Part shown: piece by piece, positions 1 through 64,000 of the stretch | Numbering within the stretch: position 1 is the stretch's first letter | Layout of the letters: every line of letters begins with the position of its first letter | Source of the DNA: Minisyncoccia bacterium | GTDB taxonomy: Bacteria > Patescibacteriota > Minisyncoccia > Phycocordibacterales > UBA918 | Reading direction: 5' to 3' | Length of the DNA stretch: 64,000 nucleotides | Assembly (NCBI GenBank): GCA_041750655.1 | Contig: JBGSYZ010000011.1 | Location: forward strand, 65,794-129,793 | Made by a program: the position numbers and the translations under genes | The notes under the pieces: generated by a model | The model's input: the letters and a program-made list of their open reading frames with translations, nothing else | Database searches by the model: none | What the model was told of the DNA's origin: nothing

Positions 1-457
1 TTCCCAATCAGTCCCGGTTACATCCCAGTATAATTCTGGATTGTTGTTTCCATAATATGAAAGACCACCTTCAACTCGATAATAGATTCTATATTCATGA
101 ACACCAGTGATTGTCACATCTGGGTCACCAATTTTAATCTCCAATTCGTTTCCACTTTCACTTAAATTAAAAGGAGCTGACGACCTGTCTACTTGAACAC
201 TATTTACCTCTACTTTGATTTTTCGTTCCTTGTACCACGATGAGGCTTTTTGTGGGTGTATAAGTGGAATAGTTCTAAAAATTCCATGCTTATTGAATAC
301 ATCAAAGTCGTATTGAATTACCTCCTCAACATCAAAGGAGCCGTCTTTATGAAGTGTTATTACTGAATCAAAATTATTGATTTTTTCATACCCAAAAACC
401 GTCACTGGCAGCACCAGAAAAATACAAACGGCTATGAATAAAGAAGCCAATACATTT

Positions 458-841
458 CTACTCCGTGTCATGTCGGATTCCCTGCGGTGTTTCATTACTG
501 TGATAGTCAGTGTCTTCAGACCAATGTAAAAACAACTGTCGTTTATACGAACCTTTTTCGTTGATGTTTTCTTCCAACGCCGTCTTGATATCAGCTTCTG
601 AAAATTCCATCAGCTGCATAAGTGTATCTAAGGCCACCATTAAATCAGCATATTCACTAAGAAGATCATTACGATTACGGGCTTTTACTAAACCACCCGC
701 TTCTTCGATTATTTTTTTGAGGAGCTCTTGTTGAAATTCATGAGCATCATCCAGAACCCGTACGTCGCACAGCTCTCCTTTACCTTCAATTATTTCTGGA
801 ATTTTGTCCCGAATTAATTTGTTATAGAAAATTCGTGCCAT
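458..841 (-). CDS. MazG-like / house-cleaning NTP pyrophosphohydrolase family protein (putative)
   Basis: The 127-aa ORF is all-alpha. Its N-terminus MARIFYNKLIRDKIPEII and the EExxD-type acidic layout recall MazG-like NTP-PPases. Assignment rests on motif memory only. Confidence 0.45.
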   Translation of the reverse strand: MARIFYNKLIRDKIPEIIEGKGELCDVRVLDDAHEFQQELLKKIIEEAGGLVKARNRNDLLSEYADLMVALDTLMQLMEFSEADIKTALEENINEKGSYKRQLFLHWSEDTDYHSNETPQGIRHDTE

Positions 842-850
842 AAGCTGTTG

Positions 851-1435
851 TTAGAATGTAACTTGTACGTTCTCCTTCTCTACGCTATCTGCTTCAAGCT
901 CAAAGTACTCTTCTTCTTTGAAACCAAACATCTTACCAATAACATTGCTTGGGAATGACTGAAGTGCAATTGCCAAATCCCGTACATTGCCGTTGTAGAA
1001 ACGGCGGGCGGCTTGAATCTTATTTTCTGTGTCTGACAACTCAGTTTGGAGTTGGCTGAAGTTTTGGTTAGCCTTGAGATCAGGATACGCTTCGGCAATA
1101 GCCATCAATCTTCCTAATGCCCCAGAGAGATTCGTTTCAGCTCCCGCCATAGCCTGGATTTGTTCAGGAGTGATGTTTGAAGGATCAACGTGTACCTTAG
1201 TTGCTTCCGCCCGAGCAGCTACCACAGCATCAAAAGTCTCCCGCTCGTGACTCGCATACCCTTTTACAGTTTCCACCAAGTTGGGAATTAGGTCATAGCG
1301 GCGCTTTAGTTGTACATCAATGTCGGCCCACGCTTCTTTGGTACGTTGTACCAACTTTACAAAGTTGTTGTAGGCAAAGATAGCCCAAAACACCGCTACA
1401 GCTATTATCCCTAAAATGATCCACATAGTCGTCAT
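851..1435 (-). CDS. lemA: LemA family protein
   Basis: 194 aa with an N-terminal TM helix. The full-length pattern (WADIDVQLKRRYDLIPNLVETVKGYASHE ... RRFYNGNVRDLAIALQSFPSNVIG) is typical of LemA. Confidence 0.85.
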   Translation of the reverse strand: MTTMWIILGIIAVAVFWAIFAYNNFVKLVQRTKEAWADIDVQLKRRYDLIPNLVETVKGYASHERETFDAVVAARAEATKVHVDPSNITPEQIQAMAGAETNLSGALGRLMAIAEAYPDLKANQNFSQLQTELSDTENKIQAARRFYNGNVRDLAIALQSFPSNVIGKMFGFKEEEYFELEADSVEKENVQVTF

Positions 1436-1561
1436 AAAATAAATCTAGTTTATTCAGTAATGTGAATATATTAGCATGTTGTGGAAAACTTGACACATAC
1501 GCGAGAAGTATTATCTTGTTTTTAGAGTTCGACACCCGTTTCATAGAAAAAAGGTGACACA

Positions 1562-1819
1562 ATGGCTTTCACTAAATTTGATGACCTGAAGATTGGTGAT
1601 CGATTCTATACCGACGGACACATTTGGGAAAAAATTGATACTAATTTCAGTTTGTTTAATTCTAAGCCTGACATATCTGCAAAAATTAATGCCCGAACAG
1701 TAAATCGACCAGACGCTGTTGAATTTAGAGAATTTGACGATGCGTGTCTGGTTCAAATAGAAATTCCAAACCCTGCTGATGTTATTTCGTTCACAAGATT
1801 AAGAGGGATTGAATCATAA
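1562..1819 (+). CDS. hypothetical small protein (85 aa)
   Basis: A clean ORF with a strong intrinsic terminator immediately downstream. I recognise no family. Confidence 0.4.
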   Translation: MAFTKFDDLKIGDRFYTDGHIWEKIDTNFSLFNSKPDISAKINARTVNRPDAVEFREFDDACLVQIEIPNPADVISFTRLRGIES

Positions 1820-1850
1820 GCGCGGGTCCTGCGGACCCGCGCTTTTTCTT
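1819..1850 (+). terminator. Rho-independent terminator (GC-rich hairpin AGCGCGGGTCCTGCGGACCCGCGCT + T-run)
   Basis: The sequence forms a perfect GC-rich stem followed by TTTTTCTTT. Confidence 0.7.
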
Positions 1851-1912
1851 TATATATTGACTTCGTTGTTTTTTACCCTACAGTAGCTTATAGATGAATG
1901 AGGTAGTGCAAA

Positions 1913-2431
1913 ATGAAACGAAATGAGCTTGGAGTGCCAATCCGATCGTATCGATGGGCAGAGAATAGCGACAACCAAAGACTTTTACATAGACTTGCAC
2001 ATTCTCACAATAAATTTGTACGCGCGGCGGTAGCTCGAAACAAACATGTTTCTGGTGTCTTGTTAGAGATGTTACTACACGATGAATCACCGGGTGTGGT
2101 GGCTCACGCATTAGGTAACAAAAACCTGACACGAGAACAATTCGAATCTGTGTTTATTCGTATGTCAGGAGCTTTTTGCTGGGTTATTCATCCCGTCTTG
2201 GCCGGACACAAATTGGCAACCATCGACGAACTTACCATATTACTTGATCGTAATTATTGGAATATCAAAATCGCCATTTTAAACAACCATTTTGGGAGAG
2301 ACCAGGACGCATATAAAGCAATGATTAAGCCTATAGTTCCCACCAGTGAAAGCGAGGAAAGCATTCTCACTTGGAAAGAGATAGATTTCTTAGCCTATTA
2401 TCGTTACTACGGTGTGCGAAAATTTACGTGA
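1913..2431 (+). CDS. hypothetical protein with LRV-like (leucine-rich repeat variant) helical repeats
   Basis: 172 aa. The repeated KFVRAAVARNKHVSG / PGVVAHALGNKNLTREQ pattern resembles LRV/HEAT-like repeats. Weak call. Confidence 0.35.
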   Translation: MKRNELGVPIRSYRWAENSDNQRLLHRLAHSHNKFVRAAVARNKHVSGVLLEMLLHDESPGVVAHALGNKNLTREQFESVFIRMSGAFCWVIHPVLAGHKLATIDELTILLDRNYWNIKIAILNNHFGRDQDAYKAMIKPIVPTSESEESILTWKEIDFLAYYRYYGVRKFT

Positions 2432-2442
2432 ACTTAACACAT

Positions 2443-2476
2443 AGCGCGGGCCCTACGGGCCCGCGCTTTTTCTTTT
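2443..2476 (+). terminator. Rho-independent terminator, near-identical stem to the one at 1819-1850
   Basis: AGCGCGGGCCCTACGGGCCCGCGCT followed by TTTTTCTTTTTT. Confidence 0.7.
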
Positions 2477-2550
2477 TTATAATAAAGAATTAAAAACCTT
2501 CCATTCGAATGGAAGGTTTTTAACTATTGCGTCAAGCGTATTAACTGAGG

Positions 2551-4206
2551 CTAATACATACCTCCCATTCCCCCTCCCATACCAGACATATCTGGCATAC
2601 CCGGCTTATCGTCCTCTGGAGCATCGGCAATCGCACACTCACTTGTGAGCAAAATAGCGGCCGCTGAGACAGCGTGCTGGACACCAGCTCTCTCAACTTT
2701 CACCGGGTCGATGATTCCGGCCTTAATCATGTCATCAATCATCTCGCCTTTGAAAGCATCATACCCAGCGTTGCCACCAGCTGTTCGAACCTTCTCAACA
2801 ATCACTGCCCCATCGTGCTTACCGGTATTGTCGGCAATCTGTCGCAGTGGCATTTCGAGTGCCTTAAGTACAATGTTGTAGCCCACCAATTCTTCTTTGC
2901 TTAAATCTTTTTTATTGAGTACACCCTTTTCTACCACCGCGGCTGCGCGAGCGAGCGAAGTTCCACCACCCGGCACAATCCCTTCTTCTATCGCAGCCTT
3001 AGTAGCGTTGACAGCATCTTCAATCTTGAGCTTGAGATACTTCATTTCAGTTTCAGTCGCTGCTCCTACTTTTATCACTGCCACACCGCCAGAGAGCTTC
3101 GCGATTCGTTCTTCCATTTTTTCCTTATCGAACTTTGAACTCGCTTGATCAATTTGGATGCGCAAAGCCTTAACTCGATCGTCAATTTCAGACTTGGTTC
3201 CGGCACCACCAACTATAACAGTGTCTTCTTTGGTAGAAACGACTCGGTCGGCTTTACCAAGCTGGCTTAGCTCAGTATCTTCGAGCTTGAGACCAACCTC
3301 TTCTGTAATAACAGTCCCGCCAGTCAAAATAGCAATATCCTGGAGCACATCTTTCTTGCGGTCACCATATCCCGGAGCCTTAACAGCCAATACCGAAAAC
3401 CCGCCTTTAAGTTTATTAACCACAAAGGTCGCTAGAGCTTCTCCTTCCACATCGTCAGCAATAATCACTAACTCTTTCTTTCCGCTTTGAGCAACCTTTT
3501 CCAGTAATGGCAATATTTCTTGCACGCTAGAAATTTTCTTATCAGTAATAAGAATCTGAGCGTCTTTGTATTCTGATTCCATCCGTTCTGGATTAGTCAC
3601 CATGTATGGTGAGACATACCCACGATCGAACTGCATACCCTCAGTGAATTCAGTTTCAATACCAAAACTCTGACTTTCTTCTACTGTCACCACGCCATCC
3701 TTCCCTACCTTGTCGATAGTTTCGGCAATTTTAGCGCCAATGTCAGCACTTTCGGCTGAAATAGTGGCCACTTGCTTAATCTCTTCAATTGAATTGATTT
3801 GCGTCGCCATCGCTTTAAGAGCCTCTACCACATCATTAGAAGCGTGCTCCATACCAGTGCGCACTGCCATTGAATTGAGTCCCATGGTGGTTTGCTTCAG
3901 CCCTTCAGTCACTAATGACTGCATAAGGACGGTCGCGGTGGTAGTTCCGTCTCCAGCCAGCTCATTAGTTTTGTTGGCTACTTCCTTAACCATCTCAGCC
4001 CCCATGTTCTCAAACTTATCTTTGAGCGTGATTTCCTTGGCGATAGAAACACCGTCGTTGGTGATCATCGGACCACCATAACCTTTATCAATAATTACAT
4101 TGCGTCCGCGGGGACCTAAGGTTACCTTTACCGCGTTGGCTACTGTATCTACTCCTTTCTTCAGTTTTTTCTTTACGTCTTCGTCAAAAATTACTTCCTT
4201 TGCCAT
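2551..4206 (-). CDS. groEL: chaperonin GroEL (60-kDa chaperonin)
   Basis: 551 aa with full-length GroEL signature (AKEVIFDEDV..., GDGTTTATVL, C-terminal GGM repeat MGGGMGGMY). GroES lies immediately upstream on the same strand. Confidence 0.97.
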   Translation of the reverse strand: MAKEVIFDEDVKKKLKKGVDTVANAVKVTLGPRGRNVIIDKGYGGPMITNDGVSIAKEITLKDKFENMGAEMVKEVANKTNELAGDGTTTATVLMQSLVTEGLKQTTMGLNSMAVRTGMEHASNDVVEALKAMATQINSIEEIKQVATISAESADIGAKIAETIDKVGKDGVVTVEESQSFGIETEFTEGMQFDRGYVSPYMVTNPERMESEYKDAQILITDKKISSVQEILPLLEKVAQSGKKELVIIADDVEGEALATFVVNKLKGGFSVLAVKAPGYGDRKKDVLQDIAILTGGTVITEEVGLKLEDTELSQLGKADRVVSTKEDTVIVGGAGTKSEIDDRVKALRIQIDQASSKFDKEKMEERIAKLSGGVAVIKVGAATETEMKYLKLKIEDAVNATKAAIEEGIVPGGGTSLARAAAVVEKGVLNKKDLSKEELVGYNIVLKALEMPLRQIADNTGKHDGAVIVEKVRTAGGNAGYDAFKGEMIDDMIKAGIIDPVKVERAGVQHAVSAAAILLTSECAIADAPEDDKPGMPDMSGMGGGMGGMY

Positions 4207-4294
4207 GTTAATTGTTAGTTACTAGCTTTTAGTCCTTAGTCCTTAGGAAATTTGCCGAAGCAAATTCTAAGCGCTACTAGCTAAGGACTAGGCG

Positions 4295-4603
4295 CTAACT
4301 GATAATACCCAGAATGTCCGATTCAGCGATTATCCAATACTCTTCTTTTTCAACATTCATCTTTTCACTCCAACTTTTGAAAATTACGCGGTCACCAACT
4401 TTTACCTCCATATCCATTCGTTTACCATCATCATCCCGCGCGCCCGGACCAGTCGCTACGACAACTCCTTGGTCGCTGCGCTCTTTGGCTGAAGCTGAAT
4501 CAGGGATAATAATTCCGGAAGCTGACTTACTGCCAGCCTCTTCATCAGTAAGAGGACGAATGACAACTCGATCTCCTAATGGTTTGATTGTTACTTCTGA
4601 CAT
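4295..4603 (-). CDS. groES: co-chaperonin GroES
   Basis: 102 aa with the typical IKPLGDRVVIRP ... mobile loop ... VGDRVIF pattern. It sits directly upstream of groEL. Confidence 0.93.
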   Translation of the reverse strand: MSEVTIKPLGDRVVIRPLTDEEAGSKSASGIIIPDSASAKERSDQGVVVATGPGARDDDGKRMDMEVKVGDRVIFKSWSEKMNVEKEEYWIIAESDILGIIS

Positions 4604-4745
4604 AGGTCTTTATCGTATTAAATTACTTGGTTTTACAACCCTTTTAACTTTCCAAACAAAAGAAGCATTACACCTCCTTCGTGCGAGTGACATTATATGT
4701 CAATGCGGTATAGTGTCAAAAGAATCATGTTTCCAGGAGGAGAAA

Positions 4746-5069
4746 ATGTCCAAGAAACTAAGCAATGAAGCACTCTTGTACCGAGCAGAAAAGTGGCTTT
4801 ACAGAGGAGTACCACTTGGTTCGATGTTGTCTTTGATACCCTCATTTATTGGTCTTTTTATTTTTGATCTAAATGAACCTGTATCGTGGCCATTTTTGGT
4901 AATTCCGTTTTTCGGTCTCGTAATAATTTTTATTTCATTAACAATTACCGAAATTTGCCAACGTGAGCTACAAAAAGAAAAGTTCAAAAATACGGCTTTT
5001 AAAGTTTCAAAAATTAGCCGCGCGATTACTCGCGCGGCCATTTTTCTTTTACGTCTTTCAAAAGAATAA
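4746..5069 (+). CDS. hypothetical small membrane protein (2 TM)
   Basis: I take the internal ATG at 4746, which is preceded by GGAGGAG. The longer 4314 start is antisense to groES. Two hydrophobic helices. Confidence 0.4.
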   Translation: MSKKLSNEALLYRAEKWLYRGVPLGSMLSLIPSFIGLFIFDLNEPVSWPFLVIPFFGLVIIFISLTITEICQRELQKEKFKNTAFKVSKISRAITRAAIFLLRLSKE

Positions 5070-5259
5070 TAGAAGTTAATTTGAGACTTGCTGGAGTGGC
5101 TAGAAATTACAGGAGCTGGAGCCGGGGGGCGCGACTGTTTGAGCGTTAGCGAGTTTCGCGCCCGCCGTAGTGTAAGCGACTTTATATGTCAAAGCACGAA
5201 GCATTCTCATCATTATTCACTTGCTCTCCGACCCCCTTTCTGGTATCATCGACCGCGAT

Positions 5260-5490
5260 ATGGAAACTTTATCGTCGGTGTTGCCGTACGTGCAAATCAT
5301 CCTCTCCATCATTCTCGTGACTGTAATTATGCTGCAACAGCGTGGTTCTAGTTTGGGTGGAGCTTTTGGTAGTGACAACTACAGTGCAACATTCAATCAA
5401 CGTCGTGGAGCAGAACTATTCCTCTTCCGCTTATCTATTGCCGTCAGTATTTTATTTGTACTCTCAGCGATCGCTTCCCTCGTTATCTAG
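5260..5490 (+). CDS. secG: preprotein translocase subunit SecG
   Basis: IMLQQRGSSLGGAFGSDNYSATFNQRRGAELFLFRLSIAVSILF matches the SecG signature (LLQ.GKG.GLGGAFG ... RG....L.R.T). A TTGCTC-17-TATCAT promoter lies just upstream. The start is taken at the internal Met (METLSS). Confidence 0.7.
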   Translation: METLSSVLPYVQIILSIILVTVIMLQQRGSSLGGAFGSDNYSATFNQRRGAELFLFRLSIAVSILFVLSAIASLVI

Positions 5491-5583
5491 CGACGGTTCC
5501 ATTCGTGGTTACGTTTCATCTTTTAGTATTCGTATTCACTAGTTTCAGCACTCCTGAATCGGTTATTTATAGCGCATTTATTT

Positions 5584-7335
5584 ATGGACAACCCATTTAT
5601 CCCGAAGCGGGTCGCAAAGAAGCGACGCACGTTGGTAGAAAAATATTTTGAATTTATAGACAACAGACGCCCAAGCGACCGGTTTTTATTGTATTTATTT
5701 ATTACTGCCCTGGTAATAAGTGTCTCTTTGATATTTCTTGATACCAATAAAGCCAACAGTGTAGAAACTCCAACCACCGGTGGAGAGCTCAAAGAAGGAA
5801 TTGTCGGTTCACCTCGTTTTGTAAACCCAGCTCTCGCTATTACCCGAGCCGACCAAGACATGGCGGCCTTGCTCTTTGACGGACTACTTAAAGTGGGCGC
5901 TGAAGGCGAGCTGGTGCCAAATATTGCTAAATCAATCACCCTATCTTCCGATGCCACTGTCTACAACGTTGTTTTACGTGATGATATAAAATTTCACGAT
6001 GGCACACCTCTAACTGCTGATGATGTAGTATTCACTATTGGACTAATCCAGAACCCCGAATTAAAAAGTCCCTTGCAAGGAAATTTTAATGACGTAGTCG
6101 TTGAAAAATTAGGTGACCATGAGATAAATTTTGTTCTTGAAGAACCATATGCTCCATTTATTGAAAACTTAACAGTTGGTATTCTCCCTCACCATGAATG
6201 GAAAGATCTATCAGTGGACCAAATACCCTTCAGTCAGCATAATACTGAACCAGTTGGTTCTGGTCCATACAGAATTAAATCAGTAAAAAGAAGCGTCTCT
6301 GGACTGATTGATGGATATACCTTGGAAGCATTTAAAGACCATATTCACTCGCCTCAAATCCAAACTATCACGATTTCTTTCTTTACTAACGCACCAGCCT
6401 TGGTGAGCGCAATAAAAGAAGGTAAAGTTGATAGTGCGACTGGCTTAGCTGAATTTACTGATGAAATTCTTACAGCTCGTTCTGACCTAACCAGCACAGA
6501 AGCACCACTCCCCCGAACGTTTGCTTTATTCTTTAATCAGAATAAATCGGCAGCACTACGACAACCGGAAGTACGAAAAATATTAGAAGCTGCTATTGAT
6601 AGAGATGCACTCATAAATAGCGCTCTAGATGGTCACGGTGTCCCCGCCACTAGTCCGGTTCCAACTGGCTTTGAGATAAGTGACATCACAAGCAGTTCAA
6701 CAAAAACGTCTGCTAGCAAGGAAGAATTGATAGCAAAACTTGAAGCTAATGGATGGAACAAAAACAGTGAAGGGATTTGGAGTAAAAAAATTGACGGTTC
6801 TGAAACCGAATTACGAGTTGATATTGCTACCGCTAACCTTCCTTTCTTGGCCGCTACGGCTGAATACTTGAAAAATGCGTGGGGAGAGATAGGTGTGCCG
6901 GTAAGTATTCGTCAATTTGAACAGTCTGACCTAACTCAGACTGTCATCAGAACTCGTGACTACGAAACACTTTTATTTGGAACTTCGGTTGGACGAAGCT
7001 TGGATTTTTATCCATTTTGGCACTCAAGCCAACGTAACGATCCAGGTCTTAATGTGGCTCTGTATGCCAACATTACGACCGACTCAGTGCTTACCAAAGC
7101 CAGGACCAGCACCAGTACTGAAGTTCGTGCAGATGCCATAAACACCTTTGTGAACGAAATAAATGACACAGTACCAGCTATCTTCTTGTTTGTGCCGACT
7201 ATTTCAACAATTGAGCCAAAGTCGTTAACAAGAGAACCAGTAAAGAAAATGTCCGTGCCGAGTGAAAGATTCTCTAACATCGAAGACTGGTACATAAAAA
7301 CTGAATCCGTATGGCCAATTTTTAATAAAAATTAA
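5584..7335 (+). CDS. ABC transporter substrate-binding protein, family 5 (peptide/nickel type), membrane-anchored
   Basis: 583 aa with an N-terminal TM anchor. The SBP_bac_5-like core (VPNIAKSITLSSDATVYNVVLRDDIKFHDGTPLTADDVVFT) supports the call. No permease or ATPase gene is adjacent. Confidence 0.65.
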   Translation: MDNPFIPKRVAKKRRTLVEKYFEFIDNRRPSDRFLLYLFITALVISVSLIFLDTNKANSVETPTTGGELKEGIVGSPRFVNPALAITRADQDMAALLFDGLLKVGAEGELVPNIAKSITLSSDATVYNVVLRDDIKFHDGTPLTADDVVFTIGLIQNPELKSPLQGNFNDVVVEKLGDHEINFVLEEPYAPFIENLTVGILPHHEWKDLSVDQIPFSQHNTEPVGSGPYRIKSVKRSVSGLIDGYTLEAFKDHIHSPQIQTITISFFTNAPALVSAIKEGKVDSATGLAEFTDEILTARSDLTSTEAPLPRTFALFFNQNKSAALRQPEVRKILEAAIDRDALINSALDGHGVPATSPVPTGFEISDITSSSTKTSASKEELIAKLEANGWNKNSEGIWSKKIDGSETELRVDIATANLPFLAATAEYLKNAWGEIGVPVSIRQFEQSDLTQTVIRTRDYETLLFGTSVGRSLDFYPFWHSSQRNDPGLNVALYANITTDSVLTKARTSTSTEVRADAINTFVNEINDTVPAIFLFVPTISTIEPKSLTREPVKKMSVPSERFSNIEDWYIKTESVWPIFNKN

Positions 7336-7351
7336 CAGTAACCATTATTAT

Positions 7352-9373
7352 TTGTACAACGTAAAAAATTACATTATGAACACAGAAAACACAAACCGAG
7401 CGAATAACAACCGAACACCCCGAACAAACAACAATCAGTCGCGTAGCAACAACCGCCAGCACAGTAATCGAAACCAAACTCGCGTCTCTGTTCGTGGCGA
7501 AGGACAAAACAGCACCCGCAAGAGAACTGGTCCACACGCACCGCGTAAAAATTCACCAGGTCACCAAGGTGGTGCTCGAAAGAATTCACGTAAGCGTTCA
7601 CCACGACGTGATAATCGCCGCTCAATGACCAATCCAGCCCTTAGTCATCGCATGGCTCCCAACGACGACAAGGCTCCTATCCTGCCGGAAGTTACTGATG
7701 AGGATGTCGTACGTATTATCCCGATGTCAGGAGTAGAGCAAATTGGTCGTAACATGACCATTGTTGAAACAAAAGACGATATCATTATTTTCGATATTGG
7801 TTTTCAATTTGTGTCTGAAGAAAGTAACGCTCCTGGTATAAATTACATTCTTCCTAATACACAGTACTTGGAAGAACGAAAACATAAAATTCGTGCGTTA
7901 GTCATCACCCACGGTCACCTTGACCACATCGGTGGTATTCCGTTTGTGATGGAACGAATTGGTAATCCTCCAATTTACACTCAGTACCTGACTTCTCTTA
8001 TGGTGTTGAAGCGCCAAGAAGAATTTCCCCACATGGATCCCTTCACTATAAATGTCATAAAAGAGGGTGAGTCTTTCACTGTGGGGAGCACTAAAATCAA
8101 AACCTTCCCAGTAACCCACTCTATTCCGGATGCAATGGGTATTTCAGTGATAACCAAACATGGAAATGTAGTTATTACTGGTGACGTAAAACTTACTCAT
8201 GAGGACGGGAAAGTTGTCGACGAAGAAGCAAAGGCCTGGAAAGAGATTGGCAAAGATAACAATATTGCTCTAGTGTGTGACTCAACCAATGCTCACCAAG
8301 CTGGTTTCTCAGCTGGAGAGACTAATGTGTTGGCCAACTTGGATAAGATTGTACAAAGCGCCACCGGTCGTCTTATCATAGGTACTTTTGCTTCAAACTT
8401 CGAGCGTCTTTTTAGTGTTATTCATTCATGCGAAAAATACGGAAAAAAGGTGGTACTCGAAGGCCGTAGTATTAAAAATAGTATAGATATCGCTATCACG
8501 GCCGAACTTTTAAAGGTTGACCCTAAAACCTTCATTACCGCCAACGACATGGGTGATTACCCTGCCGACCGAATTGTGATTCTTTCAACTGGTGCTCAAG
8601 GAGAAGAATTTGCCGCCTTGATGCGTATGGCTACTGATAAGCACAAGTTTATTACCCTAAATGAGCGAGATACGATTGTACTTTCCTCTTCAGTGATCCC
8701 CGGCAACGAAATTTCAGTCCAGATGCTTAAAGACAATATTTATCGTCGCAACGTAAAGGTAGTGACGGTTCAATCAGCTGCAGTTCACTCTACTGGGCAC
8801 GGTAACGCTGGCGAGTTAGTCTGGATTCACCAAACCGTAAAGCCGAAATTTTTGATTCCTGTGCACGGTCACCACTTTATGCTTAAAAGCCATATGTATG
8901 TGGCAATTGAAAATGGTTTTCCAAAAGAAAATATCTGTGTACCCGATAACGGCTTTTTGATTGATATCAAAAATGGTACAGACATGATTGTTCAAAAAGA
9001 AAAAGCCCCCCAAGAAGATGTGTATGTGGATGGCTTTACTGTTGGTACTCGTCAAGAAGTGGTATTGCGTGACCGCAAATCATTATCTGAGGATGGTATG
9101 TTCGTGATTATTGCGACTGTTAATTCCAAGACTGGAAAGCTACGGAAATCACCTGATATCATTTCGCGCGGTTTTGTGTACTTACGAGAAAACCAACAGT
9201 TATTGTCTGAAGCTCGTGTGTTGATTAAAAAGACCGTTGAAAAGAGCACCGAACATATGAATCCACTAGATTTGGATTACGTAAAAGATGAAATTACTGA
9301 CAAAGTGTCTGGCTTCTTGATGCAAAAGACCAACAAGACGCCAATGGTTATTCCGGTGTTGATAGGGATTTGA
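7352..9373 (+). CDS. rnj: ribonuclease J (metallo-beta-lactamase / beta-CASP RNase) with N-terminal Arg/Asn-rich disordered extension
   Basis: It has the HxHxDH motif ITHGHLDHIGG, a beta-CASP region and a C-terminal domain. IIPMSGVEQIGRNMTIVE is the typical RNase J start. The first roughly 115 aa are low-complexity (N/R/S/Q-rich). Confidence 0.85.
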   Translation: MYNVKNYIMNTENTNRANNNRTPRTNNNQSRSNNRQHSNRNQTRVSVRGEGQNSTRKRTGPHAPRKNSPGHQGGARKNSRKRSPRRDNRRSMTNPALSHRMAPNDDKAPILPEVTDEDVVRIIPMSGVEQIGRNMTIVETKDDIIIFDIGFQFVSEESNAPGINYILPNTQYLEERKHKIRALVITHGHLDHIGGIPFVMERIGNPPIYTQYLTSLMVLKRQEEFPHMDPFTINVIKEGESFTVGSTKIKTFPVTHSIPDAMGISVITKHGNVVITGDVKLTHEDGKVVDEEAKAWKEIGKDNNIALVCDSTNAHQAGFSAGETNVLANLDKIVQSATGRLIIGTFASNFERLFSVIHSCEKYGKKVVLEGRSIKNSIDIAITAELLKVDPKTFITANDMGDYPADRIVILSTGAQGEEFAALMRMATDKHKFITLNERDTIVLSSSVIPGNEISVQMLKDNIYRRNVKVVTVQSAAVHSTGHGNAGELVWIHQTVKPKFLIPVHGHHFMLKSHMYVAIENGFPKENICVPDNGFLIDIKNGTDMIVQKEKAPQEDVYVDGFTVGTRQEVVLRDRKSLSEDGMFVIIATVNSKTGKLRKSPDIISRGFVYLRENQQLLSEARVLIKKTVEKSTEHMNPLDLDYVKDEITDKVSGFLMQKTNKTPMVIPVLIGI

Positions 9374-9574
9374 GTAGCAATGAGCGCCAGCGACTATGTT
9401 CTCAAATCGTTCCGTTAGAGCTTTTCCAAGAAAAAGCTCGAGGAACACCATAACCGAACGATCATCAGTAAACTTAAAAAACAGCCGAGCAGCTCAGCTG
9501 CCGAGGTTGTTTACTTTTCTCATATTTAAGGTATATTTCACAAGAGAACCATTCCTCAAAGGAAGGAAGAGTCC

Positions 9575-10105
9575 GTGATCTCAATAAAACGCCAAATAGA
9601 CGATGAGCAAGTTGAAATTATAGTCACAAACCCAAGCGACCTTCCTGAAGAATTACAGGAAGAAAGAAAAAACCATTTCAGCATTAGAGTACACTCGGAG
9701 AGTGGGAAGATTTGGTGTGTTTTCCCTTACTCGCGTGTAATAACAAGTCTGCTTTATAATTCTTTCAATCTTTTCCTAAGCAAGGATCCTTTAATCTATT
9801 ATGAGAGAAACAGTAGCAACATTGTATTAACCACTAAAGGTGACCTGAGGAAGTTGGACTTTAAAAGCTTTGCAATGGATTTCGCTTCACAAATTGAATT
9901 ACGTGAACCGATACCATATCGACTCATCGTGGACACAGATCATCCAGATCGTACCGGTAGAGTAATTATCATGTTCTATGATGAGAAAATGGAACTTATA
10001 AGCTTGATGTTACCAAATGAATCGTGGCGGCGCCTACCTTCACTTGTGGCAGGAATTCTCCTGACGAAAGAGCAAGTGCAGTCACGTATGAAGTACAAAA
10101 TATAA
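9575..10105 (+). CDS. hypothetical protein (176 aa)
   Basis: A clean ORF followed by a compound palindrome/terminator. I recognise no family. Confidence 0.4.
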   Translation: MISIKRQIDDEQVEIIVTNPSDLPEELQEERKNHFSIRVHSESGKIWCVFPYSRVITSLLYNSFNLFLSKDPLIYYERNSSNIVLTTKGDLRKLDFKSFAMDFASQIELREPIPYRLIVDTDHPDRTGRVIIMFYDEKMELISLMLPNESWRRLPSLVAGILLTKEQVQSRMKYKI

Positions 10106-10112
10106 ATCACAC

Positions 10113-10169
10113 CCGCCCCGAGTTCTGCTTGGGGCGGCTTTTCTTTTCCGGGGAAAAGAAAAGCCGCCC
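10113..10169. terminator. compound palindromic terminator: hairpin CCGCCCC-N11-GGGGCGG overlapping the perfect palindrome GGCGGCTTTTCTTTTCCGGGGAAAAGAAAAGCCGCC
   Basis: Read directly. The second element is a perfect 36-nt palindrome with A/T-rich tracts on both sides, so it could act as a bidirectional terminator. Confidence 0.55.
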
Positions 10170-10201
10170 TTTCTTACTCTCACGGTACAATATATTCAAC
10201 T

Positions 10202-11401
10202 ATGGGTATGTTTCGCAAACATAATATTGGCCACACCGGGCACACCTCTCTAAAGTTTTGGAGCATATTTCCTCTATCACTTTTGTTTGTATTTCACGGT
10301 CTGATGGTGGCCTACATTAACTCTACCTACATGGAGCGCTATCTCTCACCTGAAGGCGTCGGCGCTCTCTATACCATTGGTTCTGCTTTAGCGGTACTAG
10401 CGTTTCTTTTTTTCTCGCACGCATTACGAGCTATAGGAAACGTGAAGCTGTCTCTTACCTTGGCCATTATTGATATTGCATCACTCGTTACTATGGGTGC
10501 GGCTGAGAGTAGTGCGACTGCAATTGTGGCCTTTGTTATTTTTTTAACAGTTAATCCTCTTCTCTATTTAAATATTGACATATTCTCTGAAGCTATCATT
10601 GGCACCGACGAATCTGGAACTGGCAGTAAAAGAGGTCTGACATTAGCTTTAATGAGTATATCTGCTACTTTAGCGCCGCTGGCTATGGGACTAATAGTAG
10701 ACGGTACTGATAACCTCGAATCGGTATACTACTATGCCGCTGGGATATTTGTCTTTTTTATTTTCTTCTTGCTGTGGCGCTTTAAGGAATTTAATGATCC
10801 GGACTACAATCATTTTCATATGCGGAAATCTATCCATTGTATGTGGTTATACAAAGATATTCGAAATGTGATGTTTTCACATTTACTTTTGCAGATGTTC
10901 TTTGCGTGGGCCATTATTTACATACCACTGTATATGGCAACAGTGGTCGGCTTTGGTTGGGATGAAATTGGCTACATCACCGCCGTGGGTCTTTTTGCAT
11001 ATGTGGTATTTGAGTGGCCAATTGGCTTTATTGCCGACACATGGACCGGCGAAAAAGAAATTATGGCTGCCGGCTTTTTGGTTTTAGCGGTATCAAGTTC
11101 ATGGCTCGCGTTTATGAGTGAAGCCAATGTGGTGGCCTGGATGATTTTAATATTTATCACAAGAGTCGGAGCCTCAATGGTAGAAGCCACCACGGAAAGT
11201 TATTTCTTTAAACATACAAACGGCTCTGATGCTAACACTATTGGTTTCTTTCGACTCTTGCGGCCACTATCTAATGTGTTCGGTGCTCTACTTGGTAGTG
11301 CCGCTCTATTGTACTTACCATTTAATCTTACCTTTATTGTCTTGGGTTGTATGATGCTACCCGGTCTCTACTTTAGTGCTGCGCTTAACGATACAAAATA
11401 A
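10202..11401 (+). CDS. MFS-type transporter (putative)
   Basis: 399 aa with about 12 predicted hydrophobic helices and an MFS-like layout. The substrate is unknown. Confidence 0.5.
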   Translation: MGMFRKHNIGHTGHTSLKFWSIFPLSLLFVFHGLMVAYINSTYMERYLSPEGVGALYTIGSALAVLAFLFFSHALRAIGNVKLSLTLAIIDIASLVTMGAAESSATAIVAFVIFLTVNPLLYLNIDIFSEAIIGTDESGTGSKRGLTLALMSISATLAPLAMGLIVDGTDNLESVYYYAAGIFVFFIFFLLWRFKEFNDPDYNHFHMRKSIHCMWLYKDIRNVMFSHLLLQMFFAWAIIYIPLYMATVVGFGWDEIGYITAVGLFAYVVFEWPIGFIADTWTGEKEIMAAGFLVLAVSSSWLAFMSEANVVAWMILIFITRVGASMVEATTESYFFKHTNGSDANTIGFFRLLRPLSNVFGALLGSAALLYLPFNLTFIVLGCMMLPGLYFSAALNDTK

Positions 11402-11430
11402 AACAGTCAGCCTGTAGGCTGACCATTTTC
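11402..11430. terminator. bidirectional intrinsic terminator (CAGTCAGCC-TGTA-GGCTGAC + T-run)
   Basis: The hairpin lies between the convergent MFS and glycosylase genes. Confidence 0.55.
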
Positions 11431-11588
11431 ATTGATGCGTGATTTTCAGTCACAGATTTTACTTTTGGTGGTATTTTCACATGTTGTGAACCCGGCTTAT
11501 CAATAAAGAAATGTTGTCCCTCACCGTACGAATTCATTTGTTTGGTCACTTTAGAATAGCCTCGAGTGTAAGCATTGCGTTCTCCTGT

Positions 11589-12401
11589 CTAATTTCCAAG
11601 TATATAATGTTGTCCCTTTTTGGCGATTAATTTTTCACTAATTAAATTATCTAGTTGGTGTCGAATACGCGCCGCAGTGAAACCCAAAGCAAAAAAGTCT
11701 TGTCTTGAGGCATGTGATTTTTTAGATAGAAATCTAACAATCGCGCCTCGTATCTCTCTGTCACTTCCCTTAAATGGTGATTGTTGTGCATGGTGTGAAG
11801 CCCGCCGACTCGGATTGGGATAGGCTTTCTTTAGGTACACTCCATAATCCATCAAAGCCGCATACCACTGGCGAGGATTTGAGTGATCAAGCGTCTTCGT
11901 TACTATTTTCATTAATTCTTTCTCACTCACGTCACAGGTGTTTGGAAAAAAGTGGTGTAGGTAGACACTGCGTATATTAGTTTCAATAATTGGTACGGGT
12001 GTATTGTACGCAAATGCCATCACCGCGCCAGCCGTATACGGGCCGACACCTGGTAAAGCTAGTAATTCTGTATAAGTGAGAGGCCATACACCATTATGTT
12101 CTCTGACAACCACTTTGGCACACTCATGAAGCATTTTTGCCCGACGGTTGTACCCGAGCCCCTGCCACTGTGTCAGGACTGCCGAGAGAGGCGCTGCTGC
12201 AAGCTGTCGTGTCTCAGACCATTTCTGTACAAAAGCCTCAAATTTAGGGATAACTCGCTCCACTTGTGTTTGTTGGAGCATTATTTCTGACACTGTAATC
12301 AAATATGGGTCTCTGGTCTCACGCCATGGCAAATGCTTCCGCCCATGTTTTGTATAGTAATCTAAAACAGTCGCCCTAAAGTTTTGTTCTTTTATGCTCA
12401 T
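11589..12401 (-). CDS. HhH-GPD superfamily DNA glycosylase, MutY/Nth-like (A/G-specific adenine glycosylase-like, no NUDIX-type C-terminal domain)
   Basis: HhH-GPD motifs (LPGVGPYTAGAVMAFAY, WQGLGYNRRAK). At 270 aa it covers only the catalytic domain. I cannot see a four-Cys Fe-S cluster loop by eye. Confidence 0.65.
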   Translation of the reverse strand: MSIKEQNFRATVLDYYTKHGRKHLPWRETRDPYLITVSEIMLQQTQVERVIPKFEAFVQKWSETRQLAAAPLSAVLTQWQGLGYNRRAKMLHECAKVVVREHNGVWPLTYTELLALPGVGPYTAGAVMAFAYNTPVPIIETNIRSVYLHHFFPNTCDVSEKELMKIVTKTLDHSNPRQWYAALMDYGVYLKKAYPNPSRRASHHAQQSPFKGSDREIRGAIVRFLSKKSHASRQDFFALGFTAARIRHQLDNLISEKLIAKKGQHYILGN

Positions 12402-12408
12402 ACACTCC

Positions 12409-12597
12409 CTACCACCGCTTAGGAATTACCAAAGCAGCGATTAGATACATTAAAGCCATTGGGAAAATGCCGGTTACAATAGTAATAAAAATACCGATCA
12501 GTCGTACTAGCACTGGATCAATTTCATAATATTCTGCCACTCCGCCTGCTACGCCCGACAGCACTTTATTCTCGTCGCTTTTATACAGCTTCTTCAT
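12409..12597 (-). CDS. PspC-domain membrane protein
   Basis: MKKLYKSDENKVLSGVAGGVAEYYEIDPVLVRLIGI... is a PspC domain. I chose the internal start because the longer ORF overlaps the upstream XRE gene. Confidence 0.55.
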   Translation of the reverse strand: MKKLYKSDENKVLSGVAGGVAEYYEIDPVLVRLIGIFITIVTGIFPMALMYLIAALVIPKRW

Positions 12598-12662
12598 AAT
12601 ATTAGTATACAAAATTGTAGCCCGACCGAACAGATGTTCGATCGGGCTACACATGACCCCTT

Positions 12663-13022
12663 CTACTTTGGTGCCGCTCTTAATACTGCCCACACAGCAG
12701 CTTGAGTTGCTGTTGGGGCAATTTCGAAGGCGATGGCAACTTTAGCAGCATCACGGCCAACAATCGGTATTGCTGCTATGTCGCCAGGTGACGTGCTGAG
12801 GTCTTCATAAAAGATCGAAATTTTGACCTTGAAAGCCCTGGCAATATCCCAGAGCCGAGAAGCTGAGACTCGATTAACACCCGTCTCATATTTTTGAATC
12901 TGCTGGAACTTGACGCCAACAATGGCGGCCAATTCTTGTTGGGTCAGTCCCCGAAAGTGGCGGAGCTGACGAATCTTTTTTCCTACGTGTACGTCCACTG
13001 GATGTTTGACACTTTTCGGCAT
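12663..13022 (-). CDS. XRE-family helix-turn-helix transcriptional regulator
   Basis: LRHFRGLTQQELAAIVGVKFQQIQKYETGVNRVSASRLWDIARAF is the HTH_XRE (Cro/C1) signature. Confidence 0.7.
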   Translation of the reverse strand: MPKSVKHPVDVHVGKKIRQLRHFRGLTQQELAAIVGVKFQQIQKYETGVNRVSASRLWDIARAFKVKISIFYEDLSTSPGDIAAIPIVGRDAAKVAIAFEIAPTATQAAVWAVLRAAPK

Positions 13023-13089
13023 TATTGTAGTCTCCTTTCAGATACTTTCCAACTAGGGCTACAATACAACAAAACTCTTAAATAACAAC

Positions 13090-13776
13090 CTATAACTCAT
13101 AAATCACATCCTTTCGCTCAACGACTGTCTTCCATTCCATTTGTTTTGCGTACTCATACAATCGCCGATTGGGGTTAAAACAAATTGGAGTATCAACCAT
13201 CTCAAGCAACGGAATATCACCCTCAGTATCTCCCACTCCAATTGACCCTTCTTTGGTTACATTTTCTACATCAAACACTCGCTTCACAATGTTAGCTTTG
13301 TTCTGAATGTAATGCTCATCGGTTACTTTTCCTGTAAAACTATCGTTGGGGCCAATTTCATAAAATCGTCCGTACACTTTATCAAAGCCATAACCTTCAC
13401 AAAATTCATCAAGAATAGTCTTGGGTGACTGCGAAATAGCTACCACATAATAGTCTTTAGCTTTTAATTCTTGTATCAAATCTCTAGTATAGCGATAGAC
13501 CTGTTTACCGTGTTCAGCTACAATCATACGCCCAACATCCGCTAAGTCCCCATAGAAAACTCCTTTAATATTTTTAATGAAGCTTTTAATAACGGCCTCA
13601 ATGTAGTCTTCATAACTACCCTCCCGGTTTTGCCAGGCTTCAAACTCTCTTCGATACGATTGTGTAGCTCGGGCTGGAAAAATATTTTCGTCAACCAGTG
13701 TTTCAACCAATTCAATCAATAAACTCGAGCGAAATACCGTTCCGTCTATATCAAAAAAGGCTGCGGGTCGTTTCAT
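13090..13776 (-). CDS. HAD-superfamily hydrolase (subfamily IB-like phosphatase)
   Basis: DxDGT motif FFDIDGTVF near the N-terminus. VGDTEGDIPLLE near the C-terminus is HAD motif III/IV. Confidence 0.7.
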   Translation of the reverse strand: MKRPAAFFDIDGTVFRSSLLIELVETLVDENIFPARATQSYRREFEAWQNREGSYEDYIEAVIKSFIKNIKGVFYGDLADVGRMIVAEHGKQVYRYTRDLIQELKAKDYYVVAISQSPKTILDEFCEGYGFDKVYGRFYEIGPNDSFTGKVTDEHYIQNKANIVKRVFDVENVTKEGSIGVGDTEGDIPLLEMVDTPICFNPNRRLYEYAKQMEWKTVVERKDVIYEL

Positions 13777-13803
13777 ATCTGTTATTGTAGCAGGTTAAAA
13801 CAC

Positions 13804-14724
13804 CTAAGAAAATTGGATAAATATTGGCTTTAATTCTTGCCAGACTTCTTTACTCAACATACGCTCGTTGTAATACCCTGGCTCTGGAACACCGATTTCC
13901 GACAAACTAATTGATTCATCGGGAAACACTGCTTCAACATAAGCTACGTATCCTTCCTCCTCTGAGATATACTCCATAACCGAACCAGTTTTAGGACGAA
14001 CAGAGAGATGTGCCCCTGACACTCCCTTGAATATTTTTTGCCATAACCCAGCAGTACGTGGGCGATCGTCAACTTTTGGTAACACAATACCTCGTGTAAA
14101 CAATTTATAATAAATATATTCTTCAGGGTGGAGCGGTAATCCAGCCTCTTCGCCAAAAAAAACATCATTAATCATCAAACGTAAACGTTTGGTATTCTCT
14201 GAATCAGGACCACAATACTCTTTTATTACAAAATAAGGTCTAGTCTGGGACACACGAGTGGTTATATTGTCACGCAAGAGCCAACCAGGTATGTTGTGGT
14301 ATGTGATATTCGCCCACAAACCCTCTTCACGTACAATTGTGACCAACGCCCCATATGGTAAAACCTTTATAACCGAATCAAATTCTTTCGTGTTTCTAAT
14401 GTAAAGCGGTGCATCGTTTTTAATTACAGCCGCTTCGTTTGGTTCCAAATTCTTCTCTACAGTCAGGGCCAAAGGAATGTTTTTTTTATCAACAATTGGA
14501 GCGACTCGATTTTCTACCACGCTCTTTAACGTTTTAAACTCCGATTCATCTAAGTCCTCATTGCTATCTTCGACTAAAATCAAAGAATTTTTGGGTTTAT
14601 CAATAATTTTACTGATTGGCGGTGCGATCAAGGCTGAAGTACTGGATTTTTGCATGAGTACACGAGCAAAAAAACGATACCAAAATCGATATAACCCAGT
14701 AGCTGCCATCCAGAAATAGTCCAT
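13804..14724 (-). CDS. hypothetical protein (306 aa)
   Basis: Clean ORF. It has a possible SH3-like segment and a Cys/His-containing C-terminal half. No confident family. Confidence 0.35.
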   Translation of the reverse strand: MDYFWMAATGLYRFWYRFFARVLMQKSSTSALIAPPISKIIDKPKNSLILVEDSNEDLDESEFKTLKSVVENRVAPIVDKKNIPLALTVEKNLEPNEAAVIKNDAPLYIRNTKEFDSVIKVLPYGALVTIVREEGLWANITYHNIPGWLLRDNITTRVSQTRPYFVIKEYCGPDSENTKRLRLMINDVFFGEEAGLPLHPEEYIYYKLFTRGIVLPKVDDRPRTAGLWQKIFKGVSGAHLSVRPKTGSVMEYISEEEGYVAYVEAVFPDESISLSEIGVPEPGYYNERMLSKEVWQELKPIFIQFS

Positions 14725-14799
14725 AATGCATGAACTATATCACCAGAATAGTCTTAAAACTATTGACGACAACAATAGTTTTGTTTGCTATAAAAACCC

Positions 14800-15909
14800 T
14801 TATGAACGAATTGTTAGAAAAATACTTCTGAGTAACGCTCCAAAGACAATGAAGAAAAGTAACACGAGGGCGACAAAACCGATGACAGGAACCAACAGCA
14901 TCGCTTGCAACACGACTGCCCCCAGTATGGTATAGACTACACTTAAATTAGTACTTTTGTTCATGTATGTACTGAGAAGAGTACCAATATAAATACTGGA
15001 AAGAGCACAAGAAACCAGCACGAGCAAAAGAAAAGCGAAGAGAGTGATTAAGCCAACCATAAACCCTAGCATGCTCGCTAGTGACACCACAATCAACATT
15101 GGGGTAATAATCATACCGGCCATACCAATCAAACCTGCCATACCAATATTTTGAGTCATGACCGGTAAAGCTCTTTGTAACTGTGAACGGAATAAAAGCT
15201 GTAATACTAAAGCACTAAACAACACAATTATAAATGAAATTATGTAGCCTTCGTATGACACTGGGGTCTCAACAGTAACGGTATTTTTTACAATCTCACC
15301 TACCACGACCGCGTTTTGGCTTCGCACAACTTCAGTGGCCGATAGATACCTGACATCACCTAATACCTCTGCCCTGTCACCAAGTGTCAATGAGCCCGTC
15401 TTCATGTCAATTGATTGTCCAACATGAGAATCAATTCTCACACTGTCGGCTGTACCCATAACCGACCCTTCGACATCACCAAGCACTTGCAATTCACCAC
15501 CAAAAAATAGGACATCGCCTTTAATGTCAGCGGTCGAAAGAATCTTAAGCAGCCCACCAAACACCACTACATCACCGCCAACATTGCCGGCAATAACGAC
15601 TTCACCACCAGCGACACGGACATCATCGGTGACTGAAGCATGTACTTGAGCTGAACCCGCTACTACAGTAAGATCACCTTCAATTATTCCATTATTGGTA
15701 AAACTACCAGCCACTGTATACAAATCACCTTGAATCAAGCCGGAGTGAGAAACAGTACCACCAGACGCATAAAAATCACCAGCCACTATCTGATCATCCG
15801 CTACACTCACTGTCTCTCCTGTTCGGAGTATTGTAGACGCTGAGACAGAGAATGGTATCAATACTGCAACAAAAGCTATTATTGTAATTTTTTGGGCCAA
15901 TGTATTCAT
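14800..15909 (-). CDS. membrane protein with bactofilin-like (polymer-forming, beta-helical) repeat region and C-terminal multi-TM domain
   Basis: Signal/TM at the N-terminus. About 160 aa of short G-D/N-V-x-x-x-G repeats (GDLTVVAGSAQV..., GGEVVIAGNVGGDVVVFGG...) resemble the bactofilin/DUF583 beta-helix. About four TM helices follow at the C-terminus. Confidence 0.45.
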   Translation of the reverse strand: MNTLAQKITIIAFVAVLIPFSVSASTILRTGETVSVADDQIVAGDFYASGGTVSHSGLIQGDLYTVAGSFTNNGIIEGDLTVVAGSAQVHASVTDDVRVAGGEVVIAGNVGGDVVVFGGLLKILSTADIKGDVLFFGGELQVLGDVEGSVMGTADSVRIDSHVGQSIDMKTGSLTLGDRAEVLGDVRYLSATEVVRSQNAVVVGEIVKNTVTVETPVSYEGYIISFIIVLFSALVLQLLFRSQLQRALPVMTQNIGMAGLIGMAGMIITPMLIVVSLASMLGFMVGLITLFAFLLLVLVSCALSSIYIGTLLSTYMNKSTNLSVVYTILGAVVLQAMLLVPVIGFVALVLLFFIVFGALLRSIFLTIRS

Positions 15910-15963
15910 AACGTAGATTTATGGTTTAGTATACAGAATTTCGACCAAAAAACCATTGCCGGA

Positions 15964-16434
15964 TTAATTTTTAAGACAACCCACTAATGAACTAGCTTCT
16001 GTAAAACTAGGTGCTGAACCGGTTATAATTTCGTCTAGTCGAGCCGCGCCCAACTTAGTTTCCGCACAGACTTTCATCTCAGCAGTGATAGTAATATTCT
16101 CGCCAAAACCAAACGTGGTTAAAATTGATTGTTGAGCCTCGGGTAGACTCGATTTTTTGATTATTATTGGAGCGATTTCTTGTATATACTCTCCTACTGA
16201 AGTAGAGCCCTCTTTCATAGTCTCTACATTTGCTCCATTTTTGTCTAGTGTTTCTTTGGTTTCATTTAAAAAATCTGAACCCGTATCTTGAGTCTTTTGA
16301 TATGCTGAATCAAGACGGTTTTGAGCATCTTGTATAGGAGCCAAGACTAAAAAATACCAGACAATCACCGCCGTCAGTAAAGCCACTATTAACAAAGAAA
16401 GTGTCAATAATATATACTTTTTAAGTTTACTCAT
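15964..16434 (-). CDS. hypothetical membrane-anchored protein (156 aa)
   Basis: N-terminal TM helix. I recognise no family. Confidence 0.35.
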   Translation of the reverse strand: MSKLKKYILLTLSLLIVALLTAVIVWYFLVLAPIQDAQNRLDSAYQKTQDTGSDFLNETKETLDKNGANVETMKEGSTSVGEYIQEIAPIIIKKSSLPEAQQSILTTFGFGENITITAEMKVCAETKLGAARLDEIITGSAPSFTEASSLVGCLKN

Positions 16435-16630
16435 ACTGATTGTGCATACTCAACCGGTGACTGCAAAAAAGTGATAATCAAAAGTCCGAGCAAAATAAAC
16501 CCAATAGCAGCTAAAAATAACACCAACCGGTCTCGAGAAACCTCATATGTTCCTTCGTGCCAATTACGCACAAATAGGAAAGGAAAAATAAATCGTAAAA
16601 AACGCATCATGTACCTATAGTACCTGACAA

Positions 16631-17641
16631 TTACTTTTCCCTAAAGAGGGTTTTTCCCTTGTCCCACATTTCGTTGTGACCTTGTAAGTGCAGCCAGTAC
16701 CACCATTCCGCGCCCCAAAGATATTGCTTCTCAAAACGAGTGTCTTTGGCATACGTAAGAATATCTTCAAACTTTGCCAAGTCCATCCGTGAGTACTGAG
16801 TTTCTATATCTACTTCAGTTACTGGTTGTAAGAGCCATGGTTCAGCCGAAAGTTCAATCAACATGGTTTCCTTTTTGCCAAACAAAAGAGCCATCGTATT
16901 GGCTTTCACCCGATAAAACCATGGTGGTAAAATTGACCGGAATTGTCCTAGTTCAGGGTTCCAAAAATGCACGTATACACTCGTCCCAAACGCATCACCC
17001 GCCCGGTATGGACCAATCCAAGTACCGAGATTGCCACTATCGGTCACTAAAAGTGGGCGCGAACTATCTAGTGCTCGCATAAATTCCACTTCAGCTTTAA
17101 AAAATTTTTTATCAAACTCGCCACAATGTTCTTTAGCAAAAACTTCTAGATATGGTTCGTTTTCTACCTGCCAATATTTTATGGCTGGATTATCTTTATA
17201 CCGCTCTACCACCGCTTGCATGTACGTGAGAATTTCTTGCTGTTGTTCGTTCCATGTCATTTCTTGTGCCCACGCAGGAACATGACACTCTGGCCATCGA
17301 GGCAATCTCCGACCAACAGCTAAAATAACATCGGCGCCGGCCGCCTCAGCTTTAGCTAATTGGTAGTCCATCTCTACCCAATTGTATTCATCCTTTTTAG
17401 GTTCAATCATCGGCCAATGGGCAGCCAAACGTAAGTGTCGCACCTGAAGTTCGTCGATAATAGCGTCGTAGGTCTCCAGCCAATCAAGACCAAGTTCATT
17501 GGCATACATAGTATTGAAAGACATACCATATTGGATTCTCTCTGGCTTTTTCTTGAGAGACAGGACAAAAACTATCACCAACAGAATAATGACCAAGATG
17601 ACCAATTTTTTCAAACAGCTTTTAAGGCTACACATCAACAA
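16631..17641 (-). CDS. glycoside hydrolase, clan GH-A TIM-barrel (GH5/GH113 mannanase-like), membrane-anchored
   Basis: N-terminal TM anchor. WQVENEPY contains the clan GH-A catalytic NEP motif. HWPMIEP...EYNW resembles the start of a cellulase/mannanase-type barrel. Confidence 0.5.
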   Translation of the reverse strand: MLMCSLKSCLKKLVILVIILLVIVFVLSLKKKPERIQYGMSFNTMYANELGLDWLETYDAIIDELQVRHLRLAAHWPMIEPKKDEYNWVEMDYQLAKAEAAGADVILAVGRRLPRWPECHVPAWAQEMTWNEQQQEILTYMQAVVERYKDNPAIKYWQVENEPYLEVFAKEHCGEFDKKFFKAEVEFMRALDSSRPLLVTDSGNLGTWIGPYRAGDAFGTSVYVHFWNPELGQFRSILPPWFYRVKANTMALLFGKKETMLIELSAEPWLLQPVTEVDIETQYSRMDLAKFEDILTYAKDTRFEKQYLWGAEWWYWLHLQGHNEMWDKGKTLFREK

Positions 17642-18566
17642 ATAATATCACAAAGCCGATCGCGATTACGGCTACGTATAAAGCTTTACGGAAGATTGTC
17701 TTAGCATCTTCATCATTTTCTCCAGCTGTAATTGGCGTGAACTTACCAACGATTACACCGAGAAAGAGAATAAATACAAATTTCAAACCATCAGTAGCCT
17801 GTACCACTGATACTTCTCCTAAGTCAGTAGCTTTTAAGAGCAAGAAAGCGGCCACTCCAGCCAGAACCTTAGTGTGTAAAACCAAAACTCCTGCCCTTCT
17901 AGTAGTGTTTTTGGTTTGTTCTTTAATTTTTTCAAAATAAACCGGCACTAAAAGTAAAGTAAGCGCAAAAACTACAAAACTTACTCGAGTCCAAAAAAAG
18001 CCATCGTCAAAATTAGTCTCTAAAAACAAACCTTTCATGGTTATATAATGGAGAGCAAAGAAAATACCACTATGTAAGGTATTTAAAAACACTTTTACTT
18101 TAAACCGACCAGTTGATACTAGTAATGTTCCAGTAGACAGAAGGGCTACTCCCCAAATGAAATTCTGTGTCAAATTACCGCCCAAAAACAAATAGGTCAT
18201 TCCAAATGACGAAACGGCTGATACAGCGCCCACCACCGGCATAACATCGGATGCATCAGCATGTTTAAGGGCGTCGTACATGGACACCAACGCAAAGAAG
18301 AAGGTATAGGCCGCCAAGAGCGACATCCCTACTACCTGAATGGTGGGAGATTTAACGTTATCAAAATTTGGTAAACCAAGTTCGCCCAAACCGGGTATGA
18401 GACTGATAAAATACACCACCACCCAACCACCGGTTACTAAACACGAATAAAAAGCATAGACAAAAGGTCGCGGCAACACCCGTTCGTCTGACACAATGAA
18501 TTTATCTAAAATCGCAACAACCGCGTTAAAAAATTGCGCTGTGGCCGCGAGGAATAACCAGGTCAT
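17628..18566 (-). CDS. polytopic membrane protein (about 9-10 TM)
   Basis: 312 aa and highly hydrophobic. It sits between two glycoside hydrolase genes, so a sugar transporter or DMT-like protein is possible. Confidence 0.4.
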   Translation of the reverse strand: MTWLFLAATAQFFNAVVAILDKFIVSDERVLPRPFVYAFYSCLVTGGWVVVYFISLIPGLGELGLPNFDNVKSPTIQVVGMSLLAAYTFFFALVSMYDALKHADASDVMPVVGAVSAVSSFGMTYLFLGGNLTQNFIWGVALLSTGTLLVSTGRFKVKVFLNTLHSGIFFALHYITMKGLFLETNFDDGFFWTRVSFVVFALTLLLVPVYFEKIKEQTKNTTRRAGVLVLHTKVLAGVAAFLLLKATDLGEVSVVQATDGLKFVFILFLGVIVGKFTPITAGENDEDAKTIFRKALYVAVIAIGFVILFVDV

Positions 18567-18570
18567 ATAG

Positions 18571-19779
18571 TTATTCTACCTTGCTGTACTTCTCAATAAG
18601 CTCTTTATACACCCACGCGCTGGGGCGAATTTTACGCTCCAAAGTTTCGTAATCTATTTCTATCAACCCAAATTTTTTCTCAAACCCGAGTGCCCACTCG
18701 TAGTTATCCATCAAGGACCAGTACATGTGACCATGGACATCTATTCCTTCTTTGAGAGCTCGTTCAACACCCTCAACTTGTTTCGTAATGTACTCAGCGC
18801 GATCAGAGTCGTCATCATCAGCAATACCGGCTTCGGAAACATATAGAGGTTTATTATAGCGCGACATAAGAGCCAAGGCTTCATATATTCGTTCAGGAGT
18901 ATAATTCCAACCCATATCTGTTTTTCTATTCGTTAACTCTATACCATATTGTGAAGCTTGATAAAAATTTACACCGATTTCATCAGTATATCTATATACT
19001 CGACGTGTAAACCTATGATTTTGAAAGAAATTACTAAGTACTGCATGAAACTTATTTACAAAACCTTTTGGAATTAAATAAACATGTATATGTTTAACAA
19101 AACCAACTTTTGCATTCGGCTGGATATTTTTGATTCTTTTATAAGCAAGAATATGTGCTCTAGAAAGGTTCTTAACCACTTTAAAATAATTTAATAAAGT
19201 TAATGCCTTGGAACGTTTTTTTATAACTTTGCCAGTATAACTTCTTTGCCACGGTTTTTTACTAACTTTAAAAGGTGGCCACTCTCCATTGATCCAACCT
19301 TGTGTAGCAAAAACATTCGGTTCATTCATGGTAGAAAAATGGTCGCACAAATCCCCAAGTTCCGACGCGACAAAAACTGCATACCGAGCAAAAATTTCTG
19401 GTGAATCCTTTCTTTCGAATCCACCCGACTCCGAGAACCATAATGGCTGGGTAAAGTGCCAAATAGTTACGAAAGGTTTAAGGTTGCGCGCCTGAAGGGT
19501 GCGCAATACCTCCCGATAGTGTTCAATTGCCTCTTTATTAAACGTACCCTCTTCTGGTTCGATTCTAGCCCATTCTACGGAGAAACGATGAGCAGTATGA
19601 CCAAGTTCTTTAGCAAGATCAAAATCAGCCTCGAAGCGATGGTAGTGGTCACAAGCCCGGCCACAGGGCGGCACTCGTCCTTCGCGCGCGGCCTTCGCCC
19701 AATCACAATTTTCTATCCCACCTTCTACCTGATATGAAGCCGTGGCTGCGCCCCAGTAAAAATTCTTCGGAAATTTCAT
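18571..19779 (-). CDS. glycoside hydrolase family 1 (beta-glucosidase/beta-galactosidase-like)
   Basis: FYWGAATASYQVEGG is the GH1 N-terminal signature. The acid/base NEP lies in STMNEPNVF. The nucleophile region is YVSEAG. Confidence 0.8.
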   Translation of the reverse strand: MKFPKNFYWGAATASYQVEGGIENCDWAKAAREGRVPPCGRACDHYHRFEADFDLAKELGHTAHRFSVEWARIEPEEGTFNKEAIEHYREVLRTLQARNLKPFVTIWHFTQPLWFSESGGFERKDSPEIFARYAVFVASELGDLCDHFSTMNEPNVFATQGWINGEWPPFKVSKKPWQRSYTGKVIKKRSKALTLLNYFKVVKNLSRAHILAYKRIKNIQPNAKVGFVKHIHVYLIPKGFVNKFHAVLSNFFQNHRFTRRVYRYTDEIGVNFYQASQYGIELTNRKTDMGWNYTPERIYEALALMSRYNKPLYVSEAGIADDDDSDRAEYITKQVEGVERALKEGIDVHGHMYWSLMDNYEWALGFEKKFGLIEIDYETLERKIRPSAWVYKELIEKYSKVE

Positions 19780-19916
19780 ATGCTATATCGCTGCACCTTA
19801 CAGGTGCTGTACACCTTGTCTATATTTTGTTTACTTGCGTCACAAAATATTAGGCAAGGTCTTGCGAAAGCGTCCCACGCTTTCTCACCCCAATAAAAAT
19901 CTTTCGGAAATTTCAT
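19776..19916 (-). pseudogene. 46-codon upstream ORF that duplicates the first 10 codons of the downstream GH1 gene (MKFPKDFYWG... vs MKFPKNFYWGA); its stop overlaps the GH1 start (ATGA)
   Basis: Nucleotide repeat CCCCA(G/A)TAAAAAT(T/C)TT(T/C)GGAAATTTCAT at 19749-19779 and 19889-19916. I translated the second copy by hand: MKFPKDFYWGEKAWDAFARPCLIFCDASKQNIDKVYSTCKVQRYSI*. Confidence 0.45.
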
Positions 19917-19934
19917 GTTGGTTAGTATAGCAAA

Positions 19935-20597
19935 TTATAATTCAAGGTTTTTGAAGGCAGCAGGGGCCAAATATGTGTGCCACTTTTTATAGAGTGTGGT
20001 GGTGGCAATGACGTCGCGAGTGTTGTAAGTGGCGATATCGTGGAACTTTTCCGTACGGAAAAGTTCCGCGACATCTTTACCGCTAACCCCTTCTTCTTTA
20101 GAGCTTTTAATCCCAAATGTCTCACAACACGCTCCGAGTGAAGGTTTTCTGCTCATGGCTCCATAGTAGGAAATTTGATCCTGTAAATCGACATGGAAAG
20201 CAGATTTTTGGCGCAGTAAGTAACGGTGTTCCATCAAGTCTTTGGTGAGTGGAATTTCATGAACAACAGAGCGAATATTTATAAACGGCACGTCAAATCC
20301 ACGGCCAGCGAAGGTCACAAACACATTATAGTCGCGGGCACCTGCCCAAAAATCTTCGAGCATTTGCTTTTCTGTTCTTTCTTTAAGTACAAATCCTTCA
20401 TAGGACATTTCAACACCATTACCGTCACCTTGGTAATACACCGCTCCTTGTTGACGTTCCAAGTCATACACGCCGATAGCTACTATTTGCCCAGTAAGTG
20501 GCGACAGCCCACGAGTATCTTGCTCTTCCGAATTGGTAGTTAAAAACGGCTCGTCAGAAAGAGGAGCCGTTTCAATGTCGAAAATAAGTGTTGCCAT
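19935..20597 (-). CDS. RNase-H-like 3'-5' exonuclease (PolB-exonuclease-like, DEDD-type)
   Basis: LIFDIETAP is the ExoI motif near the N-terminus. YNTRD and HxxxD-like elements lie further along. At 220 aa it is stand-alone. Confidence 0.5.
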   Translation of the reverse strand: MATLIFDIETAPLSDEPFLTTNSEEQDTRGLSPLTGQIVAIGVYDLERQQGAVYYQGDGNGVEMSYEGFVLKERTEKQMLEDFWAGARDYNVFVTFAGRGFDVPFINIRSVVHEIPLTKDLMEHRYLLRQKSAFHVDLQDQISYYGAMSRKPSLGACCETFGIKSSKEEGVSGKDVAELFRTEKFHDIATYNTRDVIATTTLYKKWHTYLAPAAFKNLEL

Positions 20598-20599
20598 AC

Positions 20600-21394
20600 C
20601 TAACCAGCCAAAATCGGCTGTTGTGGTTCACTCATAAAACAGCCGAGAATAAAGTTTTCATTAGACCGAAGGTTATATTGATACCCAGTCGCTGTCGTTT
20701 GTCCTCCACACGTATCTAATTCTGTATTTTCTGCAGGACCATAAATTGGATTACCATCAAATGCATAGCCGACCAACGTTGTCGCAGCATATCCTTTATA
20801 CAAAATTACATCGTTGTTGTGTATCAAACGACCGTCTTTTGTGACCCCAATATAACCACTAGTTAAACACGATGGTTCTGTGCGGAGAACTGGTCTCACC
20901 GGGAACTGCAGCAAAGTGACTGGTGGTTGCGCAACAGTACCAGAAGCTGTTTGTATAGCCGGCTTCTGTTCAACAACAACCCTCGCTCCTTCTCGCTCCA
21001 CTACACTCACTTCTTTGGGCCAATTAGCCGCTAATTGAGCTTCAAGAACAGTGGCATCACACCAAATTATTTCTCTATTTGTTGCATCATTATTTAAGTC
21101 TTCTTGGTCATTTTTCTCTTGATCAGTTTCTGCCACTACTGGCTCAGGTACGACAATCGTATCAACCCGCCTGGCCAACTCTTTTTTCATCATGGCCACA
21201 AATGAATCTCGACCTTCCTTTTGTGGGATAATTGCCGTTTCAGGAACCACTCCAGCACCCTCAGACACTGCCACATTAGCCGACAAGTTCATCGCTGGAG
21301 TTGAACCAGCGTGTAAATACATCTGGGCACTAGTAAAAAACAGCCCAATAAAAAGAAGTACAAAGGCAATAATTACATTACGGGTCCATCTCAT
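20600..21394 (-). CDS. hypothetical membrane-anchored/secreted protein (264 aa)
   Basis: N-terminal TM/signal. Gly/Tyr-rich C-terminal half. Confidence 0.35.
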   Translation of the reverse strand: MRWTRNVIIAFVLLFIGLFFTSAQMYLHAGSTPAMNLSANVAVSEGAGVVPETAIIPQKEGRDSFVAMMKKELARRVDTIVVPEPVVAETDQEKNDQEDLNNDATNREIIWCDATVLEAQLAANWPKEVSVVEREGARVVVEQKPAIQTASGTVAQPPVTLLQFPVRPVLRTEPSCLTSGYIGVTKDGRLIHNNDVILYKGYAATTLVGYAFDGNPIYGPAENTELDTCGGQTTATGYQYNLRSNENFILGCFMSEPQQPILAG

Positions 21395-21412
21395 AATTGG
21401 CTCTATTGTAGC

Positions 21413-21441
21413 AAAAAACCGGGCTAATCGCCCGGCTTTTT
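21413..21441. terminator. bidirectional intrinsic terminator (A-run, CCGGGC-TAATC-GCCCGG, T-run)
   Basis: Read directly. It lies at the left edge of the AT-rich island. Confidence 0.6.
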
Positions 21442-21458
21442 GCTACTAGGTGTTAAGA

Positions 21459-21551
21459 CTAGTAGTCGTCATCACTATAGTCATCGTCTTCTTCCACCTC
21501 TTCCTCGTCTTCAACTCCATCATCTGACATATCATCGAAAAGATACACCAT
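21459..21551 (-). CDS. unannotated 30-aa hyper-acidic peptide ending in Tyr: MVYLFDDMSDDGVEDEEEVEEDDDYSDDDY
   Basis: Translated by hand. Eighteen of the 30 residues are Asp/Glu and the C-terminal residue is Tyr. It is on the same strand as the ATP-grasp gene and 68 nt downstream of its stop. No strong SD is visible. Confidence 0.3.
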   Translation of the reverse strand: MVYLFDDMSDDGVEDEEEVEEDDDYSDDDY

Positions 21552-21619
21552 ACGAATTGTCTTATATTTATAAACTGTCCTAGTAGAGCTAGTCCAGTCC
21601 GTAAATTATATACCTGTTT

Positions 21620-22960
21620 TTAAGGTTGTGAAGGTGTCCTATTTATTTTTTTAACGGTCTTTTTGGTAGTTGAATTATTAGTATTTTTATTAGACATCTT
21701 AATATCTACCATTTTTTCTATTCGTCTAATGTCTGCCAAAAGTTTTGACCTCTCTTCATTATAGAGAAACAAATTAAAAATAGATTTACCACCATTTTTA
21801 GAATAATATGCTCGGTCACCAACTTTTTTATTTATGGTGATACTATGAAAAGACTCTACATCCTCTAATTTTTTTATGCCTTTCATTTCGGAAATAACCC
21901 CTTCACTTTCAGCAAACCACTTAATTGCACACGCGTAGCCTTTGCATTTTTTTGGAATGACTGGTTTCTTAGGAACCCGAACTAAGATATCATTTTTTAT
22001 ATGATCAATATCACAACTCAAACTATGTAATGTATGTCGAAATCCTCCCATGCGTGGTCCAACTTCAATAATTTTCCATTCATCATCAATCTTCATCAAC
22101 TCAGTGTGTGCAGTCACACTTCGAAGACCGAGCGCATGAATTGCTGTTTCAGCAGCTTTTTCAGCCATTTGCGCTGTTTCTTTTTTGAGCGCAGTGGGTG
22201 TCATTTGCTTATAATTATAAAAATCATCGTGACCTATATTTCTACCAGTCACTACTCGTACAAGTGGGCAATGATATACCTTTCCTCGACTATTGACATA
22301 GGAGTCAATCGAGTACATATCACCGTCCATATACTCTTCGGCAATAATTTTAGGTGTCTCCGTCCTGTTGCCACTTGCATACAAACCTTTAATCTTTCTA
22401 AACATTGTCTTAAGAGTTTTTTCAAGTTCTTCCTCATGATAACAAATAGATACTAACAGACTAGCACCTAAATTTGTTGGTTTTACTATCATTGGAAACT
22501 TAACTTTTTCGGCGACACGTTTCCTTTCTTTTTTTGAATTTTCTTTAACCCAAGTAAATCTGGGAGTATTTTTTTTGTCGAATAAATTAAAACGCTTTCT
22601 CATCTCATACTTATCAGTTGCCCAGCGTAACGACTCAGTTGAGGGTGTCCTTAGGTATGGAACATGTGGAATTATATCAGCAAAACGAGTTATATGATCA
22701 TCAGAGCCACACGTTATAGTCAATAGATTATCTTGATAAGGCATCAAGGCTGAAGCTATTTTCCACGGTTTTGAAAAATCAAACTCAAGTACAGTAGCGA
22801 TTTTATCGTATTTACTATTTCTTCTAATACGTGAGTCCCACAGGAGTATAGGCTTTATCGGAACCCCAATCTCAGCAGAAAGAACTTCCAGACTACGTAA
22901 AGTCCCTGGAGGCATCATCATTACAAAAGCTACAAGGTTTTTAATTTGTTTTTTACTCAT
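21620..22960 (-). CDS. ATP-grasp ligase (RimK / alpha-L-glutamate-ligase-related; TTL-like fold) with about 150-aa N-terminal extension
   Basis: ATP-grasp motifs FPMIVKPTNLGAS, IAEEYMDGDMYSIDSYV and HTELMKIDDEWKIIEVGPRMGG. The gene is visibly AT-rich compared with its flanks. Confidence 0.75.
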   Translation of the reverse strand: MSKKQIKNLVAFVMMMPPGTLRSLEVLSAEIGVPIKPILLWDSRIRRNSKYDKIATVLEFDFSKPWKIASALMPYQDNLLTITCGSDDHITRFADIIPHVPYLRTPSTESLRWATDKYEMRKRFNLFDKKNTPRFTWVKENSKKERKRVAEKVKFPMIVKPTNLGASLLVSICYHEEELEKTLKTMFRKIKGLYASGNRTETPKIIAEEYMDGDMYSIDSYVNSRGKVYHCPLVRVVTGRNIGHDDFYNYKQMTPTALKKETAQMAEKAAETAIHALGLRSVTAHTELMKIDDEWKIIEVGPRMGGFRHTLHSLSCDIDHIKNDILVRVPKKPVIPKKCKGYACAIKWFAESEGVISEMKGIKKLEDVESFHSITINKKVGDRAYYSKNGGKSIFNLFLYNEERSKLLADIRRIEKMVDIKMSNKNTNNSTTKKTVKKINRTPSQP

Positions 22961-23133
22961 ACGTGAGATGATAATATTGACCTAGAATTAAACAACATAC
23001 TACATAAACTAGACTTTATTGCAAACCAACACAATTATGCATAAAAACAATTCTTGACAGAATATTTGGAGAAATATTTATCAACTATTATGCTACACTA
23101 ACAAAATTCAATATAAATCGGTTACACACAGCT

Positions 23134-23874
23134 ATGATAATAAAGTATCCAAATAAAATTGCTTGGCGAAAGCGAATCATGGAGGGTGAAAATTTTTTTA
23201 AAGGGAAGAAACAAGTTCGCCTTACTAAACTTCTTGGTAACCTTGATGCATACACGATTACACATCGTTTTACAGTACCTGACGAAAAATTTTTTGAATG
23301 GTTTTGTCCTGAATATGAAAAAATGATTAGTGCTAAAGATAACGCGCTTAACATCAATGTTAAGAATTACAGTATTCAAGATGACAATAAACCAGCAAAA
23401 CGAATGGCTTTGGAAATTTATAATAATGACATTCTGATAGGTGCTACACTATTTTTCGATTGTCGTTTATCCGCGAACATTGCTTTTAAAACATACAAAA
23501 ATAAATGGAACATCGTTGGTCCGCAAATTGGACCGTCTCTGTATAGTGAGTATTTAATATACGAATGGGCTAAAGAGCATAATAAGAAATTTGTATCTCT
23601 TGGTGTAGATAGAAATCCATATGGTCCAAACGCAAGTATTGGCTTAGCTTCATACAAGTTGTCTGCTGGGTATTATCCCAAACAACCGAAAAAATGTGTT
23701 TTACTAGAAATGGACACTGACACCATTTTTTCTGATACTCTAATATTTAGTACAAATGACACTGAAAAAAAACAAATTTTGAAAGCTACACTTATTACTA
23801 CTAACCCAAAAAATTATGAACTTTTGTTAAAGCAGAGTAAAAATATTATCCAAATTGATACACTAGCATTATAG
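23134..23874 (+). CDS. hypothetical protein (246 aa), weak GNAT/FemAB-like resemblance
   Basis: It is divergent from the ATP-grasp gene. Its 3' end overlaps the convergent metallopeptidase gene by 6 nt. YEWAKEHNKKFVSLGVDRNPYG resembles a GNAT motif-A region. Speculative. Confidence 0.35.
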   Translation: MIIKYPNKIAWRKRIMEGENFFKGKKQVRLTKLLGNLDAYTITHRFTVPDEKFFEWFCPEYEKMISAKDNALNINVKNYSIQDDNKPAKRMALEIYNNDILIGATLFFDCRLSANIAFKTYKNKWNIVGPQIGPSLYSEYLIYEWAKEHNKKFVSLGVDRNPYGPNASIGLASYKLSAGYYPKQPKKCVLLEMDTDTIFSDTLIFSTNDTEKKQILKATLITTNPKNYELLLKQSKNIIQIDTLAL

Positions 23875-25179
23875 ATTTGGAATTATACCAAGCTCAATCA
23901 TCGCTGTGGTATGCAATTGATTTGTTGGATCAAATTTCCCCACTAATAAATACTTCAACCATTCATGATTATTTTTTAATAACGAGTGAACAGCAATGTT
24001 TCCATCACGATAACTACATTGTAATGTTAAAAATGCACCTGGGATTTTTCCATCAGTACCTTTGAACAAGTGCGCACAAACACCAAATGCAACGTTCTTT
24101 GCATTCACCTTTTCATTACTAAAGTAAATAGTATAAAAATCAAGCATAATTTCGAAAACCTCTCTGAAAGTTCTAGGTATGCCGCCCCGATCTAGTCCCA
24201 TAGCAATCCCAGCAGCAAAATAGGATTTGCCATTGGAATAATCATTCGCTCCCTTAACCAATTGTTCACGATATGTAGCAACGCCCTCTTCCCCTTTTAG
24301 ATACGCATGCAAACCCACTGACAAAAGCTTTAGTTTCGAGGATAGACCATTTTCATATCTCAAAATATGAGTCAACTCATGAGTAATTAAAGCATCAATA
24401 TTTCGACTCGTTAAAACACTTTCGGCTCTTCTTGAACTTAATGCTGTATCGTTTGGAATAATGACTCTTTTTGTGTTTGTTTTAACTACAAAATTTGATC
24501 GGCTCTTATGCCCATCAACTAGGCGCCATTGTGTCAAACCTAATTTTTCAAAAGCTTCATAAAAACGCTTTTTGATTTCATTTCTATCAGTCACCAAATT
24601 ACCTTCATCTGGGATCGAAGGTCTAATATTTAGATTATTAATAGTGCTAGCTGGTACTGTGTCAAAAATACTTCTTAGCCTGTAATATGCTTCTTTATTT
24701 CGTATTGAAAGTGGCGCAATAGTGAGTCTTTCAGCTAAGACAGTACATGAATGATAAAAGGTGTCTGGTTTTATTTTACCAAAGACTTCATTTGATAACT
24801 CTGTGAACGATTCAGCATACTTTTGTTTATCATTCTCCGCACTTATAAGTAACGCTGAGTTTCTCACTAAATTTATCAGCATTACTTTTTCGTCAATCTT
24901 TTTAAAGTATAAATTTTTAACAATTGGAATCGTATCTGAGCAGGATGCAATGTCTGATCTAAGTTGCTCTAATGTATCTAATTTGTATGAAAAATTACTG
25001 TCCTCAATATTATGGTATTTAAAATCCGGACCGACGCCCGTCCCATTTAAAAAGGCTTCTCTTGTAGAGTTATAATCATACAAAGTGAAGCGCGCAGGAA
25101 CACCGTCCTGAATTTTATGCAAACGCTCAAACCATTTTTCATCAAACGCTTCAGATGGTGTTTGGTTTGTTAGATTCAC
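23869..25179 (-). CDS. DUF1704 / MATCAP-like putative zinc metallopeptidase (QEGLA-motif family)
   Basis: HExxH in ITHELTHIL. A Glu-containing GEEGVA (QEGLA-like) motif lies about 25 aa downstream, consistent with the third zinc ligand of a gluzincin. Members of this family are typically paired with RimK-like ATP-grasp genes. Confidence 0.6.
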   Translation of the reverse strand: MNLTNQTPSEAFDEKWFERLHKIQDGVPARFTLYDYNSTREAFLNGTGVGPDFKYHNIEDSNFSYKLDTLEQLRSDIASCSDTIPIVKNLYFKKIDEKVMLINLVRNSALLISAENDKQKYAESFTELSNEVFGKIKPDTFYHSCTVLAERLTIAPLSIRNKEAYYRLRSIFDTVPASTINNLNIRPSIPDEGNLVTDRNEIKKRFYEAFEKLGLTQWRLVDGHKSRSNFVVKTNTKRVIIPNDTALSSRRAESVLTSRNIDALITHELTHILRYENGLSSKLKLLSVGLHAYLKGEEGVATYREQLVKGANDYSNGKSYFAAGIAMGLDRGGIPRTFREVFEIMLDFYTIYFSNEKVNAKNVAFGVCAHLFKGTDGKIPGAFLTLQCSYRDGNIAVHSLLKNNHEWLKYLLVGKFDPTNQLHTTAMIELGIIPNL

Positions 25180-25181
25180 AA

Positions 25182-25856
25182 TTAAAAACTAAATTCAACA
25201 TCGGTAGCAGCAGTGGCCTCTACCTCATCTGGTGCTGTTACGCCTATAGCGACTTCAATTTGTTTCTTAAAATCATCAAAGGTAGTAATTTCTATTTTTT
25301 CACCATTTAAGTAAAATGTTGGGGTGGCACTAATTTTAAGAACTCGTCCTTCGCGCATATCATTTTGAACCGCCTCCCGTACGACTGATGAATTAACATC
25401 ACGGTTAAATTTGTCTACATCAAGACCCAGCTCTTCAGCATAGCTGGAAAATAGATTTTTAGGATTGATATTTTGACTCCAATTTTTTTGACGTTCAAAT
25501 AGAATATCGTGCATTTCCCAAAACTTTCCTTGTACTCCAGCCGCTTCAGCTACACGAGCGGCTAATTCTGCGCTAGGGTGAATTGAGATAAGCGGAAAAT
25601 GATGGTACTCAAATCGAATCTGATCCCCATACTCATCAATAATATTGCTAACCACCGGTTCAAACTGCCCACATGCCGGACACTGAAAATCACTGTGTTC
25701 TGATAACACTACAGTTGCTTCAGGATTGCCCTTTACTTTTTCTTGTAGAGTGATGACTTCATCTGTTCCTCCACCTTTCACATTTGAATACACTAAAGCC
25801 CCGCCCAGCAGAACAATAAAAGAAACAGCAATAATAACCAGTGATGATTTTTCCAT
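25182..25856 (-). CDS. DsbA-family thiol:disulfide oxidoreductase (thioredoxin fold), membrane-anchored
   Basis: CxxC active site in FQCPACGQF. Thioredoxin-like layout with an N-terminal TM helix. Confidence 0.7.
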   Translation of the reverse strand: MEKSSLVIIAVSFIVLLGGALVYSNVKGGGTDEVITLQEKVKGNPEATVVLSEHSDFQCPACGQFEPVVSNIIDEYGDQIRFEYHHFPLISIHPSAELAARVAEAAGVQGKFWEMHDILFERQKNWSQNINPKNLFSSYAEELGLDVDKFNRDVNSSVVREAVQNDMREGRVLKISATPTFYLNGEKIEITTFDDFKKQIEVAIGVTAPDEVEATAATDVEFSF

Positions 25857-25927
25857 AAAACTCCGTTATATCGTTAATCCCATTACTATACCAAACCCGG
25901 TCGCGTTTCTGAAGTATTTGGGTATAC

Positions 25928-26290
25928 TTGCTGTATATGTCAGGAATAAGCGCAGTAGTGAGAAAGTTTATGTACAGCGTCAAAGGTGTAATACACGCTA
26001 CCGTAAACGATACTGGTTTCCGAGCTCAGTTGTTAGTTGGTATACCGGGTTTGGTGATTGTTTGGTATTTGGCCCGCCCTTTATCCGAAATTGATATAGT
26101 TTTAATTACCTTAGCTACCATGCTAGTACTTATAACTGAATTGCAAAATTCAGCCTTTGAAAGTGCTCTTAATCACCTTCACCCTGAAAAACACCATAAT
26201 ATAGGCCACAGTAAAGATATGGCGGCGGGAGCCGTCCTGTTATCCGCTGTTTTTGCTTTATTAATTGCTGTGGTGGTTGTTTGGTTTTAA
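25928..26290 (+). CDS. dgkA: diacylglycerol kinase / undecaprenol kinase family (DgkA-like)
   Basis: 120 aa with 3 TM. ELQNSAFES matches the prokaryotic DAGK E-x-x-NSA-I/F-E motif. Confidence 0.65.
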   Translation: MLYMSGISAVVRKFMYSVKGVIHATVNDTGFRAQLLVGIPGLVIVWYLARPLSEIDIVLITLATMLVLITELQNSAFESALNHLHPEKHHNIGHSKDMAAGAVLLSAVFALLIAVVVVWF

Positions 26291-26402
26291 GTCTTTTTGC
26301 TATTGTGTTATTCCCTAGATATGCTTTAATTCTCTGCAAGACCGGCGCCTCCTAAGTTTAGTCGATTTGGTGGTAGGTTAGTTAACAATAAAAATCAATC
26401 CA

Positions 26403-26600
26403 ATGACAGGAACTATCGCACGACTGAAGGATCAGGGTTTTGGCTTTATCAAGCCAGCTGAAGGAGATAAAGATATCTTCTTTCACGCTAACTCTCTTCA
26501 AGGCGTAACTTTCGAGGAACTCCAAGAAGGTGATGCAGTGTCTTTTGAAGTTGAACAAACTGAAAAAGGACAGAACGCTACAAACGTTCAACGAGCATAA
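26403..26600 (+). CDS. cspA: cold-shock protein (CspA family)
   Basis: GTIARLKDQGFGFIKPAEGDKDIFFHANSL contains the RNP-1/RNP-2 cold-shock-domain motifs. A long 5' leader (about 110 nt) lies upstream. Confidence 0.9.
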   Translation: MTGTIARLKDQGFGFIKPAEGDKDIFFHANSLQGVTFEELQEGDAVSFEVEQTEKGQNATNVQRA

Positions 26601-26625
26601 GCTTTACGCTAACTCGGACCAATAC

Positions 26626-26656
26626 AAGAAGCGCGGGCTACGCCCGCGCTTCTTTT
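26626..26656 (+). terminator. Rho-independent terminator after cspA
   Basis: AAGAAGCGCGGGCTACGCCCGCGCTTCTT followed by TTTT. Confidence 0.7.
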
Positions 26657-26679
26657 ATTGTTTATACATTGTATATTTA

Positions 26680-27207
26680 TTATCTATCTCCTTGTATTCT
26701 TTTTAAACCATTCATTTTGTGCACACCTCGATGTTCACCAAATCTGCCTGTATGCTCACCTCGCTCAATTCCAAGTTCGGTCATTATAGCGTGTGCTTCT
26801 TCAAACTTACCTTCTGCCATTAATTCATGTGCTTCCACAAACTTAGTAAACTCTTCCTTGGTGGTAATGTGTTCGGCTAAAGGGCTATCAACAATAGCTG
26901 TCTTGAAGGCTTCATAGTCGTTATTCTCAACAGCGTCCTTAATAGCGTCTCGCATTTCCATACGATACTTATGCATGGCACTACGGATTTCGTGCATAGT
27001 CTTTTTGTCAATATCAGCCTCTTCCAACACTGTTCTTGCTGCATCAAAATCACCAGACTCTCGCAGCTCATGAGACTCTTCCAAGGCCTCTATTTGGCTC
27101 GTGGTTAAGTTAACGTTTATTTTATCTAATATATCGCCGTTAAAGGCACTGACCCCGGTAGCGCTTACCATGAAGGCAGCCATGGGAATCATAATGTGTT
27201 TTATCAT
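26680..27207 (-). CDS. secreted alpha-helical protein (175 aa), hypothetical
   Basis: Signal peptide, then a charged helical body. A periplasmic stress/chaperone-like role (Spy/CpxP-type) is conceivable, but I see no clear motif. Confidence 0.35.
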   Translation of the reverse strand: MIKHIMIPMAAFMVSATGVSAFNGDILDKINVNLTTSQIEALEESHELRESGDFDAARTVLEEADIDKKTMHEIRSAMHKYRMEMRDAIKDAVENNDYEAFKTAIVDSPLAEHITTKEEFTKFVEAHELMAEGKFEEAHAIMTELGIERGEHTGRFGEHRGVHKMNGLKRIQGDR

Positions 27208-27366
27208 GTGTTGAATATATTTAAGCGTTAAGTAATTTTATAATTGCACAATATAGTTTGGTGAGGCCGTTAGGGCAGAGTAGGTACATGGTCTTGTAGA
27301 TAAACATGTGAGATGTCCTAGCACGCCCCTGGTCTCGTTATTTATTACAAACGTTACCAAGTTTTA

Positions 27367-28122
27367 TTACAATTTAGATTCTAACTCATCTTCCTCTTTG
27401 AATATTTTTTTCTCAATTCTTTCTATTGGTCTAAACATCTTCCTTAAAAATGGCTTTACCCCGAAAGCTTGAATTTCGTTATTAGTTATTGGGCCATAGA
27501 CTATCACTTGATCACCAACCTGAAATACAAAGTTGTTTGGCTTTTTGGTGGACTCAGTAACAATCACGCTTAATTCCCCTTTCACTCGCTCGTCTAAAAG
27601 AAAGCCATTTTCATTAATAATCTCAATTTCACCAATATTAATTCGCTCATTTGGTGTAATTCCGTAACCTTTATATACACCACCAACTATTGGTAAACGA
27701 CTTTCGACGGAACGCTGCATAACCAAGTCATGAAGACCGGTTTGAGAAACTATAAACGTCCCTAATATTGTGAACCCAACTATCCCAAACAGTGTATACA
27801 TTAATGGCTTACGATAACCGAACGAGTATCGGTTAACTAATACTTCAAGCAATAGTATAAAGACTGCTGCAATCAAGATAAGAAGCCATGGTAGTGCGAA
27901 CAAAAATTCAACCAAGCCTTGAAAACCAAAAGCAGGAATCATGATAATACCCGAGGTAGCTAGTGCAAAAACTATAAAACTAACCAAATATACTAACCAC
28001 AGCGTGAGAATACATATACCAACTATGGCTAGAAAACTTTTTAAAACAAAGTGCCATCGGGGTCGCATCGCCACGTCTCCGTGTTTAATTTTATTTAAAA
28101 CTGTTTCTTTTACATTATTCAT
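27367..28122 (-). CDS. membrane protein, candidate anti-sigma factor partner of the upstream ECF sigma
   Basis: It overlaps the sigma factor gene by 8 nt on the same strand. It has a short cytoplasmic N-terminus, about 4 TM helices and an extracytoplasmic C-terminal domain. The role is assigned by context only. Confidence 0.4.
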   Translation of the reverse strand: MNNVKETVLNKIKHGDVAMRPRWHFVLKSFLAIVGICILTLWLVYLVSFIVFALATSGIIMIPAFGFQGLVEFLFALPWLLILIAAVFILLLEVLVNRYSFGYRKPLMYTLFGIVGFTILGTFIVSQTGLHDLVMQRSVESRLPIVGGVYKGYGITPNERINIGEIEIINENGFLLDERVKGELSVIVTESTKKPNNFVFQVGDQVIVYGPITNNEIQAFGVKPFLRKMFRPIERIEKKIFKEEDELESKL

Positions 28123-28672
28123 AGTGTTTTTTAGTATACAAATGTTTTAATTTTTCTTTTCCTCGATTAATTCGAACACCGACCGTCGTAACCGGGATAT
28201 GAAGTACTTCAGCAATGTCTTGATAGCTTAACTCTTCATAAAAAAACAACACCAGCGGTTCACGATACTTACCATCAAGTTCAATTAAAAACTCTTCCAT
28301 TATTTTTTTAAGTTCCGCTTGCTCGGTGGGGCCGTCAGTGGTCTCGGAAGAAACAACAAACGGTAAAATAGTATCTGGATCAAAAAAGCCAAGTGGTTGG
28401 CGTGTCTTTTTCCGCAACTCGTTTACAAACTCATTATGAGCGATGCGATATATCCAGGGCGAAAAACGCTGAGTGGCATCAAATGATTGAATGTGGGTGT
28501 AGGCCTTAATAAAAACCTCTTGTACTATGTCTTCGACATCCTCCTTGGTGTTAAGGAACTTACGGCCGTACCGTTTAAGCTTATCTTCATAACGCTCAAT
28601 CAAAAAACCGAACGCATCCGAGTCGCCAGCCTGTACGTGTATGGCAATCGTCTCATCCGATTCTTGCTGCAT
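28115..28672 (-). CDS. RNA polymerase ECF-type sigma-70 factor (sigma-24/RpoE-like)
   Basis: Region 2 (DIVQEVFIKAYTHIQSFD...FSPWIYRIAHNEFVNELRK) and region 4 HTH (LSYQDIAEVLHIPVTTVGVRINRGKEKLK). Confidence 0.85.
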   Translation of the reverse strand: MQQESDETIAIHVQAGDSDAFGFLIERYEDKLKRYGRKFLNTKEDVEDIVQEVFIKAYTHIQSFDATQRFSPWIYRIAHNEFVNELRKKTRQPLGFFDPDTILPFVVSSETTDGPTEQAELKKIMEEFLIELDGKYREPLVLFFYEELSYQDIAEVLHIPVTTVGVRINRGKEKLKHLYTKKHYE

Positions 28673-28749
28673 TTACTAATAATACATCTAAAATTAACTT
28701 TTATTACAAAAAAGCCCGGCGCCAAAGGCGCCGGGCCACACCCCTCTAA

Positions 28750-29661
28750 CTACCTCGCTACATTCTTATTCTCAAAGTAACTAAACAAAGCTTTTACTCC
28801 GGCCATATTTTGAACCCATTCGATTGATTGATAACTCTTTAATTCAACCGTAATCGCTGGAATACCAATGGAGGCTAACCAACCTTCAGCGTCGCCAGTG
28901 ATGGGATAAGCGGTAAAAGCCGGAACAGCACCGTACCCGGCGGCATTGGCGTAGGCATCCATGATGGCAAGAGTTTCTGGTAGTGGTCCAGATTCACACT
29001 CTGAAGCGTAGACATTGTTGGCTTGTGAGTGCCAAAAGACAACCGCGTCTGGTGTATTTGCCAAAACATAGTCTCGCAGAGCTGCTGCTTCTGGCTCAGA
29101 GAATGGCGCTGTCCCAGCACTCACCGGATCACCACGCCAGGTACTTTGTGGTGCCCACTTACAATCAAAGTTTCGGTTGAGATCCACATAATTCTTATTG
29201 AAGCGACCATCAGCCACCCGAGTGGTTGGGTCGGTGATGTCGGTGGCCGCGAAGCGGCCACCGGTACCGGTCACCATCGCCAAACCATCAGGGTTGATTG
29301 ACGGAATTACCGCCACACGCACCCCTTCCGGTATCATGTCCAAATTTTCTCCCAAATAATCTATAAACTCGTACGCCAAAAGAGCACTGTTCCACTCATA
29401 CCCACCGTGCATACCACCCACAAACAGAATCTCAGTCTCCCCGTTACCAAATACGTACGCTGAAATATCTCGCCCCGCTACCGAATGTCCAATGACCGAA
29501 ATTTCAGGGTACGAAGGAGTGGGTTCTTCATCAACTACCGGTGTTTCATCAATTACCGGCGGTAACTCTACTTTAGTTTCTGGCCAAAAGAATATCGCTA
29601 ATCCGACCGCTAACAAAATGGCTAAAAGCGCCCCAATTACAAACTTCAACTTACTCGGCAT
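28750..29661 (-). CDS. M14-family zinc carboxypeptidase, secreted
   Basis: Signal/TM at the N-terminus. GGMHGGYEWNSALLAYEF is the zinc-binding HxxE region. NPDG and DLNRNFDCKW are M14 motifs. Confidence 0.7.
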   Translation of the reverse strand: MPSKLKFVIGALLAILLAVGLAIFFWPETKVELPPVIDETPVVDEEPTPSYPEISVIGHSVAGRDISAYVFGNGETEILFVGGMHGGYEWNSALLAYEFIDYLGENLDMIPEGVRVAVIPSINPDGLAMVTGTGGRFAATDITDPTTRVADGRFNKNYVDLNRNFDCKWAPQSTWRGDPVSAGTAPFSEPEAAALRDYVLANTPDAVVFWHSQANNVYASECESGPLPETLAIMDAYANAAGYGAVPAFTAYPITGDAEGWLASIGIPAITVELKSYQSIEWVQNMAGVKALFSYFENKNVAR

Positions 29662-30586
29662 AATGATTTAACACCGCTTCAATTCCCTTCACGTTCTTAC
29701 TCCACTCTGTATCGGTGTGAGTGGTCAAAAGAACGCTTATGGCCGGAACACCTTCCTTAGCCAACCAATTCACCATGTCACCAGTAATCGCATAGTAATC
29801 AAACTCTTCGTATCCTTTATAGCCTGAAGCTTGGGCATAGAGCTTGGTTAGTTCTTTCGTTTCAGCAGACACGCCGTTCTTACAACTAGAAGAATACACA
29901 CCACCGGCGGCACTATACCAAGTTATGACTGCCGCTGGCTTACGGGACTCAATATAACCACGCATGGCATCGGCTTCTGGTTCTGAAAAAGGTGCGCTTC
30001 CCCCACTCACTGTTTTATTCTGCCAGGTTCCTTTTTCCTGCCATTCACAATCAAAGTTTCGGTTAAGATCAACGCCGTTAGCGTTAAATCTTCCTTCTGT
30101 AGTATTTCCCTTTACATCAGTTGGTGAAAAGTAACCAAGTTTGCCAGTTACTTTCTCAAGCCCATCCGGGTTAAGGACTGGTATGACGCTCACCTTCACT
30201 CCATCCGGAATTGTGTCTGGATTAGCTTCTAGATAATCCATGAGTTCATACGCCACAAGCGCAGTGTTCCAAGAGTAGCCACCATGAATACCACCTACAA
30301 ACAGAACTTCGGTATCACCAGAACCAAAGTGATATGCGGTTAAATCATTACCATCAACTGAACGTCCAAAAACAGTTTTCGTTTCATCAATAACTTCTGG
30401 CAACGGGTCGGCACCGTCACCGATACCCTCATCTGGTTCAACTGGCAAAACGTCACCAGACATTTCCGAACCAGAACCAGGGGTTTTGTTGTCTACTTTG
30501 GTAGTTTCAGAAGACTTTTGTAATACGTAATACACTCCAAATCCAAGCGCTAATAACAAAATAATTGCAATAATGGTATTTTTCAT
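29651..30586 (-). CDS. M14-family zinc carboxypeptidase, secreted (tandem paralog)
   Basis: A paralog of the downstream gene with the same motifs (GGIHGGYSWNTALVAYEL, NPDG, DLNRNFDCEW). It overlaps its neighbour by 11 nt. Confidence 0.7.
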   Translation of the reverse strand: MKNTIIAIILLLALGFGVYYVLQKSSETTKVDNKTPGSGSEMSGDVLPVEPDEGIGDGADPLPEVIDETKTVFGRSVDGNDLTAYHFGSGDTEVLFVGGIHGGYSWNTALVAYELMDYLEANPDTIPDGVKVSVIPVLNPDGLEKVTGKLGYFSPTDVKGNTTEGRFNANGVDLNRNFDCEWQEKGTWQNKTVSGGSAPFSEPEADAMRGYIESRKPAAVITWYSAAGGVYSSSCKNGVSAETKELTKLYAQASGYKGYEEFDYYAITGDMVNWLAKEGVPAISVLLTTHTDTEWSKNVKGIEAVLNHYAE

Positions 30587-30709
30587 ATACCTCTATTGTA
30601 TAGCTATAAACCATAGTTGGCCAATGTTGCTTAATTAAGCGTACGCTGAGCCATACTTGTCTGCGTGTTATACTTCTGTTAGAAAATTGAAAATCTCGGG
30701 AGAGGTAAC

Positions 30710-31306
30710 ATGGAACTTAGTATCACCGTTGCTGCAACCTTAGTGGTTGGGTTAATGTACGCATCAATCTTTGAGTGGGCAGTGCATCGCTATATCATGC
30801 ATCGTCCAATCGGGTTGCTCACGTATGCCTACAAAATGCATACCAAAATACACCATCATGTTTTTCAGGCGGATGAAAGTTATCATCTCAAAAATCCAGA
30901 AGACATATCCAAGATTCATATGCTGTGGTGGTCAGGGGTAGTGGTCATTCTGGGTTCAAGTCCATTTACTTTGATTGGTTTTTTCTTAGTATATCTGGGT
31001 TTTGTGAGTACTGGTTGGTCAATTATAGTTTCGGGTGTGGTGTTGTCTTTGGGTTACTACGCCTCATACGAATATCTACACTGGTGCATGCACTTGCCGA
31101 AAGAACGACGACTGGAAAAATCTCGGTTATTCCGCCGAATAAACGGTCATCACATATTGCACCACAAGTACATGTACAAAAACTATAACGTGGTACTTCC
31201 CTTTGCTGACTGGTTGTTTGGTACCCTTATTCTTCGTGCCAAAAGAAACTTCAATCAAGTTAGAGGTCCGTCCGTACCAGATGTTCAACCACAAAATGTA
31301 CCCTAA
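30710..31306 (+). CDS. fatty-acid hydroxylase / sterol desaturase superfamily membrane protein
   Basis: Three His boxes (HRYIMH, HTKIHHH, HHILHH) in a 4-TM protein. Confidence 0.55.
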   Translation: MELSITVAATLVVGLMYASIFEWAVHRYIMHRPIGLLTYAYKMHTKIHHHVFQADESYHLKNPEDISKIHMLWWSGVVVILGSSPFTLIGFFLVYLGFVSTGWSIIVSGVVLSLGYYASYEYLHWCMHLPKERRLEKSRLFRRINGHHILHHKYMYKNYNVVLPFADWLFGTLILRAKRNFNQVRGPSVPDVQPQNVP

Positions 31307-31393
31307 CCACCCCCTCTTGAGCTAACGCTCAAGAGGGGTAAATATATTTTCATTCTAAAAAAGTGTCTCGGGACGAACATCAACCACACGTAC

Positions 31394-31783
31394 CTACAAC
31401 ACCGCGTGTACCAAAATCATTATGACAACCATAGCCACTACATAACCAGCCTCAACCATAACAGCATAGGTACTTTTTTGTGCAAAGAGACCATTAGTTA
31501 TTATTAAAACTGAGGTGGTCGAGGCAATAAGAATTGCTAACATGAGCGAATCGGTAGTAGCTGTAATACCAATTACCCACGCCAACATAAAAGTACCGAC
31601 AGCTTGGGTAAGCATAGCTGGCAGCATAGAACCTCCGGTGTTAGCAGTCATGTCAATCCTACAACCTTCGGCCCATTTTTTTACAAACATCATGGGCGAG
31701 TACCACAGTGCCCCCAGACCATACGCTAAAACTGCCCCCACGATAACGGCGAGCCAGTTTACGTTCATTAGTAATTCCTCCAT
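31394..31783 (-). CDS. hypothetical 4-TM membrane protein (129 aa)
   Basis: Hydrophobic throughout. Confidence 0.35.
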   Translation of the reverse strand: MEELLMNVNWLAVIVGAVLAYGLGALWYSPMMFVKKWAEGCRIDMTANTGGSMLPAMLTQAVGTFMLAWVIGITATTDSLMLAILIASTTSVLIITNGLFAQKSTYAVMVEAGYVVAMVVIMILVHAVL

Positions 31784-31855
31784 ATTTTAGAGTTAACCCA
31801 ATAATAGTAATTATATCACCATGAAATATAACTATTAATCTTGGAGATTGTTTAT

Positions 31856-32287
31856 CTATCTTTTGTACACCACAAAATGTGGTAGTTTATCCAAACCAAC
31901 ATAGTTAAACATCTTGTAGTTTGCCCGCCGAGCTGTACTTGAAAGTTGACGCTTTTTTAGATGTACTTTGGGAACGAAAGGATAAAAAATTATTTCCTGT
32001 TGATTTTTCCCCTGCTCAATCCATTTAAAATTAGCAATCAGTGGCGGGACCATATAACCTGATTTTGTTACTTTATCCATAATTTCCCAACCAGCACCAA
32101 ATATTTCTTTTTTGGGTTTTGACAGATTTGTTTTTACCTGTGCTCTAAATTCACACCCACTACACTGAACATCAAACAATGGGTAGCTGGGTGGCAAGAG
32201 CATTAACTCTTTAGAACAATTTGGACATCGCACTAAATTAACAACTTCCAATTCTCCGTCGTCACCTGATTTCTTATTTCCAGCCAT
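31856..32287 (-). CDS. hypothetical zinc-ribbon protein (143 aa)
   Basis: CPNC...CSGC four-Cys ribbon near the N-terminus. Confidence 0.35.
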   Translation of the reverse strand: MAGNKKSGDDGELEVVNLVRCPNCSKELMLLPPSYPLFDVQCSGCEFRAQVKTNLSKPKKEIFGAGWEIMDKVTKSGYMVPPLIANFKWIEQGKNQQEIIFYPFVPKVHLKKRQLSSTARRANYKMFNYVGLDKLPHFVVYKR

Positions 32288-32341
32288 GATTCTTGAATTA
32301 GATCATAGCCCAACAACCTAAGCAAGTTGGTTTTAAAATTT

Positions 32342-33268
32342 TTACTCAAACAAAATCGGAATCTCAAGCGCATCGTCGTTTTCGGGAAGACCAGACGGAT
32401 TGTCCTTTTTGAAGATTAGGGTGCCACGTTTATACGGAGTATCTTCCGGTAAATCGTAGTTGATAGTGCCGGTAAAGGGTACGAAGTCTTCAGTCATCCA
32501 GTCACCGTCAGCGGTAGCAAAACCTTCACCAATAATGCGGCCGTCCCAGTCGGTAACAACAAGCGGGAATGACGCTTCAAAGTACCACATACCGCGTGCT
32601 TGACCAGAGACCGTTATAGGGTTGGTGACAGTTGCGCTCGGTTGAGGACTTGTCACGTTAATTACATTAGCTTTATCATTGGCAGGTAAATTTGATTCCC
32701 CTTCAAAATTCTGCACTACTTCGCCAAAGTCATTGCTCTCTGAGTTATAGAGAATGTACATACTTTTACCAACTGACGGTTGCGCACTCATTGGCTCACC
32801 CGGAGCTCGGTCAGCGTAATTCACCACTACCTGAGTACCAGGCCCGGCGTCAGTAGACTGTGGAGCAATCCGGTCGCCCAAGAACATTGCTTGCGTACCG
32901 CGATACCCATCGGCTTCTTTGATAGCTCCCACAACGTAGAAGAAAGTACCACTGCCGCCGCCATCATCGGTTACTAAGAAAACCATGTCCAAATCACCAT
33001 CACCATCGATATCGTGAGCCAACTCGTTACCAAAATAACGAACGGTCAATACTGAAGCTGAACCAGGCGCCACTGGTGTCACTGACACACCATCGACCAG
33101 AGTAACTGGCTCGCCACTAATGGTAAATGTAACGGCTTTAAAATCTTGCGATAAGGTATTTTCGGGAGTGACGTCGGGAGTCTTATCGAAAAACTTATCA
33201 AACAGCAGCAAACTGACACCCACTACAACAATGCCTATATAAATAAAGGATTTGGTGGATAATTTCAT
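32342..33268 (-). CDS. secreted hypothetical protein with FG-GAP/VCBS-like Asp-rich loop (308 aa)
   Basis: Signal/TM at the N-terminus. DIDGDGDLDMVFLVTDDGGGSG resembles calcium-binding FG-GAP loops. Confidence 0.35.
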   Translation of the reverse strand: MKLSTKSFIYIGIVVVGVSLLLFDKFFDKTPDVTPENTLSQDFKAVTFTISGEPVTLVDGVSVTPVAPGSASVLTVRYFGNELAHDIDGDGDLDMVFLVTDDGGGSGTFFYVVGAIKEADGYRGTQAMFLGDRIAPQSTDAGPGTQVVVNYADRAPGEPMSAQPSVGKSMYILYNSESNDFGEVVQNFEGESNLPANDKANVINVTSPQPSATVTNPITVSGQARGMWYFEASFPLVVTDWDGRIIGEGFATADGDWMTEDFVPFTGTINYDLPEDTPYKRGTLIFKKDNPSGLPENDDALEIPILFE

Positions 33269-33367
33269 AATATAGTGTATCTAGAGTTAATAGCTTGATT
33301 GTAGCAAAAATACGTATGCACCTAAAGCACCCAAAATATTACGGTAAGCTGGTAGAATATAACCACT

Positions 33368-33790
33368 ATGAATTGGGCTATATACGCACTACTTTCAGCT
33401 TTCTTTGCCTCGTTGGTGGCGATTTTTGGGAAGATTGGGATTAAAGGAGTGGATAGTAATTTGGCCGTAGCGTTGCGGACCGTCATTATTGTTTTCTTTG
33501 CGTGGGGGGTGGTATGGATGCAAGGCAACTTCAGTGACATGTTCAAAATCTCTCGCTTCTCGTATATCTTTATTTTCCTCTCTGCTCTCGCTACTGGCCT
33601 GTCTTGGATGTTTTACTACAAAGCTCTCCAGTTAGGTGAAGTTTCTCGTGTCGTTCCAATCGACAAACTCTCAATTGCTTTGACCGTTATTCTCGCCATT
33701 GTCTTTCTGGCCGAAAAACCAAGCCTTGGTAATGTACTTGGTTCCCTCCTAGTCACCGCCGGGGTGATGGTGACTATTTTTGTGAAGTAG
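33368..33790 (+). CDS. EamA-like small (4-TM, single-domain) transporter
   Basis: 140 aa with four TM helices and an EamA/DMT half-transporter layout. Confidence 0.5.
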   Translation: MNWAIYALLSAFFASLVAIFGKIGIKGVDSNLAVALRTVIIVFFAWGVVWMQGNFSDMFKISRFSYIFIFLSALATGLSWMFYYKALQLGEVSRVVPIDKLSIALTVILAIVFLAEKPSLGNVLGSLLVTAGVMVTIFVK

Positions 33791-33793
33791 GTG

Positions 33794-34279
33794 TTACTGA
33801 GTGATAGTGGTGGAGGCACTTAGATGTTGACCATCAACTACCCACTCACTGTGGTCGTTTGCATTAAGGGTAACTTCAATTACGTTGTCACCGTCTTTTA
33901 AAAAACTTGAGGGTAGATTGAACCAATCTCCATATAAGCGAGCCGCCTTGATTCCGTTTACATATATATGAGCATGACCTTCACCTTGTATCGGCTCACT
34001 GTTTACTTTTTCTGGTGTAAAAACATAATTTTTTGTGAACACATGCAAATTGTAACCATCTTTTTCATCTTTAAATGACTCAATCTCAACGGTGGGCACC
34101 GGCACAGTTTTGTCCACTTCCAACATACTGTGAGCATGGGTAGCCATCGTAGTACTGTCCATTTTGTCCATACTCATTGGAACATTTTCTTCAGGATTAA
34201 ATAATGGAGAAAAGATTACAAAACCTAATCCTAAACCTACCAAAAAATAAATAGATCCTGATTTAATATTCTTTTTCAT
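33794..34279 (-). CDS. secreted hypothetical protein (161 aa)
   Basis: N-terminal signal/TM. I recognise no family. Confidence 0.35.
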   Translation of the reverse strand: MKKNIKSGSIYFLVGLGLGFVIFSPLFNPEENVPMSMDKMDSTTMATHAHSMLEVDKTVPVPTVEIESFKDEKDGYNLHVFTKNYVFTPEKVNSEPIQGEGHAHIYVNGIKAARLYGDWFNLPSSFLKDGDNVIEVTLNANDHSEWVVDGQHLSASTTITQ

Positions 34280-34503
34280 ATAGATTTATTTTACTATATT
34301 ATCTGTTAGTGACTATTTTTGTAAAATAAAAAGGCTGAAATTATAGAAAGTTTATGGTACTCTATTGCCCACAGCAACATTGTTTCGTTGGAATATAGAG
34401 GTTCAAATCCTCAAACAATGGGTGGAGAAAGAAAGGGTGCTCGGGTGCCTTTGGCCGACAAAGGTCAAATTGAACTAGACAGCTTCTCCACTGCTGTCAA
34501 TTT

Positions 34504-34574
34504 TGCCGGATCGTCTAATGGTAGGACACATGGTTTTGGTCCATGGTATCTAGGTTCGAGCCCTAGTCCGGCAG
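34504..34574 (+). tRNA. tRNA-Gln (anticodon UUG)
   Basis: Cloverleaf folded by hand: acceptor TGCCGGA/TCCGGCA with U1:A72, anticodon stem CATGG/CCATG, loop TTTTGGT, T-arm CTAGG-TTCGAGC-CCTAG, discriminator G. CCA is not encoded. Confidence 0.8.
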
Positions 34575-34722
34575 CACAAACAAGGAGCAAAATGAGTAGC
34601 ATTTTGTGACTATGTTTTGCTAGCCTGACTAGGGCTCGAAAAGCTTTTGAGATAGATTTGACTGGAAGGAAAATATATCCAAAAGGTATACTGTCCATGT
34701 AATGGAAGAGCCCTCGAAAAGG
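34575..34722 (+). repeat. tRNA-Gln-linked repeat unit 1 (about 150 nt; inverted copy of the tRNA T-arm/acceptor 3' segment at its 5' side; degenerate att-like copy at its 3' end)
   Basis: The unit shares long identical stretches with unit 2 at 35277-35437. GACTAGGGCTCGAA is the reverse complement of the tRNA segment TTCGAGCCCTAGTC. Confidence 0.6.
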
Positions 34723-34868
34723 TTCGTCAGATATTTCTGAAAGAAATACCGACAACCTGTACTGCTCGTGTAACGAGAGAGGTCCCCAGTACGGCAACAA
34801 TATTGACTTTTATAAAAAAGTATTTTAAAGTACAGAAAGATTTTTAGATTTTTTCTTCTTGAGAGGAC

Positions 34869-35186
34869 ATGGTCATGACAGACAATAATGAAGTTGTGAA
34901 AGAGAAGCTTTTGCGACTTGCTCAGCAACGTGCCAGAAACTCAGTCATCGCATTCAGGCGCCAGAGTGATTCAGGTATTCACGAAGGGAGGGTTCGTGCC
35001 GACAAAGTCTGGGGTGGACAACAACAAGAACTTGCAGCAACACTGCCCGAGGACGACCCACTTCGCGAGGTGGTTGAGTTTATCGGGAAACTCGATGTGA
35101 TTAGCCCGCCGCAACATCTCGTCTCCAAGATTCCCCAGAAATCAGGAGTAACACTAGGTGATGTGTGGCCTGATTCTGAAGATTGA
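34869..35186 (+). CDS. hypothetical protein (105 aa), cargo ORF between repeat units, visibly higher GC than flanks
   Basis: Clean ORF followed by the strong terminator at 35203-35246. No family recognised. Confidence 0.45.
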   Translation: MVMTDNNEVVKEKLLRLAQQRARNSVIAFRRQSDSGIHEGRVRADKVWGGQQQELAATLPEDDPLREVVEFIGKLDVISPPQHLVSKIPQKSGVTLGDVWPDSED

Positions 35187-35202
35187 GTGAACTCTGAACT
35201 CA

Positions 35203-35246
35203 AGAGCCGTTTAGTACCGAAAGGGGAAAACGGCTCTTTCATTTTA
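35203..35246 (+). terminator. Rho-independent terminator (GAGCCGTTT...AAACGGCTC + T-run)
   Basis: Read directly. Confidence 0.65.
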
Positions 35247-35276
35247 TATATAAGTTCCAACCTCGTCCCAGACGGC

Positions 35277-35437
35277 CAGCACAAACAAGGAGCAAAATGA
35301 GTAGCATTTTGTGACTATGTTTTGCTAGCCTGACTAGGGCTCGAAAAGCTTTTGTGACAGATTCGACCAGAGAGAGAATATGTCCAAAAGGTATACTGGT
35401 CATGTAATGACCGAGACCCCTAGTCCGGTCCGGCAGC
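35277..35437 (+). repeat. tRNA-Gln-linked repeat unit 2, ending in direct repeat of tRNA 3' end (GAGACCCCTAGTCCGGTCCGGCAGC)
   Basis: Near-identical to unit 1 over CAGCACAAACAAGGAGCAAAATGAGTAGCATTTTGTGACTATGTTTTGCTAGCCTGACTAGGGCTCGAAAAGCTTTTG. Confidence 0.65.
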
Positions 35438-35539
35438 CAATTAATATTAACTTTATTTTTCAACGCTGGTTCGGTTCGAGTACTTAGTTAAAACAGAAAA
35501 CCCACCGACGGCGGGAATTCCGTGGCGGGTATGTGTGCC

Positions 35540-35746
35540 TCAGCCGTGCAGAGTGTATTTACCGACCGAGTTAAAAATCAGCGACACTTCCTGAGGATTG
35601 AAGCCCAGATCAGCGACTTCTTTAAGAGTGAGGATGGTCAGCTGCCCCCAGCCAGTGATTCCTTCTTTTGTAAGACGGGAAACAATATCTTCAGAAAGTC
35701 CCATTTTAGAAACAGACAGGTTGTCGTCTCGTTCACTCCAGGGCAT
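35540..35746 (-). CDS. hypothetical small protein (68 aa), possible helix-hairpin-helix fold; cargo ORF
   Basis: LSEDIVSRLTKEGITGWGQLTILTLKEVADLGF resembles HhH/RNAP-alpha-CTD-like motifs. It lies between repeat units 2 and 3. Confidence 0.35.
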   Translation of the reverse strand: MPWSERDDNLSVSKMGLSEDIVSRLTKEGITGWGQLTILTLKEVADLGFNPQEVSLIFNSVGKYTLHG

Positions 35747-35896
35747 GTTAGTCTCCTATTCAAGTTATCTTTCGAAAAACTAACACGATTTTACAAAAGT
35801 TTCAACATCATCCCAGACAGCCAGCTTGAGAAAATACGCACCGCATGGGGCGATTTTCATTCAAGCTGCCGGAAGAAAGTGCTGGGAGCACTTTCG

Positions 35897-35998
35897 TCTA
35901 GGGCTCGAAAAGCTTTTGAGTTATTTCTGGAAGTATTGAACAGAAATAGCTAAAAGGTATACTGGTCATGTAATGACCGAGACCCCTAGTCCGGCAGC
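35897..35998 (+). repeat. tRNA-Gln-linked repeat unit 3 (3' two-thirds of the unit), ending in direct repeat of tRNA 3' end (GAGACCCCTAGTCCGGCAGC)
   Basis: It matches units 1 and 2 from TAGGGCTCGAAAAGCTTTTG onward. Confidence 0.6.
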
Positions 35999-36077
35999 AC
36001 TTAACAAAAAAGTAGAGCTTTTCTGTCTTCTATGCATAGTAAGTTGAAAACAAATCTACTCGGTATATACTGCGGGT

Positions 36078-37013
36078 ATGAAAATTCTTATCTATTTTGT
36101 GTTTGTACTAGTGATTATTAGCGGATCTTATGCTGCATATAATTTTTATACTACACCGGCAGCAGTACCTACTCCAACTCCAATAGTAGCCACTTCCACA
36201 CCAACAGTAGTTGGCCAAGCCACCTATCAATGTGACGGTGATAAAATTCTTGAAGCTACTTTTTTTGAAGACGCCGCTAAAGCCGTCGCATCAGTACCAG
36301 GAGAGCCACCAGTACCAATTGGCTCAGTCAATCTATCAATTAATGGCGTCCCGAGTGCGGCCCTTATGCAAACCATTTCTGCCGACGGTGCCCGCTACGC
36401 TACTCCTGATGACTCATTTGTATTTTGGAGCAAAGGCAACGAAGCCTTAGTGCTAGAGGAAGGCGAACAAAAAAATTATACCGGGTGTATTGTTATAGCG
36501 AACGATCCTGGCGGCTTACCTGAAATATATGCTAGTAGCACCCAAGGGTTTTCGCTCCGCTACCCAGCTGATTTTACAGTGGATGATACCTACCAGTACG
36601 ATGACTTGGGACCAGACAAAATTATTCCGGGTATCAAATTTACCATTGCTGAGTCAATGGCGACTAGTACTAATCTAAGCTCTAACAGCTATCTTAGTAT
36701 CGAACATATTGAAAGTCCCGATGCGACCTGCACACCAGAAGTATTCTTAAGTTCTGTACATGGCAGCAGCACTCCAGTTACCAGCACCAATGATGTCACC
36801 TATCTAATGGCTTCCTCTACCGAGGCGGCGGCTGGGAATCGGTATGAAGAGTACGTATTTACCATTGAAGGTTTAGCCCGCTGTCAGGCCATTCGTTATT
36901 TTATTCACTACGGAGTATTTGAAAATTATGAACCTGGAACAGTTACTGAATTTGATACAGCCAGCCTACTATCTGAATTTGATAAAATCCGCGATACGGT
37001 GATTTTTAACTAG
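36078..37013 (+). CDS. secreted hypothetical protein with Thr/Pro-rich linker (311 aa)
   Basis: Signal/TM followed by a TPAAVPTPTPIVATSTPT linker. Confidence 0.4.
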   Translation: MKILIYFVFVLVIISGSYAAYNFYTTPAAVPTPTPIVATSTPTVVGQATYQCDGDKILEATFFEDAAKAVASVPGEPPVPIGSVNLSINGVPSAALMQTISADGARYATPDDSFVFWSKGNEALVLEEGEQKNYTGCIVIANDPGGLPEIYASSTQGFSLRYPADFTVDDTYQYDDLGPDKIIPGIKFTIAESMATSTNLSSNSYLSIEHIESPDATCTPEVFLSSVHGSSTPVTSTNDVTYLMASSTEAAAGNRYEEYVFTIEGLARCQAIRYFIHYGVFENYEPGTVTEFDTASLLSEFDKIRDTVIFN

Positions 37014-37019
37014 GTTAGA

Positions 37020-37670
37020 TTACACTCTCTCCTCCAAATGTTTGTGCGCATTGAATGAAACCACTTCCCATGGGCAGACGTTTTTCTCAGTCTCGCCAAT
37101 GTAACGAACGTGAGTAACTCCGGAGTTTTCGTAACGAAGAATTTTTAATAGAAGTGGCGCAGCTTTGAGAACATTTATTCCTTTATCCTGGCAAAGATGA
37201 GCGATGAAAAAGTTGGTGAAAATGGAGTGGGAAACAACCACTACCCTATCTCCTGTGTGTAACTTTGCAAAATAATCGCGTGCTCGGAAAATACGCTCCG
37301 AAAACTCTTTCTTGGTTTCAATCTGGTCAGTTATATTTTCAGGTAGCAGATTGAAGTACCAACGCATTAAATAAAACATTGATTGCGGACCATAATGAGA
37401 TTTTCCGTATAAATAATCTGGAACCTTTAGTTCACTCACATCTTCCAACCACGTTGCTTGTAATTCTGTTGCGTATTCAAGAAAATGGGTTGTTTCTCTA
37501 GCGCGAGTGTAGTGGCTAGTATAGAGATGAGTAGGCTCAAACTCTTGAATAGTGCGGACTAGGCGGGCCACCTCAGCAGCACCAGCTATAGAAATAGATT
37601 CGGTTGGTGGTTGGTATATGTGGCGAGCATTAGCTTTGGTCTCACCGTGTCGTACGAGAAGAAGCTCCAT
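37020..37670 (-). CDS. histidine phosphatase superfamily protein (phosphoglycerate-mutase-like, branch 1)
   Basis: LLVRHGETKAN contains the RHG catalytic motif at the N-terminus. Confidence 0.7.
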   Translation of the reverse strand: MELLLVRHGETKANARHIYQPPTESISIAGAAEVARLVRTIQEFEPTHLYTSHYTRARETTHFLEYATELQATWLEDVSELKVPDYLYGKSHYGPQSMFYLMRWYFNLLPENITDQIETKKEFSERIFRARDYFAKLHTGDRVVVVSHSIFTNFFIAHLCQDKGINVLKAAPLLLKILRYENSGVTHVRYIGETEKNVCPWEVVSFNAHKHLEERV

Positions 37671-37675
37671 GTATT

Positions 37676-38728
37676 TTATACGTTAGATTTTTCAGACAAT
37701 TCCATAATCGCTATTTCTAACGGTAACTGCGGTAATGTTGCAAATCGCATTTGTTCTGAAGCTTCAAGCAAGCGTACCAAGGTATGAGAATTTAGTGAGC
37801 CAACGGCAGTACTCATTTCTTTTACACTTACTTGGTCTTCTTCAGGGAGCTGAGCGAGTAATGTCTCTGCTAGGGGTGCTTTATTGCGTAGCAACATAAC
37901 TAAGCGAACACGTTCGAGCAGTAGACGCATAAAAAGCCGCATATCGACATTTTCTTCTTGAGCCGAGTGGACACTAGAAAGACCTAAACTAGCGTCATTA
38001 GTATTAAGCGCTACCACTAAATCAGACAGCGTTTTGGTTTTAGGAGCTCCAATAATGGCGGCGACTTCGTCAGCATCAGCCTTAGTGTCGCTTGACGCAG
38101 TAATTACTTTTTGAGTAATCCCGAGAGCATCGCGAAACGAGCCGTCGGCGGCAATAGCAATCAAATCAGCAGCAGCGGCGTTAAGCTTGAACTTCTCTTT
38201 CTTGGCCACATCAATGACCGTATCGCGTAAATCTGCCCGGCTGGGATTATGGAACGTAAAAACCTGACACCGTGAGGTGATGGTCGGGAGTAGTTTGTCT
38301 TGTTCGGTGGTAGCCAGAATAAACAATACGTGTGCTGGCGGTTCTTCTAGAGTTTTCAGAAGCGCATTAAAGGCTTCCTTAGTGAGCATGTGAACTTCAT
38401 CGATGATGTACACCTTGAACGGTGACTCGTACGGTAGTGTGTGTACCGCTTCGCGCAATTCACGAATGTCATCGACACCGCGATTACTAGCCGCGTCTAT
38501 TTCGTAAATATCAATATCACTGGCTCCAACGGCTGATGCAAAAATTCGCGCCGTGGTGGTCTTGCCGGTTCCGCGGCCGCCACAGAAAAGTAGGGCGTGG
38601 GGAATTTGCGCTTTAGCTATCGCCCCCTCAAGTACTTTTACAATATGATCTTGGTTACGGATATCGGCAAATGTATTTGGGCGATACTTTCGGTACAGCG
38701 CCACATTCGGTTCAGTATTTTTACTCAT
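37676..38728 (-). CDS. dnaX: DNA polymerase III subunit gamma/tau (short form)
   Basis: Walker A GGRGTGKTT, DEVHML (Walker B) and TSRCQVF (the SRC motif). The LYRKYRP start is typical. Confidence 0.85.
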   Translation of the reverse strand: MSKNTEPNVALYRKYRPNTFADIRNQDHIVKVLEGAIAKAQIPHALLFCGGRGTGKTTTARIFASAVGASDIDIYEIDAASNRGVDDIRELREAVHTLPYESPFKVYIIDEVHMLTKEAFNALLKTLEEPPAHVLFILATTEQDKLLPTITSRCQVFTFHNPSRADLRDTVIDVAKKEKFKLNAAAADLIAIAADGSFRDALGITQKVITASSDTKADADEVAAIIGAPKTKTLSDLVVALNTNDASLGLSSVHSAQEENVDMRLFMRLLLERVRLVMLLRNKAPLAETLLAQLPEEDQVSVKEMSTAVGSLNSHTLVRLLEASEQMRFATLPQLPLEIAIMELSEKSNV

Positions 38729-38750
38729 GGCAACAGTATACCAAATTGAA

Positions 38751-39602
38751 TTAGCGATAATATACCTCGGTTCGAACGAGTTCCCGAAGTGATGCTATAT
38801 CCCCTTTTAAATCAGTACTACCGAGAACCACATACCCGACTAGCGCGTTTTTGTTCTTAGGAAATTGCTCATTAAACACAGCGACTGCCGTTCGACCAGC
38901 TTCTGGTGTGTAGCCATGTTTACCGCCGGCGTAGCCAGCATTAGTCACGAAGGGATTATTGTTTTGCCAGCCGTGTTTCTGGAATAAGAATTGTTTGAGT
39001 TTGGTAATATCAACAATGTGTGGCTGCTCTTTGTATATTACATTCGTAAGTCGAACCAAATCTAACACTGAACTTTTGTTTTCTGGTGACAACCCGCTCG
39101 CATCTTTAAACGAAGTAGAATTAAGTCCTTTGGCAGCCACAAAACTATTCATACTACTGATAAGTTCTCCGGGCGGAAGCGAACTTTCCAGAGTAGCGGC
39201 GGCGTCGTTGGATGATTCTAAAAGCAAAGGAAATAACAGCTGCTCACGAGACAACACTTCTCCAGGGGTAAGCCCACCAGCTCGGCCTTCGGTTGAGACG
39301 TCTCGCCAGGAAGTGGTAGTCGTGTATGTCATGTCATAGCTCCCGAGTAAGGTGGCAGCTGTAGCGAGTTTGGTGACCGAAGCAATTGGCAGCACCATGT
39401 TTTCATTTTCAGCAAACAATATATCACCAGTTTCAAGAGAAAATACCGCCCAGGCAGTGGCAGTAATTTCGGTCGATTGCTCACCAACAACATGAAGCGA
39501 TGCCTGATTGTAATAGATTGGTAAGTAGCGAGCTGATAACAATACGCCGACCATAGCAATCCCCACACACACAATAGCGCCAATAGTAATTCGACCTAAC
39601 AT
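38751..39602 (-). CDS. D-alanyl-D-alanine carboxypeptidase (peptidase S11, PBP5/DacA-like)
   Basis: SxxK (ASVTK), SxN (ESSND) and KTG-like (GGKHGYT) motifs. N-terminal TM. Confidence 0.7.
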   Translation of the reverse strand: MLGRITIGAIVCVGIAMVGVLLSARYLPIYYNQASLHVVGEQSTEITATAWAVFSLETGDILFAENENMVLPIASVTKLATAATLLGSYDMTYTTTTSWRDVSTEGRAGGLTPGEVLSREQLLFPLLLESSNDAAATLESSLPPGELISSMNSFVAAKGLNSTSFKDASGLSPENKSSVLDLVRLTNVIYKEQPHIVDITKLKQFLFQKHGWQNNNPFVTNAGYAGGKHGYTPEAGRTAVAVFNEQFPKNKNALVGYVVLGSTDLKGDIASLRELVRTEVYYR

Positions 39603-39695
39603 TCTCTAAGCATACCGTGAATCAGAGCTTGGTGGTATGTGGATTGTAAAAGCCGCTGGGGAGCGAAGCTCCCCAGCGACTTTTACTAATTGTCG

Positions 39696-40211
39696 TTAAA
39701 CCTTTTTAGCAGCTTTTTTCGTCGTCTTCTTAGTAGTTTTAGTAGCCGTCTTTTTTGCAGCTTTCTTAGTGGCCTTTTTTGTAGCCTTCTGAGCTGGTTT
39801 CTTGGCAGCTTTTTTAACAGCCTTTGCTACTGCTCCAGCGGCCATTTTCTTACCTTTCTTTTCAATCTCTCCCCAGTATTCTTTCATTTCTTTTTTGAAA
39901 GCAGACACATCACCTTTGGAGGCATCCTTCATAGAGGCGTACGTTGCAGCTACCCCTTCTATAAGTTGTTCATACTCAGCCTTACTCATGTGTTGTGCTT
40001 TTTCCATAGTGCTGAGTACCTCGGCTTTAGCACTAAGCATCCAGCTTTTAACTTTCTTACGATTCTTAGCGGCATCCTTACTTCCATAAAGAAAGTACGT
40101 TCCAGCAGCGGCCACTGCGGCGGCAGTAAGACCAACGGCGATTTCTACCTTCTGAGTTGGTGATAATGTTTGCTTTGTTTTTTTTGTTGCCATACAGTAA
40201 TTATGATTCAT
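39696..40211 (-). CDS. histone-H1-like Lys/Ala-rich DNA-binding protein (putative nucleoid protein)
   Basis: The C-terminal third is KKAAKKPAQKATKKATKKAAKKTATKTTKKTTKKAAKKV. The true start may be the internal MATKK. Confidence 0.5.
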   Translation of the reverse strand: MNHNYCMATKKTKQTLSPTQKVEIAVGLTAAAVAAAGTYFLYGSKDAAKNRKKVKSWMLSAKAEVLSTMEKAQHMSKAEYEQLIEGVAATYASMKDASKGDVSAFKKEMKEYWGEIEKKGKKMAAGAVAKAVKKAAKKPAQKATKKATKKAAKKTATKTTKKTTKKAAKKV

Positions 40212-40518
40212 CTATTATTGATAGTTTTGTACCTTTCTTTTTGTGTTTAGGAGCCTCCTCTCGATCATCGCGGATAGCAGCTTTAAAACCCAAAAGAGTA
40301 CTCATCATGTTGCTAGTGTTTTTAACCACACTGCGGGCGTGTTGGAGATCTTCCACTAACACCTCGCTGCCTGATTCGACTCGCTCGATTATTCGCCTTA
40401 CGCTGCGCACGGCTTTAATGACGTGAAAAAAAATAATCGACAAAAAGATTGTCAGTATTATAACTCCTGACGCGGTAATAAAAAAGAAAATATTCGTAAG
40501 TAATACCTCACCCATCAC
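40201..40518 (-). CDS. hypothetical small membrane protein (105 aa)
   Basis: One N-terminal TM helix. Confidence 0.3.
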   Translation of the reverse strand: MMGEVLLTNIFFFITASGVIILTIFLSIIFFHVIKAVRSVRRIIERVESGSEVLVEDLQHARSVVKNTSNMMSTLLGFKAAIRDDREEAPKHKKKGTKLSIIDES

Positions 40519-40573
40519 TCACTAGTGTACCAGGAGTAAAATTTTTATGAGGTGTGTAATACACAGTTAAAAA

Positions 40574-41635
40574 TCATCGTCTCGCTAAAAAATTATTAAT
40601 AATAGTTTCTACTTCATCAGGTGTGTTACAACTCATCAATTGACCGCGAAGTTCGGCTGCTCCGGGGAACCCATTAACATACGCTTTGTAATGCTTTTTC
40701 ATGACCGCAAAGTTTTTAAACGGAAGAAGTTCGACGAACAACTTTGAGTGTTCTACCAATACTTGTAGCCTTTCTTTTAAAGTTATGTATTCAATACCCG
40801 CTTCAGAAGTATCTTCAGTAATTAATGTTTCGCGATTCACTCCGTGGGTTGGTAAGGCAGTTAGACGAATTGGTAGTCGTTTGGTTGGATGAAAAAACCA
40901 CGGGTTGCCAAACAGGGCGCGCCCGACCATAACACCATCCGCGCGAAAAAGCTCCGCTTTTTCGCGCGCATCTTCCATCGACAGCACATCACCATTACCG
41001 AGTATCAATGTTTCACTCCCCAGCTCATCTCGTATCTCCACCGCCCGCTTCACTCTCTCCCAGTCGGCCGGTACTTTGCTCATCTCTTTTCGAGTACGGG
41101 CGTGAATAGTGACCGCCGCTGGCGCTTCAGAAAGAAGCGATGGTAACCACTCCTCAAGTTCATCGTGATTGTAGCCCAGACGAGTCTTCACACTTACCGG
41201 CACATCACCTGCTCCCCGCTTGGCCGCTTGGATAATTTTCTTAGCCACCTCGGGAGTTTTAATCATCGCCGAGCCACACCCTTGTTTCTCAATCGTCCTG
41301 TCTGGACAACCCATATTGATGTCTATACCATCAAAGCCTAATTCAGCACACAAACGAGCAGCTGCTTCCATATGCTCTTCGTTGCTGGTAAAAAGCTGCG
41401 CCACAATTGGTCGCTCTTCCTCGGAATACTTCAAATCAGCCATTAGTTTTTCCTTTCCTTCAGGGGTGGCTCGCATCAGCCCGTCGGCCGCCACAAACTC
41501 TGTCCACATGACTGTTGATTGTTGCTCTGGCCAATTTGAGTATTTGGCAATCATCCGCCGGAAGGGGGCGTCAGTGACATCCGCCATTGGCGCCACTGCT
41601 ATGATTGGTTTTGTAAGTTGTTGCCAAAAATTCAT
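40574..41635 (-). CDS. dus: tRNA-dihydrouridine synthase
   Basis: IAVAPMADVTDAPFRRM and DINMGCP (catalytic Cys). FMN-binding TIM barrel. Confidence 0.85.
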   Translation of the reverse strand: MNFWQQLTKPIIAVAPMADVTDAPFRRMIAKYSNWPEQQSTVMWTEFVAADGLMRATPEGKEKLMADLKYSEEERPIVAQLFTSNEEHMEAAARLCAELGFDGIDINMGCPDRTIEKQGCGSAMIKTPEVAKKIIQAAKRGAGDVPVSVKTRLGYNHDELEEWLPSLLSEAPAAVTIHARTRKEMSKVPADWERVKRAVEIRDELGSETLILGNGDVLSMEDAREKAELFRADGVMVGRALFGNPWFFHPTKRLPIRLTALPTHGVNRETLITEDTSEAGIEYITLKERLQVLVEHSKLFVELLPFKNFAVMKKHYKAYVNGFPGAAELRGQLMSCNTPDEVETIINNFLARR

Positions 41636-41682
41636 TGCGGTAGTACTTTAACCAAAGTAACTCAAAATTGAAAGGGAAAACA

Positions 41683-41832
41683 ATGTCTGAAGGATTTGCC
41701 CACTCGCTCGGGATTGGCTCCGACGCGTTCATGACTAGAGAAGAGTTCGTGGATTTGACTTCAAATTTGTTCAATCTACTCACGTTCTTCCTCGGTTTTG
41801 TTGCGTTGTTCTCACCCTGTCTGTTTGGGTGA
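41683..41832 (+). CDS. candidate small hydrophobic peptide (49 aa)
   Basis: Preceded by AGGGAAAA and followed by the terminator GCCGCCCGG-TTTT-GCTGGGCGGC + T-run. Not in the ORF track because it is under 60 aa. Confidence 0.25.
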   Translation: MSEGFAHSLGIGSDAFMTREEFVDLTSNLFNLLTFFLGFVALFSPCLFG

Positions 41833-41886
41833 GAAATGAACACTTTAAAGCCGCCCGGTTTTGCTGGGCGGCTTTTACTTTTAGGC

Positions 41887-42735
41887 TTATTCAATCACCT
41901 CCCCATCAGTTGAAGTGGATGCTTCCGTTTCGTTGAGCTCCTCGTTTACAAACACCTTATTACCAAACCGCAAATCAATATATTGAAAATTACCTGGACG
42001 CAAATGAGAAAAATTTTCCGAGCCAAGAATAGTATTGAGATTATCAAGTGTTACTTCGGTTGATTCTTCACTGTTAGTCAGGAGTTGACCACCACCAACC
42101 AAGTCATACGTCACATCTTTATTTTGCTCATACAAAACCCGTTCCACCGTAAAGCCAAACTCTTTTTTTAATTCCTCACTAAAAGTCAAAGTCTTGTGTA
42201 GCTGATTTCGAGACAACATGTTTTGCCGGAGTAACAGTGGTGTATCTTCAACCACAAAACGTAGTAATGAACCACCAGAAAGTTGTGGTGCATCGGTAAA
42301 AGCATACCCTTCTTCATCTACCAACAAACAATGCTCACTGCTTTCATCACACCACAACGCATAGGGTTTATATTCATCAAACGTAACCAGCAATTTGTTT
42401 TTACTTTCCCTACTGATACTTACATCTTTTATCCGTGGGATACTTTCAACCGAAGATTGAATTGCTGCCGTTGGATATAAATACGTAAACGTTTTAGGAA
42501 TAAAAGCCAAGTATGAACCTTGTAGCTCTATCTCTACCGCTTCACGTACAATAGTGTGCTTGATAGTGTCTCCCCCACTAATTTCTATTTCGGAAATGGT
42601 CAAAGATGGTATCCGAGTCACGTGCCAGATCCCCCAGCCCAGTCCTGCAAAGAGCGCTAGAATCAAAATTCCTTTCAGTATTTGAATAATATAGTTTGAA
42701 CGAGCCGTTCTTTTTCTAGCACGTGCCATTGTCAC
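41887..42735 (-). CDS. ftsQ: cell division protein FtsQ/DivIB-like (POTRA domain)
   Basis: N-terminal TM followed by a POTRA-like segment (ISEIEISGGDTIKHTIVREAV). Confidence 0.5.
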   Translation of the reverse strand: MTMARARKRTARSNYIIQILKGILILALFAGLGWGIWHVTRIPSLTISEIEISGGDTIKHTIVREAVEIELQGSYLAFIPKTFTYLYPTAAIQSSVESIPRIKDVSISRESKNKLLVTFDEYKPYALWCDESSEHCLLVDEEGYAFTDAPQLSGGSLLRFVVEDTPLLLRQNMLSRNQLHKTLTFSEELKKEFGFTVERVLYEQNKDVTYDLVGGGQLLTNSEESTEVTLDNLNTILGSENFSHLRPGNFQYIDLRFGNKVFVNEELNETEASTSTDGEVIE

Positions 42736-42756
42736 TAATCATAGCAAACGAGTGCT

Positions 42757-44031
42757 CTATGCTCCCGCCTTTTTAATGACATCTTTACCTAGATATTTTT
42801 GAAGTGGTTCTGGCACTCGCACAGAACCGTCAGCTTGTTGGAAGTTTTCTACCAATGAAACCAAAATTCGTGGTGTCGGAATAGCGGTACAGTTTAGAGA
42901 GTGAGCGTACCGCATCTTTCCCTCCTCATCTTTGTATCGAATATTGAAGCGGCGGGTTTGAAAATCATGGAAGTATGAAGCTGAGCTAATCTCACGGTAC
43001 TTTTGTTCGCCTGGCACCCATAACTCAACGTCATATTTTTTGACCTGACCTTGACCAATATCTCCACCACAATTGAGTACAGTGTGATATGGGATATTTA
43101 GTGACTCGATAAACTCCTCGGTATTACGATTAATTTCTTCATGATACTTCACACTTTCTTCATGACTCGCTTCACACAACACTACTTGTTCAAGTTTGTA
43201 AAATTCATGCACCCGAATGAGACCTTTGACGTCTTTACCATGACTCCCCGCCTCACGACGATAACACGGAGAGAAGCCTAGAAACTTAATGGGAAACTCT
43301 TTTTTATCAAGGACCTCGTTAGCATAATAACCCATAACCGAGACTTCACTCGTACCAATCAAATAATCCTCGTCTTGGGTATTGTAGACATCTTCAGCAT
43401 CGTTTGGTAGGTGCCCGGTGCCATAAAGATTTTCTTTACGAACAATCGTTGGTGGCAAAATTGGCGTAAATCCTTTTTTAAGGAAAAAGTCCTGCGCGTA
43501 GTTCCAAATCGCCCATGACAGTAGCGCCCCATCGCCAAGCAGATAGTAGCCACGGAAACCGTGCACTTTAGTACCACGTTCAAAATCAACCATTCCTAAA
43601 TTGGTCATAATTTCCACATGGTCTTTGGGTTTAAAATCAAATTTGGTTTGTTCACCCCACACCTTATGCTCGACATTATCAGCATCACTGTCTCCATCAG
43701 GCACAGTCATATCTGGCACTTGTGGAACTTGGAGCATAATAGCTTTCCATTCTTCTAAAATTGGTTTAAGCGCATCTTCTTCTTTTTGGATTTCCTCCTT
43801 CAGTATTTGCATCTCTTTGATAAGTTGCCCGCGAACTGTTTCGTCCTGAGTTCCAGCGATATCGGCTGACACTTTATTTTGTTCCGCTTTCTTCACTTCC
43901 ATCGCTGACATTACTTCCCGACGCTTGTCGTCGATTGATATAAGTTTGTCCAAATCGATAGTAATGTGTTTTTTGGTGGCAGCCATCTTGACGATGTCTA
44001 GATTCTCTCTAATGAATTTAATGTCTAACAT
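42757..44031 (-). CDS. serS: seryl-tRNA synthetase
   Basis: The N-terminal coiled-coil arm plus class II motifs (FRREAGSHGKDVKGLIRVHEF, GEQKYREISSASYFHDFQTRR) support the call. Confidence 0.92.
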   Translation of the reverse strand: MLDIKFIRENLDIVKMAATKKHITIDLDKLISIDDKRREVMSAMEVKKAEQNKVSADIAGTQDETVRGQLIKEMQILKEEIQKEEDALKPILEEWKAIMLQVPQVPDMTVPDGDSDADNVEHKVWGEQTKFDFKPKDHVEIMTNLGMVDFERGTKVHGFRGYYLLGDGALLSWAIWNYAQDFFLKKGFTPILPPTIVRKENLYGTGHLPNDAEDVYNTQDEDYLIGTSEVSVMGYYANEVLDKKEFPIKFLGFSPCYRREAGSHGKDVKGLIRVHEFYKLEQVVLCEASHEESVKYHEEINRNTEEFIESLNIPYHTVLNCGGDIGQGQVKKYDVELWVPGEQKYREISSASYFHDFQTRRFNIRYKDEEGKMRYAHSLNCTAIPTPRILVSLVENFQQADGSVRVPEPLQKYLGKDVIKKAGA

Positions 44032-44071
44032 GGTGAAAATATTATGTTCAAAATTATAACCTACTTATCTG

Positions 44072-44114
44072 ATGAAGAAAGCCGAATCCCGCTGGGGCGG
44101 GATTCGGCTTTCTT
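44072..44114. promoter_or_regulatory. perfect 19-bp inverted repeat GAAGAAAGCCGAATCCCGC-TGGG-GCGGGATTCGGCTTTCTTC in divergent serS promoter region
   Basis: Read directly. It lies about 40 nt upstream of the serS start. It is not followed by a T-run on either strand. Confidence 0.5.
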
Positions 44115-44288
44115 CGAGTGTCCACTCATCGATAACTACCCCGCCGTATGCGATCTAGAGGATAGCGATGTTGAGGATACGAATAACATATAAACAATAT
44201 ACACCGTTAATTAAAAAAGAAAAGTGCTGATATTTGACACATTATCATCTTGCCGTATCCTACGATTTAGATAGAAAAGGAGTGTGGT

Positions 44289-44789
44289 ATGGAAATATGT
44301 CATATCCCAATGGACTTACCCCAACACCTCCAAGACTATGCTCGAGGTGACACAGACAAATACCCAAATACCAGTGGGTTGAAAAGAAAAGATGTCCAGA
44401 AAATGGAAAGGTTCCGTAAAAACTATATCCGCAATCTTTTGATTAAAAACCCCAGAAAGGCACATAATTTGCCAGACTTTAATCGGCTTATGAGCGACGA
44501 AATCTGGAGTTATGCAAAACGTGAACTTCGGCCGATACTTTTCAAAAAATGGGACGAGGTCGTCGGTCAAATTCAGCCCCTATGGGATGAGTTTTACCGA
44601 GAAAACGCAAGATTGAATCGGGAGTATAAAGATGCTATTGACGAAGGTCGTCATTATACAAAGCATCGCTACCTTTCGATAACAGCCAAGCGTAGTGCGT
44701 TTGCTTCAGCGATTCGAAACCCGGTTACATTAGCTCATATTGAACTAATTTGTCTTGGCGAAACCCGCTACGGCATACCAGATCTTTAA
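44289..44789 (+). CDS. hypothetical protein (166 aa)
   Basis: Clean ORF with RBS AAGGAG. No family recognised. Confidence 0.4.
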   Translation: MEICHIPMDLPQHLQDYARGDTDKYPNTSGLKRKDVQKMERFRKNYIRNLLIKNPRKAHNLPDFNRLMSDEIWSYAKRELRPILFKKWDEVVGQIQPLWDEFYRENARLNREYKDAIDEGRHYTKHRYLSITAKRSAFASAIRNPVTLAHIELICLGETRYGIPDL

Positions 44790-44843
44790 GGGTCGGACGA
44801 TTTCATCGTCCGACCCTTTTGTATACATGATAAAATTTTTATA

Positions 44844-45710
44844 ATGAATTTTCCTATTCAAGAACTTCCAGTTGCAGAATTTCCTCCGCTATTGCGAGAA
44901 ATTCCGCAACCACCGAAAACGCTTCGCTATCGTGGTGCTCTCCCACCGCCAGATATAACGCTGCTCTCAGTCGTTGGTTCACGCCACTTTACTAACTACG
45001 GCAAGCAAGTGGTAGCTGAGTTAATAGCCGGACTCAAGGGATACAATGTTGGTATCGTTTCCGGTTTAGCTTTAGGTATGGACTCACTCGCACATGAAGC
45101 TGCCCTTGATAATAATTTATACACACTAGCTATTCCCGGTGGTGGTCTGGGAGATGAAGTTATGTATCCTCGTCGCCACCTGCGACTCGCCCAACGCATT
45201 ATGGAAGCTGGCGGGGGTCTGCTCTCAGAATATACTGACGATTTCAAGGCAACCAACTGGTCTTTTCCGCAACGTAATCGTTTGGTAGCCGGGATTTCTG
45301 TGGCGACGCTTCTCATTGAAGCAGCCGAAAAATCTGGCACGCTTATTACTGCGCGGATGGCGGCCGATTATAATCGTGAGCTCTTGGTCGTACCAGGTAG
45401 TATTTTCTCGGCGAACTCACGCGGCACACATCAATTCTTGAAACTCGGCGCAACGCCGATAACATGCAGCGAGGATATTTTAGAAGCTTTACATATTGAT
45501 ACAAGAGCAGCGCTGGCTCCGCCTGCGCTGCCGCAAAATTTATCCCTTGAAGAAACCCTCATCCTATCCTTACTTCATGAACCGCTCGAGCGCGATACCC
45601 TAATAAGGAAGTCCAATCTTCCCGCCCAAGAAGCCAACGTCCTTCTTATGAAAATGGAGATGTCAGACCTGATTGTCAGCGACCAAAATGTTTATAGAAA
45701 AAAGTTATAA
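44844..45710 (+). CDS. dprA: DNA-processing protein DprA (Smf)
   Basis: Rossmann-like DprA core (SVVGSRHFTNYGKQVV...GIVSGLALGMDSLAHEAAL...GGGLLSEY). Confidence 0.85.
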   Translation: MNFPIQELPVAEFPPLLREIPQPPKTLRYRGALPPPDITLLSVVGSRHFTNYGKQVVAELIAGLKGYNVGIVSGLALGMDSLAHEAALDNNLYTLAIPGGGLGDEVMYPRRHLRLAQRIMEAGGGLLSEYTDDFKATNWSFPQRNRLVAGISVATLLIEAAEKSGTLITARMAADYNRELLVVPGSIFSANSRGTHQFLKLGATPITCSEDILEALHIDTRAALAPPALPQNLSLEETLILSLLHEPLERDTLIRKSNLPAQEANVLLMKMEMSDLIVSDQNVYRKKL

Positions 45711-45749
45711 GTTGACACATGAATACATTAATAGTATTCATATCGGAAT

Positions 45750-48095
45750 ATGTCTACCTTAGTAGTAGTGGAATCACCGGCCAAGGCCAAGACGATTGAG
45801 AAGTATCTCGGTAAGGGGTATATAGTAAAATCGTCAGTTGGTCACGTACGTGATATCCCAAAGAGTAATAAAGACGCTGTCGATATCGACGGCGGTTTTG
45901 TGCCGCGCTACATTATCTCGCCCGGCAAAGAGAAAGTGATTAAAGACCTACAAACTGCTGCTAAGAAAGCTGACGAAGTGCTACTCGCCTCCGACCCCGA
46001 CCGTGAAGGTGAAGCGATTGCCTGGCACGTAGCGGAGCTCATCAAAAAAGACAATAAAAACATTAAACGAATTGTCTTCAATGAAATTACTGAACCAGCT
46101 GTCAAGGAAGCCATTCTCCACCCCCGGGAAATCGACCTTCATCTTAAAGAAGCCCAAGAAGCCAGGCGCGTACTCGATCGTCTCGTTGGTTACGACCTCT
46201 CGGGACTCATCTGGAAAAAAGTTCGCTACGGTCTCTCGGCCGGTCGCGTCCAGTCTCCAGCCCTACGTATCATCATGGAGCGCGAACGAGAAATTCGCGC
46301 GTTCATTCCGGAAGATTTTTTTGTACTCACTGCTCACCTCAAAGCTGATGGTGTGGTAGTGCCGTTTACCTGCACCCAAGAACCGCGCGAAGAAAAGGAG
46401 GCTACTCGGATTAAAAAAGTAGGCGAAGCTCATACTTGGGAGATTCGTGAAATTAAAGAAAGCGAAGCGAAACGAAGTCCAAAACCACCGTTTACTACAT
46501 CGACCTTACAACAAGCCGCGTCGACTCGCTTGGGCTTTTCGCCATCTCGCACTATGGGCGCTGCACAAAAATTATATGAAGCGGGACATATTACTTATAT
46601 GCGAACTGACAGCAGTACCATCAGCACGATTGCGCAAAAACAAATTATCGCCATGGTCACCAAAGATTACGGTACGGAGTACGTGTCTCCCCGTCAATAC
46701 AAAACCAAAAGCAAGAGCGCGCAAGAAGCTCACGAAGCGGTGCGGCCAACCAACGCTGCTAAGCACACTGCTGGCGCCACTGGTGACCAAAAAGCTTTAT
46801 ATGAATTAATTTGGGCTCGTACTGTAGCTTCGCAAATGTCAGACGCGGCTATGAAGCGCACTAAGCTATTGGCAAATGTCAAAAACAGCTCGGAAACTAT
46901 TCCGGATTTTTCTGTCAATGGTTCCCGCGTGATTTTTGATGGCTGGCTCAAGGCCGATCCAGCTGCCCGAGGTGAAGACACCGAAGTGCCAAAACTCAAA
47001 GCTGGTGATACACCAGACCTGTCCAAAATGGAAATTGAAGCGAAACAAACCCAACCTCCCAATCGCTACACTGAAGCAGGTCTAATTAAAGAACTCGAAA
47101 AACGGGGCATTGGTCGTCCATCTACGTATGCCAGTATCATGAAGACTATCAATGATCGTGGGTATGTAGAAAAAGTTGGTCGCACGCTTAACCCAACTGA
47201 CACCGGGGATGTTGTCTCTTCTTTTCTTGAGAAGCACTTTACCGAGTACATCAGCGATACCTTCACTAGTGAAATGGAAAATGAGCTTGATGAGATTGCT
47301 GAAGGAACGCGTGAGTATGTAAAAACCTTGACTGATTTTTACAAACCGTTCCAAAAAGCTGTTGCCGCTAAAGAAGATATCGAAAAGCTCACCAATCTTG
47401 GTGATGGACCCAAAGAATTTCCGTGTCCAAAATGTGGAAAACCAATGGTTATTAAATTAGGTCGTGGTGGACGCTTCCTATCGTGCGCTACGTTCCCAGA
47501 GTGTGATGGCGCACGACAGATAGATGGCGCTGAACTAAAAGATGACGAACCAATTGGTGTACACCCGGAAACCGGTGAGGGAATTTATGTACTCACCGGA
47601 CGTTTTGGGCCGTATGTTCAACTCGGTCCAACACCCGAAAAAGGTAGTAAAGGAGAAAAACCACGACGGGCCAGTATTCCGAAAGAAAAGAAACCAGAAG
47701 AAGTGACTTTGGATGAGGCCGTGAAGTATCTCCTCTTACCGCGTCAGCTAGGTGAACACCCAGAGACTGGAGAACCAGTGATTGCCAATACCGGACAATA
47801 TGGCCCATACATCGGACACGCTGGCGATTTTCGTTCACTTAAAGGCGAAGACAACCCGTACGACATCACCTTTGACCGAGCTATGGAAATATTAGCTGAA
47901 CCCAAACAAATGCGAAAGGGTGAAAAACTAGTTCGACAAATTGGTATCCACCCGAAAACCCGAAAACTAATTAATGTATTTGAATCAAAATCTGGAAGGT
48001 ACATGCGTAAAGGTTTTAAACGAATTAATATTCCTGACAGCGTAAAAGTGGAAGACATGACTATCGAAGATGCAGTTGAATTATTAAAACAATGA
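45750..48095 (+). CDS. topA: DNA topoisomerase I
   Basis: Toprim N-terminus VVVESPAKAKTIEKYLG. Active-site Tyr region. Multiple C-terminal Cys4 zinc ribbons (CPKCG...C..C). Confidence 0.95.
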   Translation: MSTLVVVESPAKAKTIEKYLGKGYIVKSSVGHVRDIPKSNKDAVDIDGGFVPRYIISPGKEKVIKDLQTAAKKADEVLLASDPDREGEAIAWHVAELIKKDNKNIKRIVFNEITEPAVKEAILHPREIDLHLKEAQEARRVLDRLVGYDLSGLIWKKVRYGLSAGRVQSPALRIIMEREREIRAFIPEDFFVLTAHLKADGVVVPFTCTQEPREEKEATRIKKVGEAHTWEIREIKESEAKRSPKPPFTTSTLQQAASTRLGFSPSRTMGAAQKLYEAGHITYMRTDSSTISTIAQKQIIAMVTKDYGTEYVSPRQYKTKSKSAQEAHEAVRPTNAAKHTAGATGDQKALYELIWARTVASQMSDAAMKRTKLLANVKNSSETIPDFSVNGSRVIFDGWLKADPAARGEDTEVPKLKAGDTPDLSKMEIEAKQTQPPNRYTEAGLIKELEKRGIGRPSTYASIMKTINDRGYVEKVGRTLNPTDTGDVVSSFLEKHFTEYISDTFTSEMENELDEIAEGTREYVKTLTDFYKPFQKAVAAKEDIEKLTNLGDGPKEFPCPKCGKPMVIKLGRGGRFLSCATFPECDGARQIDGAELKDDEPIGVHPETGEGIYVLTGRFGPYVQLGPTPEKGSKGEKPRRASIPKEKKPEEVTLDEAVKYLLLPRQLGEHPETGEPVIANTGQYGPYIGHAGDFRSLKGEDNPYDITFDRAMEILAEPKQMRKGEKLVRQIGIHPKTRKLINVFESKSGRYMRKGFKRINIPDSVKVEDMTIEDAVELLKQ

Positions 48096-48131
48096 GAAAG
48101 AGCGGCGTCCGCAAGGACGCCGCTCTTTCTT
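48096..48131 (+). terminator. Rho-independent terminator after topA
   Basis: GAAAGAGCGGCGTCC-GCAA-GGACGCCGCTCTTTC followed by TT. Confidence 0.6.
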
Positions 48132-48171
48132 AACAAAACTTGCCAACTTACGTACACCTCTCTACAATAGT

Positions 48172-49731
48172 TTGGTGACTGAACTAAAAAACATCATTGG
48201 TCAATTAACCTCTCCTTCTGACGAAGACAAGGCTTTAGTTACCAAAGCTTATGAAGTAGCCAAAAAAGCGCATGAGGGTCAAACTCGCTACTCTGGTGAG
48301 CCTTATTTTAATCACGTGGCCGTTGTTGCCTTTAAATTGGCTGAAATGGGTCTTGGACCTCGGACCGTTTCTGCTGGACTACTTCATGACACCCTAGAAG
48401 ATACCGAATTAACTGCCAAAAAAATCAAAGAAGAGTTTGGTGATGAAATTTTATTTTTAGTAGACGGTGTCACTAAGCTTGGCTCGGTACGCTATTATGG
48501 GTCTGATAGACACAACGAAAGTTTGCGCAAGCTGTTTGTAGCGGTCAGCCAAGACATACGGGTTCTTATAATTAAATTGGTTGACCGCCTGCATAATATG
48601 CAGACGCTGGAACATGTGCCCGAAGCCAAGCAAAAACGTATTGCTCGAGAAACGCTCGAGATATATGTCCCGGTTGCTCACCGCATCGGAATGAACAAAA
48701 TCCGTAAGGAGATTGAAGACTTAGCTTTTCCGTACGTCTACCCAGAAGAATACAAACGAGTCCTTGAGCTTATCGAGGGCCGTGTCGCCAAATTAGAAGA
48801 AACCTTAGAACGCGAACGTAAAAATCTTCAAAAAAGACTCGTCGAGAACGGCCTTAAAGATTTTTCTACTTCGTGCCGAGTTAAGGGAATGTATAGTTTG
48901 TACCAAAAACTGATTCGAAAGGAATGGAATATCGACAGTGTGTACGATCTTTTGGCAATTCGAGTCGTCGTGCCTGACACTGAGCAATGCTATCAAGTAC
49001 TCGGAACTATCCACAAAATTTGGCGTCCGCTTCCGAGCCGTATTAAAGACTATATTTCTTTTCCAAAACCCAACGGGTACCGTTCGATTCATACCACAGT
49101 GACTACTCCCAACGGTAATATTTTAGAGATTCAAATCCGCACCAAAGAAATGCATCACGAAGCTGAGTTTGGTATTGCTGCTCATATTATTTACAAACAG
49201 CAAAAATTAGACCGCTTAAACGCCGGTGGAAGTTCTTGGTTCGGTAATCTCGTCCCCTCCCTATTTCGTCCATCTTCTTGGCAACAAAAACAGGCAGTAT
49301 CTGCTGATGACACCGAAAAAGTCCTTCCACATCAAGAAAAGATCCCTCGATGGATTAATGAAATTGGTGAAATGTATACCGACACCACCGACAGCAATGC
49401 CTTCATGGACGATATGCGTAGAGATTTTTTCATGAATCGTATATTCGTCTTTACTCCCAATGGGGATGTTGTTGATTTACCACTTGGGGCCACACCGGTT
49501 GATTTTGCGTACGCTATTCACTCCGAAATCGGTGATCATACAGTGCGAGCTAAAGTAAATAACAAACTAGTCCAGCTTAACTCTGAACTACACAACGGAG
49601 ATATAGTGATTATCGAAACCGATAAAAAGTCAAAACCGACTCCGAAGTGGCTTGATTTTGCGACGACTTCCCTAGCTCGTCGTCGAATAAAAAATCGCTT
49701 ACAAGAAGAAAAAGAAAACTCTAGAAGTTAA
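48172..49731 (+). CDS. rel: bifunctional (p)ppGpp synthetase/hydrolase, short RelA/SpoT-homolog form (HD + synthetase + TGS)
   Basis: HD motif LHDTLEDT. Synthetase region (YRSIHTTV, VVPDTEQCY). TGS domain near the C-terminus (FTPNGDVVDLPLGATPVDFAYAIHSEIG). No ACT domain. Confidence 0.85.
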   Translation: MVTELKNIIGQLTSPSDEDKALVTKAYEVAKKAHEGQTRYSGEPYFNHVAVVAFKLAEMGLGPRTVSAGLLHDTLEDTELTAKKIKEEFGDEILFLVDGVTKLGSVRYYGSDRHNESLRKLFVAVSQDIRVLIIKLVDRLHNMQTLEHVPEAKQKRIARETLEIYVPVAHRIGMNKIRKEIEDLAFPYVYPEEYKRVLELIEGRVAKLEETLERERKNLQKRLVENGLKDFSTSCRVKGMYSLYQKLIRKEWNIDSVYDLLAIRVVVPDTEQCYQVLGTIHKIWRPLPSRIKDYISFPKPNGYRSIHTTVTTPNGNILEIQIRTKEMHHEAEFGIAAHIIYKQQKLDRLNAGGSSWFGNLVPSLFRPSSWQQKQAVSADDTEKVLPHQEKIPRWINEIGEMYTDTTDSNAFMDDMRRDFFMNRIFVFTPNGDVVDLPLGATPVDFAYAIHSEIGDHTVRAKVNNKLVQLNSELHNGDIVIIETDKKSKPTPKWLDFATTSLARRRIKNRLQEEKENSRS

Positions 49732-50827
49732 AATTTCTTAATGAGTACAAATCAGTATCATCACTTTCCTCTGGCTGTTTTGTGTTTTCTGGTTCGTTGT
49801 GAACATCTCCGTTGGTTAAAAATCTAGAAAAATCAGTCCGTGGTTTTTCATCTCCACCAATTGTCACTTCTTCTGAATTGTCACTAAAGTTGTCTTCTTG
49901 GATGGTCTCTTTTTCTTCAGGAGCAAACTCAATTGGTGTATCAGATTCCAATTTTTCTTGCATTTCGATTTCCATATTGGCTACTGCTTCTGCTACCCCA
50001 GCCTCCTGACGTTCAACTATGTCTAAAAGCTTTTCCAAATCGTCATTGGTAAAGTAGTCGATAGTAAGCTTGCCCCCAAAATCTGTTTTCATAATTTGTA
50101 CTCGAGTACCGAGTGTGTCGGTAAACCGCTTTTCAATTTCCAAAAGAATTGGGTCAATACCCCAATCTTTTTTTCGAACTTTGTCGGTCGCAATTTTGCG
50201 AGAAATACGCTCTACTTCACGCACTGATAGTTTCTTAAGAATTGTCTCTCGAAAGACTGTATCTTGCTCTTCTGGACGATCTGAGAGCATAAGAAGAGTC
50301 CGGCCGTGCCCTTCACTCATATCACCACCTTTGATAGCAGTGAGCATGTAGTCTGGTAACTGCAGCAACCGCAACGTGTTGGAAACATACTCTCGAGAAC
50401 GACCCACTTTCTTGGCTACCTGAGCGTGCGAAAGCTGAAACTGCTCGGCTAACTGTTTAAAGGCAATAGCACGGTCGACAGCATCCAGATCCTCACGTTG
50501 AAGGTTTTCGATTATAGCTAGCTCAAGTTTTTCTTGATCAGTCTGTTCACCACTGCGGATGATAACCGGCACTTGCGACAATCCGGCCAATTTGGAAGCT
50601 CGTAAGCGTCGTTCGCCGGCAATAAGTTCGTATTCACTGTAAAAGGTTCCGTCTTCACGTGATACTTCCTTACGAGTTACAGTAAGGGGCTGAAGCACAC
50701 CATACATTCGTACTGATTCAGCCAATTCATGGAGTTTACCCTCGTCAAAATCCCGTCGTGGTTGATACGGGTTCGGGACGATTTTTTCTACCTCCACCCA
50801 ATAAATTGAATCTCCTTGAAATGCCAT
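49721..50827 (-). CDS. parB: ParB/Spo0J-family partition protein with acidic C-terminal extension
   Basis: ParB box GERRLRASKLAGL. An HTH follows. The Asp/Glu-rich tail is about 100 aa. Confidence 0.8.
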   Translation of the reverse strand: MAFQGDSIYWVEVEKIVPNPYQPRRDFDEGKLHELAESVRMYGVLQPLTVTRKEVSREDGTFYSEYELIAGERRLRASKLAGLSQVPVIIRSGEQTDQEKLELAIIENLQREDLDAVDRAIAFKQLAEQFQLSHAQVAKKVGRSREYVSNTLRLLQLPDYMLTAIKGGDMSEGHGRTLLMLSDRPEEQDTVFRETILKKLSVREVERISRKIATDKVRKKDWGIDPILLEIEKRFTDTLGTRVQIMKTDFGGKLTIDYFTNDDLEKLLDIVERQEAGVAEAVANMEIEMQEKLESDTPIEFAPEEKETIQEDNFSDNSEEVTIGGDEKPRTDFSRFLTNGDVHNEPENTKQPEESDDTDLYSLRNFNF

Positions 50828-50995
50828 AACAAAAACAGTCGTTTAAAAAACTTACCTCCGAGCGCCCTACGCTCTACTAATTCGGTCATTATATCATAGG
50901 ACAAAATGTGGGTGTTTATAACTCAAAGATAATCTGGTAGACTCTTGTGACTCGCCTCGGACAAGGATGATTTTGTATCCTTTTGTTCCCATAGT

Positions 50996-51077
50996 GCCGC
51001 GGTGGCGGAATTGGTAGACGCGTACGACTCAAAATCGTATCTCGCAAGGGGTGAGGGTTCGATTCCCTCCCGCGGCA
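50996..51077 (+). tRNA. tRNA-Leu (anticodon CAA), type II with long variable arm
   Basis: Folded by hand: acceptor GCCGCGG/CCGCGGC, anticodon stem TACGA/TCGTA, loop CTCAAAA, variable arm TCTCGCAAGGGGTGAG, T-arm GAGGG-TTCGATT-CCCTC, discriminator A. Confidence 0.8.
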
Positions 51078-51128
51078 CTATGGGTGGAAATGATATACCG
51101 TTCGACAGTCTCCCAGACTGTCTCACCA

Positions 51129-51179
51129 ACTCAAAATCGTATGCTTCACGGCATGAGGGTTCGACCCCCTCCCGCGGCA
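51129..51179 (+). repeat. duplicated 3' portion of tRNA-Leu (anticodon-loop 3' side through acceptor 3' end), diverged in variable arm and T-loop
   Basis: ACTCAAAATCGTA...GAGGGTTCGACCCCCTCCCGCGGCA parallels tRNA positions 34-76. No matching 5' half lies upstream. Confidence 0.5.
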
Positions 51180-51223
51180 CAAATGGATTGGAGAAAAGTA
51201 TTAATTGAAAGTGATGTCTTATA

Positions 51224-51256
51224 AAAAAACCGTGGCGCATGCGCCACGGTTTTTTA
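51224..51256. terminator. bidirectional intrinsic terminator (A-run, CCGTGGCGCATGCGCCACGG, T-run)
   Basis: Read directly. It lies between the tRNA-Leu locus and the convergent pyrE. Confidence 0.65.
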
Positions 51257-51257
51257 G

Positions 51258-51944
51258 TCAAAAGATCCACTTGTCAGTAACCCACGATTCATCGTGGGGA
51301 TTTTCCAGCCATGAACGGATTAAAACTTCATACTCTGTATCAATCATACGTTCCTCGACAGCTGCTTCGAGCATCTGCTTAAAGGTACAGAGAGTGAAAA
51401 CCGCAACCCCAGCTTCATCAGTTTCTTTAATCATCTGAGGAAAACCATATGAGAAGACTGTGAGTGCGGTAGTTACTTTGCAGTTAAGCAGTTCACGCAA
51501 TGGTTTTATTGCTCCAAGCAAGCTCCCCGCAGTGGTGGTCATATCTTCAATCACCAGAGTATTTATATCTCGAAACAAGTCTACATCACCAGCAAACCAA
51601 CTTTGGTCACCATGACCTTTTGGTTCTTTCCTGACTCCCAGATAGGACTTTCCTAAACGTTCTGCCAGTATGGCTGCAAAACCAATTCCGCCAGTTTCAA
51701 CCGCAGCAATGCCTGAAAAAGATTCATTACGCTGTAGAACGAAATTTTGGTATCGATTAATTACCAAGCTTCGAAGAATTTTATTGGACAAAACCTTTCG
51801 GCAGTCACCGTACACTCCTGGAGACTTAATCCCTTTGGAAAACTTAATTCCCTTGCCTTTGGTAAAGCCTGTATAGCCAGACTCAACCAGTTGGTGAGCA
51901 ATCTGTTCTTGTTGTGATGTATTTCCTAATAATGTTAGGCTCAT
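51258..51944 (-). CDS. pyrE: orotate phosphoribosyltransferase
   Basis: Type I PRTase PRPP-binding motif VIEDMTTTAGS. I take the internal Met (MSLTLL...), which is preceded by GGGAGA. The longer ORF is an N-terminal read-through. Confidence 0.75.
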   Translation of the reverse strand: MSLTLLGNTSQQEQIAHQLVESGYTGFTKGKGIKFSKGIKSPGVYGDCRKVLSNKILRSLVINRYQNFVLQRNESFSGIAAVETGGIGFAAILAERLGKSYLGVRKEPKGHGDQSWFAGDVDLFRDINTLVIEDMTTTAGSLLGAIKPLRELLNCKVTTALTVFSYGFPQMIKETDEAGVAVFTLCTFKQMLEAAVEERMIDTEYEVLIRSWLENPHDESWVTDKWIF

Positions 51945-52002
51945 GATAATCTCCCGTGTTTGTTTCTGTGTAAAGACTAGCAGAGAGTAATTGTAAAAAC
52001 CA

Positions 52003-52923
52003 TTGACTTTGCTACACTCGAGTGACATGAATAAACCAAAAATAATCGTCGTAGTCGGTCCGACTGCCTCTGGGAAAACCTCATTGTCTGTAGCACTGGC
52101 ACGGAAGTTTAATGGTGAAATTATTTCCGCCGATTCTCGACAAGTGTACAAAGGATTGGATATCGGTACTGCCAAAGCAACTTCTAAAGAAATGGCGGAT
52201 GTGCCTCATCATCTCATTGATGTAGTCGATATCGACACTACCTACTCAGTCACAAATTTTAAAGTTGATGCCAATGTGGCAGTTAACCGTATTCTTAACC
52301 GAGACAAACTCCCTATTATCGCTGGTGGAACTTTTTTTTATGTTGATGCTCTTCTCGGCAAATCCCCTATTTCTGAAGTACCGCCAAACGAAGCACTCCG
52401 AACGGAGTTAGAAAAAAAAGACAAAAAAGATTTGTACAAAGCTTTAGAAAAACTAGACCCTCGACGCGCAGCTGAAATTGATCCTGACAACAAAAGAAGG
52501 TTGGTGCGTGCGCTGGAGATAATAGCGGCTATTGGCGCTGTACCGAAAAAAGACCCAAGTCCATCTCTTTATGATGTACTCACTGTTGGTATCAAAATAG
52601 ACAAAGAAGAATTGCGAGAGCGATTTAAAAAGCGAGCTGAAGAGTGGCTTGTAGGAGGATTTAGAGACGAAGTAGAAAAACTTTTGGCCGATGGCGTTAC
52701 CCGAGAACGTCTGCAAGAAATCGGATTTGAGTACATGCTGATGCTAGAGTTTATAGATGGTGACATTAGTGAGTCTGAATTTATTCAGAAGTTTATTGAG
52801 AAGAACTGGCAGTACGCCAAGCGACAGCTTATGTGGCTTAAACGGGATCAAAGCATAGTTTGGTTTAATCGAACTGACCGTGACGCGATATTTGAGAAAG
52901 TGCAGTCATTTTTGGCAGATTGA
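52003..52923 (+). CDS. miaA: tRNA dimethylallyltransferase
   Basis: P-loop GPTASGKTS. The following ISADSRQVYKGLDIGTAK is typical of MiaA. Confidence 0.9.
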   Translation: MTLLHSSDMNKPKIIVVVGPTASGKTSLSVALARKFNGEIISADSRQVYKGLDIGTAKATSKEMADVPHHLIDVVDIDTTYSVTNFKVDANVAVNRILNRDKLPIIAGGTFFYVDALLGKSPISEVPPNEALRTELEKKDKKDLYKALEKLDPRRAAEIDPDNKRRLVRALEIIAAIGAVPKKDPSPSLYDVLTVGIKIDKEELRERFKKRAEEWLVGGFRDEVEKLLADGVTRERLQEIGFEYMLMLEFIDGDISESEFIQKFIEKNWQYAKRQLMWLKRDQSIVWFNRTDRDAIFEKVQSFLAD

Positions 52924-53027
52924 TTTAAAGCGGTTTTTTAAGTAGTATGTTGAGCACATAAATAAACCGTGTTTAGTAAGTACATACGGAGATTTGTGCG
53001 TTAAAGAATTTAATTTAAGTTAGAGTG

Positions 53028-53195
53028 TGTACTGCACTCAACTTAAACAATGTGACGGCAAGAGGAGACAAGCGAAAGTTGGGGTAAGTTTTTCACTCAA
53101 CTTAAATTGCGTCCCAGACATTGTCTGCAAGAGGATGTGAGTAAGAGTTGGCGTGCGGATTGCACTCAACTTAAATCGCGCCCCGCGCAATTTAA
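53028..53195 (+). repeat. three direct copies of CACTCAACTTAAA at about 63-68-nt spacing, each followed by a local hairpin, immediately upstream of tRNA-Trp; preceded by an inverted partial copy (AATTTAAGTTAGAGTG)
   Basis: Read directly. Units 1 and 2 also share GCAAGAGGA and end in AGTTGG. Confidence 0.55.
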
Positions 53196-53266
53196 GGGCC
53201 TATAGTTTAGTGGTAGAATGCTGGTCTCCAAAACCAGCGGCCGTGGTTCGAGTCCACGTGGGCCCG
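53196..53266 (+). tRNA. tRNA-Trp (anticodon CCA)
   Basis: Acceptor GGGCCTA/TGGGCCC (one G-U), anticodon stem CTGGT/ACCAG, loop CTCCAAA, T-arm CGTGG-TTCGAGT-CCACG, discriminator G. CCA is not encoded. Confidence 0.85.
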
Positions 53267-53465
53267 CAGCAGCAAAAGAAAATGACCGAAACAGATGTTT
53301 CGGTCATTTTCTTTTAGCAAGCCAACTGCTTGGCTTGCGGCTGCCGCGGGAGGCGGAGCGCTGTGAGAAATTCATTTCTAGAATTTCGAACCGCGAGCCG
53401 GGGTCGAAGGTACTTAGTAGAATCAGAGCAAAGCGAATGATTATACTTAGTAACCTGTGACCGCC
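53267..53465 (+). repeat. tRNA-trailer structured repeat, copy A (terminator hairpin + conserved hairpin AGCAAGCCAA-CTGC-TTGGCTTGC + segment complementary to tRNA-Trp 3' end + about 100-nt conserved tail)
   Basis: Aligned by eye to copies B and C. GGCTGCCGCGGG is complementary to the tRNA-Trp 3' end CCCGCAGCAGC with one mismatch. Confidence 0.65.
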
Positions 53466-53528
53466 ATTGAAAACATCCAGCATACACTGGGTATTTTTTA
53501 CCCCACATATCAGTTCAGAACTTTAGTA

Positions 53529-53556
53529 TTGACAAAATATTATTTTAGTGTATTAT
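53529..53556 (+). promoter_or_regulatory. sigma-70-type promoter TTGACA-16nt-TATTAT driving the small high-GC ORF
   Basis: Read directly. A GGAGCA RBS lies 8 nt before the ATG at 53592. Confidence 0.6.
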
Positions 53557-53591
53557 GTGTTTCAGGTAATACAACGGTAGGAGCACCGACA

Positions 53592-53840
53592 ATGGAAGAT
53601 ACCGACCTCACCATACAGCAGATGGATCGCGGACCCTTCGAGGGCAAGTGGTTCTGTCACCGCAACGAAGGCATGGAGTACCTCCATTCCGACGGCTCGT
53701 GGCAGATGATGGCTGGCAAAACGGCCTACTTCGACTCCGAAGAGGACATCGAGGCCCTGCTCGACCGGCTGGACGAGGACGCCGGACAGGCCTACCTCGA
53801 CTTCCAGGAAGAACAGGTAGGTCGCACGGGCTATCCGTGA
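53592..53840 (+). CDS. hypothetical acidic small protein (82 aa) of atypically high GC; MEDTDLTIQQMDRGPFEGKWFCHRNEGMEYLHSDGSWQMMAGKTAYFDSEEDIEALLDRLDEDAGQAYLDFQEEQVGRTGYP
   Basis: I chose the internal start because it has a consensus promoter and an SD. The GC content is visibly far above the flanks (about 60% by eye, not computed). The overlapping antisense and out-of-frame ORFs here are artefacts of the high GC. Confidence 0.5.
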   Translation: MEDTDLTIQQMDRGPFEGKWFCHRNEGMEYLHSDGSWQMMAGKTAYFDSEEDIEALLDRLDEDAGQAYLDFQEEQVGRTGYP

Positions 53841-53993
53841 TTCGACCAATCGGCTCCCAACAAGCCGTCCACCACTCTTTGAAAGAGTCGGTTGGGCGGC
53901 TCTTTTGTTTTTATGTCACAAACTCCCGCAACACCTGAATACTCGACTTGATACACTCCTTCTCCCTATACAGTTCTGAAAGCCACATTTCTT

Positions 53994-54183
53994 GCCCGCC
54001 GAGGTACAAAAGAAAAAACTGATGCTTAAGCATCAGTCTTTTCTTTTGTAGCAAGCAAACTGCTTTGCTTGCGTGCCTCGGCGGGAGACGGAGACATGTT
54101 TCTTCTCCTTTCAAGATAAGAAATAGTCGAGTCCGGGGAGGAAGTTCTTATGAGCGTAAGCGAATTAGAAACTTGACCCCGCC
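53994..54183 (+). repeat. structured repeat, copy B (no tRNA upstream; the long-range stem pairs GCCCGCCGAGGTAC with GTGCCTCGGCGGG)
   Basis: Same architecture as copies A and C. Hairpin 1 is AACTGATGCTTAAGCATCAGT. The conserved hairpin is GTAGCAAGCAAA-CTGC-TTTGCTTGC. Confidence 0.6.
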
Positions 54184-54209
54184 AAAAATATTATAAAACA
54201 CAAAAATCC

Positions 54210-55298
54210 TTACCAAGCTACGTGAAGGTGAGTACCGCTACCAGCATTGTGTATCAAAGCTTCTCTTGCTCCGTTAGACTTGGCCCACTGCTGAGCAGCT
54301 TGCATTTGTGCTTGTGTCCCCACAAAATCTGCCGCTCGGCCAGTTAAATGGTATGAGGTTGAAACCCCGCCAGCATTGGCATTTTGGGTTGCTGTCCGAT
54401 ATCCGCTAGTAACAGTTAAACCAAAATTATTTGCAATATATTGCACATTACTTACAATACCACTATCAAATTGTCTGCCACTATAACTAGTTAGTGAACC
54501 ACTAGGACTAACTGTAGAAGTAAATCCACTATTAAATACACACGAACCAAATGCGTCAAAAGTATAGCCGGGTGGGCAACTACCCCCGGGTGACTGCAGT
54601 ATCGGCCCAGAAGCAACCACACACGAACCAAATGCGTCCATGGTATACCATTGTGGACACTGGCCTCCTGCTGAAGGTAACACTACCGTTTGAATACACG
54701 TGCCAAATGAATCCATAGCATACCCAAGTGGACAATGACCTCCTGGTGAAGGTAAAACTGACTGCTGCTGGTTGGTTGGGTCAAACGGTTGAACAGCAAT
54801 TACCATTTGCCACTCAGATGATCCAGGCAAAACAGCTGTTCCGTCATTTAATTGAACCTGACTTGAACAAGTAATTTGATTCATTTGATTCCACGGCATT
54901 GGGGAGTTGGTACCAAATTGCACTTCACCGTTTGGCAACAAAGACTTAAGCATCACGTCAATGACAAGCCACGCGGTGAGAATAATGATGAGACCAATCA
55001 GCACGTTGGTCATTACCCCTTTCCCTTTTTTAACTTGTGCGGCATTTCCAGCTGAACTAAGCATAAGCCACCCAGCATATATAAAAATAATTACTGAAAT
55101 TCCGACAGCCAAAACAATGATTATATCAGTGACGTTGTTAGCTAGTTGAACAATCTGACAGGTACCACAATCATCACCCGAACAAGGAACCAGAGGATTC
55201 GTCTGGGCACCAGTACTAAACGGTACAAATAAAACAAAAAGAAAAAAGAAAAAAGAAAATGAGATGATTTTATTTGCTGCAGAAAGTGAACAATACAT
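54210..55298 (-). CDS. secreted peptidoglycan hydrolase: N-terminal Cys-rich two-helix (T4SS/conjugative-pilin-like) domain, three GGxCPxGYxxDxFGxC repeats, C-terminal peptidase M15 (zinc D-Ala-D-Ala carboxypeptidase/endopeptidase) domain
   Basis: M15 motifs SYHLTGRAADF (SxHxxGxAxD) and THLHVAW (HxH). The N-terminal PLVPCSGDDCGTCQIV plus two hydrophobic helices are shared with the adjacent paralog. Confidence 0.6.
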   Translation of the reverse strand: MYCSLSAANKIISFSFFFFLFVLFVPFSTGAQTNPLVPCSGDDCGTCQIVQLANNVTDIIIVLAVGISVIIFIYAGWLMLSSAGNAAQVKKGKGVMTNVLIGLIIILTAWLVIDVMLKSLLPNGEVQFGTNSPMPWNQMNQITCSSQVQLNDGTAVLPGSSEWQMVIAVQPFDPTNQQQSVLPSPGGHCPLGYAMDSFGTCIQTVVLPSAGGQCPQWYTMDAFGSCVVASGPILQSPGGSCPPGYTFDAFGSCVFNSGFTSTVSPSGSLTSYSGRQFDSGIVSNVQYIANNFGLTVTSGYRTATQNANAGGVSTSYHLTGRAADFVGTQAQMQAAQQWAKSNGAREALIHNAGSGTHLHVAW

Positions 55299-55307
55299 AG
55301 GAATTCA

Positions 55308-56366
55308 TTATGGCATCGGAGCTTGGCCCGCCATACCTAGAATGTTGTTTACATAGTTTCTAGTTTCAGCATAGCCGGAGTTGGCTGTACACTGCCACCA
55401 TGTTTGTCCGGGACAGGTCACACTTTGATTGAGTGCCCTTGGGCCACCATTGTAATACGCAAGAGCATTGGCCACATTACCACTACTGGCTTGTAGTCCT
55501 TGTCCAAAGTATGTCACTCCTAGCTGCATGTTTATTTGTGGGTGCGAAGTGAGATATGACTGTATTTGTGAATTGCTCATACCAGATAAATCACAAAGAC
55601 CAGTTTGTGAGCATAGTTGACTTGCAGTGCCTGGCATTATTTGAAAGATTCCAGCTGCTCCCGCGGGACTAATCGCATTAGGATTGTACCCAGACTCTTG
55701 GTACATTTGCGCTTGCAAAATCCTACAGTACGCGCCCAGACCTTGTGAGGAAGCAATGCTACACAACTGTGTCGCATACGGATCATTTGGGTTATAAGCT
55801 ACGCCGGCGGCTGTTGCCAATTGTTGCGGTGTCATTTGTGTCGCATTTAAACCAGTCGCTGTCACTCGGGGCCAGTTACTCGACCCGGGCAGATGTGCAA
55901 TACCGTCACTTAGTGGAACTTGGTTAGAACACGACACCTGATTCCATGGTAACCACTGGCCAGCAGACATCTGGACTTGACCACTATTTTTTAGAAGTGC
56001 TTTCATGCCTGTATCAATAATAAGCCAGGCCACTAACATTAAAATAAGACCGATTAAAACATTCTTAAGCATGTTCTTGGCTCGAGTGTATTCCGATGGG
56101 TTGCCACCAGAGATAAGAAGATTGAATCCTCCCCAGGCTGCGAGCAGGACTACCCCCACAATCATTATCATAATGATAAATCGCAATACCCGGTTGCCGA
56201 GAACCACAATTTGGCACGTACCGCAGTCAGTACCCGAGCAAGGCACCAGGCCGCCTGTATCTCCCACTAGTGTGTTACCAGGAATACTTTGAGCCAAGAC
56301 AAACATTGGCAGTGCCAAAGTTAAAAAACCAAGAAAATATACGAGGCCGCGCTTCATAAAATGCAT
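55308..56366 (-). CDS. secreted peptidoglycan hydrolase: N-terminal Cys-rich two-helix (pilin-like) domain fused to lytic transglycosylase (SLT/GH23) domain
   Basis: SLT motif AQMYQESGYNPNAISPAGAAGIFQIMPGTA (ES...GxxQxM). The N-terminal GGLVPCSGTDCGTCQIV plus two TM helices are paralogous to the upstream gene. Confidence 0.65.
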   Translation of the reverse strand: MHFMKRGLVYFLGFLTLALPMFVLAQSIPGNTLVGDTGGLVPCSGTDCGTCQIVVLGNRVLRFIIMIMIVGVVLLAAWGGFNLLISGGNPSEYTRAKNMLKNVLIGLILMLVAWLIIDTGMKALLKNSGQVQMSAGQWLPWNQVSCSNQVPLSDGIAHLPGSSNWPRVTATGLNATQMTPQQLATAAGVAYNPNDPYATQLCSIASSQGLGAYCRILQAQMYQESGYNPNAISPAGAAGIFQIMPGTASQLCSQTGLCDLSGMSNSQIQSYLTSHPQINMQLGVTYFGQGLQASSGNVANALAYYNGGPRALNQSVTCPGQTWWQCTANSGYAETRNYVNNILGMAGQAPMP

Positions 56367-56638
56367 GTATACTAAAATCGTACCACAGGGCCTAATAAAA
56401 AACTTTTCGATATACCCCTTTTGTGGTAACGTATGCCAACGAATTTGCTCCGTAAATTCGTTGGTTCACAATCTAAGCGTTCGAACCAAATTAAATATCT
56501 GCGTCGGTGGATGAAACAAAAACTGCTTTTTGTTTCATCTGGCGCCAGCTTAGCTGGCAGACAGCGATGTGAACGAATGTGAGCAGCTGGCAAGTGGGCC
56601 AGCACCCGCATTTGTTCACACTCTGTGTGACAACACAT

Positions 56639-56724
56639 GCGTCGGTGGTGGAGTGGTCTATCACATCAGACTGTAAATCTGACGGCTTATGCCTTCGCTG
56701 GTTCGAATCCAGCCCGGCGCACCA
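56639..56724 (+). tRNA. tRNA-Tyr (anticodon GUA), long variable arm, CCA encoded
   Basis: Acceptor GCGTCGG/CCGGCGC (one G-U), anticodon stem TCAGA/TCTGA, loop CTGTAAA, T-arm GCTGG-TTCGAAT-CCAGC, discriminator A, then CCA. Confidence 0.85.
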
Positions 56725-56919
56725 AGGTATAAGAAAAATCACTGGAATTCATTCCAGTGATTTTCTTATAGCAAGCAAACTGCTTTGCTTGCGTACCTTG
56801 GTGCGAGGCGGAAGTATGTTTTTCATTCATTCCTAGAATGAAAAACAGCTGAGCCGGGGTCGAGAGTACTTAGCAAAATAAATGCAAAGCATTTATTTTG
56901 CTTAGTAACTCGTGACCAC
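56725..56919 (+). repeat. tRNA-trailer structured repeat, copy C (terminator hairpin ATCACTGGAA-TTCA-TTCCAGTGAT + conserved hairpin AGCAAGCAAA-CTGC-TTTGCTTGC + GTACCTTGGTGCG complementary to the tRNA-Tyr 3' end + conserved tail)
   Basis: Aligned by eye to copies A and B. The tail shares GAGCCGGGGTCGA(A/G)GGTACTTAG and CTTAGTAAC(C/T)(T/C)GTGACC with copy A. Confidence 0.65.
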
Positions 56920-56983
56920 ATAAACCTTTATAATATACTATAAATAGTGTATTATTTTGTACGAAACAGTTTGGAGAAAATCG

Positions 56984-57121
56984 ATGATGTCTGAACGCGA
57001 ATATCAACGTCGCCTTGCGCCTCTTCTCGAAGAGTTGCAGAGGGTAAAGACCCAGAAGCAGAAGGACGAGATCGAGCAAAAGATGCAAGCCCTCGACCGG
57101 CAAGCGAACGGCAGCAAGTAG
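56984..57121 (+). CDS. hypothetical coiled-coil small protein (45 aa): MMSEREYQRRLAPLLEELQRVKTQKQKDEIEQKMQALDRQANGSK
   Basis: It directly follows repeat copy C. TATAAT/TATTAT -10-like elements and a GGAGAAAA RBS lie upstream. GC is elevated relative to the flanks. A hairpin plus T-run terminator lies downstream. It shares the AGTGTATTAT promoter-region motif with the ORF at 53592. Confidence 0.4.
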   Translation: MMSEREYQRRLAPLLEELQRVKTQKQKDEIEQKMQALDRQANGSK

Positions 57122-57622
57122 AGCGCAACCGCCGACCCAAGAAAGCCCCTGGCTCTCTCACGGGTCAGGCGGTTTTCTTTTACACTAATCCCACCTTCTC
57201 ACACACGTATCTAGGTAAGAAACAATACTCACTTTCTATAATTGCAGTTCTAACTTCACGCATTCCTGCGCACGCGTATAAAAATGAGCATCCTTTGGAT
57301 GCCATTTTTATTGCGTGTGCCGGGAGTACGAGACTAATGTCTCGTACGGCTGGATTCGAAGCTCCGGACGATGTTTTGAGAGCTTCATAGCTAGCAAAAC
57401 GAGGAGGAGCCGTCCAAGAAACCGAGCCTAGTTTATGAACGTAGTGAAATAAAATAGCCGGTATTCGGGGACGAAGGAAGCCGGCACACAAATTATATAC
57501 TCCCATTTTGGAGAATTTAAAATTGGCTTTAATTACGTATTGTATGAGTTAACGTCATTCTCAACTTCTTGCCAATTGCTTAAGACTATGCCAATAATAG
57601 CCGCAGAGAAGGGAGAACGAAA

Positions 57623-58144
57623 ATGAATATAAGGATTGTGGGCGCTAGCCTTCTGGTATTCGTGTGCAGCTGTGCTGTGCCAGACCAAAAACCATTTGAC
57701 TACCCGCCCAAGGAGGCTCGATCCTGCTTGGCAAAAAGTTTAACCACTATGAAGGAGGACCCCAAAAACGCGCTTACGATTTTTGATGTGCCTAGCCTGT
57801 CTGCAAAAATTCGTAAGTATAGCCAAAACGAGGACATTACCGACGAACAAGTTGCTATCGAACTCGTGGCTATGGTATCTAAATACCAAAACGATTTACC
57901 ACGGTTGCTGCCCCCAGGCTTGATACATGTTTCAATGTACACTTCTATGAGTGATAACACGTATACTATGCAAGCCAATGTACCAGTACACACGGCAAAC
58001 AAAAAACAATTCCTGGTGACGTTGGTTCCCACAAACAATTCTTGTCGCCTGAAGGAGATGACTATAAACGGTTTCTCGTTTTCAGCACTAATTGCTGGAG
58101 TTTTAGCACCAGCTGATGATTACGAGAACTTTTATCATGACTAA
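57623..58144 (+). CDS. hypothetical secreted/lipoprotein-like protein (173 aa)
   Basis: Signal peptide with Cys at LLVFVCSCA, which is a possible lipobox. Confidence 0.4.
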   Translation: MNIRIVGASLLVFVCSCAVPDQKPFDYPPKEARSCLAKSLTTMKEDPKNALTIFDVPSLSAKIRKYSQNEDITDEQVAIELVAMVSKYQNDLPRLLPPGLIHVSMYTSMSDNTYTMQANVPVHTANKKQFLVTLVPTNNSCRLKEMTINGFSFSALIAGVLAPADDYENFYHD

Positions 58145-58207
58145 GTACTTATGAAAATCGCCGGCAGCCCATGGGCTGCCGGCGATTATTCTTTAGTAGG
58201 ATTTAAC

Positions 58208-60916
58208 TTACGCAGCGACCGGAGTCTTCTTCCTGGCTACACTCTTTCTCGGTGCTGCTTTTCTTTTTTGACCTTTCTTTTTTATATCAAAGACAAGTTC
58301 TTTTTTGTCTTTATCCATACTAACTTTAACTGTCCCACCTTGGAGCATACCTTGCCCAACCATCATATTAGCTACTGGTGTCAGGATTTTGCTTTGAATA
58401 AGACGACGCAGTGGCCGTGCTCCGTACTTTGGTTCGTAACCTTCTGTGGCCAAATACTCCCGCACATCCGCTCCGACTGTCAGAGCAATCTCCTTCTTAG
58501 CCAGACGCTGTGCTACTTCATCAATTTGCATTCTTACAATTTCGTTGATGGTTTCTGGAGAGAGAATATCGAAGATGATAATTTCATCGAGTCGATTAAG
58601 GAATTCCGGACGGAAGTACTCTTTAAGGCTTTCAAGGACTTTATCCTTGGCTTGTACATACTGACTGGTGTCATCATTAACTTCAGAGAAACCGAAGTTG
58701 GACATCCGATCAATATGTTGCGCTCCGATGTTGGATGTCATAATAATAATGGTATTTTTGAAGTTCACCTTTCTCCCTTTAGCGTCAGTAAGATGCCCAG
58801 AATCAAGCACTTGGAGAAGTATATTAAATACTTCGGGGTGAGCCTTCTCAATCTCATCAAACAGAATCACTGAATACGGACGGTGTCGGACTTGTTCGGT
58901 AAAGTGACTGCTCTCATCGTGGCCAACATAGCCTGGTGGAGAACCAATTATTTTCGATACTGAGTGACGTTCCATGTATTCACTCATATCCACCCGTACC
59001 AATGCGTCACGATCATCGAACATAAACTCAGCCAAGGCCCGCGATAGTTCAGTCTTCCCCACTCCAGTAGGACCTAGGAATAAGAACGAGCCAATTGGGC
59101 GATTTGGGTCAGCGATACCAGCGCGTGAGCGCTTTACGGCGTCAGAAATACGCTTAATAGCATCCTTTTGTCCGACTACCTTTTCAGTCAAATCTTCTTC
59201 CATGCGTGAAAGCTTCTTTGCTTCCTCTTCCAGCATACGTGCCACTGGCACGCCAGTCCAACGAGATACTACACCGGCAATGTCTTCCTCGGTAATCTCT
59301 TCTTTGAGAAGTCGGTGTGAACGTTGTACTTTTTGCAGCTTCTTCATCTTGGCTTCCATATCTTTCTCTACTTGAGGAATGGTGTCGTAACGAATTTCAG
59401 CAGCGCGAGTAAGGTCGGCCATCGCTTCTGCAGTCTCCGCTTCCTGGCGAAGACCCTCGAGTTCTTTCTTAAGAGTACGGATACCTTCAAGCGCTTCACG
59501 CTCGTTGTTCCATTTAGTTTCAATGGCTGAAGTTTTTTCTTTATACTCCCCTATTTCAGTATCTATTTCTTTGATGCGGTCTTTGAGTTTTTTCTTATCT
59601 TTAACTGTTTCAACATCTTTCTTTAGGGCTTCTTTTTCAATCTCAAGTCGACGGATCTGTCGATCAGCAGCGACCAACTCTTCTGGTTTATTTTCTAATG
59701 AGATACGTAAAGCTGAAGCCGCTTCATCAATAAGATCTACTGCTTTGTCGGGCAAGAAACGATCAGTGATATAGCGTGCAGAGAGATTAACCGCCGATAC
59801 GATAGCGTCGTCAGTAATACGCACCCCATGAAAGAGTTCGTACTTTTCGGCAATACCGCGGAGAATTGCTACTGCGTCATCGATCGATGGTTCATTTACA
59901 AACACGGGTTGGAAACGGCGAGTCAAAGCTGGGTCCCGTTCGATGTGTTTTTGATATTCCTTAAGCGTGGTAGCACCAATTACTCGCATTTCACCGCGAG
60001 CCAAGGCTGGTTTCAACATGTTACTAGCATCCATTGAACCTTCAGCTGCACCAGCACCCACAATGGTGTGAAGTTCATCAATAAAAAGTATTACCTGCCC
60101 CGCCGCTTGCTCCACTTCTTTCATAACTGTCTTAAGTCGTTCTTCAAACTCACCCCGAAACTTTGTGCCAGCGATAAGTAGTCCAAGGTCTAGGGAAAGA
60201 ATTTCTTTTTCTTTCATGGTTTCTGGCACTTGACCTTGCACGATAAATTGCGCTAAGCCTTCAGCAATAGCAGTCTTGCCTACTCCGGCCTCACCAATCA
60301 AAACAGGATTGTTTTTAGTACGTCGAGACAAAATTTGAATTACTCGTTGAATTTCCAAATCACGACCGATGACTGGGTCAAGTTTGTTTTCTTGGGCCAG
60401 CTTGGTGAGATTTCGAGCATATTTTGTGAGACTACGATATTTCTTTGGTTGCTGTACGTCACTTACATTGTTTTCACGTACTTCTTGAAGCACATTGGTC
60501 ACTTGTCGTTTGTCGACTCCGGTTCGTTGCAGAATTTCGATAGCGGGACCAGGGTATTCAAGAGCACCAATAAAGAGGTGTTCTACTCCGACATATGAGT
60601 CACCCAACTCTTCAGCAGCACGACTCGCGTGTTCGAGAGACTTAGCCAAATCAGGAGTAAGGTAGAGTTGGTAGGATTGCGAAACAGTACCGCTGATGTC
60701 CTCACCTTCAAGACTTTCAAGGAGCAAATCAGTAAACGCAATAATATCAATATCAAGTCTATCAAGTATAGAAATCACCATACTTTCGTCTTGCATAGCA
60801 AGAGCCGCCAGTAAATGTACTGGGCTAACATGATTTTGGCCGCGCTCAATAGCCAGTTCGTGGGCTTTACGAATTGCCTCTTTGGCGCGGGATGTAAAAC
60901 TAGAGAAACTAGGCAT
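58208..60916 (-). CDS. clpB: ATP-dependent chaperone ClpB (Hsp100) with Lys-rich C-terminal tail
   Basis: Clp N-domain repeats, two AAA+ modules ([18 protein letters not shown]) and a long coiled-coil middle domain between NBD1 and NBD2. Confidence 0.9.
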
Positions 60917-61028
60917 AATTCAGGGTCTTAAATCCATTATACGTCACATCTCTCGGACGGTCAGTAAAATCCGTGACTAACTCTTTCAAATCTCAAAATC
61001 AGGAGAATGTAACTCCTCTATATTGCAA

Positions 61029-62246
61029 TTATTTACTGGCTAAGTCAAATTTTTGCATCTTCTCGATATGTTCTGTGAGGACCTTAATGACAGTGTCGAT
61101 TTCTTGTTTGTTGGAGGTTTCGCCGAGCGTAAAGCGGAGGGTGGAGGTGGCGCGGGCGGCGTCGCCGGATATGGCTTTTACCACCCTGCTCTGCCCGCCG
61201 CCCGCGCCACTACAAGCACTCTTGGTACTGGCGGCAATACTATGCTCATCAAGAACCACGGCGGCAAATTCAGTATCGAGACCAGGAATAGAAATATTTA
61301 TATTATTGGCAACCCGTTCTTCTACACTTCCATTCACTATTGCTTCCGGTATTTCTGTACTCAGTTTTTCAAAAAAATATTTTTGCAGTTCTTTTATTCC
61401 TTCACTGCGACGTTCATAGTTTTCTTGCGCAATTGTAAGTGCCACCTGAAATCCTACAATCGGTGCCGGATTTTCAGTACCGGGTCGCAAACCTACTTCT
61501 TGACCACCACCGTAAGTAATTGGCGCTAGAGTTACTCCATGTCGGTGCGCTAACGCGCCGACCCCTTTCGGCCCATAAAACTTCCCCGCGTCGAGCGTCA
61601 AAATATCCGCCCCGATTTTCTCCAGCTGACAATTCATCCACAACGGCGCTTGGGCCCCATCTACTACTAATACTGCATTACTTCTCTTTTCTTTCATTAT
61701 CCGCTTCAACGCCCGCGTTGGTTGCACAATACCAATTTCACTATTAATAAGAGCGGTGGCAACTACTGCAGTTTTTTCATTGAGTAACTTTTCAAATTCT
61801 GCCATCACAATCAGACCACTTTCATCAACTGGGGTTTCATGCACAATGACACCACGCGACGAGAGGGCGCGGCAGGTATCCAATAACGACGGATGCTCCA
61901 GACTGGTTGTAATCACTTCCATGTCTTCATATTTTACCCCTTTGGTTCGCAAGGCTTCTACCACGCCTACTACTGCCAAATTATTAGCTTCAGTGCCGCC
62001 ACTGGTAAATAGTACGTCTTCAGTTCGTATCTGGAGTAGCCGAGCCACTTTCTCTCGAGCTTCTTCAATCAGCCGACGAGCTCTCTGCCCCTCTTTGTGG
62101 ATGCCGCTGGCGTTACCAAAAACATCGCGGTAAATCGGCCGCATTGCTTCCCACACTTCGTGGCGCAGCGGAGTGGCTGCGGCATAATCCATGTAGATTC
62201 TGTCGCCTTCATGATGCTCACCAAAAATCCGTTGTAGAAAATTCAT
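61029..62246 (-). CDS. cysteine desulfurase (class V aminotransferase, IscS/NifS-like)
   Basis: The N-terminus YMDYAAATP and the active-site Cys loop STKSACSGAG match the IscS/NifS pattern. The true start may be the internal MDYAAATP. Confidence 0.8.
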   Translation of the reverse strand: MNFLQRIFGEHHEGDRIYMDYAAATPLRHEVWEAMRPIYRDVFGNASGIHKEGQRARRLIEEAREKVARLLQIRTEDVLFTSGGTEANNLAVVGVVEALRTKGVKYEDMEVITTSLEHPSLLDTCRALSSRGVIVHETPVDESGLIVMAEFEKLLNEKTAVVATALINSEIGIVQPTRALKRIMKEKRSNAVLVVDGAQAPLWMNCQLEKIGADILTLDAGKFYGPKGVGALAHRHGVTLAPITYGGGQEVGLRPGTENPAPIVGFQVALTIAQENYERRSEGIKELQKYFFEKLSTEIPEAIVNGSVEERVANNINISIPGLDTEFAAVVLDEHSIAASTKSACSGAGGGQSRVVKAISGDAARATSTLRFTLGETSNKQEIDTVIKVLTEHIEKMQKFDLASK

Positions 62247-62344
62247 AAGTCAGAATAATGACACATTTGTAGCGTTTAAGCTAGATTATGGTATACTCGC
62301 GCTACATAAATAACGCCATACGGGCGTTATTACTAATTATAAAA

Positions 62345-63844
62345 ATGGCCAAGAAAAAAACTGCTGAACCAAATATCATCAAACGCCCACCGATTGTCGT
62401 CATCATGGGTCATATTGATCATGGCAAATCTACTCTTTTAGACTTTATTCGTAAGTCTAATGTCGTTGAGGGTGAAGCTGGCGGCATTACGCAACACCTT
62501 TCTGCGTATGAAGTGGAACATACCACTAGTGAGGGTTCTAAAGAAAAAATCACCTTTCTTGATACGCCGGGTCACGAAGCCTTTCAAAAGATGCGTTTAC
62601 GTGGAGCTGATGTAGCGGATATTGCTATTTTGATTGTCTCAGCCGAAGACGGCGTAAAGCCACAAACTCTCGAAGCTCTAAAATCAATCCAGAACGCCAA
62701 CATTCCATATATTGTGGCGATAAACAAAATCGACAAACCTGGTGCTGATTTAGTGCGAACGCAATCAAGTCTAATTGAAAATCAAATCTACATTGAAGGC
62801 ATGGGAGGCGACATCCCGTGGGTGGCGATATCAGCCAAAAGCGGCCAGGGAGTAGATGAACTTCTCGACACAGTGGTGTTAGCTGCTGATCTAGCTGAAC
62901 TAACTGGAGATACCAATGCACCGGCTGAGGGGTTAGTAATTGAAGGCCATATCGATAAACAACGAGGTACCACTGCTACTTTGATTGTCAGAAACGGCAC
63001 CCTTAAAAGTGGGATGTTTGTTGTATCCGGTCAAACCTACGCTCCCACTCGGATTATGGAAGACTATACTGGTAAATCTATCAAGGAAGCTGGTTTATCT
63101 ACACCAGTAGGTATTGTTGGATTTACTGAAATACCAAAAGCCGGAGCTTCTTTTACAGTGGCTGCATCTAAAAAAGAAGCGGAAGTAATGGCCAGTGAAG
63201 CTGAGAGTAATACACCTGAAAGCACCAGACATACGAGTAACCTGCCGATTGTGCCAATCATGATTAAGGCTGATGTACTTGGAAGCCTTGACGCTATCAA
63301 GCACGAACTTGATAAATTTGAATCTGACCGTATTTCTATTCGCGTTATTGGTGCCACTGTGGGCGATGTTTCCGCTTCAGATGTACAAGATGTAAGTGCA
63401 ACTAAAAACTCCATTATCGTTGGTTTTAATGTAAAAGTAGAGCGAGCAGCCACTGACCTAGCCGAGCGTCTCGGCGTTGAAATTGATACATTTGATATTA
63501 TTTACGAACTATCTGATTGGCTTAATACGGCCTTGAAGAACCGTACTCCTAAACGCGAAGAAAAGGTCATGACTGGACGGGCCAAAATTCTCAAACACTT
63601 TAGTACTCAGAAAAACACTCATGTGCTTGGAGGTCGGGTAGAAGAAGGTGAACTTAAAGCTAATCAAGTTGTTCGTATTCTACGTCGTGATATAGAAGTG
63701 GGAACGGGTACGCTTAAAAATGTTCAGCAACAAAAATCTGACACTCAAAAAGTAACTGACGGTGAGTTTGGTATGCAGATAGACTCGAAAGTCGAGCTCG
63801 CTCCAGGTGATTATATAGAGGCTTTTGATATTGTTATCACTTAA
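62345..63844 (+). CDS. infB: translation initiation factor IF-2 (short form lacking long N-terminal domains)
   Basis: G domain (GHIDHGKSTLLD, DTPGHEAF, NKID). C-terminal beta-barrel domains. The start is taken at MAKKKTAEP. Confidence 0.9.
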   Translation: MAKKKTAEPNIIKRPPIVVIMGHIDHGKSTLLDFIRKSNVVEGEAGGITQHLSAYEVEHTTSEGSKEKITFLDTPGHEAFQKMRLRGADVADIAILIVSAEDGVKPQTLEALKSIQNANIPYIVAINKIDKPGADLVRTQSSLIENQIYIEGMGGDIPWVAISAKSGQGVDELLDTVVLAADLAELTGDTNAPAEGLVIEGHIDKQRGTTATLIVRNGTLKSGMFVVSGQTYAPTRIMEDYTGKSIKEAGLSTPVGIVGFTEIPKAGASFTVAASKKEAEVMASEAESNTPESTRHTSNLPIVPIMIKADVLGSLDAIKHELDKFESDRISIRVIGATVGDVSASDVQDVSATKNSIIVGFNVKVERAATDLAERLGVEIDTFDIIYELSDWLNTALKNRTPKREEKVMTGRAKILKHFSTQKNTHVLGGRVEEGELKANQVVRILRRDIEVGTGTLKNVQQQKSDTQKVTDGEFGMQIDSKVELAPGDYIEAFDIVIT

Positions 63845-63845
63845 T

Positions 63846-64000
63846 ATGCTGGGAGAAAAAAATACTAATGATCGACACATCCGCGTGGCTTCACTCATCA
63901 AAGAATTGGTAGCGACTTTTATCCAACAAGAAGCTAACACGGATCCCATGATTACTGTCACCCGTGTCGACATTGCTCCAGATTATCGTAATGCCACAGT
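63846..64000 (+). CDS. rbfA: ribosome-binding factor A (partial, runs off window end)
   Basis: MLGEKNTNDRHIRVASLIKELVATFIQQEANTDPMITVTRVDIAPDYRNAT matches the RbfA pattern (R..RV...I..EL...I..E..DP....VTVT.V....D). Its start sits 1 nt after the infB stop (TAATATG). Confidence 0.7.
   Translation, partial: MLGEKNTNDRHIRVASLIKELVATFIQQEANTDPMITVTRVDIAPDYRNAT

Follow-up and report, generated by a model that had tools for sequence, protein, structure and literature searches.

In the tubulin tyrosination cycle, the ligase TTL is countered by carboxypeptidases, either vasohibins or MATCAP/TMCP, the latter of which depend on the Glu-Tyr-COOH end of alpha-tubulin (PMC10499314). The bacterial ligase/protease pair RimK/RimB adds Glu to, and removes Glu from, the acidic C terminus of RpsF (PMC11957051; PMC10375531). 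Two kinds of enzyme add side chains to peptidoglycan precursors: Fem transferases, with a GNAT fold and aminoacyl-tRNA as donor, and ATP-grasp ligases, among them D-aspartate ligase (PMC2655667). On "pearlin" scaffold peptides, e.g., that of 3-thiaglutamate, an amino acid is added at the C terminus, and a protease later frees that residue and thereby restores the scaffold (bioRxiv 10.1101/338681; PMC9016710). In this study, we analyzed 64,000 nucleotides (64 kb; here called the window) of an uncultured Patescibacteria genome (contig JBGSYZ010000011.1), the gene content of which suggests a system of ligases, a MATCAP relative, and an acidic peptide ending in Tyr.

The original prediction placed three ORFs in a sharply AT-rich block at 21413..25181, and both the positions and the composition were borne out. 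The ORFs encode an ATP-grasp ligase (21620..22960), a 246-aa protein (23134..23874), and a 436-aa protein (23869..25179), and windowed GC analysis gave 0.346 for the block versus 0.433 ± 0.015 in same-size segments elsewhere in the 64 kb (z = -5.9), essentially the lowest value for a segment of its size. A single operon of three genes was ruled out, since the strands alternate and three transcription units result: DsbA to MATCAP, the Fem-like gene alone, and ATP-grasp to a mini-ORF. A divergent intergenic region of 173 nt (22961..23133) presumably holds putative promoters for both the ATP-grasp and the Fem-like gene. At the right edge, as predicted, a DsbA-like thioredoxin-fold gene (25182..25856, minus strand) with a CPAC motif abuts the 436-aa ORF; its orthologues match PF13462/PF01323. 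A gene for a YHYH-like membrane-anchored protein (20600..21394, minus strand; weak PF14240 match) lies to the left.

These two genes are the backbone markers of a variable slot in the conserved order DsbA-[slot]-YHYH-PolB-exo-GH1. The full order DsbA, MATCAP, Fem-like, ATP-grasp, YHYH, PolB-exo, GH1 persists at 32-38% peptidase identity. Neighborhood conservation, proposed earlier as a check, was found, with slot contents that change between lineages (RimK, Fem-like, MATCAP-like, and CphA-like ligases). Relatives of this genome have RimK-family ligases in the slot, where Fem-like genes and RimK-type ligases alternate beside a constant ATP-grasp, and in L031-33 two MATCAP genes and two CphA-like grasps replace the usual content.

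The 436-aa protein (minus strand, GTG start) belongs to the MATCAP family (PF08014) of gluzincin metallopeptidases, with an intact predicted metal site, and is a predicted carboxypeptidase. It scored 37 bits against PF08014 (cutoff, 27), and a PDB search with the family profile returned human MATCAP as the sole match (E=3.8e-5), with HEIGTH, EEGxA, and F.KD.vY..G aligned. The HELTH and GEEGVA motifs noted originally are present (residues 267-271 and 296-301), and H267, E268, H271, G296, E297, E298, G299, and A301 are unchanged across 29 homologues. The proposed DUF1704/MATCAP/QEGLA membership thus holds for PF08014 but not for the TIGR02421 "QEGLA" equivalog, against which the protein reached 37.8 bits versus a cutoff of 338.65. 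No signal peptide was found in the peptidase. Its gene abuts the upstream DsbA gene on the same strand, and the two are probably co-transcribed. In the tree, MATCAP proteins of the DsbA slot cluster together, and a derived HExxH deletion is common to the window clade.

The ATP-grasp ligase (446 aa, minus strand) is L-amino-acid-ligase/Ddl-like. Its best matches were ATP-grasp_4 (PF13535, 68.9 bits), Dala_Dala_lig_C, PRK07206, BacD (E=8e-8), and the L-amino-acid ligase structures 3vot (E=6e-9) and 3vmm, while Pfam RimK and TTL gave no match at E<=1. The RimK/TTL-like identity first assigned to it was thereby ruled out, by an outcome that the original prediction had itself named as speaking against it. 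L-amino-acid ligases (BacD/YwfE, BL00235) are its best sequence matches, but it falls far below every equivalog cutoff (e.g., BacD, 43 versus 850 bits), carries a basic, Lys-rich C-terminal tail, and is a core syntenic Patescibacteria gene outside any antibiotic cluster. All three enzymes are basic, the ligase strongly so (pI 9.6, net +27). It has >1459 homologues, most of them, among the matches listed, 62-68% identical, and in this Patescibacteria lineage it belongs to the fixed backbone and is inherited vertically. Most relatives (L011-L017, L066-L072) have the ATP-grasp without the peptidase, so its primary role is independent of MATCAP. We know of no ATP-grasp of the L-amino-acid-ligase type that works on a protein C terminus.

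The 246-aa protein (plus strand) had been listed as unknown; the ORF is real, but the protein can be placed, with a GNAT fold of the Fem/ATE1/Lys-PG-synthase type. Its closest folds are the aminoacyl-tRNA-dependent transferases FemX, Lys-PG synthase, ATE1, and Sbb17, a natural-product enzyme and the top match, and the best structural matches include FemX (4ii9, 6snr) and FemA. We consider it a candidate aminoacyl-tRNA-dependent aminoacyl transferase. FemX/FemA chains are longer (337-402 residues; 154-168 residues aligned), and Pfam FemAB did not match the 246-aa protein itself; Acetyltransf_6 and FemAB_like were the only recurrent Pfam matches in its family. The Fem-like and ATP-grasp genes are adjacent and divergent at every locus showing both, and a fusion protein (P0297) exists.

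Unbiased clustering of the neighbors of MATCAP-like genes placed two ATP-grasp families on top, with 11 loci each. One is RimK, which exceeds the TIGR00768 cutoff, and the other is a TIGR02291-like ligase that carries a fused retropepsin domain. A third neighbor that recurred, at loci other than that of the window, was a CphA/GshB-like grasp, which matches the NAGGN synthetase model TIGR03103 as well. MATCAP-like genes of Patescibacteria repeatedly adjoin ATP-grasp ligases of four types, defined only after the neighbors had been inspected. Among 13 non-redundant MATCAP-like loci flanked by 4 kb or more on each side, 7 have an ATP-grasp within 5 kb and 6 have none nearby. These neighborhoods recall RimK/RimB and the related RloABC operon, as do the RimK-family ligases in the slot of relatives; in the window, however, neither RimK nor a retropepsin was found, and the protease is of the gluzincin rather than the aspartic type.

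Between the ATP-grasp stop and a terminator, and within the ligase transcription unit, lies a 30-codon ORF (21459..21551, minus strand) that the original prediction had overlooked. The encoded peptide, MVYLFDDMSDDGVEDEEEVEEDDDYSDDDY, consists of a MVYLF head, a poly-Asp/Glu body (17 of 30 residues Asp or Glu), and a C-terminal Asp-Tyr. It is a compositional outlier among 934 ORFs, and nothing similar arose in 100 dinucleotide shuffles. The orthologue in L009/L073 differs by synonymous changes, third-position wobble in GAN codons, and a 12-nt in-frame indel, with the Tyr-stop kept, a pattern of substitution between two lineages that marks the mini-gene as predicted coding sequence. It was not found after the ligase gene in L001, L004, L006, L007, and L008, which all carry the enzyme trio, nor elsewhere in ~0.6 Mb of related loci, and is known from the window and L009/L073 only. 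To be a general substrate, the peptide would have to be encoded at some other site in the trio genomes that lack it here. In the window, the sole MATCAP homologue of the 64 kb is encoded 2.3 kb away, and we regard the peptide as a candidate substrate or scaffold. Together with the comparative context, this acidic, Tyr-terminated peptide lends support to the functional ligase/peptidase link first proposed, with a ligase that is not RimK/TTL-like.

With a probability of roughly 0.42, we read the block as a build-and-trim ("peptide-end ligation and trimming") system whose target is an acidic peptide end, and as one version of a variable cassette in a fixed slot of Kaiserbacteria-like Patescibacteria. 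The cassette proteins would all be cytoplasmic. ATP-grasp enzymes activate a carboxylate as acyl-phosphate and then ligate an amino acid, and the basic, L-amino-acid-ligase-like enzyme may do so here, while the Fem/ATE1-like GNAT protein may transfer an aminoacyl group from aminoacyl-tRNA to a free amine on the same acceptor. The MATCAP-family Zn/Mn/Co carboxypeptidase would strip the C-terminal residue off the acidic tail, as MATCAP does on ...EEY of alpha-tubulin. The most plausible acceptor in this lineage is the 30-aa peptide whose gene directly follows that of the ligase; the peptide could itself be the product of editing, or else serve as a reusable scaffold that gives up an added residue. 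Substrates, reaction order, tRNA dependence, and any peptide-enzyme link are inferred.

This arrangement resembles the tubulin cycle in its peptidase, which is MATCAP-family by Pfam, profile, and fold, in the ATP-grasp ligase encoded alongside, and in the Asp-Tyr-COOH end of the peptide, which like that of alpha-tubulin is an acidic residue followed by Tyr (PMC10499314). It differs in that the ligase is neither TTL- nor RimK-like, a free 30-aa peptide, not a tail on a folded protein, is the candidate substrate, the HExxxH of MATCAP reads HExxH in the window clade, a Fem-like transferase is added, and the activities are predicted. Pearlin pathways have an analogous set of parts (peptide, ligase, and C-terminal-residue protease), but the pearlin ligase is a LanB-like PEARL and not an ATP-grasp, tailoring enzymes are absent from the window, and the window peptide is far more acidic.

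Alternatively, though we think it unlikely, the enzymes could tailor envelope precursors, the Fem-like protein and the ATP-grasp building the side chain or cross-bridge of a peptidoglycan stem (or other envelope) peptide and the MATCAP-like protein serving as accessory carboxypeptidase on the precursor; the RimK-type/Fem-type swap beside the constant ATP-grasp would then mirror lineage-specific cross-bridge chemistry. A GNAT transferase and an ATP-grasp as two routes to one acceptor have textbook precedent there (PMC2655667), and the FemX/FemA folds, the Acetyltransf_6 and FemAB_like matches, the envelope-related flanks (DsbA and membrane-anchored YHYH), and the ligase identity of 62-68% over many genomes, which fits a core function, all agree with it. 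However, the neighborhood has no mur, ddl, or racemase gene or other cell-wall context, the 246-aa protein is short and without a FemAB match, and the acidic mini-peptide gene and strong basic charge of the ligase are left unexplained; the MATCAP-type peptidase and peptide gene have no counterpart in the Fem/D-Asp ligase pathways. To our knowledge, the MATCAP family is known for protein tails only. Somewhat less probable is that ATP-grasp (with or without the Fem-like protein) and MATCAP-like protein are unrelated neighbors, the slot by DsbA being insertion tolerant and the mini-ORF an independent acidic protein (regulator or mimic). The three separate transcription units, the co-direction of the peptidase with DsbA and not the ligases, a promoter-like site of the mini-ORF's own, the many solitary MATCAP-like genes, and the presence or absence of the peptidase beside an unchanged ATP-grasp in a scattered phylogeny would be expected. 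Yet four unrelated ATP-grasp types recur by MATCAP-like genes in differing genomic contexts, MATCAP and CphA-like ligases jointly replaced the slot content in L031-33, and a peptide with a MATCAP-type C terminus so near a MATCAP homologue, with no other such ORF in the window or the related loci, would be coincidence.

A small-molecule pathway, in which ATP-grasp and GNAT would produce an osmolyte or antibiotic in the form of a free di- or oligopeptide, to be recycled or matured by the peptidase, appears improbable. The typical transporter, tailoring, or resistance genes of metabolite clusters are missing, the ligase lies far under the equivalog cutoffs, and its very wide, conserved distribution in reduced genomes makes a secondary metabolite unlikely, even though its closest characterized relatives are L-amino-acid ligases (3vot, BacD, DdaF) and Sbb17 tops the GNAT fold matches. 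The models would be bacilysin-type ligases or N-acetylglutaminylglutamine amide synthesis, itself a GNAT/ATP-grasp/peptidase trio (TIGR03103), the model that also matches the CphA-like neighbor. Horizontal acquisition, raised in the original prediction, is largely refuted, as is a mobile element or defense system: for all the GC dip of 8-9 points and the turnover of slot content, synteny holds down to 32% peptidase identity, the DsbA-slot MATCAPs form one cluster with the derived deletion in the window clade, and the vertically inherited ATP-grasp gene is itself low in GC, as are the orthologous genes in L004 and L006. Among called genes, neither an integrase nor a tRNA or repeat boundary was seen, and PADLOC and PHROGs gave no matches.

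Returning to the build-and-trim reading, the ATP-grasp/mini-ORF transcript is predicted to end at an intrinsic terminator (21408..21446, minus strand) with a 17-bp stem, its A-tract paired with the U-tract, and the minus-strand sequence GUAGCAAAAAGCCGGGC / GAUUA / GCCCGGUUUUUUGCUAC; the YHYH gene starts ~13 nt past the hairpin. The hairpin, described originally as a bidirectional terminator at the left edge, is strong (dG -36.9 kcal/mol for 71 nt; z -9.1 versus shuffles) and formally bidirectional, yet no plus-strand gene reads into it, and the stem is perfect on minus-strand RNA only, where one G-U pair corresponds to an A-C mismatch on the plus strand. The terminator is also kept in L009 and L073. 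The best sigma-70-like match of the region (TTCACA-16-TATAAT, 11/12; a consensus match only) overlaps the end of the ATP-grasp gene upstream of the mini-ORF (21605..21632, minus strand), and its TATATAAT is conserved in L009.

The three open reading frames (ORFs) of the original prediction were confirmed. The ATP-grasp protein (446 aa) is encoded at 21620..22960 on the minus strand, the 246-aa ORF at 23134..23874 on the plus strand, and the 436-aa ORF, with a GTG start, at 23869..25179 on the minus strand, where it abuts a DsbA-like gene (25182..25856, minus strand). A mini-ORF of 30 codons (21459..21551, minus strand) lies between the stop codon of the ATP-grasp gene and the terminator at the left edge of the block. 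With alternating strands, the genes form three transcription units (the DsbA-like gene followed by the peptidase gene, the 246-aa gene alone, and the ATP-grasp gene) and not one operon. The terminator is a 17-bp hairpin (21408..21446) in which the A-tract pairs with the U-tract, with a folding energy of -36.9 kcal/mol for a 71-nt stretch (z = -9.1). It had been described as bidirectional; the strong hairpin is present, but since no plus-strand gene runs into it, its working direction is that of the minus strand. The YHYH gene begins about 13 nt past this hairpin (21394-21446, minus strand), with no room for a promoter; where relatives lack the mini-ORF, this gene comes right after that of the ligase. 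Given this start behind a very strong terminator, the YHYH gene here would either need read-through or be uncoupled from the ligase.

The AT-richness of the block was evident in windowed GC analysis, with a GC content of 0.346 versus 0.433 ± 0.015 in windows of the same size elsewhere in the 64 kb (z = -5.9), the lowest such stretch. The composition is atypical, as in a genomic island or mobile element, but synteny is conserved in relatives down to 32 to 38% peptidase identity and no mobility genes were found among the called genes. Furthermore, low GC is common to the vertically inherited backbone gene for the ATP-grasp protein (0.353) and to the orthologous genes of the related loci L004 and L006. 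Because of this synteny and shared low GC, we rejected the horizontal acquisition proposed originally; the block is not an island in the sense of recent transfer. Searches with PADLOC and PHROGs gave no matches for the block, and a defence-system or phage origin was rejected.

The assignment of the 436-aa protein to the MATCAP/DUF1704 family was borne out by Pfam, where it matches PF08014 with 37.0 bits (cutoff, 27; E = 2.6e-9) over the C-terminal half of the model alone (positions 163-335 of 365). All 34 homologues in a word-indexed database match PF08014 as well; those with names derive from metagenome-assembled genomes of Patescibacteria/Parcubacteria. Single-sequence searches of the PDB with the peptidase gave no matches, and a profile built from 29 homologues, searched against all PDB sequences, matched human MATCAP alone (7z5g, 7z5h, and 7z6s; E = 3.8e-5); the overall fold is like that of solved MATCAP. 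The blocks aligned by the profile to the human enzyme are HEIGTH, EEG(L/V)A, and F.KD.vY..G. Residues H267, E268, H271, G296-E297-E298-G299, and A301 of the metal site and its surroundings are invariant in the 29 sequences, and GEEGVA (296-301), with the third metal-ligand Glu, aligns to EEGLA of human MATCAP. MATCAP/TMCP enzymes carry an unusual HExxxH motif (PMC10499314), which human MATCAP shares with 26 of the 29 family members aligned. HELTH in the peptidase (24367-24381, minus strand, codons 267-271) is HExxH and not HExxxH, via a one-residue deletion common to the peptidase clade (the window, the homologous protein P0002, and loci L006, L008, and L010). Since both His residues and the catalytic Glu are retained, the motif represents, as judged from the alignment, a variant metal site and not a loss. 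The match to TIGR02421 ("QEGLA," a proteobacterial equivalog) that had been named as an alternative expectation failed to appear, the score of 37.8 bits being well below the cutoff of 338.65; relative to this model, the sequence places the 436-aa protein in a distinct Patescibacteria subfamily. This protein lacks a signal peptide, and its predicted location is the cytoplasm. A 171-aa ORF elsewhere in the window (39696-40211, minus strand), which has no Pfam family, matched the MATCAP-like profile weakly (E = 2.8e-4), probably as noise.

In the literature searched, no experimental work on bacterial MATCAP/DUF1704 proteins was found (DUF1704 gave one unrelated mention and QEGLA/TIGR02421 none), and nothing relevant linked MATCAP to ATP-grasp enzymes. 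An earlier mention of links between DUF1704 and ATP-grasp is possible, a survey of amidoligases from 2009 (Iyer and colleagues) being the likely earlier description of such neighbourhoods. CPR-C4, a conserved cysteine protease of Patescibacteria, shows structural similarity to vasohibins, the other tubulin detyrosinase family (PMC9108980), so that, together with the MATCAP-like proteins, relatives of both detyrosinase families occur in this radiation.

The ATP-grasp protein had been taken for a RimK/TTL-like ligase, which our searches contradict. It matches PF13535 (ATP-grasp_4) with 68.9 bits (cutoff, 27; model positions 2-158 of 160), followed in Pfam by Dala_Dala_lig_C. The NCBIfam matches PRK07206, PRK02186, and BacD are all far under their cutoffs; among models of characterised ligases, BacD scored 43 versus 850 bits and DdaF 22.6 versus 840, and the LAL C-terminal domain 2 model LAL_C2 scored 14.4 versus 29.4 bits. 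The nearest solved structures in the PDB are the L-amino-acid ligases (LALs) 3vot and BacD and then D-Ala-D-Ala ligases. Neither RimK (PF08443 and TIGR00768) nor TTL (PF03133) was among the Pfam matches with an E value of ≤1 or the top NCBIfam matches, and true RimK proteins of related loci found no match when searched against the window, which holds a single ATP-grasp ligase in its 64 kb. The family of this ligase is very large (>1,459 proteins at E < 1e-30), and most of the homologues listed are 62 to 68% identical to the window protein. Its members are strongly basic in the four lineages checked (pI 9.4 to 9.7; net charge, +17 to +33). In the window clade, they end in a Lys-rich C-terminal tail of 20 to 35 residues (window, 21620-21700, minus strand; L006, 9300-9380; L008, 3440-3529; L009, 3080-3139), which the orthologues in L001 and L004 lack.

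The 246-aa protein, an unknown in the original prediction, has no match in Pfam, NCBIfam, or PDB sequences, but its fold is now recognised as a GNAT-type fold closest to the Fem/ATE1/Lys-PG-synthase subgroup. An exhaustive profile search yielded 332 cluster representatives, nearly all of about 250 aa. When 66 diverse members were compared with Pfam, the sole recurring families were Acetyltransf_6 (in four members; best, 2.4e-6) and FemAB_like (in four; best, 0.0045). The protein is a candidate aminoacyl transferase of this fold, for which we infer an aminoacyl-tRNA donor. P0297, a remote family member, is fused to an ATP-grasp domain. Since this ATP-grasp half is of a different, unrelated PRK06524-like type, the fusion was rejected as a specific link of the Fem-like domain to the ligase studied here and backs only a general Fem-like/ATP-grasp partnership. 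Tandem duplicated Fem-like genes were observed in four related loci (L004, 7346-8826; L011, 6248-7750; L013, 6968-8513; L022, 1182-2329), as expected if the copies add different residues.

The product of the mini-ORF, MVYLFDDMSDDGVEDEEEVEEDDDYSDDDY, consists of 57% Asp and Glu and has Asp-Tyr at its C-terminal end. Of the 934 window ORFs with 20 aa or more, the one ranking second in acidity reaches 24%, and in 100 dinucleotide shuffles of the window sequence no ORF of 25 aa or more attained 50% Asp and Glu. In L009, the closest relative available (ATP-grasp protein 86% identical by BLASTP and 84% in the MAFFT alignment), a mini-gene in the same place encodes MVYLFDDMSDDEEVEDDDVDTSDDDDMDDSDGDY. 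Alignment of the two DNA sequences showed that both changes within the first eleven codons are silent, that GA is constant at codon positions 1 and 2 of the acidic tract with position 3 variable, and that the lengths differ by a 12-nt indel that stays in frame. The Tyr-stop, the terminator, and the upstream TATATAAT are kept; TATATAAT is part of the region's best promoter-like match, a putative consensus match of the form TTCACA-16-TATAAT (21632..21605). The only other locus with the mini-gene, L073, is a strain variant of L009 (exact-sequence cluster look-up) with 6 differences over 3,367 positions. Of these, four fall within 9 nt of the mini-ORF (3246-3254 in both contigs) and change MSDD to RYEY in frame, a pattern explained by a hot spot of diversification or, alternatively, by an artefact of assembly or of the multi-nucleotide kind. 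No mini-gene follows the ligase in L001, L004, L006, L007, and L008, and a scan of 65 related loci (about 0.6 Mb) for acidic mini-ORFs returned only the L009 orthologue. Taken together, the outlying composition, the coding signature, the strain changes, and the absence elsewhere argue that the mini-gene is real, fast-evolving, and specific to one lineage.

The order of mini-ORF, terminator, and next gene raised the idea of a leader-peptide attenuator. This was rejected, as RNA folding indicated that the terminator forms independently, without a competing antiterminator; also, the genes downstream of the mini-ORF are not Asp/Glu biosynthesis genes. Graspetide clusters combine a RimK-like ligase with a precursor in which Thr, Ser, or Lys is paired with Asp or Glu in lactone or lactam rings. 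A RiPP cluster of this type was likewise rejected, since the ligase is not RimK-like and the mini-peptide contains just two Ser residues and neither Lys nor Thr.

Related loci were obtained via the peptidase, the Fem-like protein, and the ligase and annotated with profiles. They have a common backbone, DsbA – [slot] – LAL-type ATP-grasp – YHYH – PolB-exo – GH1 – EamA, with a variable slot. The most widely sampled genomes (L066-L072) carry one or two RimK-family ligases in the slot; one or two Fem-like genes are found in L012, L013, and L015-L017, and RimK plus two Fem-like genes in L011. MATCAP and Fem-like genes occupy it in the window, L001, L004/5, L006, L008, L009, L007+L010, and L029. In L031-L033 (e.g., L032, 6287-12505), the slot, with its Fem-like gene, and the LAL-type ligase are jointly replaced by MATCAP, two CphA-like (cyanophycin-synthetase-like) ATP-grasps, and a second MATCAP paralogue. 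Slot contents are interleaved in a neighbour-joining tree of the ligase, and the DsbA-slot copies group together in that of the peptidase (both trees without support values). Cassettes have thus been exchanged repeatedly at this slot.

Off the backbone, unbiased clustering of the neighbours of MATCAP-like genes placed two ATP-grasp families on top, with 11 loci each. One is true RimK (TIGR00768, 172.9 versus 143.4 bits) and the other a ligase resembling TIGR02291 with a fused retropepsin-like domain; a third neighbouring ligase is a cyanophycin-synthetase/GshB-like ATP-grasp. In 7 of the 13 non-redundant loci whose flanks extend 4 kb or more in each direction, an ATP-grasp gene lies within 5 kb of the MATCAP-like gene; the other 6 have none there. 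Since the ligase types were defined after the neighbours had been seen, this enrichment is suggestive and no formal test.

ATP-grasp enzymes activate a carboxylate and join it to an amine, Fem/ATE1-type enzymes transfer an aminoacyl group from tRNA onto an amine, and MATCAP-type enzymes take C-terminal residues off acidic tails. Ligase, transferase, and peptidase would all act on chain ends, where they form or cleave peptide bonds. We tentatively favour a cycle in which an acidic peptide end is built and trimmed, with the mini-peptide as substrate or scaffold in this lineage, and give it a probability of roughly 40%. The following observations speak for it. In the RimK/RimB system, Glu is added to and removed from the acidic C terminus of RpsF (PMC11957051; PMC10375531), which is paralleled by the recurring pairs of MATCAP-like and RimK-type ligase genes. 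MATCAP/TMCP enzymes depend on acidic residues followed by a Tyr-COOH end (PMC10499314), and the mini-peptide has the same kind of end. Lastly, the mini-peptide is encoded inside the ligase transcription unit. As a scaffold, the mini-peptide would play a part like that of the peptide in 3-thiaglutamate biosynthesis, whose C terminus gains a residue that is later cleaved off to regenerate the scaffold (10.1101/338681). The main weaknesses of such a cycle are that the mini-gene is limited to two lineages, that most relatives have the ligase without the peptidase, and that the genes are not co-transcribed. It also counts against it that we know of no ligase of this LAL type acting on protein ends. 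The ligase/peptidase pair for editing C-terminal tails, as originally proposed, thus gains circumstantial support from the comparative context and the tubulin-tail-like mini-gene, but with a ligase that is not RimK/TTL-like; the observation stands and its interpretation is partly supported. We rate the locus as a variant of known ligase/peptidase tail-editing or scaffold-peptide systems, in which the tubulin-tail-like mini-gene is newly noticed.

The strongest rival is peptidoglycan side-chain synthesis by the Fem-like protein and the ATP-grasp ligase, as the side-chain residues of stem peptides are known to be added by two routes, via Fem transferases or via ATP-grasp ligases (PMC2655667). 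It neatly accounts for the alternation of Fem-like and RimK-like genes beside a constant ligase and next to envelope genes, but leaves the link of MATCAP to ligases elsewhere and the acidic mini-peptide unexplained. If correct, it would mean lineage-specific cell-wall chemistry in bacteria that are not culturable alone. The genes may also be independent neighbours or possibly part of a small-molecule peptide pathway. A bolder form of the build-and-trim cycle, which we consider unlikely, is a Patescibacteria counterpart of the tubulin-tail code, in which a free, ribosomally made, poly-acidic, Tyr-ended peptide would be cyclically shortened by the MATCAP-family carboxypeptidase and re-extended by the LAL-type ATP-grasp ligase and/or the tRNA-dependent Fem-like transferase. 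The peptide would then be a signalling or regulatory molecule or a reusable scaffold for an amino-acid-derived product, and the RimK- and CphA-like ligases of sister genomes would make a non-ribosomal equivalent, poly-Glu or poly-Asp. Such a code would provide a bacterial ancestral function for MATCAP and a new class of scaffold-peptide pathway with ATP-grasp enzymes in place of PEARLs. The locus could reveal the ancestral activity of the tubulin-detyrosinating family. It could likewise show if ligases that depend on aminoacyl-tRNA and on ATP work together on a single peptide, and account for the conserved yet variable ligase slot in reduced Patescibacteria genomes.

Furthermore, a protein of 112 to 124 aa (...GGTTEYSY.R.G.Y...) recurs beside MATCAP-like genes that have no ligase neighbour (L002, 7518-7856; L003, 4656-4994; L018; L037, 3068-3442; L042). 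Beside RimK and MATCAP-like genes, we observed an 860-aa fusion protein in which a TIGR02291-like ATP-grasp is joined to a retropepsin-like domain of the RimB/RloA type and to a C-terminal region resembling PRK06524 (L045, 6350-8932, minus strand; also L026, L041, and L058). This looks like a Rim/Rlo-like module in Patescibacteria.

Follow-up and report, generated by a model that had tools for sequence, protein, structure and literature searches.

A tandem array behind tRNA-Gln

In the window, which is the whole 64-kb stretch of DNA analysed here and comes from an uncultured member of the Patescibacteria (CPR), a plus-strand gene for tRNA-Gln(UUG) (34504-34575; ARAGORN; Rfam tRNA, 57 bits) whose CCA is not encoded anchors an array of modules that extends to ~36001. 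The segment from the T-loop to the 3′ end of this gene, here termed X0 (TTCGAGCCCTAGTCCGGCAGCA, 34555-34576, plus strand), recurs along the array, and seven such tRNA-3′-end-like repeats bound four ~75-nt three-way-junction cores and two self-contained gene cassettes. The initial annotation had recognized three palindromic repeat units behind the tRNA; these are real, but there are four cores, the fourth of which (34713-34781) is fused to the first unit.

All noncoding modules of this array, or U units, lie on the plus strand. U1 (34577-34712) consists of spacer hairpins, an 18-nt X-complementary arm (34623-34640) and a three-way-junction core (34635-34710). As read from the sequence, its tail is cut off after GAGCCCT and joined to the next core, a junction of the same kind as one seen in the related locus L078. 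The module joined to it, U1b (34713-34799), comprises the fourth core and a degenerate tRNA-end repeat, X1b (34779-34799); its core belongs to a different subtype, with a P2 stem GGTTCGTC/GACAACC. U2 (35282-35439) is an 88% copy of U1 (34562-34713 against 35267-35418) with its arm at 35328-35345, its core at 35340-35415 and a tail, X2R (35413-35436), in which the 5-nt TCCGG is duplicated and after which CCA follows at 35437-35439. The arm shared by U1 and U2, GCCTGACTAGGGCTCGAA, is 94% complementary to TTCGAGCCCTAGTCCGGC of the tRNA, bearing out the proposal that the units contain an inverted complement of a tRNA segment.

The complete canonical form is represented by U3 (35827-36001; covariance model, 85 bits), in which a hairpin region, an acceptor-complement arm (GCTGCCGGA, 35865-35873) and a hairpin P0 (35875-35895) are followed by the 5′ strand of P1 (35898-35906), the core (35904-35981) and the tail X3R (35979-35998), which is identical to the tRNA-Gln end. 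With these elements preceding the core, the real start of the unit is at ~35829, not at 35897 as initially placed. U3 is predicted to fold into an acceptor-like stem, a T-stem-like stem and a junction (RNA, -62.8 kcal/mol, z -7.6; DNA, z -8.0), and a 43-nt stretch of its tail (35952-35994) matches its U2 counterpart (35386-35428) at 100%. That every unit ends in a repeat of the tRNA 3′ end holds for units 2 and 3, but the tail of unit 1 lacks a clean tRNA copy. Three additional, degenerate tRNA-end-like repeats are present at 34779-34799, 35252-35281 and 35797-35826, so that every module is bounded on both sides. Module junctions in the window and in the related locus L109 read ...GGCAGC(A)|.

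Between the units lie the 105-aa ORF and the antisense 68-aa ORF described in the initial annotation, both with elevated GC content as stated there. Cassette 1 (34800-35281, plus strand) carries ORF105 (34869-35186, plus strand), whose GC of 0.50 exceeds that of all 44 host genes (mean, 0.425; maximum, 0.488), and cassette 2 (35440-35826) carries ORF68 (35540-35746, minus strand), whose GC of 0.473 is above that of 40 of the 44. The cassettes had been taken as promoterless, which disagrees with the signals found in them by consensus scans. In cassette 1, a promoter-like TTGACT-17-TAAAGT (34803-34831) directly follows the repeat, and by eye its counterpart in L109 has TTGACT..17..TATAAA at the same position; a terminator-like hairpin (35219-35240) is then followed by the degenerate repeat termed X′ (AAGTTCCAACCTCGTCCCAGACGGCCAGCA, 35252-35281). 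In cassette 2, ORF68 has a terminator-like hairpin on the minus strand (35501-35515), and the cassette ends in a plus-strand X′ (AAGTTTCAACATCATCCCAGACAGCCAGCT, 35797-35826); its GCGGGAATTCCGT hairpin region is common to antisense mini-cassettes in L027 and L161. Neither ORF has a Pfam match. ORF105 has ~20 homologues, and a homologue search with ORF68 found none, leaving it an orphan.

Arrays behind the same tRNA are polymorphic among relatives. The ORF105 cassette (34802-35280) recurs in L109 (3935-4405) with 84.6% identity over 480 nt, again in an array behind tRNA-Gln and at a different array position, with homology stopping exactly at the tRNA-like repeats. In L057, by comparison, the tRNA is followed by a U3-like and a U1-like unit without cassettes, and the first of these units is 95% identical to U3. 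Unit occupancy also differs between genomes at an orthologous Leu-Trp-Tyr tRNA cluster, and different core subtypes are stacked in single arrays both in L105 and in the window. Although some loci do contain near-identical local duplicates (L104, L026 and L109), the stacking of different core subtypes rules out local tandem duplication as the sole source of the arrays. Judging from these comparisons, mixed subtypes within one array together with variable presence at orthologous tRNA loci indicate that U units reached the arrays independently.

A family of structured cores behind tRNA genes

A search pattern derived from the core (CTCGAAAAG-N30-60-TACTG-N4-TGTAA-N5-GAG) matched four times in the window and never in 100 shuffles. 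The units are by no means confined to this locus: the exact pattern occurs in 108 genome stretches, nearly all from Patescibacteria, and in ~85 of them the core lies 47 to 90 nt behind a same-strand tRNA, with many isoacceptors represented. Exact copies of the last 15 nt of the local tRNA follow the core in ~55 loci. Different tRNAs are followed by near-identical cores whose arms in every case match the tRNA at that locus, and unit boundaries fall at the same nucleotide after the discriminator across many tRNA types. Most copies are solitary and cargo-free, sitting behind tRNA genes in housekeeping contexts. A large family with a conserved three-way-junction core, mostly found alone, is more than the simple att hairpins first envisaged.

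In Rfam 15, only the tRNAs reach the gathering score, and permissive Rfam scans of 34300-36200 and 50900-57700 returned chance-level matches only; our search of the literature found no description of these elements. Present in at least 108 genome stretches, strongly covarying and lacking an Rfam match, the U core is a candidate new structured RNA or DNA element.

Several features of the core would suit a tRNA-like noncoding RNA that serves the host, made with or after the tRNA and acting, for example, in termination, in processing or as a decoy, with the gene cassettes being unrelated insertions that used the duplicated tRNA end. Covariation is strong in P2 and P3; the sense-strand fold is the more stable one in 93 of 110 cores (G.U pairs, 145 versus 62); the hairpin loop UGUAA is invariant in 111 copies, which were themselves selected by the pattern; and both the acceptor-like and T-stem-like stems and junction predicted for U3 and the predominance of solitary, cargo-free copies in housekeeping contexts point the same way. 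We nevertheless consider this explanation unlikely. Presence varies at orthologous tRNAs of relatives, several subtypes occur in tandem stacks, and decayed core copies scoring 30 to 42 bits are found. A terminator-like hairpin with a T-run usually parts the tRNA from the core, and a separate acceptor-arm complement of at least 7 nt exists in only 24 of 110 units. One copy, moreover, lies at a protein gene: a fifth, diverged core in the window (19779-19876, within a module at 19751-19914 on the minus strand; covariance model, 42 bits, E 2e-8) sits at the 5′ end of a GH1 glycosidase gene, where there is no tRNA, and has a target duplication in which 29 nt of the gene start recur as a flanking direct repeat (26/29).

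Several other identities and origins were rejected. Hammerhead and other small ribozymes were dismissed since Rfam gave no match and, judged by eye, the junction strands differ in order and length from those of the hammerhead core. A phage origin of the core was ruled out, as the pattern is absent from the viral contigs searched. MITE/REP-type repeats are recognized by terminal inverted repeats, a short target duplication of fixed length and scattering in intergenic DNA; U units have no terminal inverted repeats, hold a fixed position and orientation behind tRNAs and carry tRNA-end copies of 15 to 22 nt. A tRNA-primer (retroviral PBS-like) origin of the complementary arm was discarded because the arm is complementary to the genomic trailer instead of CCA, in a palindrome that has the terminator loop at its centre.

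The CCA that follows some tails could suggest copying from mature tRNA. Of 44 loci in which the tRNA gene itself has no CCA, 9 have one after the distal tRNA-end copy, and CCA is encoded by 21% of unit-free but 7% of unit-bearing tRNA genes. Since tails carry CCA as often (~20%) as unit-free tRNA genes do (21%), the triplet is better explained as that of the host gene itself, and copying from mature tRNA was rejected. These statistics fit insertion at the tRNA 3′ boundary.

The cassette-end site and a serine recombinase in relatives

X′ is present in at least 120 metagenome stretches, co-oriented and with up to six copies per locus, and nearly every tRNA seen there is a same-strand tRNA-Gln upstream of the X′ sites. 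All X and X′ sites lie on the tRNA strand in the window, and they do so too in L109 and in 120 metagenome loci. X′ has no inverted partner inside its cassette. Taken with the ORF105 cassette shared up to its repeats and the variation between arrays, X′ arrays of up to six cassettes support serial site-specific insertion of small modules at the tRNA 3′ end, as proposed in the initial annotation.

The suggestion that the recombinase is encoded elsewhere is borne out. A Pfam scan of 50 ORFs in the window (ORF105, a DpnI-like ORF and 48 of the 54 that reach 150 aa) showed no recombinase domain, Phage_integrase included. Following the X′ loci and using tblastn, we found a large serine recombinase (Resolvase, Recombinase and Zn_ribbon_recom domains) beside these sites in 15 related loci. 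Direct repeats of a tRNA 3′ end had been taken as the classic footprint of integrase-mediated insertion; the enzyme beside these sites in relatives is of the large serine type and not a tyrosine integrase. The reading frame of the recombinase overlaps X, X′ or the tRNA on the opposite strand in all eight resolvable cases; for example, frames reading ..LLPDRDSN.. or ..WLADRDSN.. come from the reverse complement of the tRNA-Gln end, and ..WLAVWYEVGT.. from that of X′. L161 represents a complete element, ordered X, recombinase, cargo, X′, and in L014 and L060 a recombinase element is inserted at the tail of a U unit.

On balance, we favor the view that the region arose by tandem accretion, in which derivatives of serine-recombinase elements that lack the recombinase were inserted, repeatedly and site-specifically, at the 3′ boundary of tRNA-Gln. 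Each module, whether gene cassette or noncoding U unit, bears a tRNA-3′-end-like arm at its distal side, which is X, identical to the host tRNA end, in U units and the consensus X′ in gene cassettes. Upon insertion, the arm would come to adjoin the old flank and restore a target-like site on which the next module could land, such that the array would grow outward. The enzyme would be supplied in trans by autonomous relatives, in which a large serine recombinase gene points toward the tRNA with its frame running through the tRNA-end site. Which recombinase moves the recombinase-less modules, where crossover occurs and in which direction arrays grow are parts of this model that we infer; with its gene beside the same sites in relatives, the large serine recombinase is probably the enzyme that inserts them.

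Serine recombinases normally do not re-use attL or attR, and serial insertion would therefore rest on a putative regeneration of a working target by the distal arm. Nor does a fixed attP readily account for near-identical cores carrying tRNA-matched arms. Three further observations count against accretion by a serine recombinase: the copy at the GH1 gene, with its 29-nt target duplication and no tRNA; the conserved, sense-strand-specific fold, which has no role in a plain double-stranded serine-recombinase reaction; and the recombinase, which was not found in the 64-kb window and is missing from most unit-bearing loci.

A bolder and more tentative idea gives the U unit a part of its own. It would be a new class of noncoding mobile module, structured so as to mimic tRNA and active in recombination, either as RNA or as folded sense-strand DNA, and together with mini-cassettes that bear X′ and a promoter it would turn tRNA genes of Patescibacteria into integron-like platforms for gene capture run by a serine recombinase. 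Such a unit may regenerate the landing site for array growth, insulate the tRNA or, where recombinase mRNA extends through it, act as antisense to the 3′ end of that mRNA.

Alternative routes of module capture and related systems

Integron arrays consist of co-oriented small cassettes with their own recombination site at the 3′ end; the cassettes are promoterless and expressed from a common promoter, and clusters of attC sites that lack an integrase are known as CALINs. The attC site is an imperfect palindrome bounded by RYYYAAC and GTTRRRY, with crossover at G|TT, that varies in sequence and conserves a strand-specific fold. The array behind tRNA-Gln is integron-like in layout but is no integron. 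What stands of the resemblance drawn in the initial annotation are the co-oriented sites, one at the 3′ end of each cassette; like CALINs, the arrays have no adjacent integrase, and their structured unit varies in sequence, conserves its fold and is strand specific. They differ in having no IntI, no attC-type R″/R′ boundaries or R/L boxes, a tRNA gene instead of attI as anchor, a cassette site that mimics a tRNA 3′ end, and promoter- and terminator-like signals (from consensus scans) within the cassettes.

A tyrosine recombinase acting on folded single strands, with U as an attC-like hairpin, the tRNA end in the role of attI and cassettes captured as circles, would account for co-oriented cassettes that each have a 3′-end site, for the imperfect hairpin in which X pairs with its complement and for the strand-specific fold. 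An Xer-like tyrosine recombinase is indeed encoded ~2.7 kb beyond the arrays in L120, L137 and L180. Yet Xer-like genes accompany LexA in just these three, probably syntenic, loci, and apart from them no IntI-like or Phage_integrase gene lies beside the arrays in 108 plus 120 related loci. RYYYAAC/GTTRRRY boxes are missing at the boundaries, no inverted partner of X′ exists in its cassette, the cassettes bring their own promoter- and terminator-like signals, and the enzyme that physically overlaps the sites is a serine recombinase, all of which makes such a system improbable.

We think it similarly improbable that no dedicated recombinase is involved and that modules are exchanged by natural transformation and homologous recombination, for which the tRNA, the conserved cores and the 30-nt X′ would serve as portable homology, with palindrome-driven deletions and duplications shaping the arrays. 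In favor of this, the window encodes DprA and pilins, each module has conserved repeats on its flanks, the junction in L078 and that between U1 and U1b resemble deletions of an X-spacer-complement palindrome, and near-identical local duplicates exist in L104, L026 and L109. Repeats of 15 to 30 nt, however, are at the lower limit for RecA-dependent exchange; the position of the boundaries after the discriminator, constant to the nucleotide across many types of tRNA, the stacking of unrelated subtypes at one site and recombinase genes that read through exactly these sites speak against it as well.

Accretion of serine-recombinase derivatives at a gene end has a parallel in the composite islands of the staphylococcal cassette chromosome (SCC/SCCmec). 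There, elements enter the conserved gene rlmH/orfX at its 3′ end by means of large serine recombinases (Ccr), direct repeats that include the target 3′ end bound each element, tandem stacks form, and pseudo-SCC elements, which have no recombinase, are presumed to be mobilized in trans. The modules behind tRNA-Gln are likewise bounded by direct repeats with the target gene's 3′ end (seven in the window) and show polymorphism in presence and order between related genomes. Unlike SCC, they target tRNA genes in Patescibacteria and measure 0.15 to 1 kb as compared with tens of kb; many are noncoding and structured, and the recombinase, absent from the window but beside the same sites in 15 related loci, has a frame that runs through the att site.

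Tycheposons integrate at tRNA genes and leave partial tRNA repeats, and their successive integrations stack, with decayed remnants, small cargo and an integrase at one end facing inward; they are defined by a tyrosine-recombinase lineage and shared replication and mobility hallmark genes, and most copies carry an integrase (bioRxiv 10.1101/2020.12.28.424599). Location at a tRNA, partial tRNA repeats and stacking are common to both, but most modules described here have no integrase, the associated enzyme is a serine recombinase, and a structured noncoding module is conserved. No tycheposon-type tyrosine recombinase or hallmark gene was found in the window or the scanned cargo segments.

CTX-phi and other elements whose integrating form is a folded single strand contain an inverted copy of the target, through which a single strand can form a duplex resembling the chromosomal site; XerCD acts on them at dif. 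The U unit also holds an inverted copy of its target sequence, but a single-stranded substrate is hypothetical here.

The genomes of Patescibacteria are tiny and are believed to contain few mobile elements. Our results suggest a role for many tRNA genes in this group as platforms on which tiny self-contained gene cassettes and noncoding modules accumulate, with exchange between lineages; if so, this major uncultured radiation would gain genes by such a route. A tRNA-end capture system that builds arrays by means of a serine recombinase would, if true, be a second independent solution to the integron problem, and recombinases that naturally act on short targets are of interest to genome engineering.

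All four tRNAs in the window are affected by modules, the other three also on the plus strand. At 50996-51180, a 52-nt segment of tRNA-Leu(CAA), from the anticodon arm to the 3′ end, recurs behind the gene as an 83% duplicate, and a hairpin separates the two. Behind tRNA-Trp (53196-54195) lie a terminator, a hairpin P0, a structured core different from the U core and designated type C, a small ORF (53594-53842; GC 0.60) and a second type-C module. The tRNA-Tyr locus (56639-57500) continues with a terminator, P0, an arm (56794-56805) whose complementarity to the tRNA end is 100%, a type-C core, a small ORF (56985-57121; GC 0.54), a tRNA-end-like site (57247-57273) and a further module, type E.

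The tRNA-Gln array and its modules

The tRNA-Gln(UUG) gene at 34504-34575, called by both ARAGORN and Rfam, is indeed followed by the repeats described in the initial annotation: 34562-34713 and 35267-35418 are 88% identical, and an 18-nt inverted arm (34623-34640, 35328-35345) is 94% complementary to the T-loop-to-acceptor segment of the tRNA. In addition, an identical 43-nt tail is shared by 35386-35428 and 35952-35994. The units have in common a core in which CTCGAAAAG leads into a long, irregular hairpin (P2); GTRTACTG comes next, then the short hairpin P3, whose loop is TGTAA, and finally N-GAG. With four window matches to this pattern (34635-34710, 34713-34781, 35340-35415 and 35904-35981) and none in 100 shuffles, we count four cores rather than the three units originally claimed. 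The second core is fused to the first, with the tRNA-like tail of unit U1 cut after GAGCCCT, and core types A, B and a third are all represented. Besides the 3′ end of the tRNA itself (X0) and the clean tails of U2 and U3, degenerate tRNA-end-like repeats lie at 34779-34799, 35252-35281 and 35797-35826. We parse the array as tRNA/X0, U1, U1b, X1b (a degenerate tRNA-end copy), cassette 1 (ORF105), X′ (a cassette-end site), U2 and X(+CCA), followed by cassette 2 (ORF68, antisense), X′, U3, X and the flank. The U1/U1b fusion, like the same junction in a related locus (L078), looks like a deletion of a long X-spacer-complement palindrome.

Both cassette genes are as GC-rich as first noted: ORF105 (34869-35186, plus strand; GC 0.50) exceeds all 44 host genes (mean 0.425, maximum 0.488) and ORF68 (35540-35746, minus strand; 0.473) exceeds 40 of them. 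Cassette 1 has a promoter-like site right behind the repeat plus a terminator-like hairpin, and ORF68 has a terminator-like hairpin of its own on the minus strand. That no recombinase is in sight also held up, as a Pfam scan of 50 window ORFs (48 of the 54 of at least 150 aa, ORF105 and a DpnI-like ORF) gave no recombinase domain.

A structured unit behind tRNA genes

In a species-representative genome collection, 108 stretches contain the exact core pattern. Almost all are from Patescibacteria (Paceibacteria, Kaiser-, Taylor-, Adlerbacteria and similar MAGs); viral contigs gave no match. A complete tRNA gene stands on the same strand 47-90 nt upstream of the core in about 85 loci, these tRNAs spanning at least thirteen isoacceptor types, and an exact copy of the tRNA's last 15 nt directly follows the core in about 55. 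With the core's terminal (T)TCGAG included, the duplicated stretch extends from the T-loop through the discriminator. The closing CTC/GAG pairs of our search pattern correspond to the T-loop and its complement; because they follow the local T-loop, reading TTC/GAA where the tRNA has TTCGAAT (L109), the pattern undercounts the family.

The canonical module begins with the tRNA end X, an A-rich stretch, a GC hairpin, a T-run and the acceptor-strand complement, and continues with a perfect hairpin (P0), the T-stem-strand complement, the core and a copy of X. P0 is found in 77/110 units compared with 0.7% of shuffles, a separate acceptor-complement arm of at least 7 nt in only 24/110 compared with 6% of swapped controls.

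The fold of the core is under selection and strand-specific. Across 111 aligned copies, 98.6% of the P3 cells are paired, and both sides vary in each of its four pairs and in five of the six at the base of P2. As these copies were gathered by the exact pattern, the lack of variation in the junction strands is in part built in. The covariation score was 0.561, versus at most 0.161 with partners slid and 0.165 in shuffles. In 93 of 110 cores, the more stable fold is that of the tRNA-sense strand rather than of its complement (Wilcoxon p = 4e-12; G.U pairs, 145 versus 62). No Rfam match to the core was found. The predicted fold of U3 combines an acceptor-like stem and P0 with a T-stem-like P1, on top of which sits the three-way junction (RNA, -62.8 kcal/mol, z -7.6; DNA, z -8.0). 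Given how few units have the acceptor-complement arm, the full tRNA-like fold is predicted for only a subset, U3 included.

Mobility and a candidate recombinase

Comparison of related loci argues that units and cassettes are mobile. In different genomes, near-identical type-A cores stand behind tRNA-Gln, -Trp, -Arg, -Lys and -Met, arms and tail fitted to the local tRNA each time, and one tRNA has three core subtypes stacked behind it (L105). In the syntenic Leu(CAA)-Trp-Tyr cluster, a pattern core occurs only after Trp (L035), only after Tyr (L096) or after Leu (L007), with none behind any of the three in the window. Searching with a covariance model also brought up decayed copies, at 30-42 bits. 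A Kaiserbacteria MAG (L057), its tRNA-Gln region 93.6% identical to the window's, has the tRNA, a U3-like unit (95%) and a U1-like unit; cassettes are absent.

ORF105 belongs to a family of about 20 members, and an 83% identical relative resides in the same kind of array downstream of tRNA-Gln (L109-L112). The nucleotide homology between these cassettes (84.6% over 480 nt) starts at the base after one repeat and stops where the next repeat ends. The X′ consensus, AAGTT..AAC.T..T.CCAGAC.GCCAGC, is unlike the tRNA end of either host and was found in at least 120 stretches in a scan of metagenome contigs. Among the matches listed, X′ sites are co-oriented and about 250-2100 nt apart, up to six per locus, and the tRNAs are nearly all tRNA-Gln, on the same strand and upstream of X′. 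Other cargo proteins elsewhere include NUDIX, SET, Cdd1 and OmdA. In L099 (3472-7736 as oriented), what looks like a restriction-modification set lies between two units, 4.1 kb apart, that both have tRNA-Trp tails: a pair of SAM-dependent methyltransferases together with a protein of 681 aa that gives a faint MunI-like match.

Array polymorphism and the shared ORF105 cassette speak for the serial capture of small modules at a tRNA, as initially proposed, whereas the suggested integron likeness is confined to array layout, three of the four integron features tested being absent. The nearest known logic is that of the SCC composite islands of staphylococci. Tycheposons, with their tRNA-linked accretion, are also close (bioRxiv 10.1101/2020.12.28.424599). 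Literature searches found no published description of these tRNA-anchored elements.

A large serine recombinase is encoded in 8 of 120 X′ loci listed (ORF clustering) and in 7 of 108 unit loci (tblastn); it combines Resolvase, Recombinase and Zn_ribbon_recom domains, and its gene and the tRNA are almost always on opposite strands. Wherever the 3′ end of the gene falls inside the locus (eight cases), the open frame crosses a tRNA-end site, overlapping tRNA-Gln(CTG) itself (L032), tRNA-Ser (L222), a free-standing X (L161, ..LLPDRDSN..), a U-unit tail behind tRNA-Gln (L014, ..WLADRDSN..) or tRNA-Ala (L060, ..DPTGLE..), X′ (L234, ..WLAVWYEVGT..) or tRNA-end-like fragments (L176, L094). L161 represents a whole element of X, recombinase, about 3 kb of cargo and X′, beyond which lie an antisense mini-cassette, with a GC hairpin as in the window's cassette 2, and a degenerate X′. 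The order in L079 is recombinase ... X′, U, X. Because recombinase frames and elements sit at these sites, we infer that crossover occurs at the tRNA 3′ boundary and that X′ is the distal arm of recombinase-bearing elements. Of 44 loci with no CCA in the tRNA gene, 9 have it right after the tail, a rate matching the 21% of tRNA genes that encode CCA where no unit is present; among unit-bearing tRNAs, the figure is 7%. Such values are expected if insertion just after the discriminator pushes the host CCA and flank outwards.

Directly behind tail and CCA, several loci from different genomes (L050, L053, L071, L004, L076, L024 and L109; tRNAs Trp and Gln) have a near-perfect palindrome, A(T/C)TCG(T/A)GCTAGCACGA(A/G), which may be an operator or a second kind of element end. 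In L053, this palindrome separates the tail from a serine recombinase gene; in L109, it stands ahead of recombinase-less cargo.

In the mechanism we propose, autonomous elements would encode a serine recombinase targeting tRNA 3′ ends, and the window would contain only their recombinase-less derivatives, presumably mobilised in trans. The tRNA-end-like arm ending each derivative would, beside the displaced host flank, re-create a target-like site from which arrays could grow distally; such growth agrees with the decay of proximal repeats (X1b, the U1/U1b fusion) as opposed to the perfect distal X.

This mechanism leaves the conserved junction, the tRNA-end-complementary arms and the sense-strand fold of U units unexplained. 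Nor does it account for near-identical cores with arms fitted to different tRNAs, or for a diverged unit on the minus strand at 19779-19876 (site 19751-19914), at the 5′ end of a GH1 glycosidase gene with no tRNA near the site. This unit sits between the copies of a 29-nt direct repeat (26/29) made from the gene start, and the upstream copy opens a 45-codon frame ending at the true start. In view of the fold, the matched arms and this GH1 unit, we keep alive three other explanations: the U unit could be a tRNA-like RNA with a function, recombination could involve a single-stranded substrate, or plain homologous exchange could move the modules.

Other tRNA genes and neighboring loci

All four tRNA genes in the window carry array-like material, which makes the tRNA-Gln array a single case of something that extends across the genome and the lineage. 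At tRNA-Leu(CAA) (50996-51180), the final 52 nt, from the anticodon arm to the 3′ end, recur as an 83% copy 102 nt downstream, with the hairpin ACAGTCTCCCAGACTGT in between; this duplicate looks like the scar of an element crossing over further 5′ in the tRNA. The tRNA-Trp (53196-54195) and tRNA-Tyr (56639-57500) islands each comprise a terminator, a P0 hairpin near-identical between the two (AGCAAGC..GCTTGCG), structured cores, further tRNA-end-like sites and a small GC-rich ORF (GC 0.60 and 0.54, respectively). Their "type C" (GAGGCGGA..GAGCCGGGGTCGARRGTACTTAG..GTGACC) and "type E" (CTCCGGACGATGTTTTG..GAGGAGGAGCCG) cores have no Rfam match.

Around tRNA-Gln, dnaX and a histidine phosphatase gene lie upstream on the same strand in relatives (L045, L057, L013, L098) and downstream on the opposite strand in the window (36078-38728), which suggests an inversion beside the array or a different tRNA-Gln locus. 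In L124, L154, L178 and L191, the ORF ending just upstream of tRNA-Gln, on the same strand, encodes a protein of 225-245 aa that has no Pfam match and is helix-turn-helix-like in an N-terminal stretch; a fragment of it occurs in L162. About 2 kb upstream of the window's array, a 143-aa ORF (31856-32287, minus strand) has a DpnI-like domain, of the methyl-directed restriction type. Two adjacent genes (54210-56366, minus strand) between the tRNA-Trp and tRNA-Tyr islands encode a type IV secretion pilin-like domain fused to cell-wall hydrolase domains (M15 peptidase, SLT transglycosylase).

Follow-up and report, generated by a model that had tools for sequence, protein, structure and literature searches.

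Several described systems come close to the DNA analysed here. Classical integrases are each specific for one tRNA. Islands targeted to tRNA genes, and tycheposons, span kilobases and carry a one-tRNA integrase or derive from carriers of one. CTX phage relies on XerCD and targets dif rather than tRNAs. In IS608, guide and target pair over ~4 nt. HDV-like 'theta' ribozymes lie directly behind phage tRNAs. In Patescibacteria, tandem VirB2-like pilin arrays were previously described (PMC12102498).

We focused on a 64-kb stretch of DNA (the window) that is probably chromosomal core in a bacterium of the Patescibacteria (candidate phyla radiation). The ancestral stretch would have comprised MiaA, tRNA-Trp, two pilin-domain peptidoglycan hydrolases, tRNA-Tyr and ClpB. 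Repeats lie behind both tRNAs. They are members of a widespread family of structured elements and one-gene cassettes stacked behind tRNAs, probably by successive insertion. The tRNAs, their 5' flanks and the genes between them are as follows, by position in the window.

53018..53175 (+), region of three 30-nt hairpin units at 53018, 53077 and 53146 (AGTTNGNGT...GCACTCAACTTAAA)
53196-53267 (+), tRNA-Trp (CCA); the Trp array has its last bases, CCCGC, as insertion core
54210-55298 (-), Peptidase_M15_3 gene: signal peptide, T4SS_pilin (VirB2-like), Peptidase_M15_3
55308-56366 (-), SLT gene: signal peptide, T4SS_pilin, SLT lytic transglycosylase
56501..56638 (+), structured element 5' of tRNA-Tyr
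56639-56724 (+), tRNA-Tyr (GTA); the Tyr array has its 3' end, GGCGCAC(CA), as core

Both tRNAs named in an earlier note on this DNA are real, as are its tandem hairpin repeats and structured leader. The leader that contains the 30-nt units separates the MiaA stop from tRNA-Trp. Folding of this region is modest only (z -2.6 versus shuffles). A resembling motif, GCACTATGCTTAAA, occurs twice upstream of tRNA-Trp in the related locus L002. The element before tRNA-Tyr folds strongly (z -5.9). Its first bases duplicate the tRNA 5' end (GCGTCGGTGG, 56501-56510; the tRNA's own is at 56639-56648), and it includes a P3-like hairpin with the loop ACTGC. Elements of this type are also found in L007 and L008, and L138 has two in tandem. 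The window also holds the 3' half of tRNA-Leu in duplicate.

Directly behind a tRNA, or further along an array, are ORF-less elements of ~190 nt, here called U. Each consists of a hairpin, the complement of its own tRNA's 3' end (anticore) and a ~100-nt two-hairpin region (domain II). Domain II ends GTGACC and is usually followed by a further copy of the tRNA end (core). Four such elements, all on the plus strand, lie behind tRNA-Trp and tRNA-Tyr.

about 53262-53468 (+), U element A, intact; fold z -10.6, covariance model 91 bits
53263-53273 (+), A, P1 5' arm, CCCGCAGCAGC
53274-53315 (+), A, P2 hairpin
53316-53338 (+), A, P3 hairpin
53337-53350 (+), A, anticore, GCGGCTGCCGCGGG
53348-53462 (+), A, domain II, terminating in GTGACC, then core copy CCGCCA
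53994-54186 (+), U element B, decayed; fold z -9.7, 31.5 bits, E 1e-5; P1 is CCGCCGAGGTAC / GTGCCTCGGCGG (+)
54083-54180 (+), B, domain II
54175-54183 (+), B, core copy, GACCCCGCC
56716-56917 (+), U element C, intact; fold z -12.9, covariance model 80.6 bits
56716-56729 and 56794-56805 (+), C, P1, GGCGCACCAAGGTA paired with TACCTTGGTGCG
56803-56917 (+), C, domain II
57266-57489 (+), U element D, diverged variant; 19.7 bits, E 0.007; P1 is GCGCACGCG / GCGTGTGC (+)
57348-57360 (+), D, anti-T-arm, GGCTGGATTCGAA
57359-57473 (+), D, domain II
57480-57489 (+), D, core copy, GCCGGCACAC

Repeats A, B and C had been noted before; D had not. A, B and C adopt one common fold, and an exact P3 hairpin motif is common to all three (3 matches versus 0.01 expected). 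Distal copies are more decayed: A scores 91 bits and B 31.5; C scores 80.6 and D 19.7. In type-B elements (A and C) the terminal repeat is ~CCGC only. A near-identical counterpart of D sits immediately 3' of tRNA-Tyr in L135, with CCCGGCGCAC as its flanks.

Between the U elements are cassettes of ~0.5 kb, each with a promoter, a single ORF and a terminator. A third array, outside the locus of the earlier note, lies behind tRNA-Gln.

53469..54000 (+), ORF82 cassette
53475-53492 (+), T1 hairpin of this cassette
53514-53522 (+), TTCAGAACT, same cassette
53529-53556 (+), ORF82 promoter, TTGACA-16-TATTAT, 11/12 positions matched
53592-53840 (+), ORF82
53880-53907 (+), ORF82 terminator
53905-54000 (+), conserved right arm ('P arm') of the ORF82 cassette, with CAGTTCTGAAAGCC at 53971-53984 and core copy GCCCGCC at 53994-54000
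56918..57273 (+), ORF45 cassette
56927-56955 (+), ORF45 promoter, weaker, 9/12 positions
56984-57121 (+), ORF45, GC3 0.70
57148-57169 (+), ORF45 terminator
57245-57254 and 57266-57273 (+), Tyr-type right arm of the ORF45 cassette, CAGTTCTAAC and core copy CTGCGCAC
34504..35999 (+), tRNA-Gln array
34504-34575 (+), tRNA-Gln
34561-34799 (+), family-2 U
34869-35186 (+), ORF of the ORF105 cassette
35267-35438 (+), second U
35540-35746 (-), ORF of the ORF68 cassette
35812-35999 (+), third U

The 82-aa ORF and its near-consensus promoter, both predicted previously, are present. The 45-aa ORF is likewise present, but its promoter is the weaker of the two. The small ORFs had been called GC-rich, foreign-looking cargo. 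Consistent with this, their GC3 values are 0.70-0.78 (0.78 for ORF82); the host averages 0.385 (sd 0.045). ORF82 has three homologues (identity 76-79%). Cassette ends are conserved though the enclosed ORFs are unrelated. Ends of the ORF82 type surround different ORFs in L002, L007, L132 and L133; the ORF45 right arm recurs in L007 and, in variant form, in L135. In the tRNA-Gln array, the tRNA-end copy CCCTAGTCCGGCAGCA marks every boundary, and its complement, GACTAGGGCTCG, is within the first two units. The family-2 domain is also found behind tRNA-Tyr in L004 and tRNA-Trp in L138.

The domain motif matched at least 120 metagenome contigs. For 76 of the 132 matches listed, there is a same-strand tRNA 70-135 nt upstream; among these listed matches, tRNAs of about 20 amino-acid identities precede the motif. 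The covariance model gave 138 + 45 matches, often 2-5 per contig. What follows tRNA-Trp differs between relatives: U only (L004); U and an ORF82 cassette (L132); a cassette whose ORF has 218 aa, followed by U (L007); U, half a U, a cassette bearing a small membrane ORF, and another U (L002); or a family-2 U only (L138). L133, a contig with no tRNA, reads U, cassette, cassette, U, cassette. The mobile units are 0.2-0.8 kb and confined to tRNA 3' ends. The only recombinase candidate is a XerC/D-like gene, found in 4 loci at 3-7 kb from U elements. The window encodes no integrase, transposase or HUH protein, and 0.83 Mb of related loci contained no IS200-type TnpA motif. We saw neither a circular or excised form nor, for family 1, a close strain with an exactly empty site at the same tRNA. 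The literature searched held no description of this family.

We examined domain II in an alignment of 67 copies. Compensatory changes occur in 11 of 22 predicted pairs; pair 12-66, for instance, is CG 22, GC 20, AU 14 and UA 7 times. In 62/64 copies, folding is better on the sense strand than on the antisense. The left parts, which are outside the search pattern, show the same bias (48/64, p 1e-4). There are 170 G-U pairs on the sense strand and 105 on the antisense. The compensatory changes and the strand bias show that a folded single strand is under selection. Between the covarying stems are many invariant unpaired bases (GAAAG, CGGAG, GAG, GGGG); this invariance, and one G-T pair, arise partly by construction because the metagenome-scan motif fixes part of domain II. 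For the anticore region, the element's own tRNA end is the best or a top-5% partner in 72-78% of 46 elements, with a median duplex energy of -25.5 kcal/mol. Direct repeats of 17-24 nt span the T-loop to the tRNA end.

On the tRNA-sense strand, U elements and cassettes share the order core, hairpin, anticore. The core comprises the bases at the tRNA's 3' terminus, or a copy diverged from them, and the anticore is its complement. Therefore, the junction is able to fold back on itself. The earlier description of the repeats as recombination-site-like is supported. Our preferred interpretation, held with slightly better than even confidence, is that U elements and cassettes insert successively and site-specifically at tRNA 3' ends via a fold-back single-strand site. 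Small elements would have been inserted serially at the 3' ends of tRNA-Trp, tRNA-Tyr and tRNA-Gln (34.5 kb). New arrivals would enter at the intact tRNA end, displacing older elements downstream. The enzyme may be encoded elsewhere in the genome, and its substrate would be a folded single strand. Crossover would take place at a site presented by the core:anticore stem, and protein would bind domain II or, in a cassette, the conserved right arm. By analogy, we infer that the logic of the fold-back site is akin to that of integron attC, CTX phage attP and IS200/IS605 ends. Points against this interpretation are the absence of a recombinase from the window, the failure to see circular forms or exactly empty sites, the short terminal repeat of type-B elements and the partly constructed invariance of domain II.

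It is possible, but rather unlikely, that U is instead an RNA gene or cis-acting RNA made by tRNA read-through. Domain II would then be a structured non-coding RNA that either partners a protein or is a small ribozyme. The core:anticore stem would have a part in tRNA 3'-trailer processing, perhaps as a substrate of a double-strand RNase or as an alternative fold. One copy would sit behind each tRNA because each tRNA needs it, and the ORF cassettes would be unrelated. The strand-specific structure on the tRNA-sense strand, with its G-U pairs, the invariant unpaired bases and the fixed location behind tRNAs of nearly all identities fit this explanation, for which 'theta' ribozymes are a precedent. 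P2 often resembles an intrinsic terminator; this and the many invariant unpaired bases of domain II would also be compatible with RNA or protein-bound RNA. A further point against our preferred interpretation is L006, whose tRNA-end hairpin is plain and lacks domain II; core:anticore pairing could therefore be native to these tRNA flanks. However, in many copies the strong P2 hairpin and a T run separate the tRNA from domain II. Copies without an upstream tRNA occur (B, D and internal ones in L002, L030 and L133), as do tandem and half copies (L076, L077, L091, L002). Furthermore, the tRNA-end copy after GTGACC has no obvious RNA role, U is variably present at the same tRNA among relatives, and Rfam gave no match to any family, known small ribozymes included. 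We think it improbable that the elements are remnants of classical integrase islands or prophages. On this reading, they would be cis-mobilisable remnants or the double-stranded scars of attL/attR, and what looks like a fold would be incidental, produced by terminators and inverted binding sites. The T-loop-to-end repeats are typical of tyrosine-integrase islands (compare Islander, PMC4383910). Tandem accretion with decayed distal copies is as described for tycheposons, a large serine recombinase adjoins tRNA-Tyr in L002, and the duplicated tRNA-Leu 3' half points the same way. Conversely, a single conserved domain II at about 20 tRNA identities, with compensatory changes and strand bias, argues against such an origin. 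No integrase remnants were found within or beside any element, viral contigs held no true copies, and these 0.2-0.8 kb elements have intact promoters and terminators.

The earlier note regarded tRNA-Trp to tRNA-Tyr as one compact mobile island with the hydrolases as cargo. There are indeed tRNAs at both ends, repeats near both and secreted enzymes. The proposed minus-strand pair with a common N-terminal domain was also correct: the N-terminal parts are 44% identical across 164 aa, and all four domain matches (2x T4SS_pilin, Peptidase_M15_3, SLT) exceed Pfam cut-offs. The suspected pilin relationship and both hydrolase assignments are thus borne out. The M15 gene has three Cys-containing repeats (54538-54749); the SLT gene has >20 homologues of identical architecture. 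Even so, a single island is very doubtful. In relatives with MiaA identity of 53-61% (L002, L004, L007, L138), MiaA is still followed by tRNA-Trp, pilin-domain genes and tRNA-Tyr, in that order. L008 has both tRNAs at similar spacing, and in L132 the tRNA-Trp side is visible before the contig ends. The content behind the tRNAs varies among relatives; the place of the hydrolases does not. L138 has the same SLT and M15_3 pair between the two tRNAs (SLT 57% identical); its 167 nt from tRNA-Trp to the M15 stop hold a 115-nt ORF-less family-2 element and no ORF cassette. The repeats are direct and lie behind each tRNA, rather than bracketing the hydrolases as a unit. Atypical composition applies to the small ORFs, whereas hydrolase GC3 values (0.32 and 0.42) are host-like. 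Judged from sequence, the hydrolases are ordinary resident genes, not island cargo, because of this composition and their fixed place between tRNA-Trp and tRNA-Tyr in relatives.

The hydrolases belong to the VirB2-like pilin arrays already known from Patescibacteria. They differ in that both members bear C-terminal peptidoglycan hydrolase domains, SLT and M15, with no virB4 or other T4SS gene within the window. The role proposed for them in the earlier note, in host-wall breaching or a conjugation channel, is a hypothesis. The tRNA arrays resemble integron cassettes in being composed of small, mainly single-gene units. Each unit has an imperfect fold-back site which, like attC, is strand-specific and conserved in structure beyond sequence. 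Both include ORF-less units, and both carry orphan genes of foreign composition. Unlike integrons, these arrays adjoin no IntI, attI or Pc, stand at several tRNA 3' ends instead of one platform, and have cassettes that bring their own promoter and terminator. Their fold-back site copies a tRNA end, and U elements have an additional conserved 100-nt domain. As with tRNA-targeted islands, tycheposons and cis-mobilisable elements, insertion would be at the tRNA 3' end and restore the tRNA. The displaced 3'-segment copy forms a direct repeat, newcomers would drive older elements outward and decayed remnants persist. In contrast to the kilobase-sized islands, units here are 0.2-0.8 kb with no recombinase, and one conserved module, including an internal complement of the target, serves about 20 tRNA identities. 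The single-strand, strand-specific fold is shared with IS200/IS605, its miniature derivatives (PATEs) and CTX attP. So are the proposed insertion just 3' of a target pairable with element-internal sequence, very small non-autonomous copies and an orientation fixed relative to the target. However, IS200/IS605 elements have TnpA, which we did not find in the 0.83 Mb of related loci, and CTX phage enters dif, not tRNA ends. Pairing here covers 12-20 nt, far more than in IS608, and, unlike IS200/IS605 and CTX attP, the element ends in a copy of its target.

Patescibacteria have tiny genomes, and gene gain and loss there is little understood. Two tRNA genes in the window, for tRNA-Trp and tRNA-Tyr, are followed by arrays that combine U elements with cassettes. 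U elements are ORF-less structured repeats of ~190 nt; the cassettes are single-gene units with a promoter and a terminator. A third array is associated with tRNA-Gln. The earlier note had listed tRNAs, three repeats (A, B and C), small GC-rich ORFs and two hydrolase genes. All are present, and a diverged fourth repeat, D, was found as well.

34504-35999, tRNA-Gln array: U element, ORF105 cassette, U element, ORF68 cassette, U element (all of family 2, a second domain family)
53196-53267, tRNA-Trp (ARAGORN, Rfam), then U element A, the ORF82 cassette and U element B
54210-55298, minus strand, M15 hydrolase gene (Peptidase_M15_3 and T4SS_pilin domains)
55308-56366, minus strand, SLT hydrolase gene (SLT and T4SS_pilin domains)
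56639-56724, tRNA-Tyr (ARAGORN, Rfam), then U element C, the ORF45 cassette and U element D
57266-57489, U element D

Repeats A, B and C share a fold, with z-scores against shuffles of -10.6, -9.7 and -12.9, respectively. The parts of this fold are as follows.

Parts of the U element on the tRNA strand, 5' to 3'
Part 1, core: the terminal tRNA bases
Part 2, P2: a long hairpin, in many copies preceded by an A run and followed by a T run
Part 3, P3: an optional hairpin with an ACTGC-type loop
Part 4, anticore: complementary to the core, with which it forms stem P1 around P2 and P3
Part 5, junction: GAAAG-NC-GGAG
Part 6, P4: a hairpin
Part 7: GAG-NC-GGGGTCGAG
Part 8, P5: a hairpin (ACTTAG...CTTAGTAAC)
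Part 9: CGTGACC, then a further core copy

We defined domain II as parts 5 to 9, from the GAAAG junction to CGTGACC plus core. In many U copies, GTGACC is followed by a repeat of 17-24 nt of tRNA sequence that runs from the T-loop past the 3' end by a few bases. Type-A elements have direct repeats of this length (17-24 nt, T-loop to tRNA end), and the core copies within the window are shorter. In L004, one of the loci fetched from relatives and metagenome contigs (L numbers), the same U element lies behind tRNA-Trp; it is cargo-free and its P3 stem is altered on both sides. Half elements, consisting of the anticore end, domain II and core, occur in tandem straight after full U elements (L002 11386-11505, L005 11320-11400 and L091 1346-1549). 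They lack P2 and P3, which suggests recombination between core copies. A simpler arrangement was seen in L006 (1780-1830). Here, there is no U element, and the tRNA-Trp 3' end (CCCGCCA...) pairs with a downstream complement, TGGTGGCGGG, to form a simple hairpin. Hence, pairing between tRNA end and flank may predate the elements.

A scan of metagenome contigs with the domain II motif matched at least 120 contigs. Among the matches listed, 76 of 132 had a tRNA 70-135 nt upstream on the same strand, and these tRNAs covered about 20 amino-acid identities. We aligned 67 domain II sequences. RNAalifold predicted 22 pairs, and half of these (11/22) have compensatory changes; at pair 12-66, for instance, CG occurs 22, GC 20, AU 14 and UA 7 times. 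The covarying pairs, and the left half of U, fall outside the search motif. A covariance model built from the alignment recovers A, C, B and D in the window and gives 138 + 45 matches in the fetched loci, with at most five per contig. When the window and six canonical loci were compared with Rfam 15, at gathering and lenient thresholds, tRNAs alone passed and no U family was found. The best non-tRNA scores were from miRNA or sRNA models at chance level. A full-text literature search found no account of such an element. The U element is a structured element missing from Rfam, for which our covariance model is supplied. Group I introns of Patescibacteria tRNAs sit at position 35/36, in the anticodon loop (PMC13011429), and have no bearing on U.

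Viral contigs gave zero matches to the P3 motif, the strict domain II motif and the right-arm motif of the cassettes. The 120 loose-motif matches there are attributable to chance according to the covariance model. The L015 elements that follow tRNA-Arg and tRNA-Gly share 81% identity across their variable parts; the 95th percentile for pairs from different contigs is 69%. This comparison hints that elements spread within a genome and switch target.

ORF82 has a near-consensus promoter (11/12), a terminator and three homologues of 76-79% identity. Similar promoters occur in L002, L132, L133 and L135; that of ORF45 is weaker. Third-position GC is 0.78 for ORF82 and 0.70 for ORF45; the host mean is 0.385 (sd 0.045). 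The tRNA-Trp cassettes of at least five genomes have two common ends. The left end, T1, comprises core, a hairpin with compensatory changes, TTTACCCCA...GTTTCAGAACTT and the promoter. The right arm is ~95 nt long and terminates in ...CTATACAGTTCTGAAAGCCA..TTTCTTGCCCGC. The ORFs inside these ends are unrelated to one another and encode proteins of 82, 112 and 218 aa and a small membrane protein. By reading, the final 28 nt of this arm correspond to a putative diverged copy of the T-arm and acceptor 3' strand of tRNA-Trp, with the order of the segments kept (GTTC..CCAC..GCCCGC). In addition, TTTCAGAACT of T1 is the complement of AGTTCTGAAA. Hence, joined cassette ends would again read core, hairpin, anticore. 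Tyr-type cassettes (window, L007 and L135) have their own right arm, with the same design. No Pfam family was found for any cargo ORF. Comparison of the predicted ORF82 structure (pLDDT 73, one of five models confident) with the PDB gave no fold match. A mobile unit that invariably consists of ORF plus U, by analogy with ORF plus attC in integrons, was considered and dropped; L132 and L133 break this rule.

In the tRNA-Trp and tRNA-Tyr arrays, tRNA-proximal U copies are intact and distal copies decayed (A 91 versus B 31.5 bits; C 80.6 versus D 19.7 bits). This decay fits entry at the intact tRNA end. Every relative examined differs in its content behind tRNA-Trp. The three structured units of the tRNA-Gln array have the form GAAAAGGT-hairpin-ACCTGTACTG-hairpin, with a GTAA loop, and each is flanked by copies of the tRNA-Gln 3' end. 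The complement of that end is full in the first two units (GACTAGGGCTCG) and shorter in the third (CTAGGGCTCG). The cassette ORFs encode 105 aa (plus strand) and 68 aa (minus strand). Family 2 is also found behind tRNA-Tyr in L004 and behind tRNA-Trp in L138.

Other tRNA flanks in the window are also structured or repeated. Starting 50 nt after tRNA-Leu (50996-51078) is an 83%-identical copy of its 3' half, from anticodon loop to end (51129-51180). This looks like an anticodon-loop integration scar in which hardly any sequence remains between the copies. Structured elements also occur 5' of tRNA-Tyr (window 56501-56638; L138 1290-1560, minus strand, two in tandem; L007 5248-5425; L008 3436-3615). 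These open with a copy of the tRNA 5' end (GCGTCGGTGG...) and have a hairpin with a P3-like ACTGC loop. They look like a mirror image of the 3' system. The tRNA-Trp leader (53018-53175) contains three hairpin units, each with terminal CACTCAACTTAAA; at the same place in L002 (11010-11110) are two, with terminal GCACTATGCTTAAA.

The earlier note had counted the two hydrolases, with the repeats and small ORFs, as parts of one compact mobile or cassette island. The genes are a predicted SLT lytic transglycosylase and a predicted M15 peptidase. Their C-terminal parts match SLT (PF01464; 60.3 bits, cut-off 21.3) and Peptidase_M15_3 (PF08291; 43.6 bits, cut-off 23.2), respectively. The N-terminal 164 residues of the two are 44% identical. 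As the note had proposed, this region is T4SS pilin-like; both genes match T4SS_pilin (PF18895) at 33.3 and 36.6 bits, above the Pfam cut-off of 26.6. Between the pilin and peptidase domains, the M15 hydrolase has three tandem repeats of ~27 aa (54538-54749; GG.CP.GY..D.FG.C), which may be a disulfide-stabilised linker or binding module. For synteny we used MiaA, encoded just upstream of tRNA-Trp, as the anchor, and Patescibacteria genomes with 53-61% MiaA identity. In L002, L004, L007 and L008, tRNA-Trp and tRNA-Tyr are separated by 3-6 kb. The interval holds two to four minus-strand T4SS_pilin genes, some with M15-type C-termini, in the three for which genes were listed (L002, L004 and L007). 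Protein homologues led to L132 and L138, with the same arrangement (in L132 on the tRNA-Trp side, up to its contig end). L138 has the same SLT and M15_3 pair (SLT 57% identical) and only 167 nt from tRNA-Trp to the M15 stop, where a 115-nt ORF-less family-2 element is found and no ORF cassette. Third-position GC of the M15 and SLT genes is host-like (0.32 and 0.42). Because their place is conserved in relatives, their GC is host-like and the L138 pair stands without a cassette, we struck the hydrolases off the list of suspected island cargo. The note's interpretation is supported in part, for the repeats and cassettes, which resemble a tRNA-targeted or integron-like system. The T4SS_pilin and SLT architecture recurs in more than 20 homologues, and a 2025 survey described 441 tandem VirB2-like pilin arrays in Patescibacteria (PMC12102498). 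The hydrolase pair is a further case of such arrays, ordinary for the phylum; the breaching of a host wall, suggested in the note, would be a putative role for it. Pfam analysis of about 60 ORFs found no virB4 or other T4SS gene in the 64-kb window.

The same Pfam analysis found no recombinase and no Phage_integrase. We clustered 1089 ORFs from 131 loci and recovered housekeeping neighbours, a Xer-like gene (four loci) and an HTH protein family; recombinases were not enriched near the elements. A regular expression for the IS200-type TnpA motif had no match in the window and none in 0.83 Mb of loci. The HTH proteins are ~220 aa, with an N-terminal HTH and a LAGLIDADG-like motif (LYWAEGSK), and are encoded in L002 (16603-17370), L019, L049, L070, L086, L127 and L016. 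In each of the six complete cases, the ORF stops 8-56 nt short of a same-strand tRNA (Tyr, Lys or Gly) or overlaps it. Pfam gave no catalytic domain for this family, and PDB sequences no usable match. The gene may be homing-endonuclease-like, targeting tRNA leaders. L002 also encodes a large serine recombinase (17332-19095, minus strand), antisense to tRNA-Tyr and overlapping the tRNA 3' end. BLAST with this protein found a 125-aa fragment in L044 (71% identical) and a distant homologue in L077 (29%). L138 has the flank after tRNA-Tyr in common with L002, and a 148-aa ORF at the equivalent antisense place (828-1274). The recombinase represents another kind of mobile element that makes use of this tRNA in relatives.

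Folding differs between the strands of U. The tRNA-sense strand is the more stable of the two in 62 of 64 domain II copies and in 48 of 64 left parts (p 1e-4), and G-U pairs number 170 in the sense strand versus 105 in the complement. Hence, selection acts on a single folded strand, whether of RNA or of single-stranded DNA. Target and anticore were compared by duplex energy and not by ungapped match, since the anticore is interrupted by P3. Across 46 elements, pairing of the tRNA's last 18 bases with the anticore region of the same element gave a median of -25.5 kcal/mol. Compared with tRNA ends of other species, the own tRNA end was best, or in the top 5%, for 72-78% of these elements. Where the two core copies differ, as in L131, the anticore matches the upstream tRNA copy. 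For this reason, we dropped a model in which domain II is closed by pairing between the anticore and the downstream repeat.

The picture we favour is site-specific insertion at the tRNA 3' end. The inserting enzyme would be encoded elsewhere in the genome and, by analogy with integron attC, CTX phage attP and IS200/IS605 ends, would act on the folded tRNA-sense strand. The main rival is that domain II has an RNA function. Its invariant unpaired bases favour such a role, those in the part fixed by the search motif being invariant by construction, but the terminator-like P2 hairpin, copies without a tRNA, half copies and presence/absence differences among relatives argue against it. A bolder form of the insertion model, which we consider improbable though worth stating, makes U the non-coding core of a nucleic-acid-guided insertion system. 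Domain II would be a scaffold of ~100 nt carrying an exchangeable target complement of 12-20 nt, and would direct itself, and promoter-bearing cassettes of the same grammar, behind any matching tRNA 3' end. Its partner would be an unrecognised protein encoded elsewhere, or the fold would share in catalysis.

Our data point to widespread, compact stacking of single foreign genes behind tRNA genes. Every unit has a structured site with a complement of its own target built in; no recombinase is encoded nearby. Such cassettes explain many 'hypothetical' small GC-rich ORFs beside tRNAs in candidate-phyla genomes. If the target complement sets the insertion site, this would be a naturally retargetable insertion module, of interest for mobile-element biology and possibly as a tool.

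Known systems resemble the arrays in part. Integrons have an IntI-type tyrosine recombinase, attI and Pc next to the array, whereas Pfam found no Phage_integrase among the window ORFs scanned. An integron cassette ends in attC, an imperfect inverted repeat whose single-strand fold is conserved more than its sequence; U has core, hairpin and anticore with covariation and strand bias, without identified R/L boxes or extrahelical bases. Integron cassettes are mostly promoterless, unlike ORF82 with its 11/12 consensus. MITEs are small, lack an ORF and have terminal inverted repeats and a short target-site duplication. U elements are small and ORF-less, have no terminal inverted repeats and are flanked by a 17-24-nt tRNA-end copy. 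Miniature IS200/IS605 elements (PATE) need a genomic Y1 HUH TnpA acting on subterminal hairpins; the window and 0.83 Mb of loci contain no TnpA-like motif. In IS110 systems, a DEDD recombinase is encoded beside the structured bridge RNA, which pairs target and donor by two loops; here, there is no such adjacent ORF and the target complement lies in a continuous stem. tRNA-targeted islands and tycheposons insert at the tRNA 3' end and leave a direct repeat at the far end, as seen here (17-24 nt). However, they encode their own integrase, whereas these units are 0.2-0.8 kb with at most one orphan ORF. We conclude that the repeat and cassette system is a variant of tRNA-targeted or integron-like cassettes, with an unusual built-in target complement.
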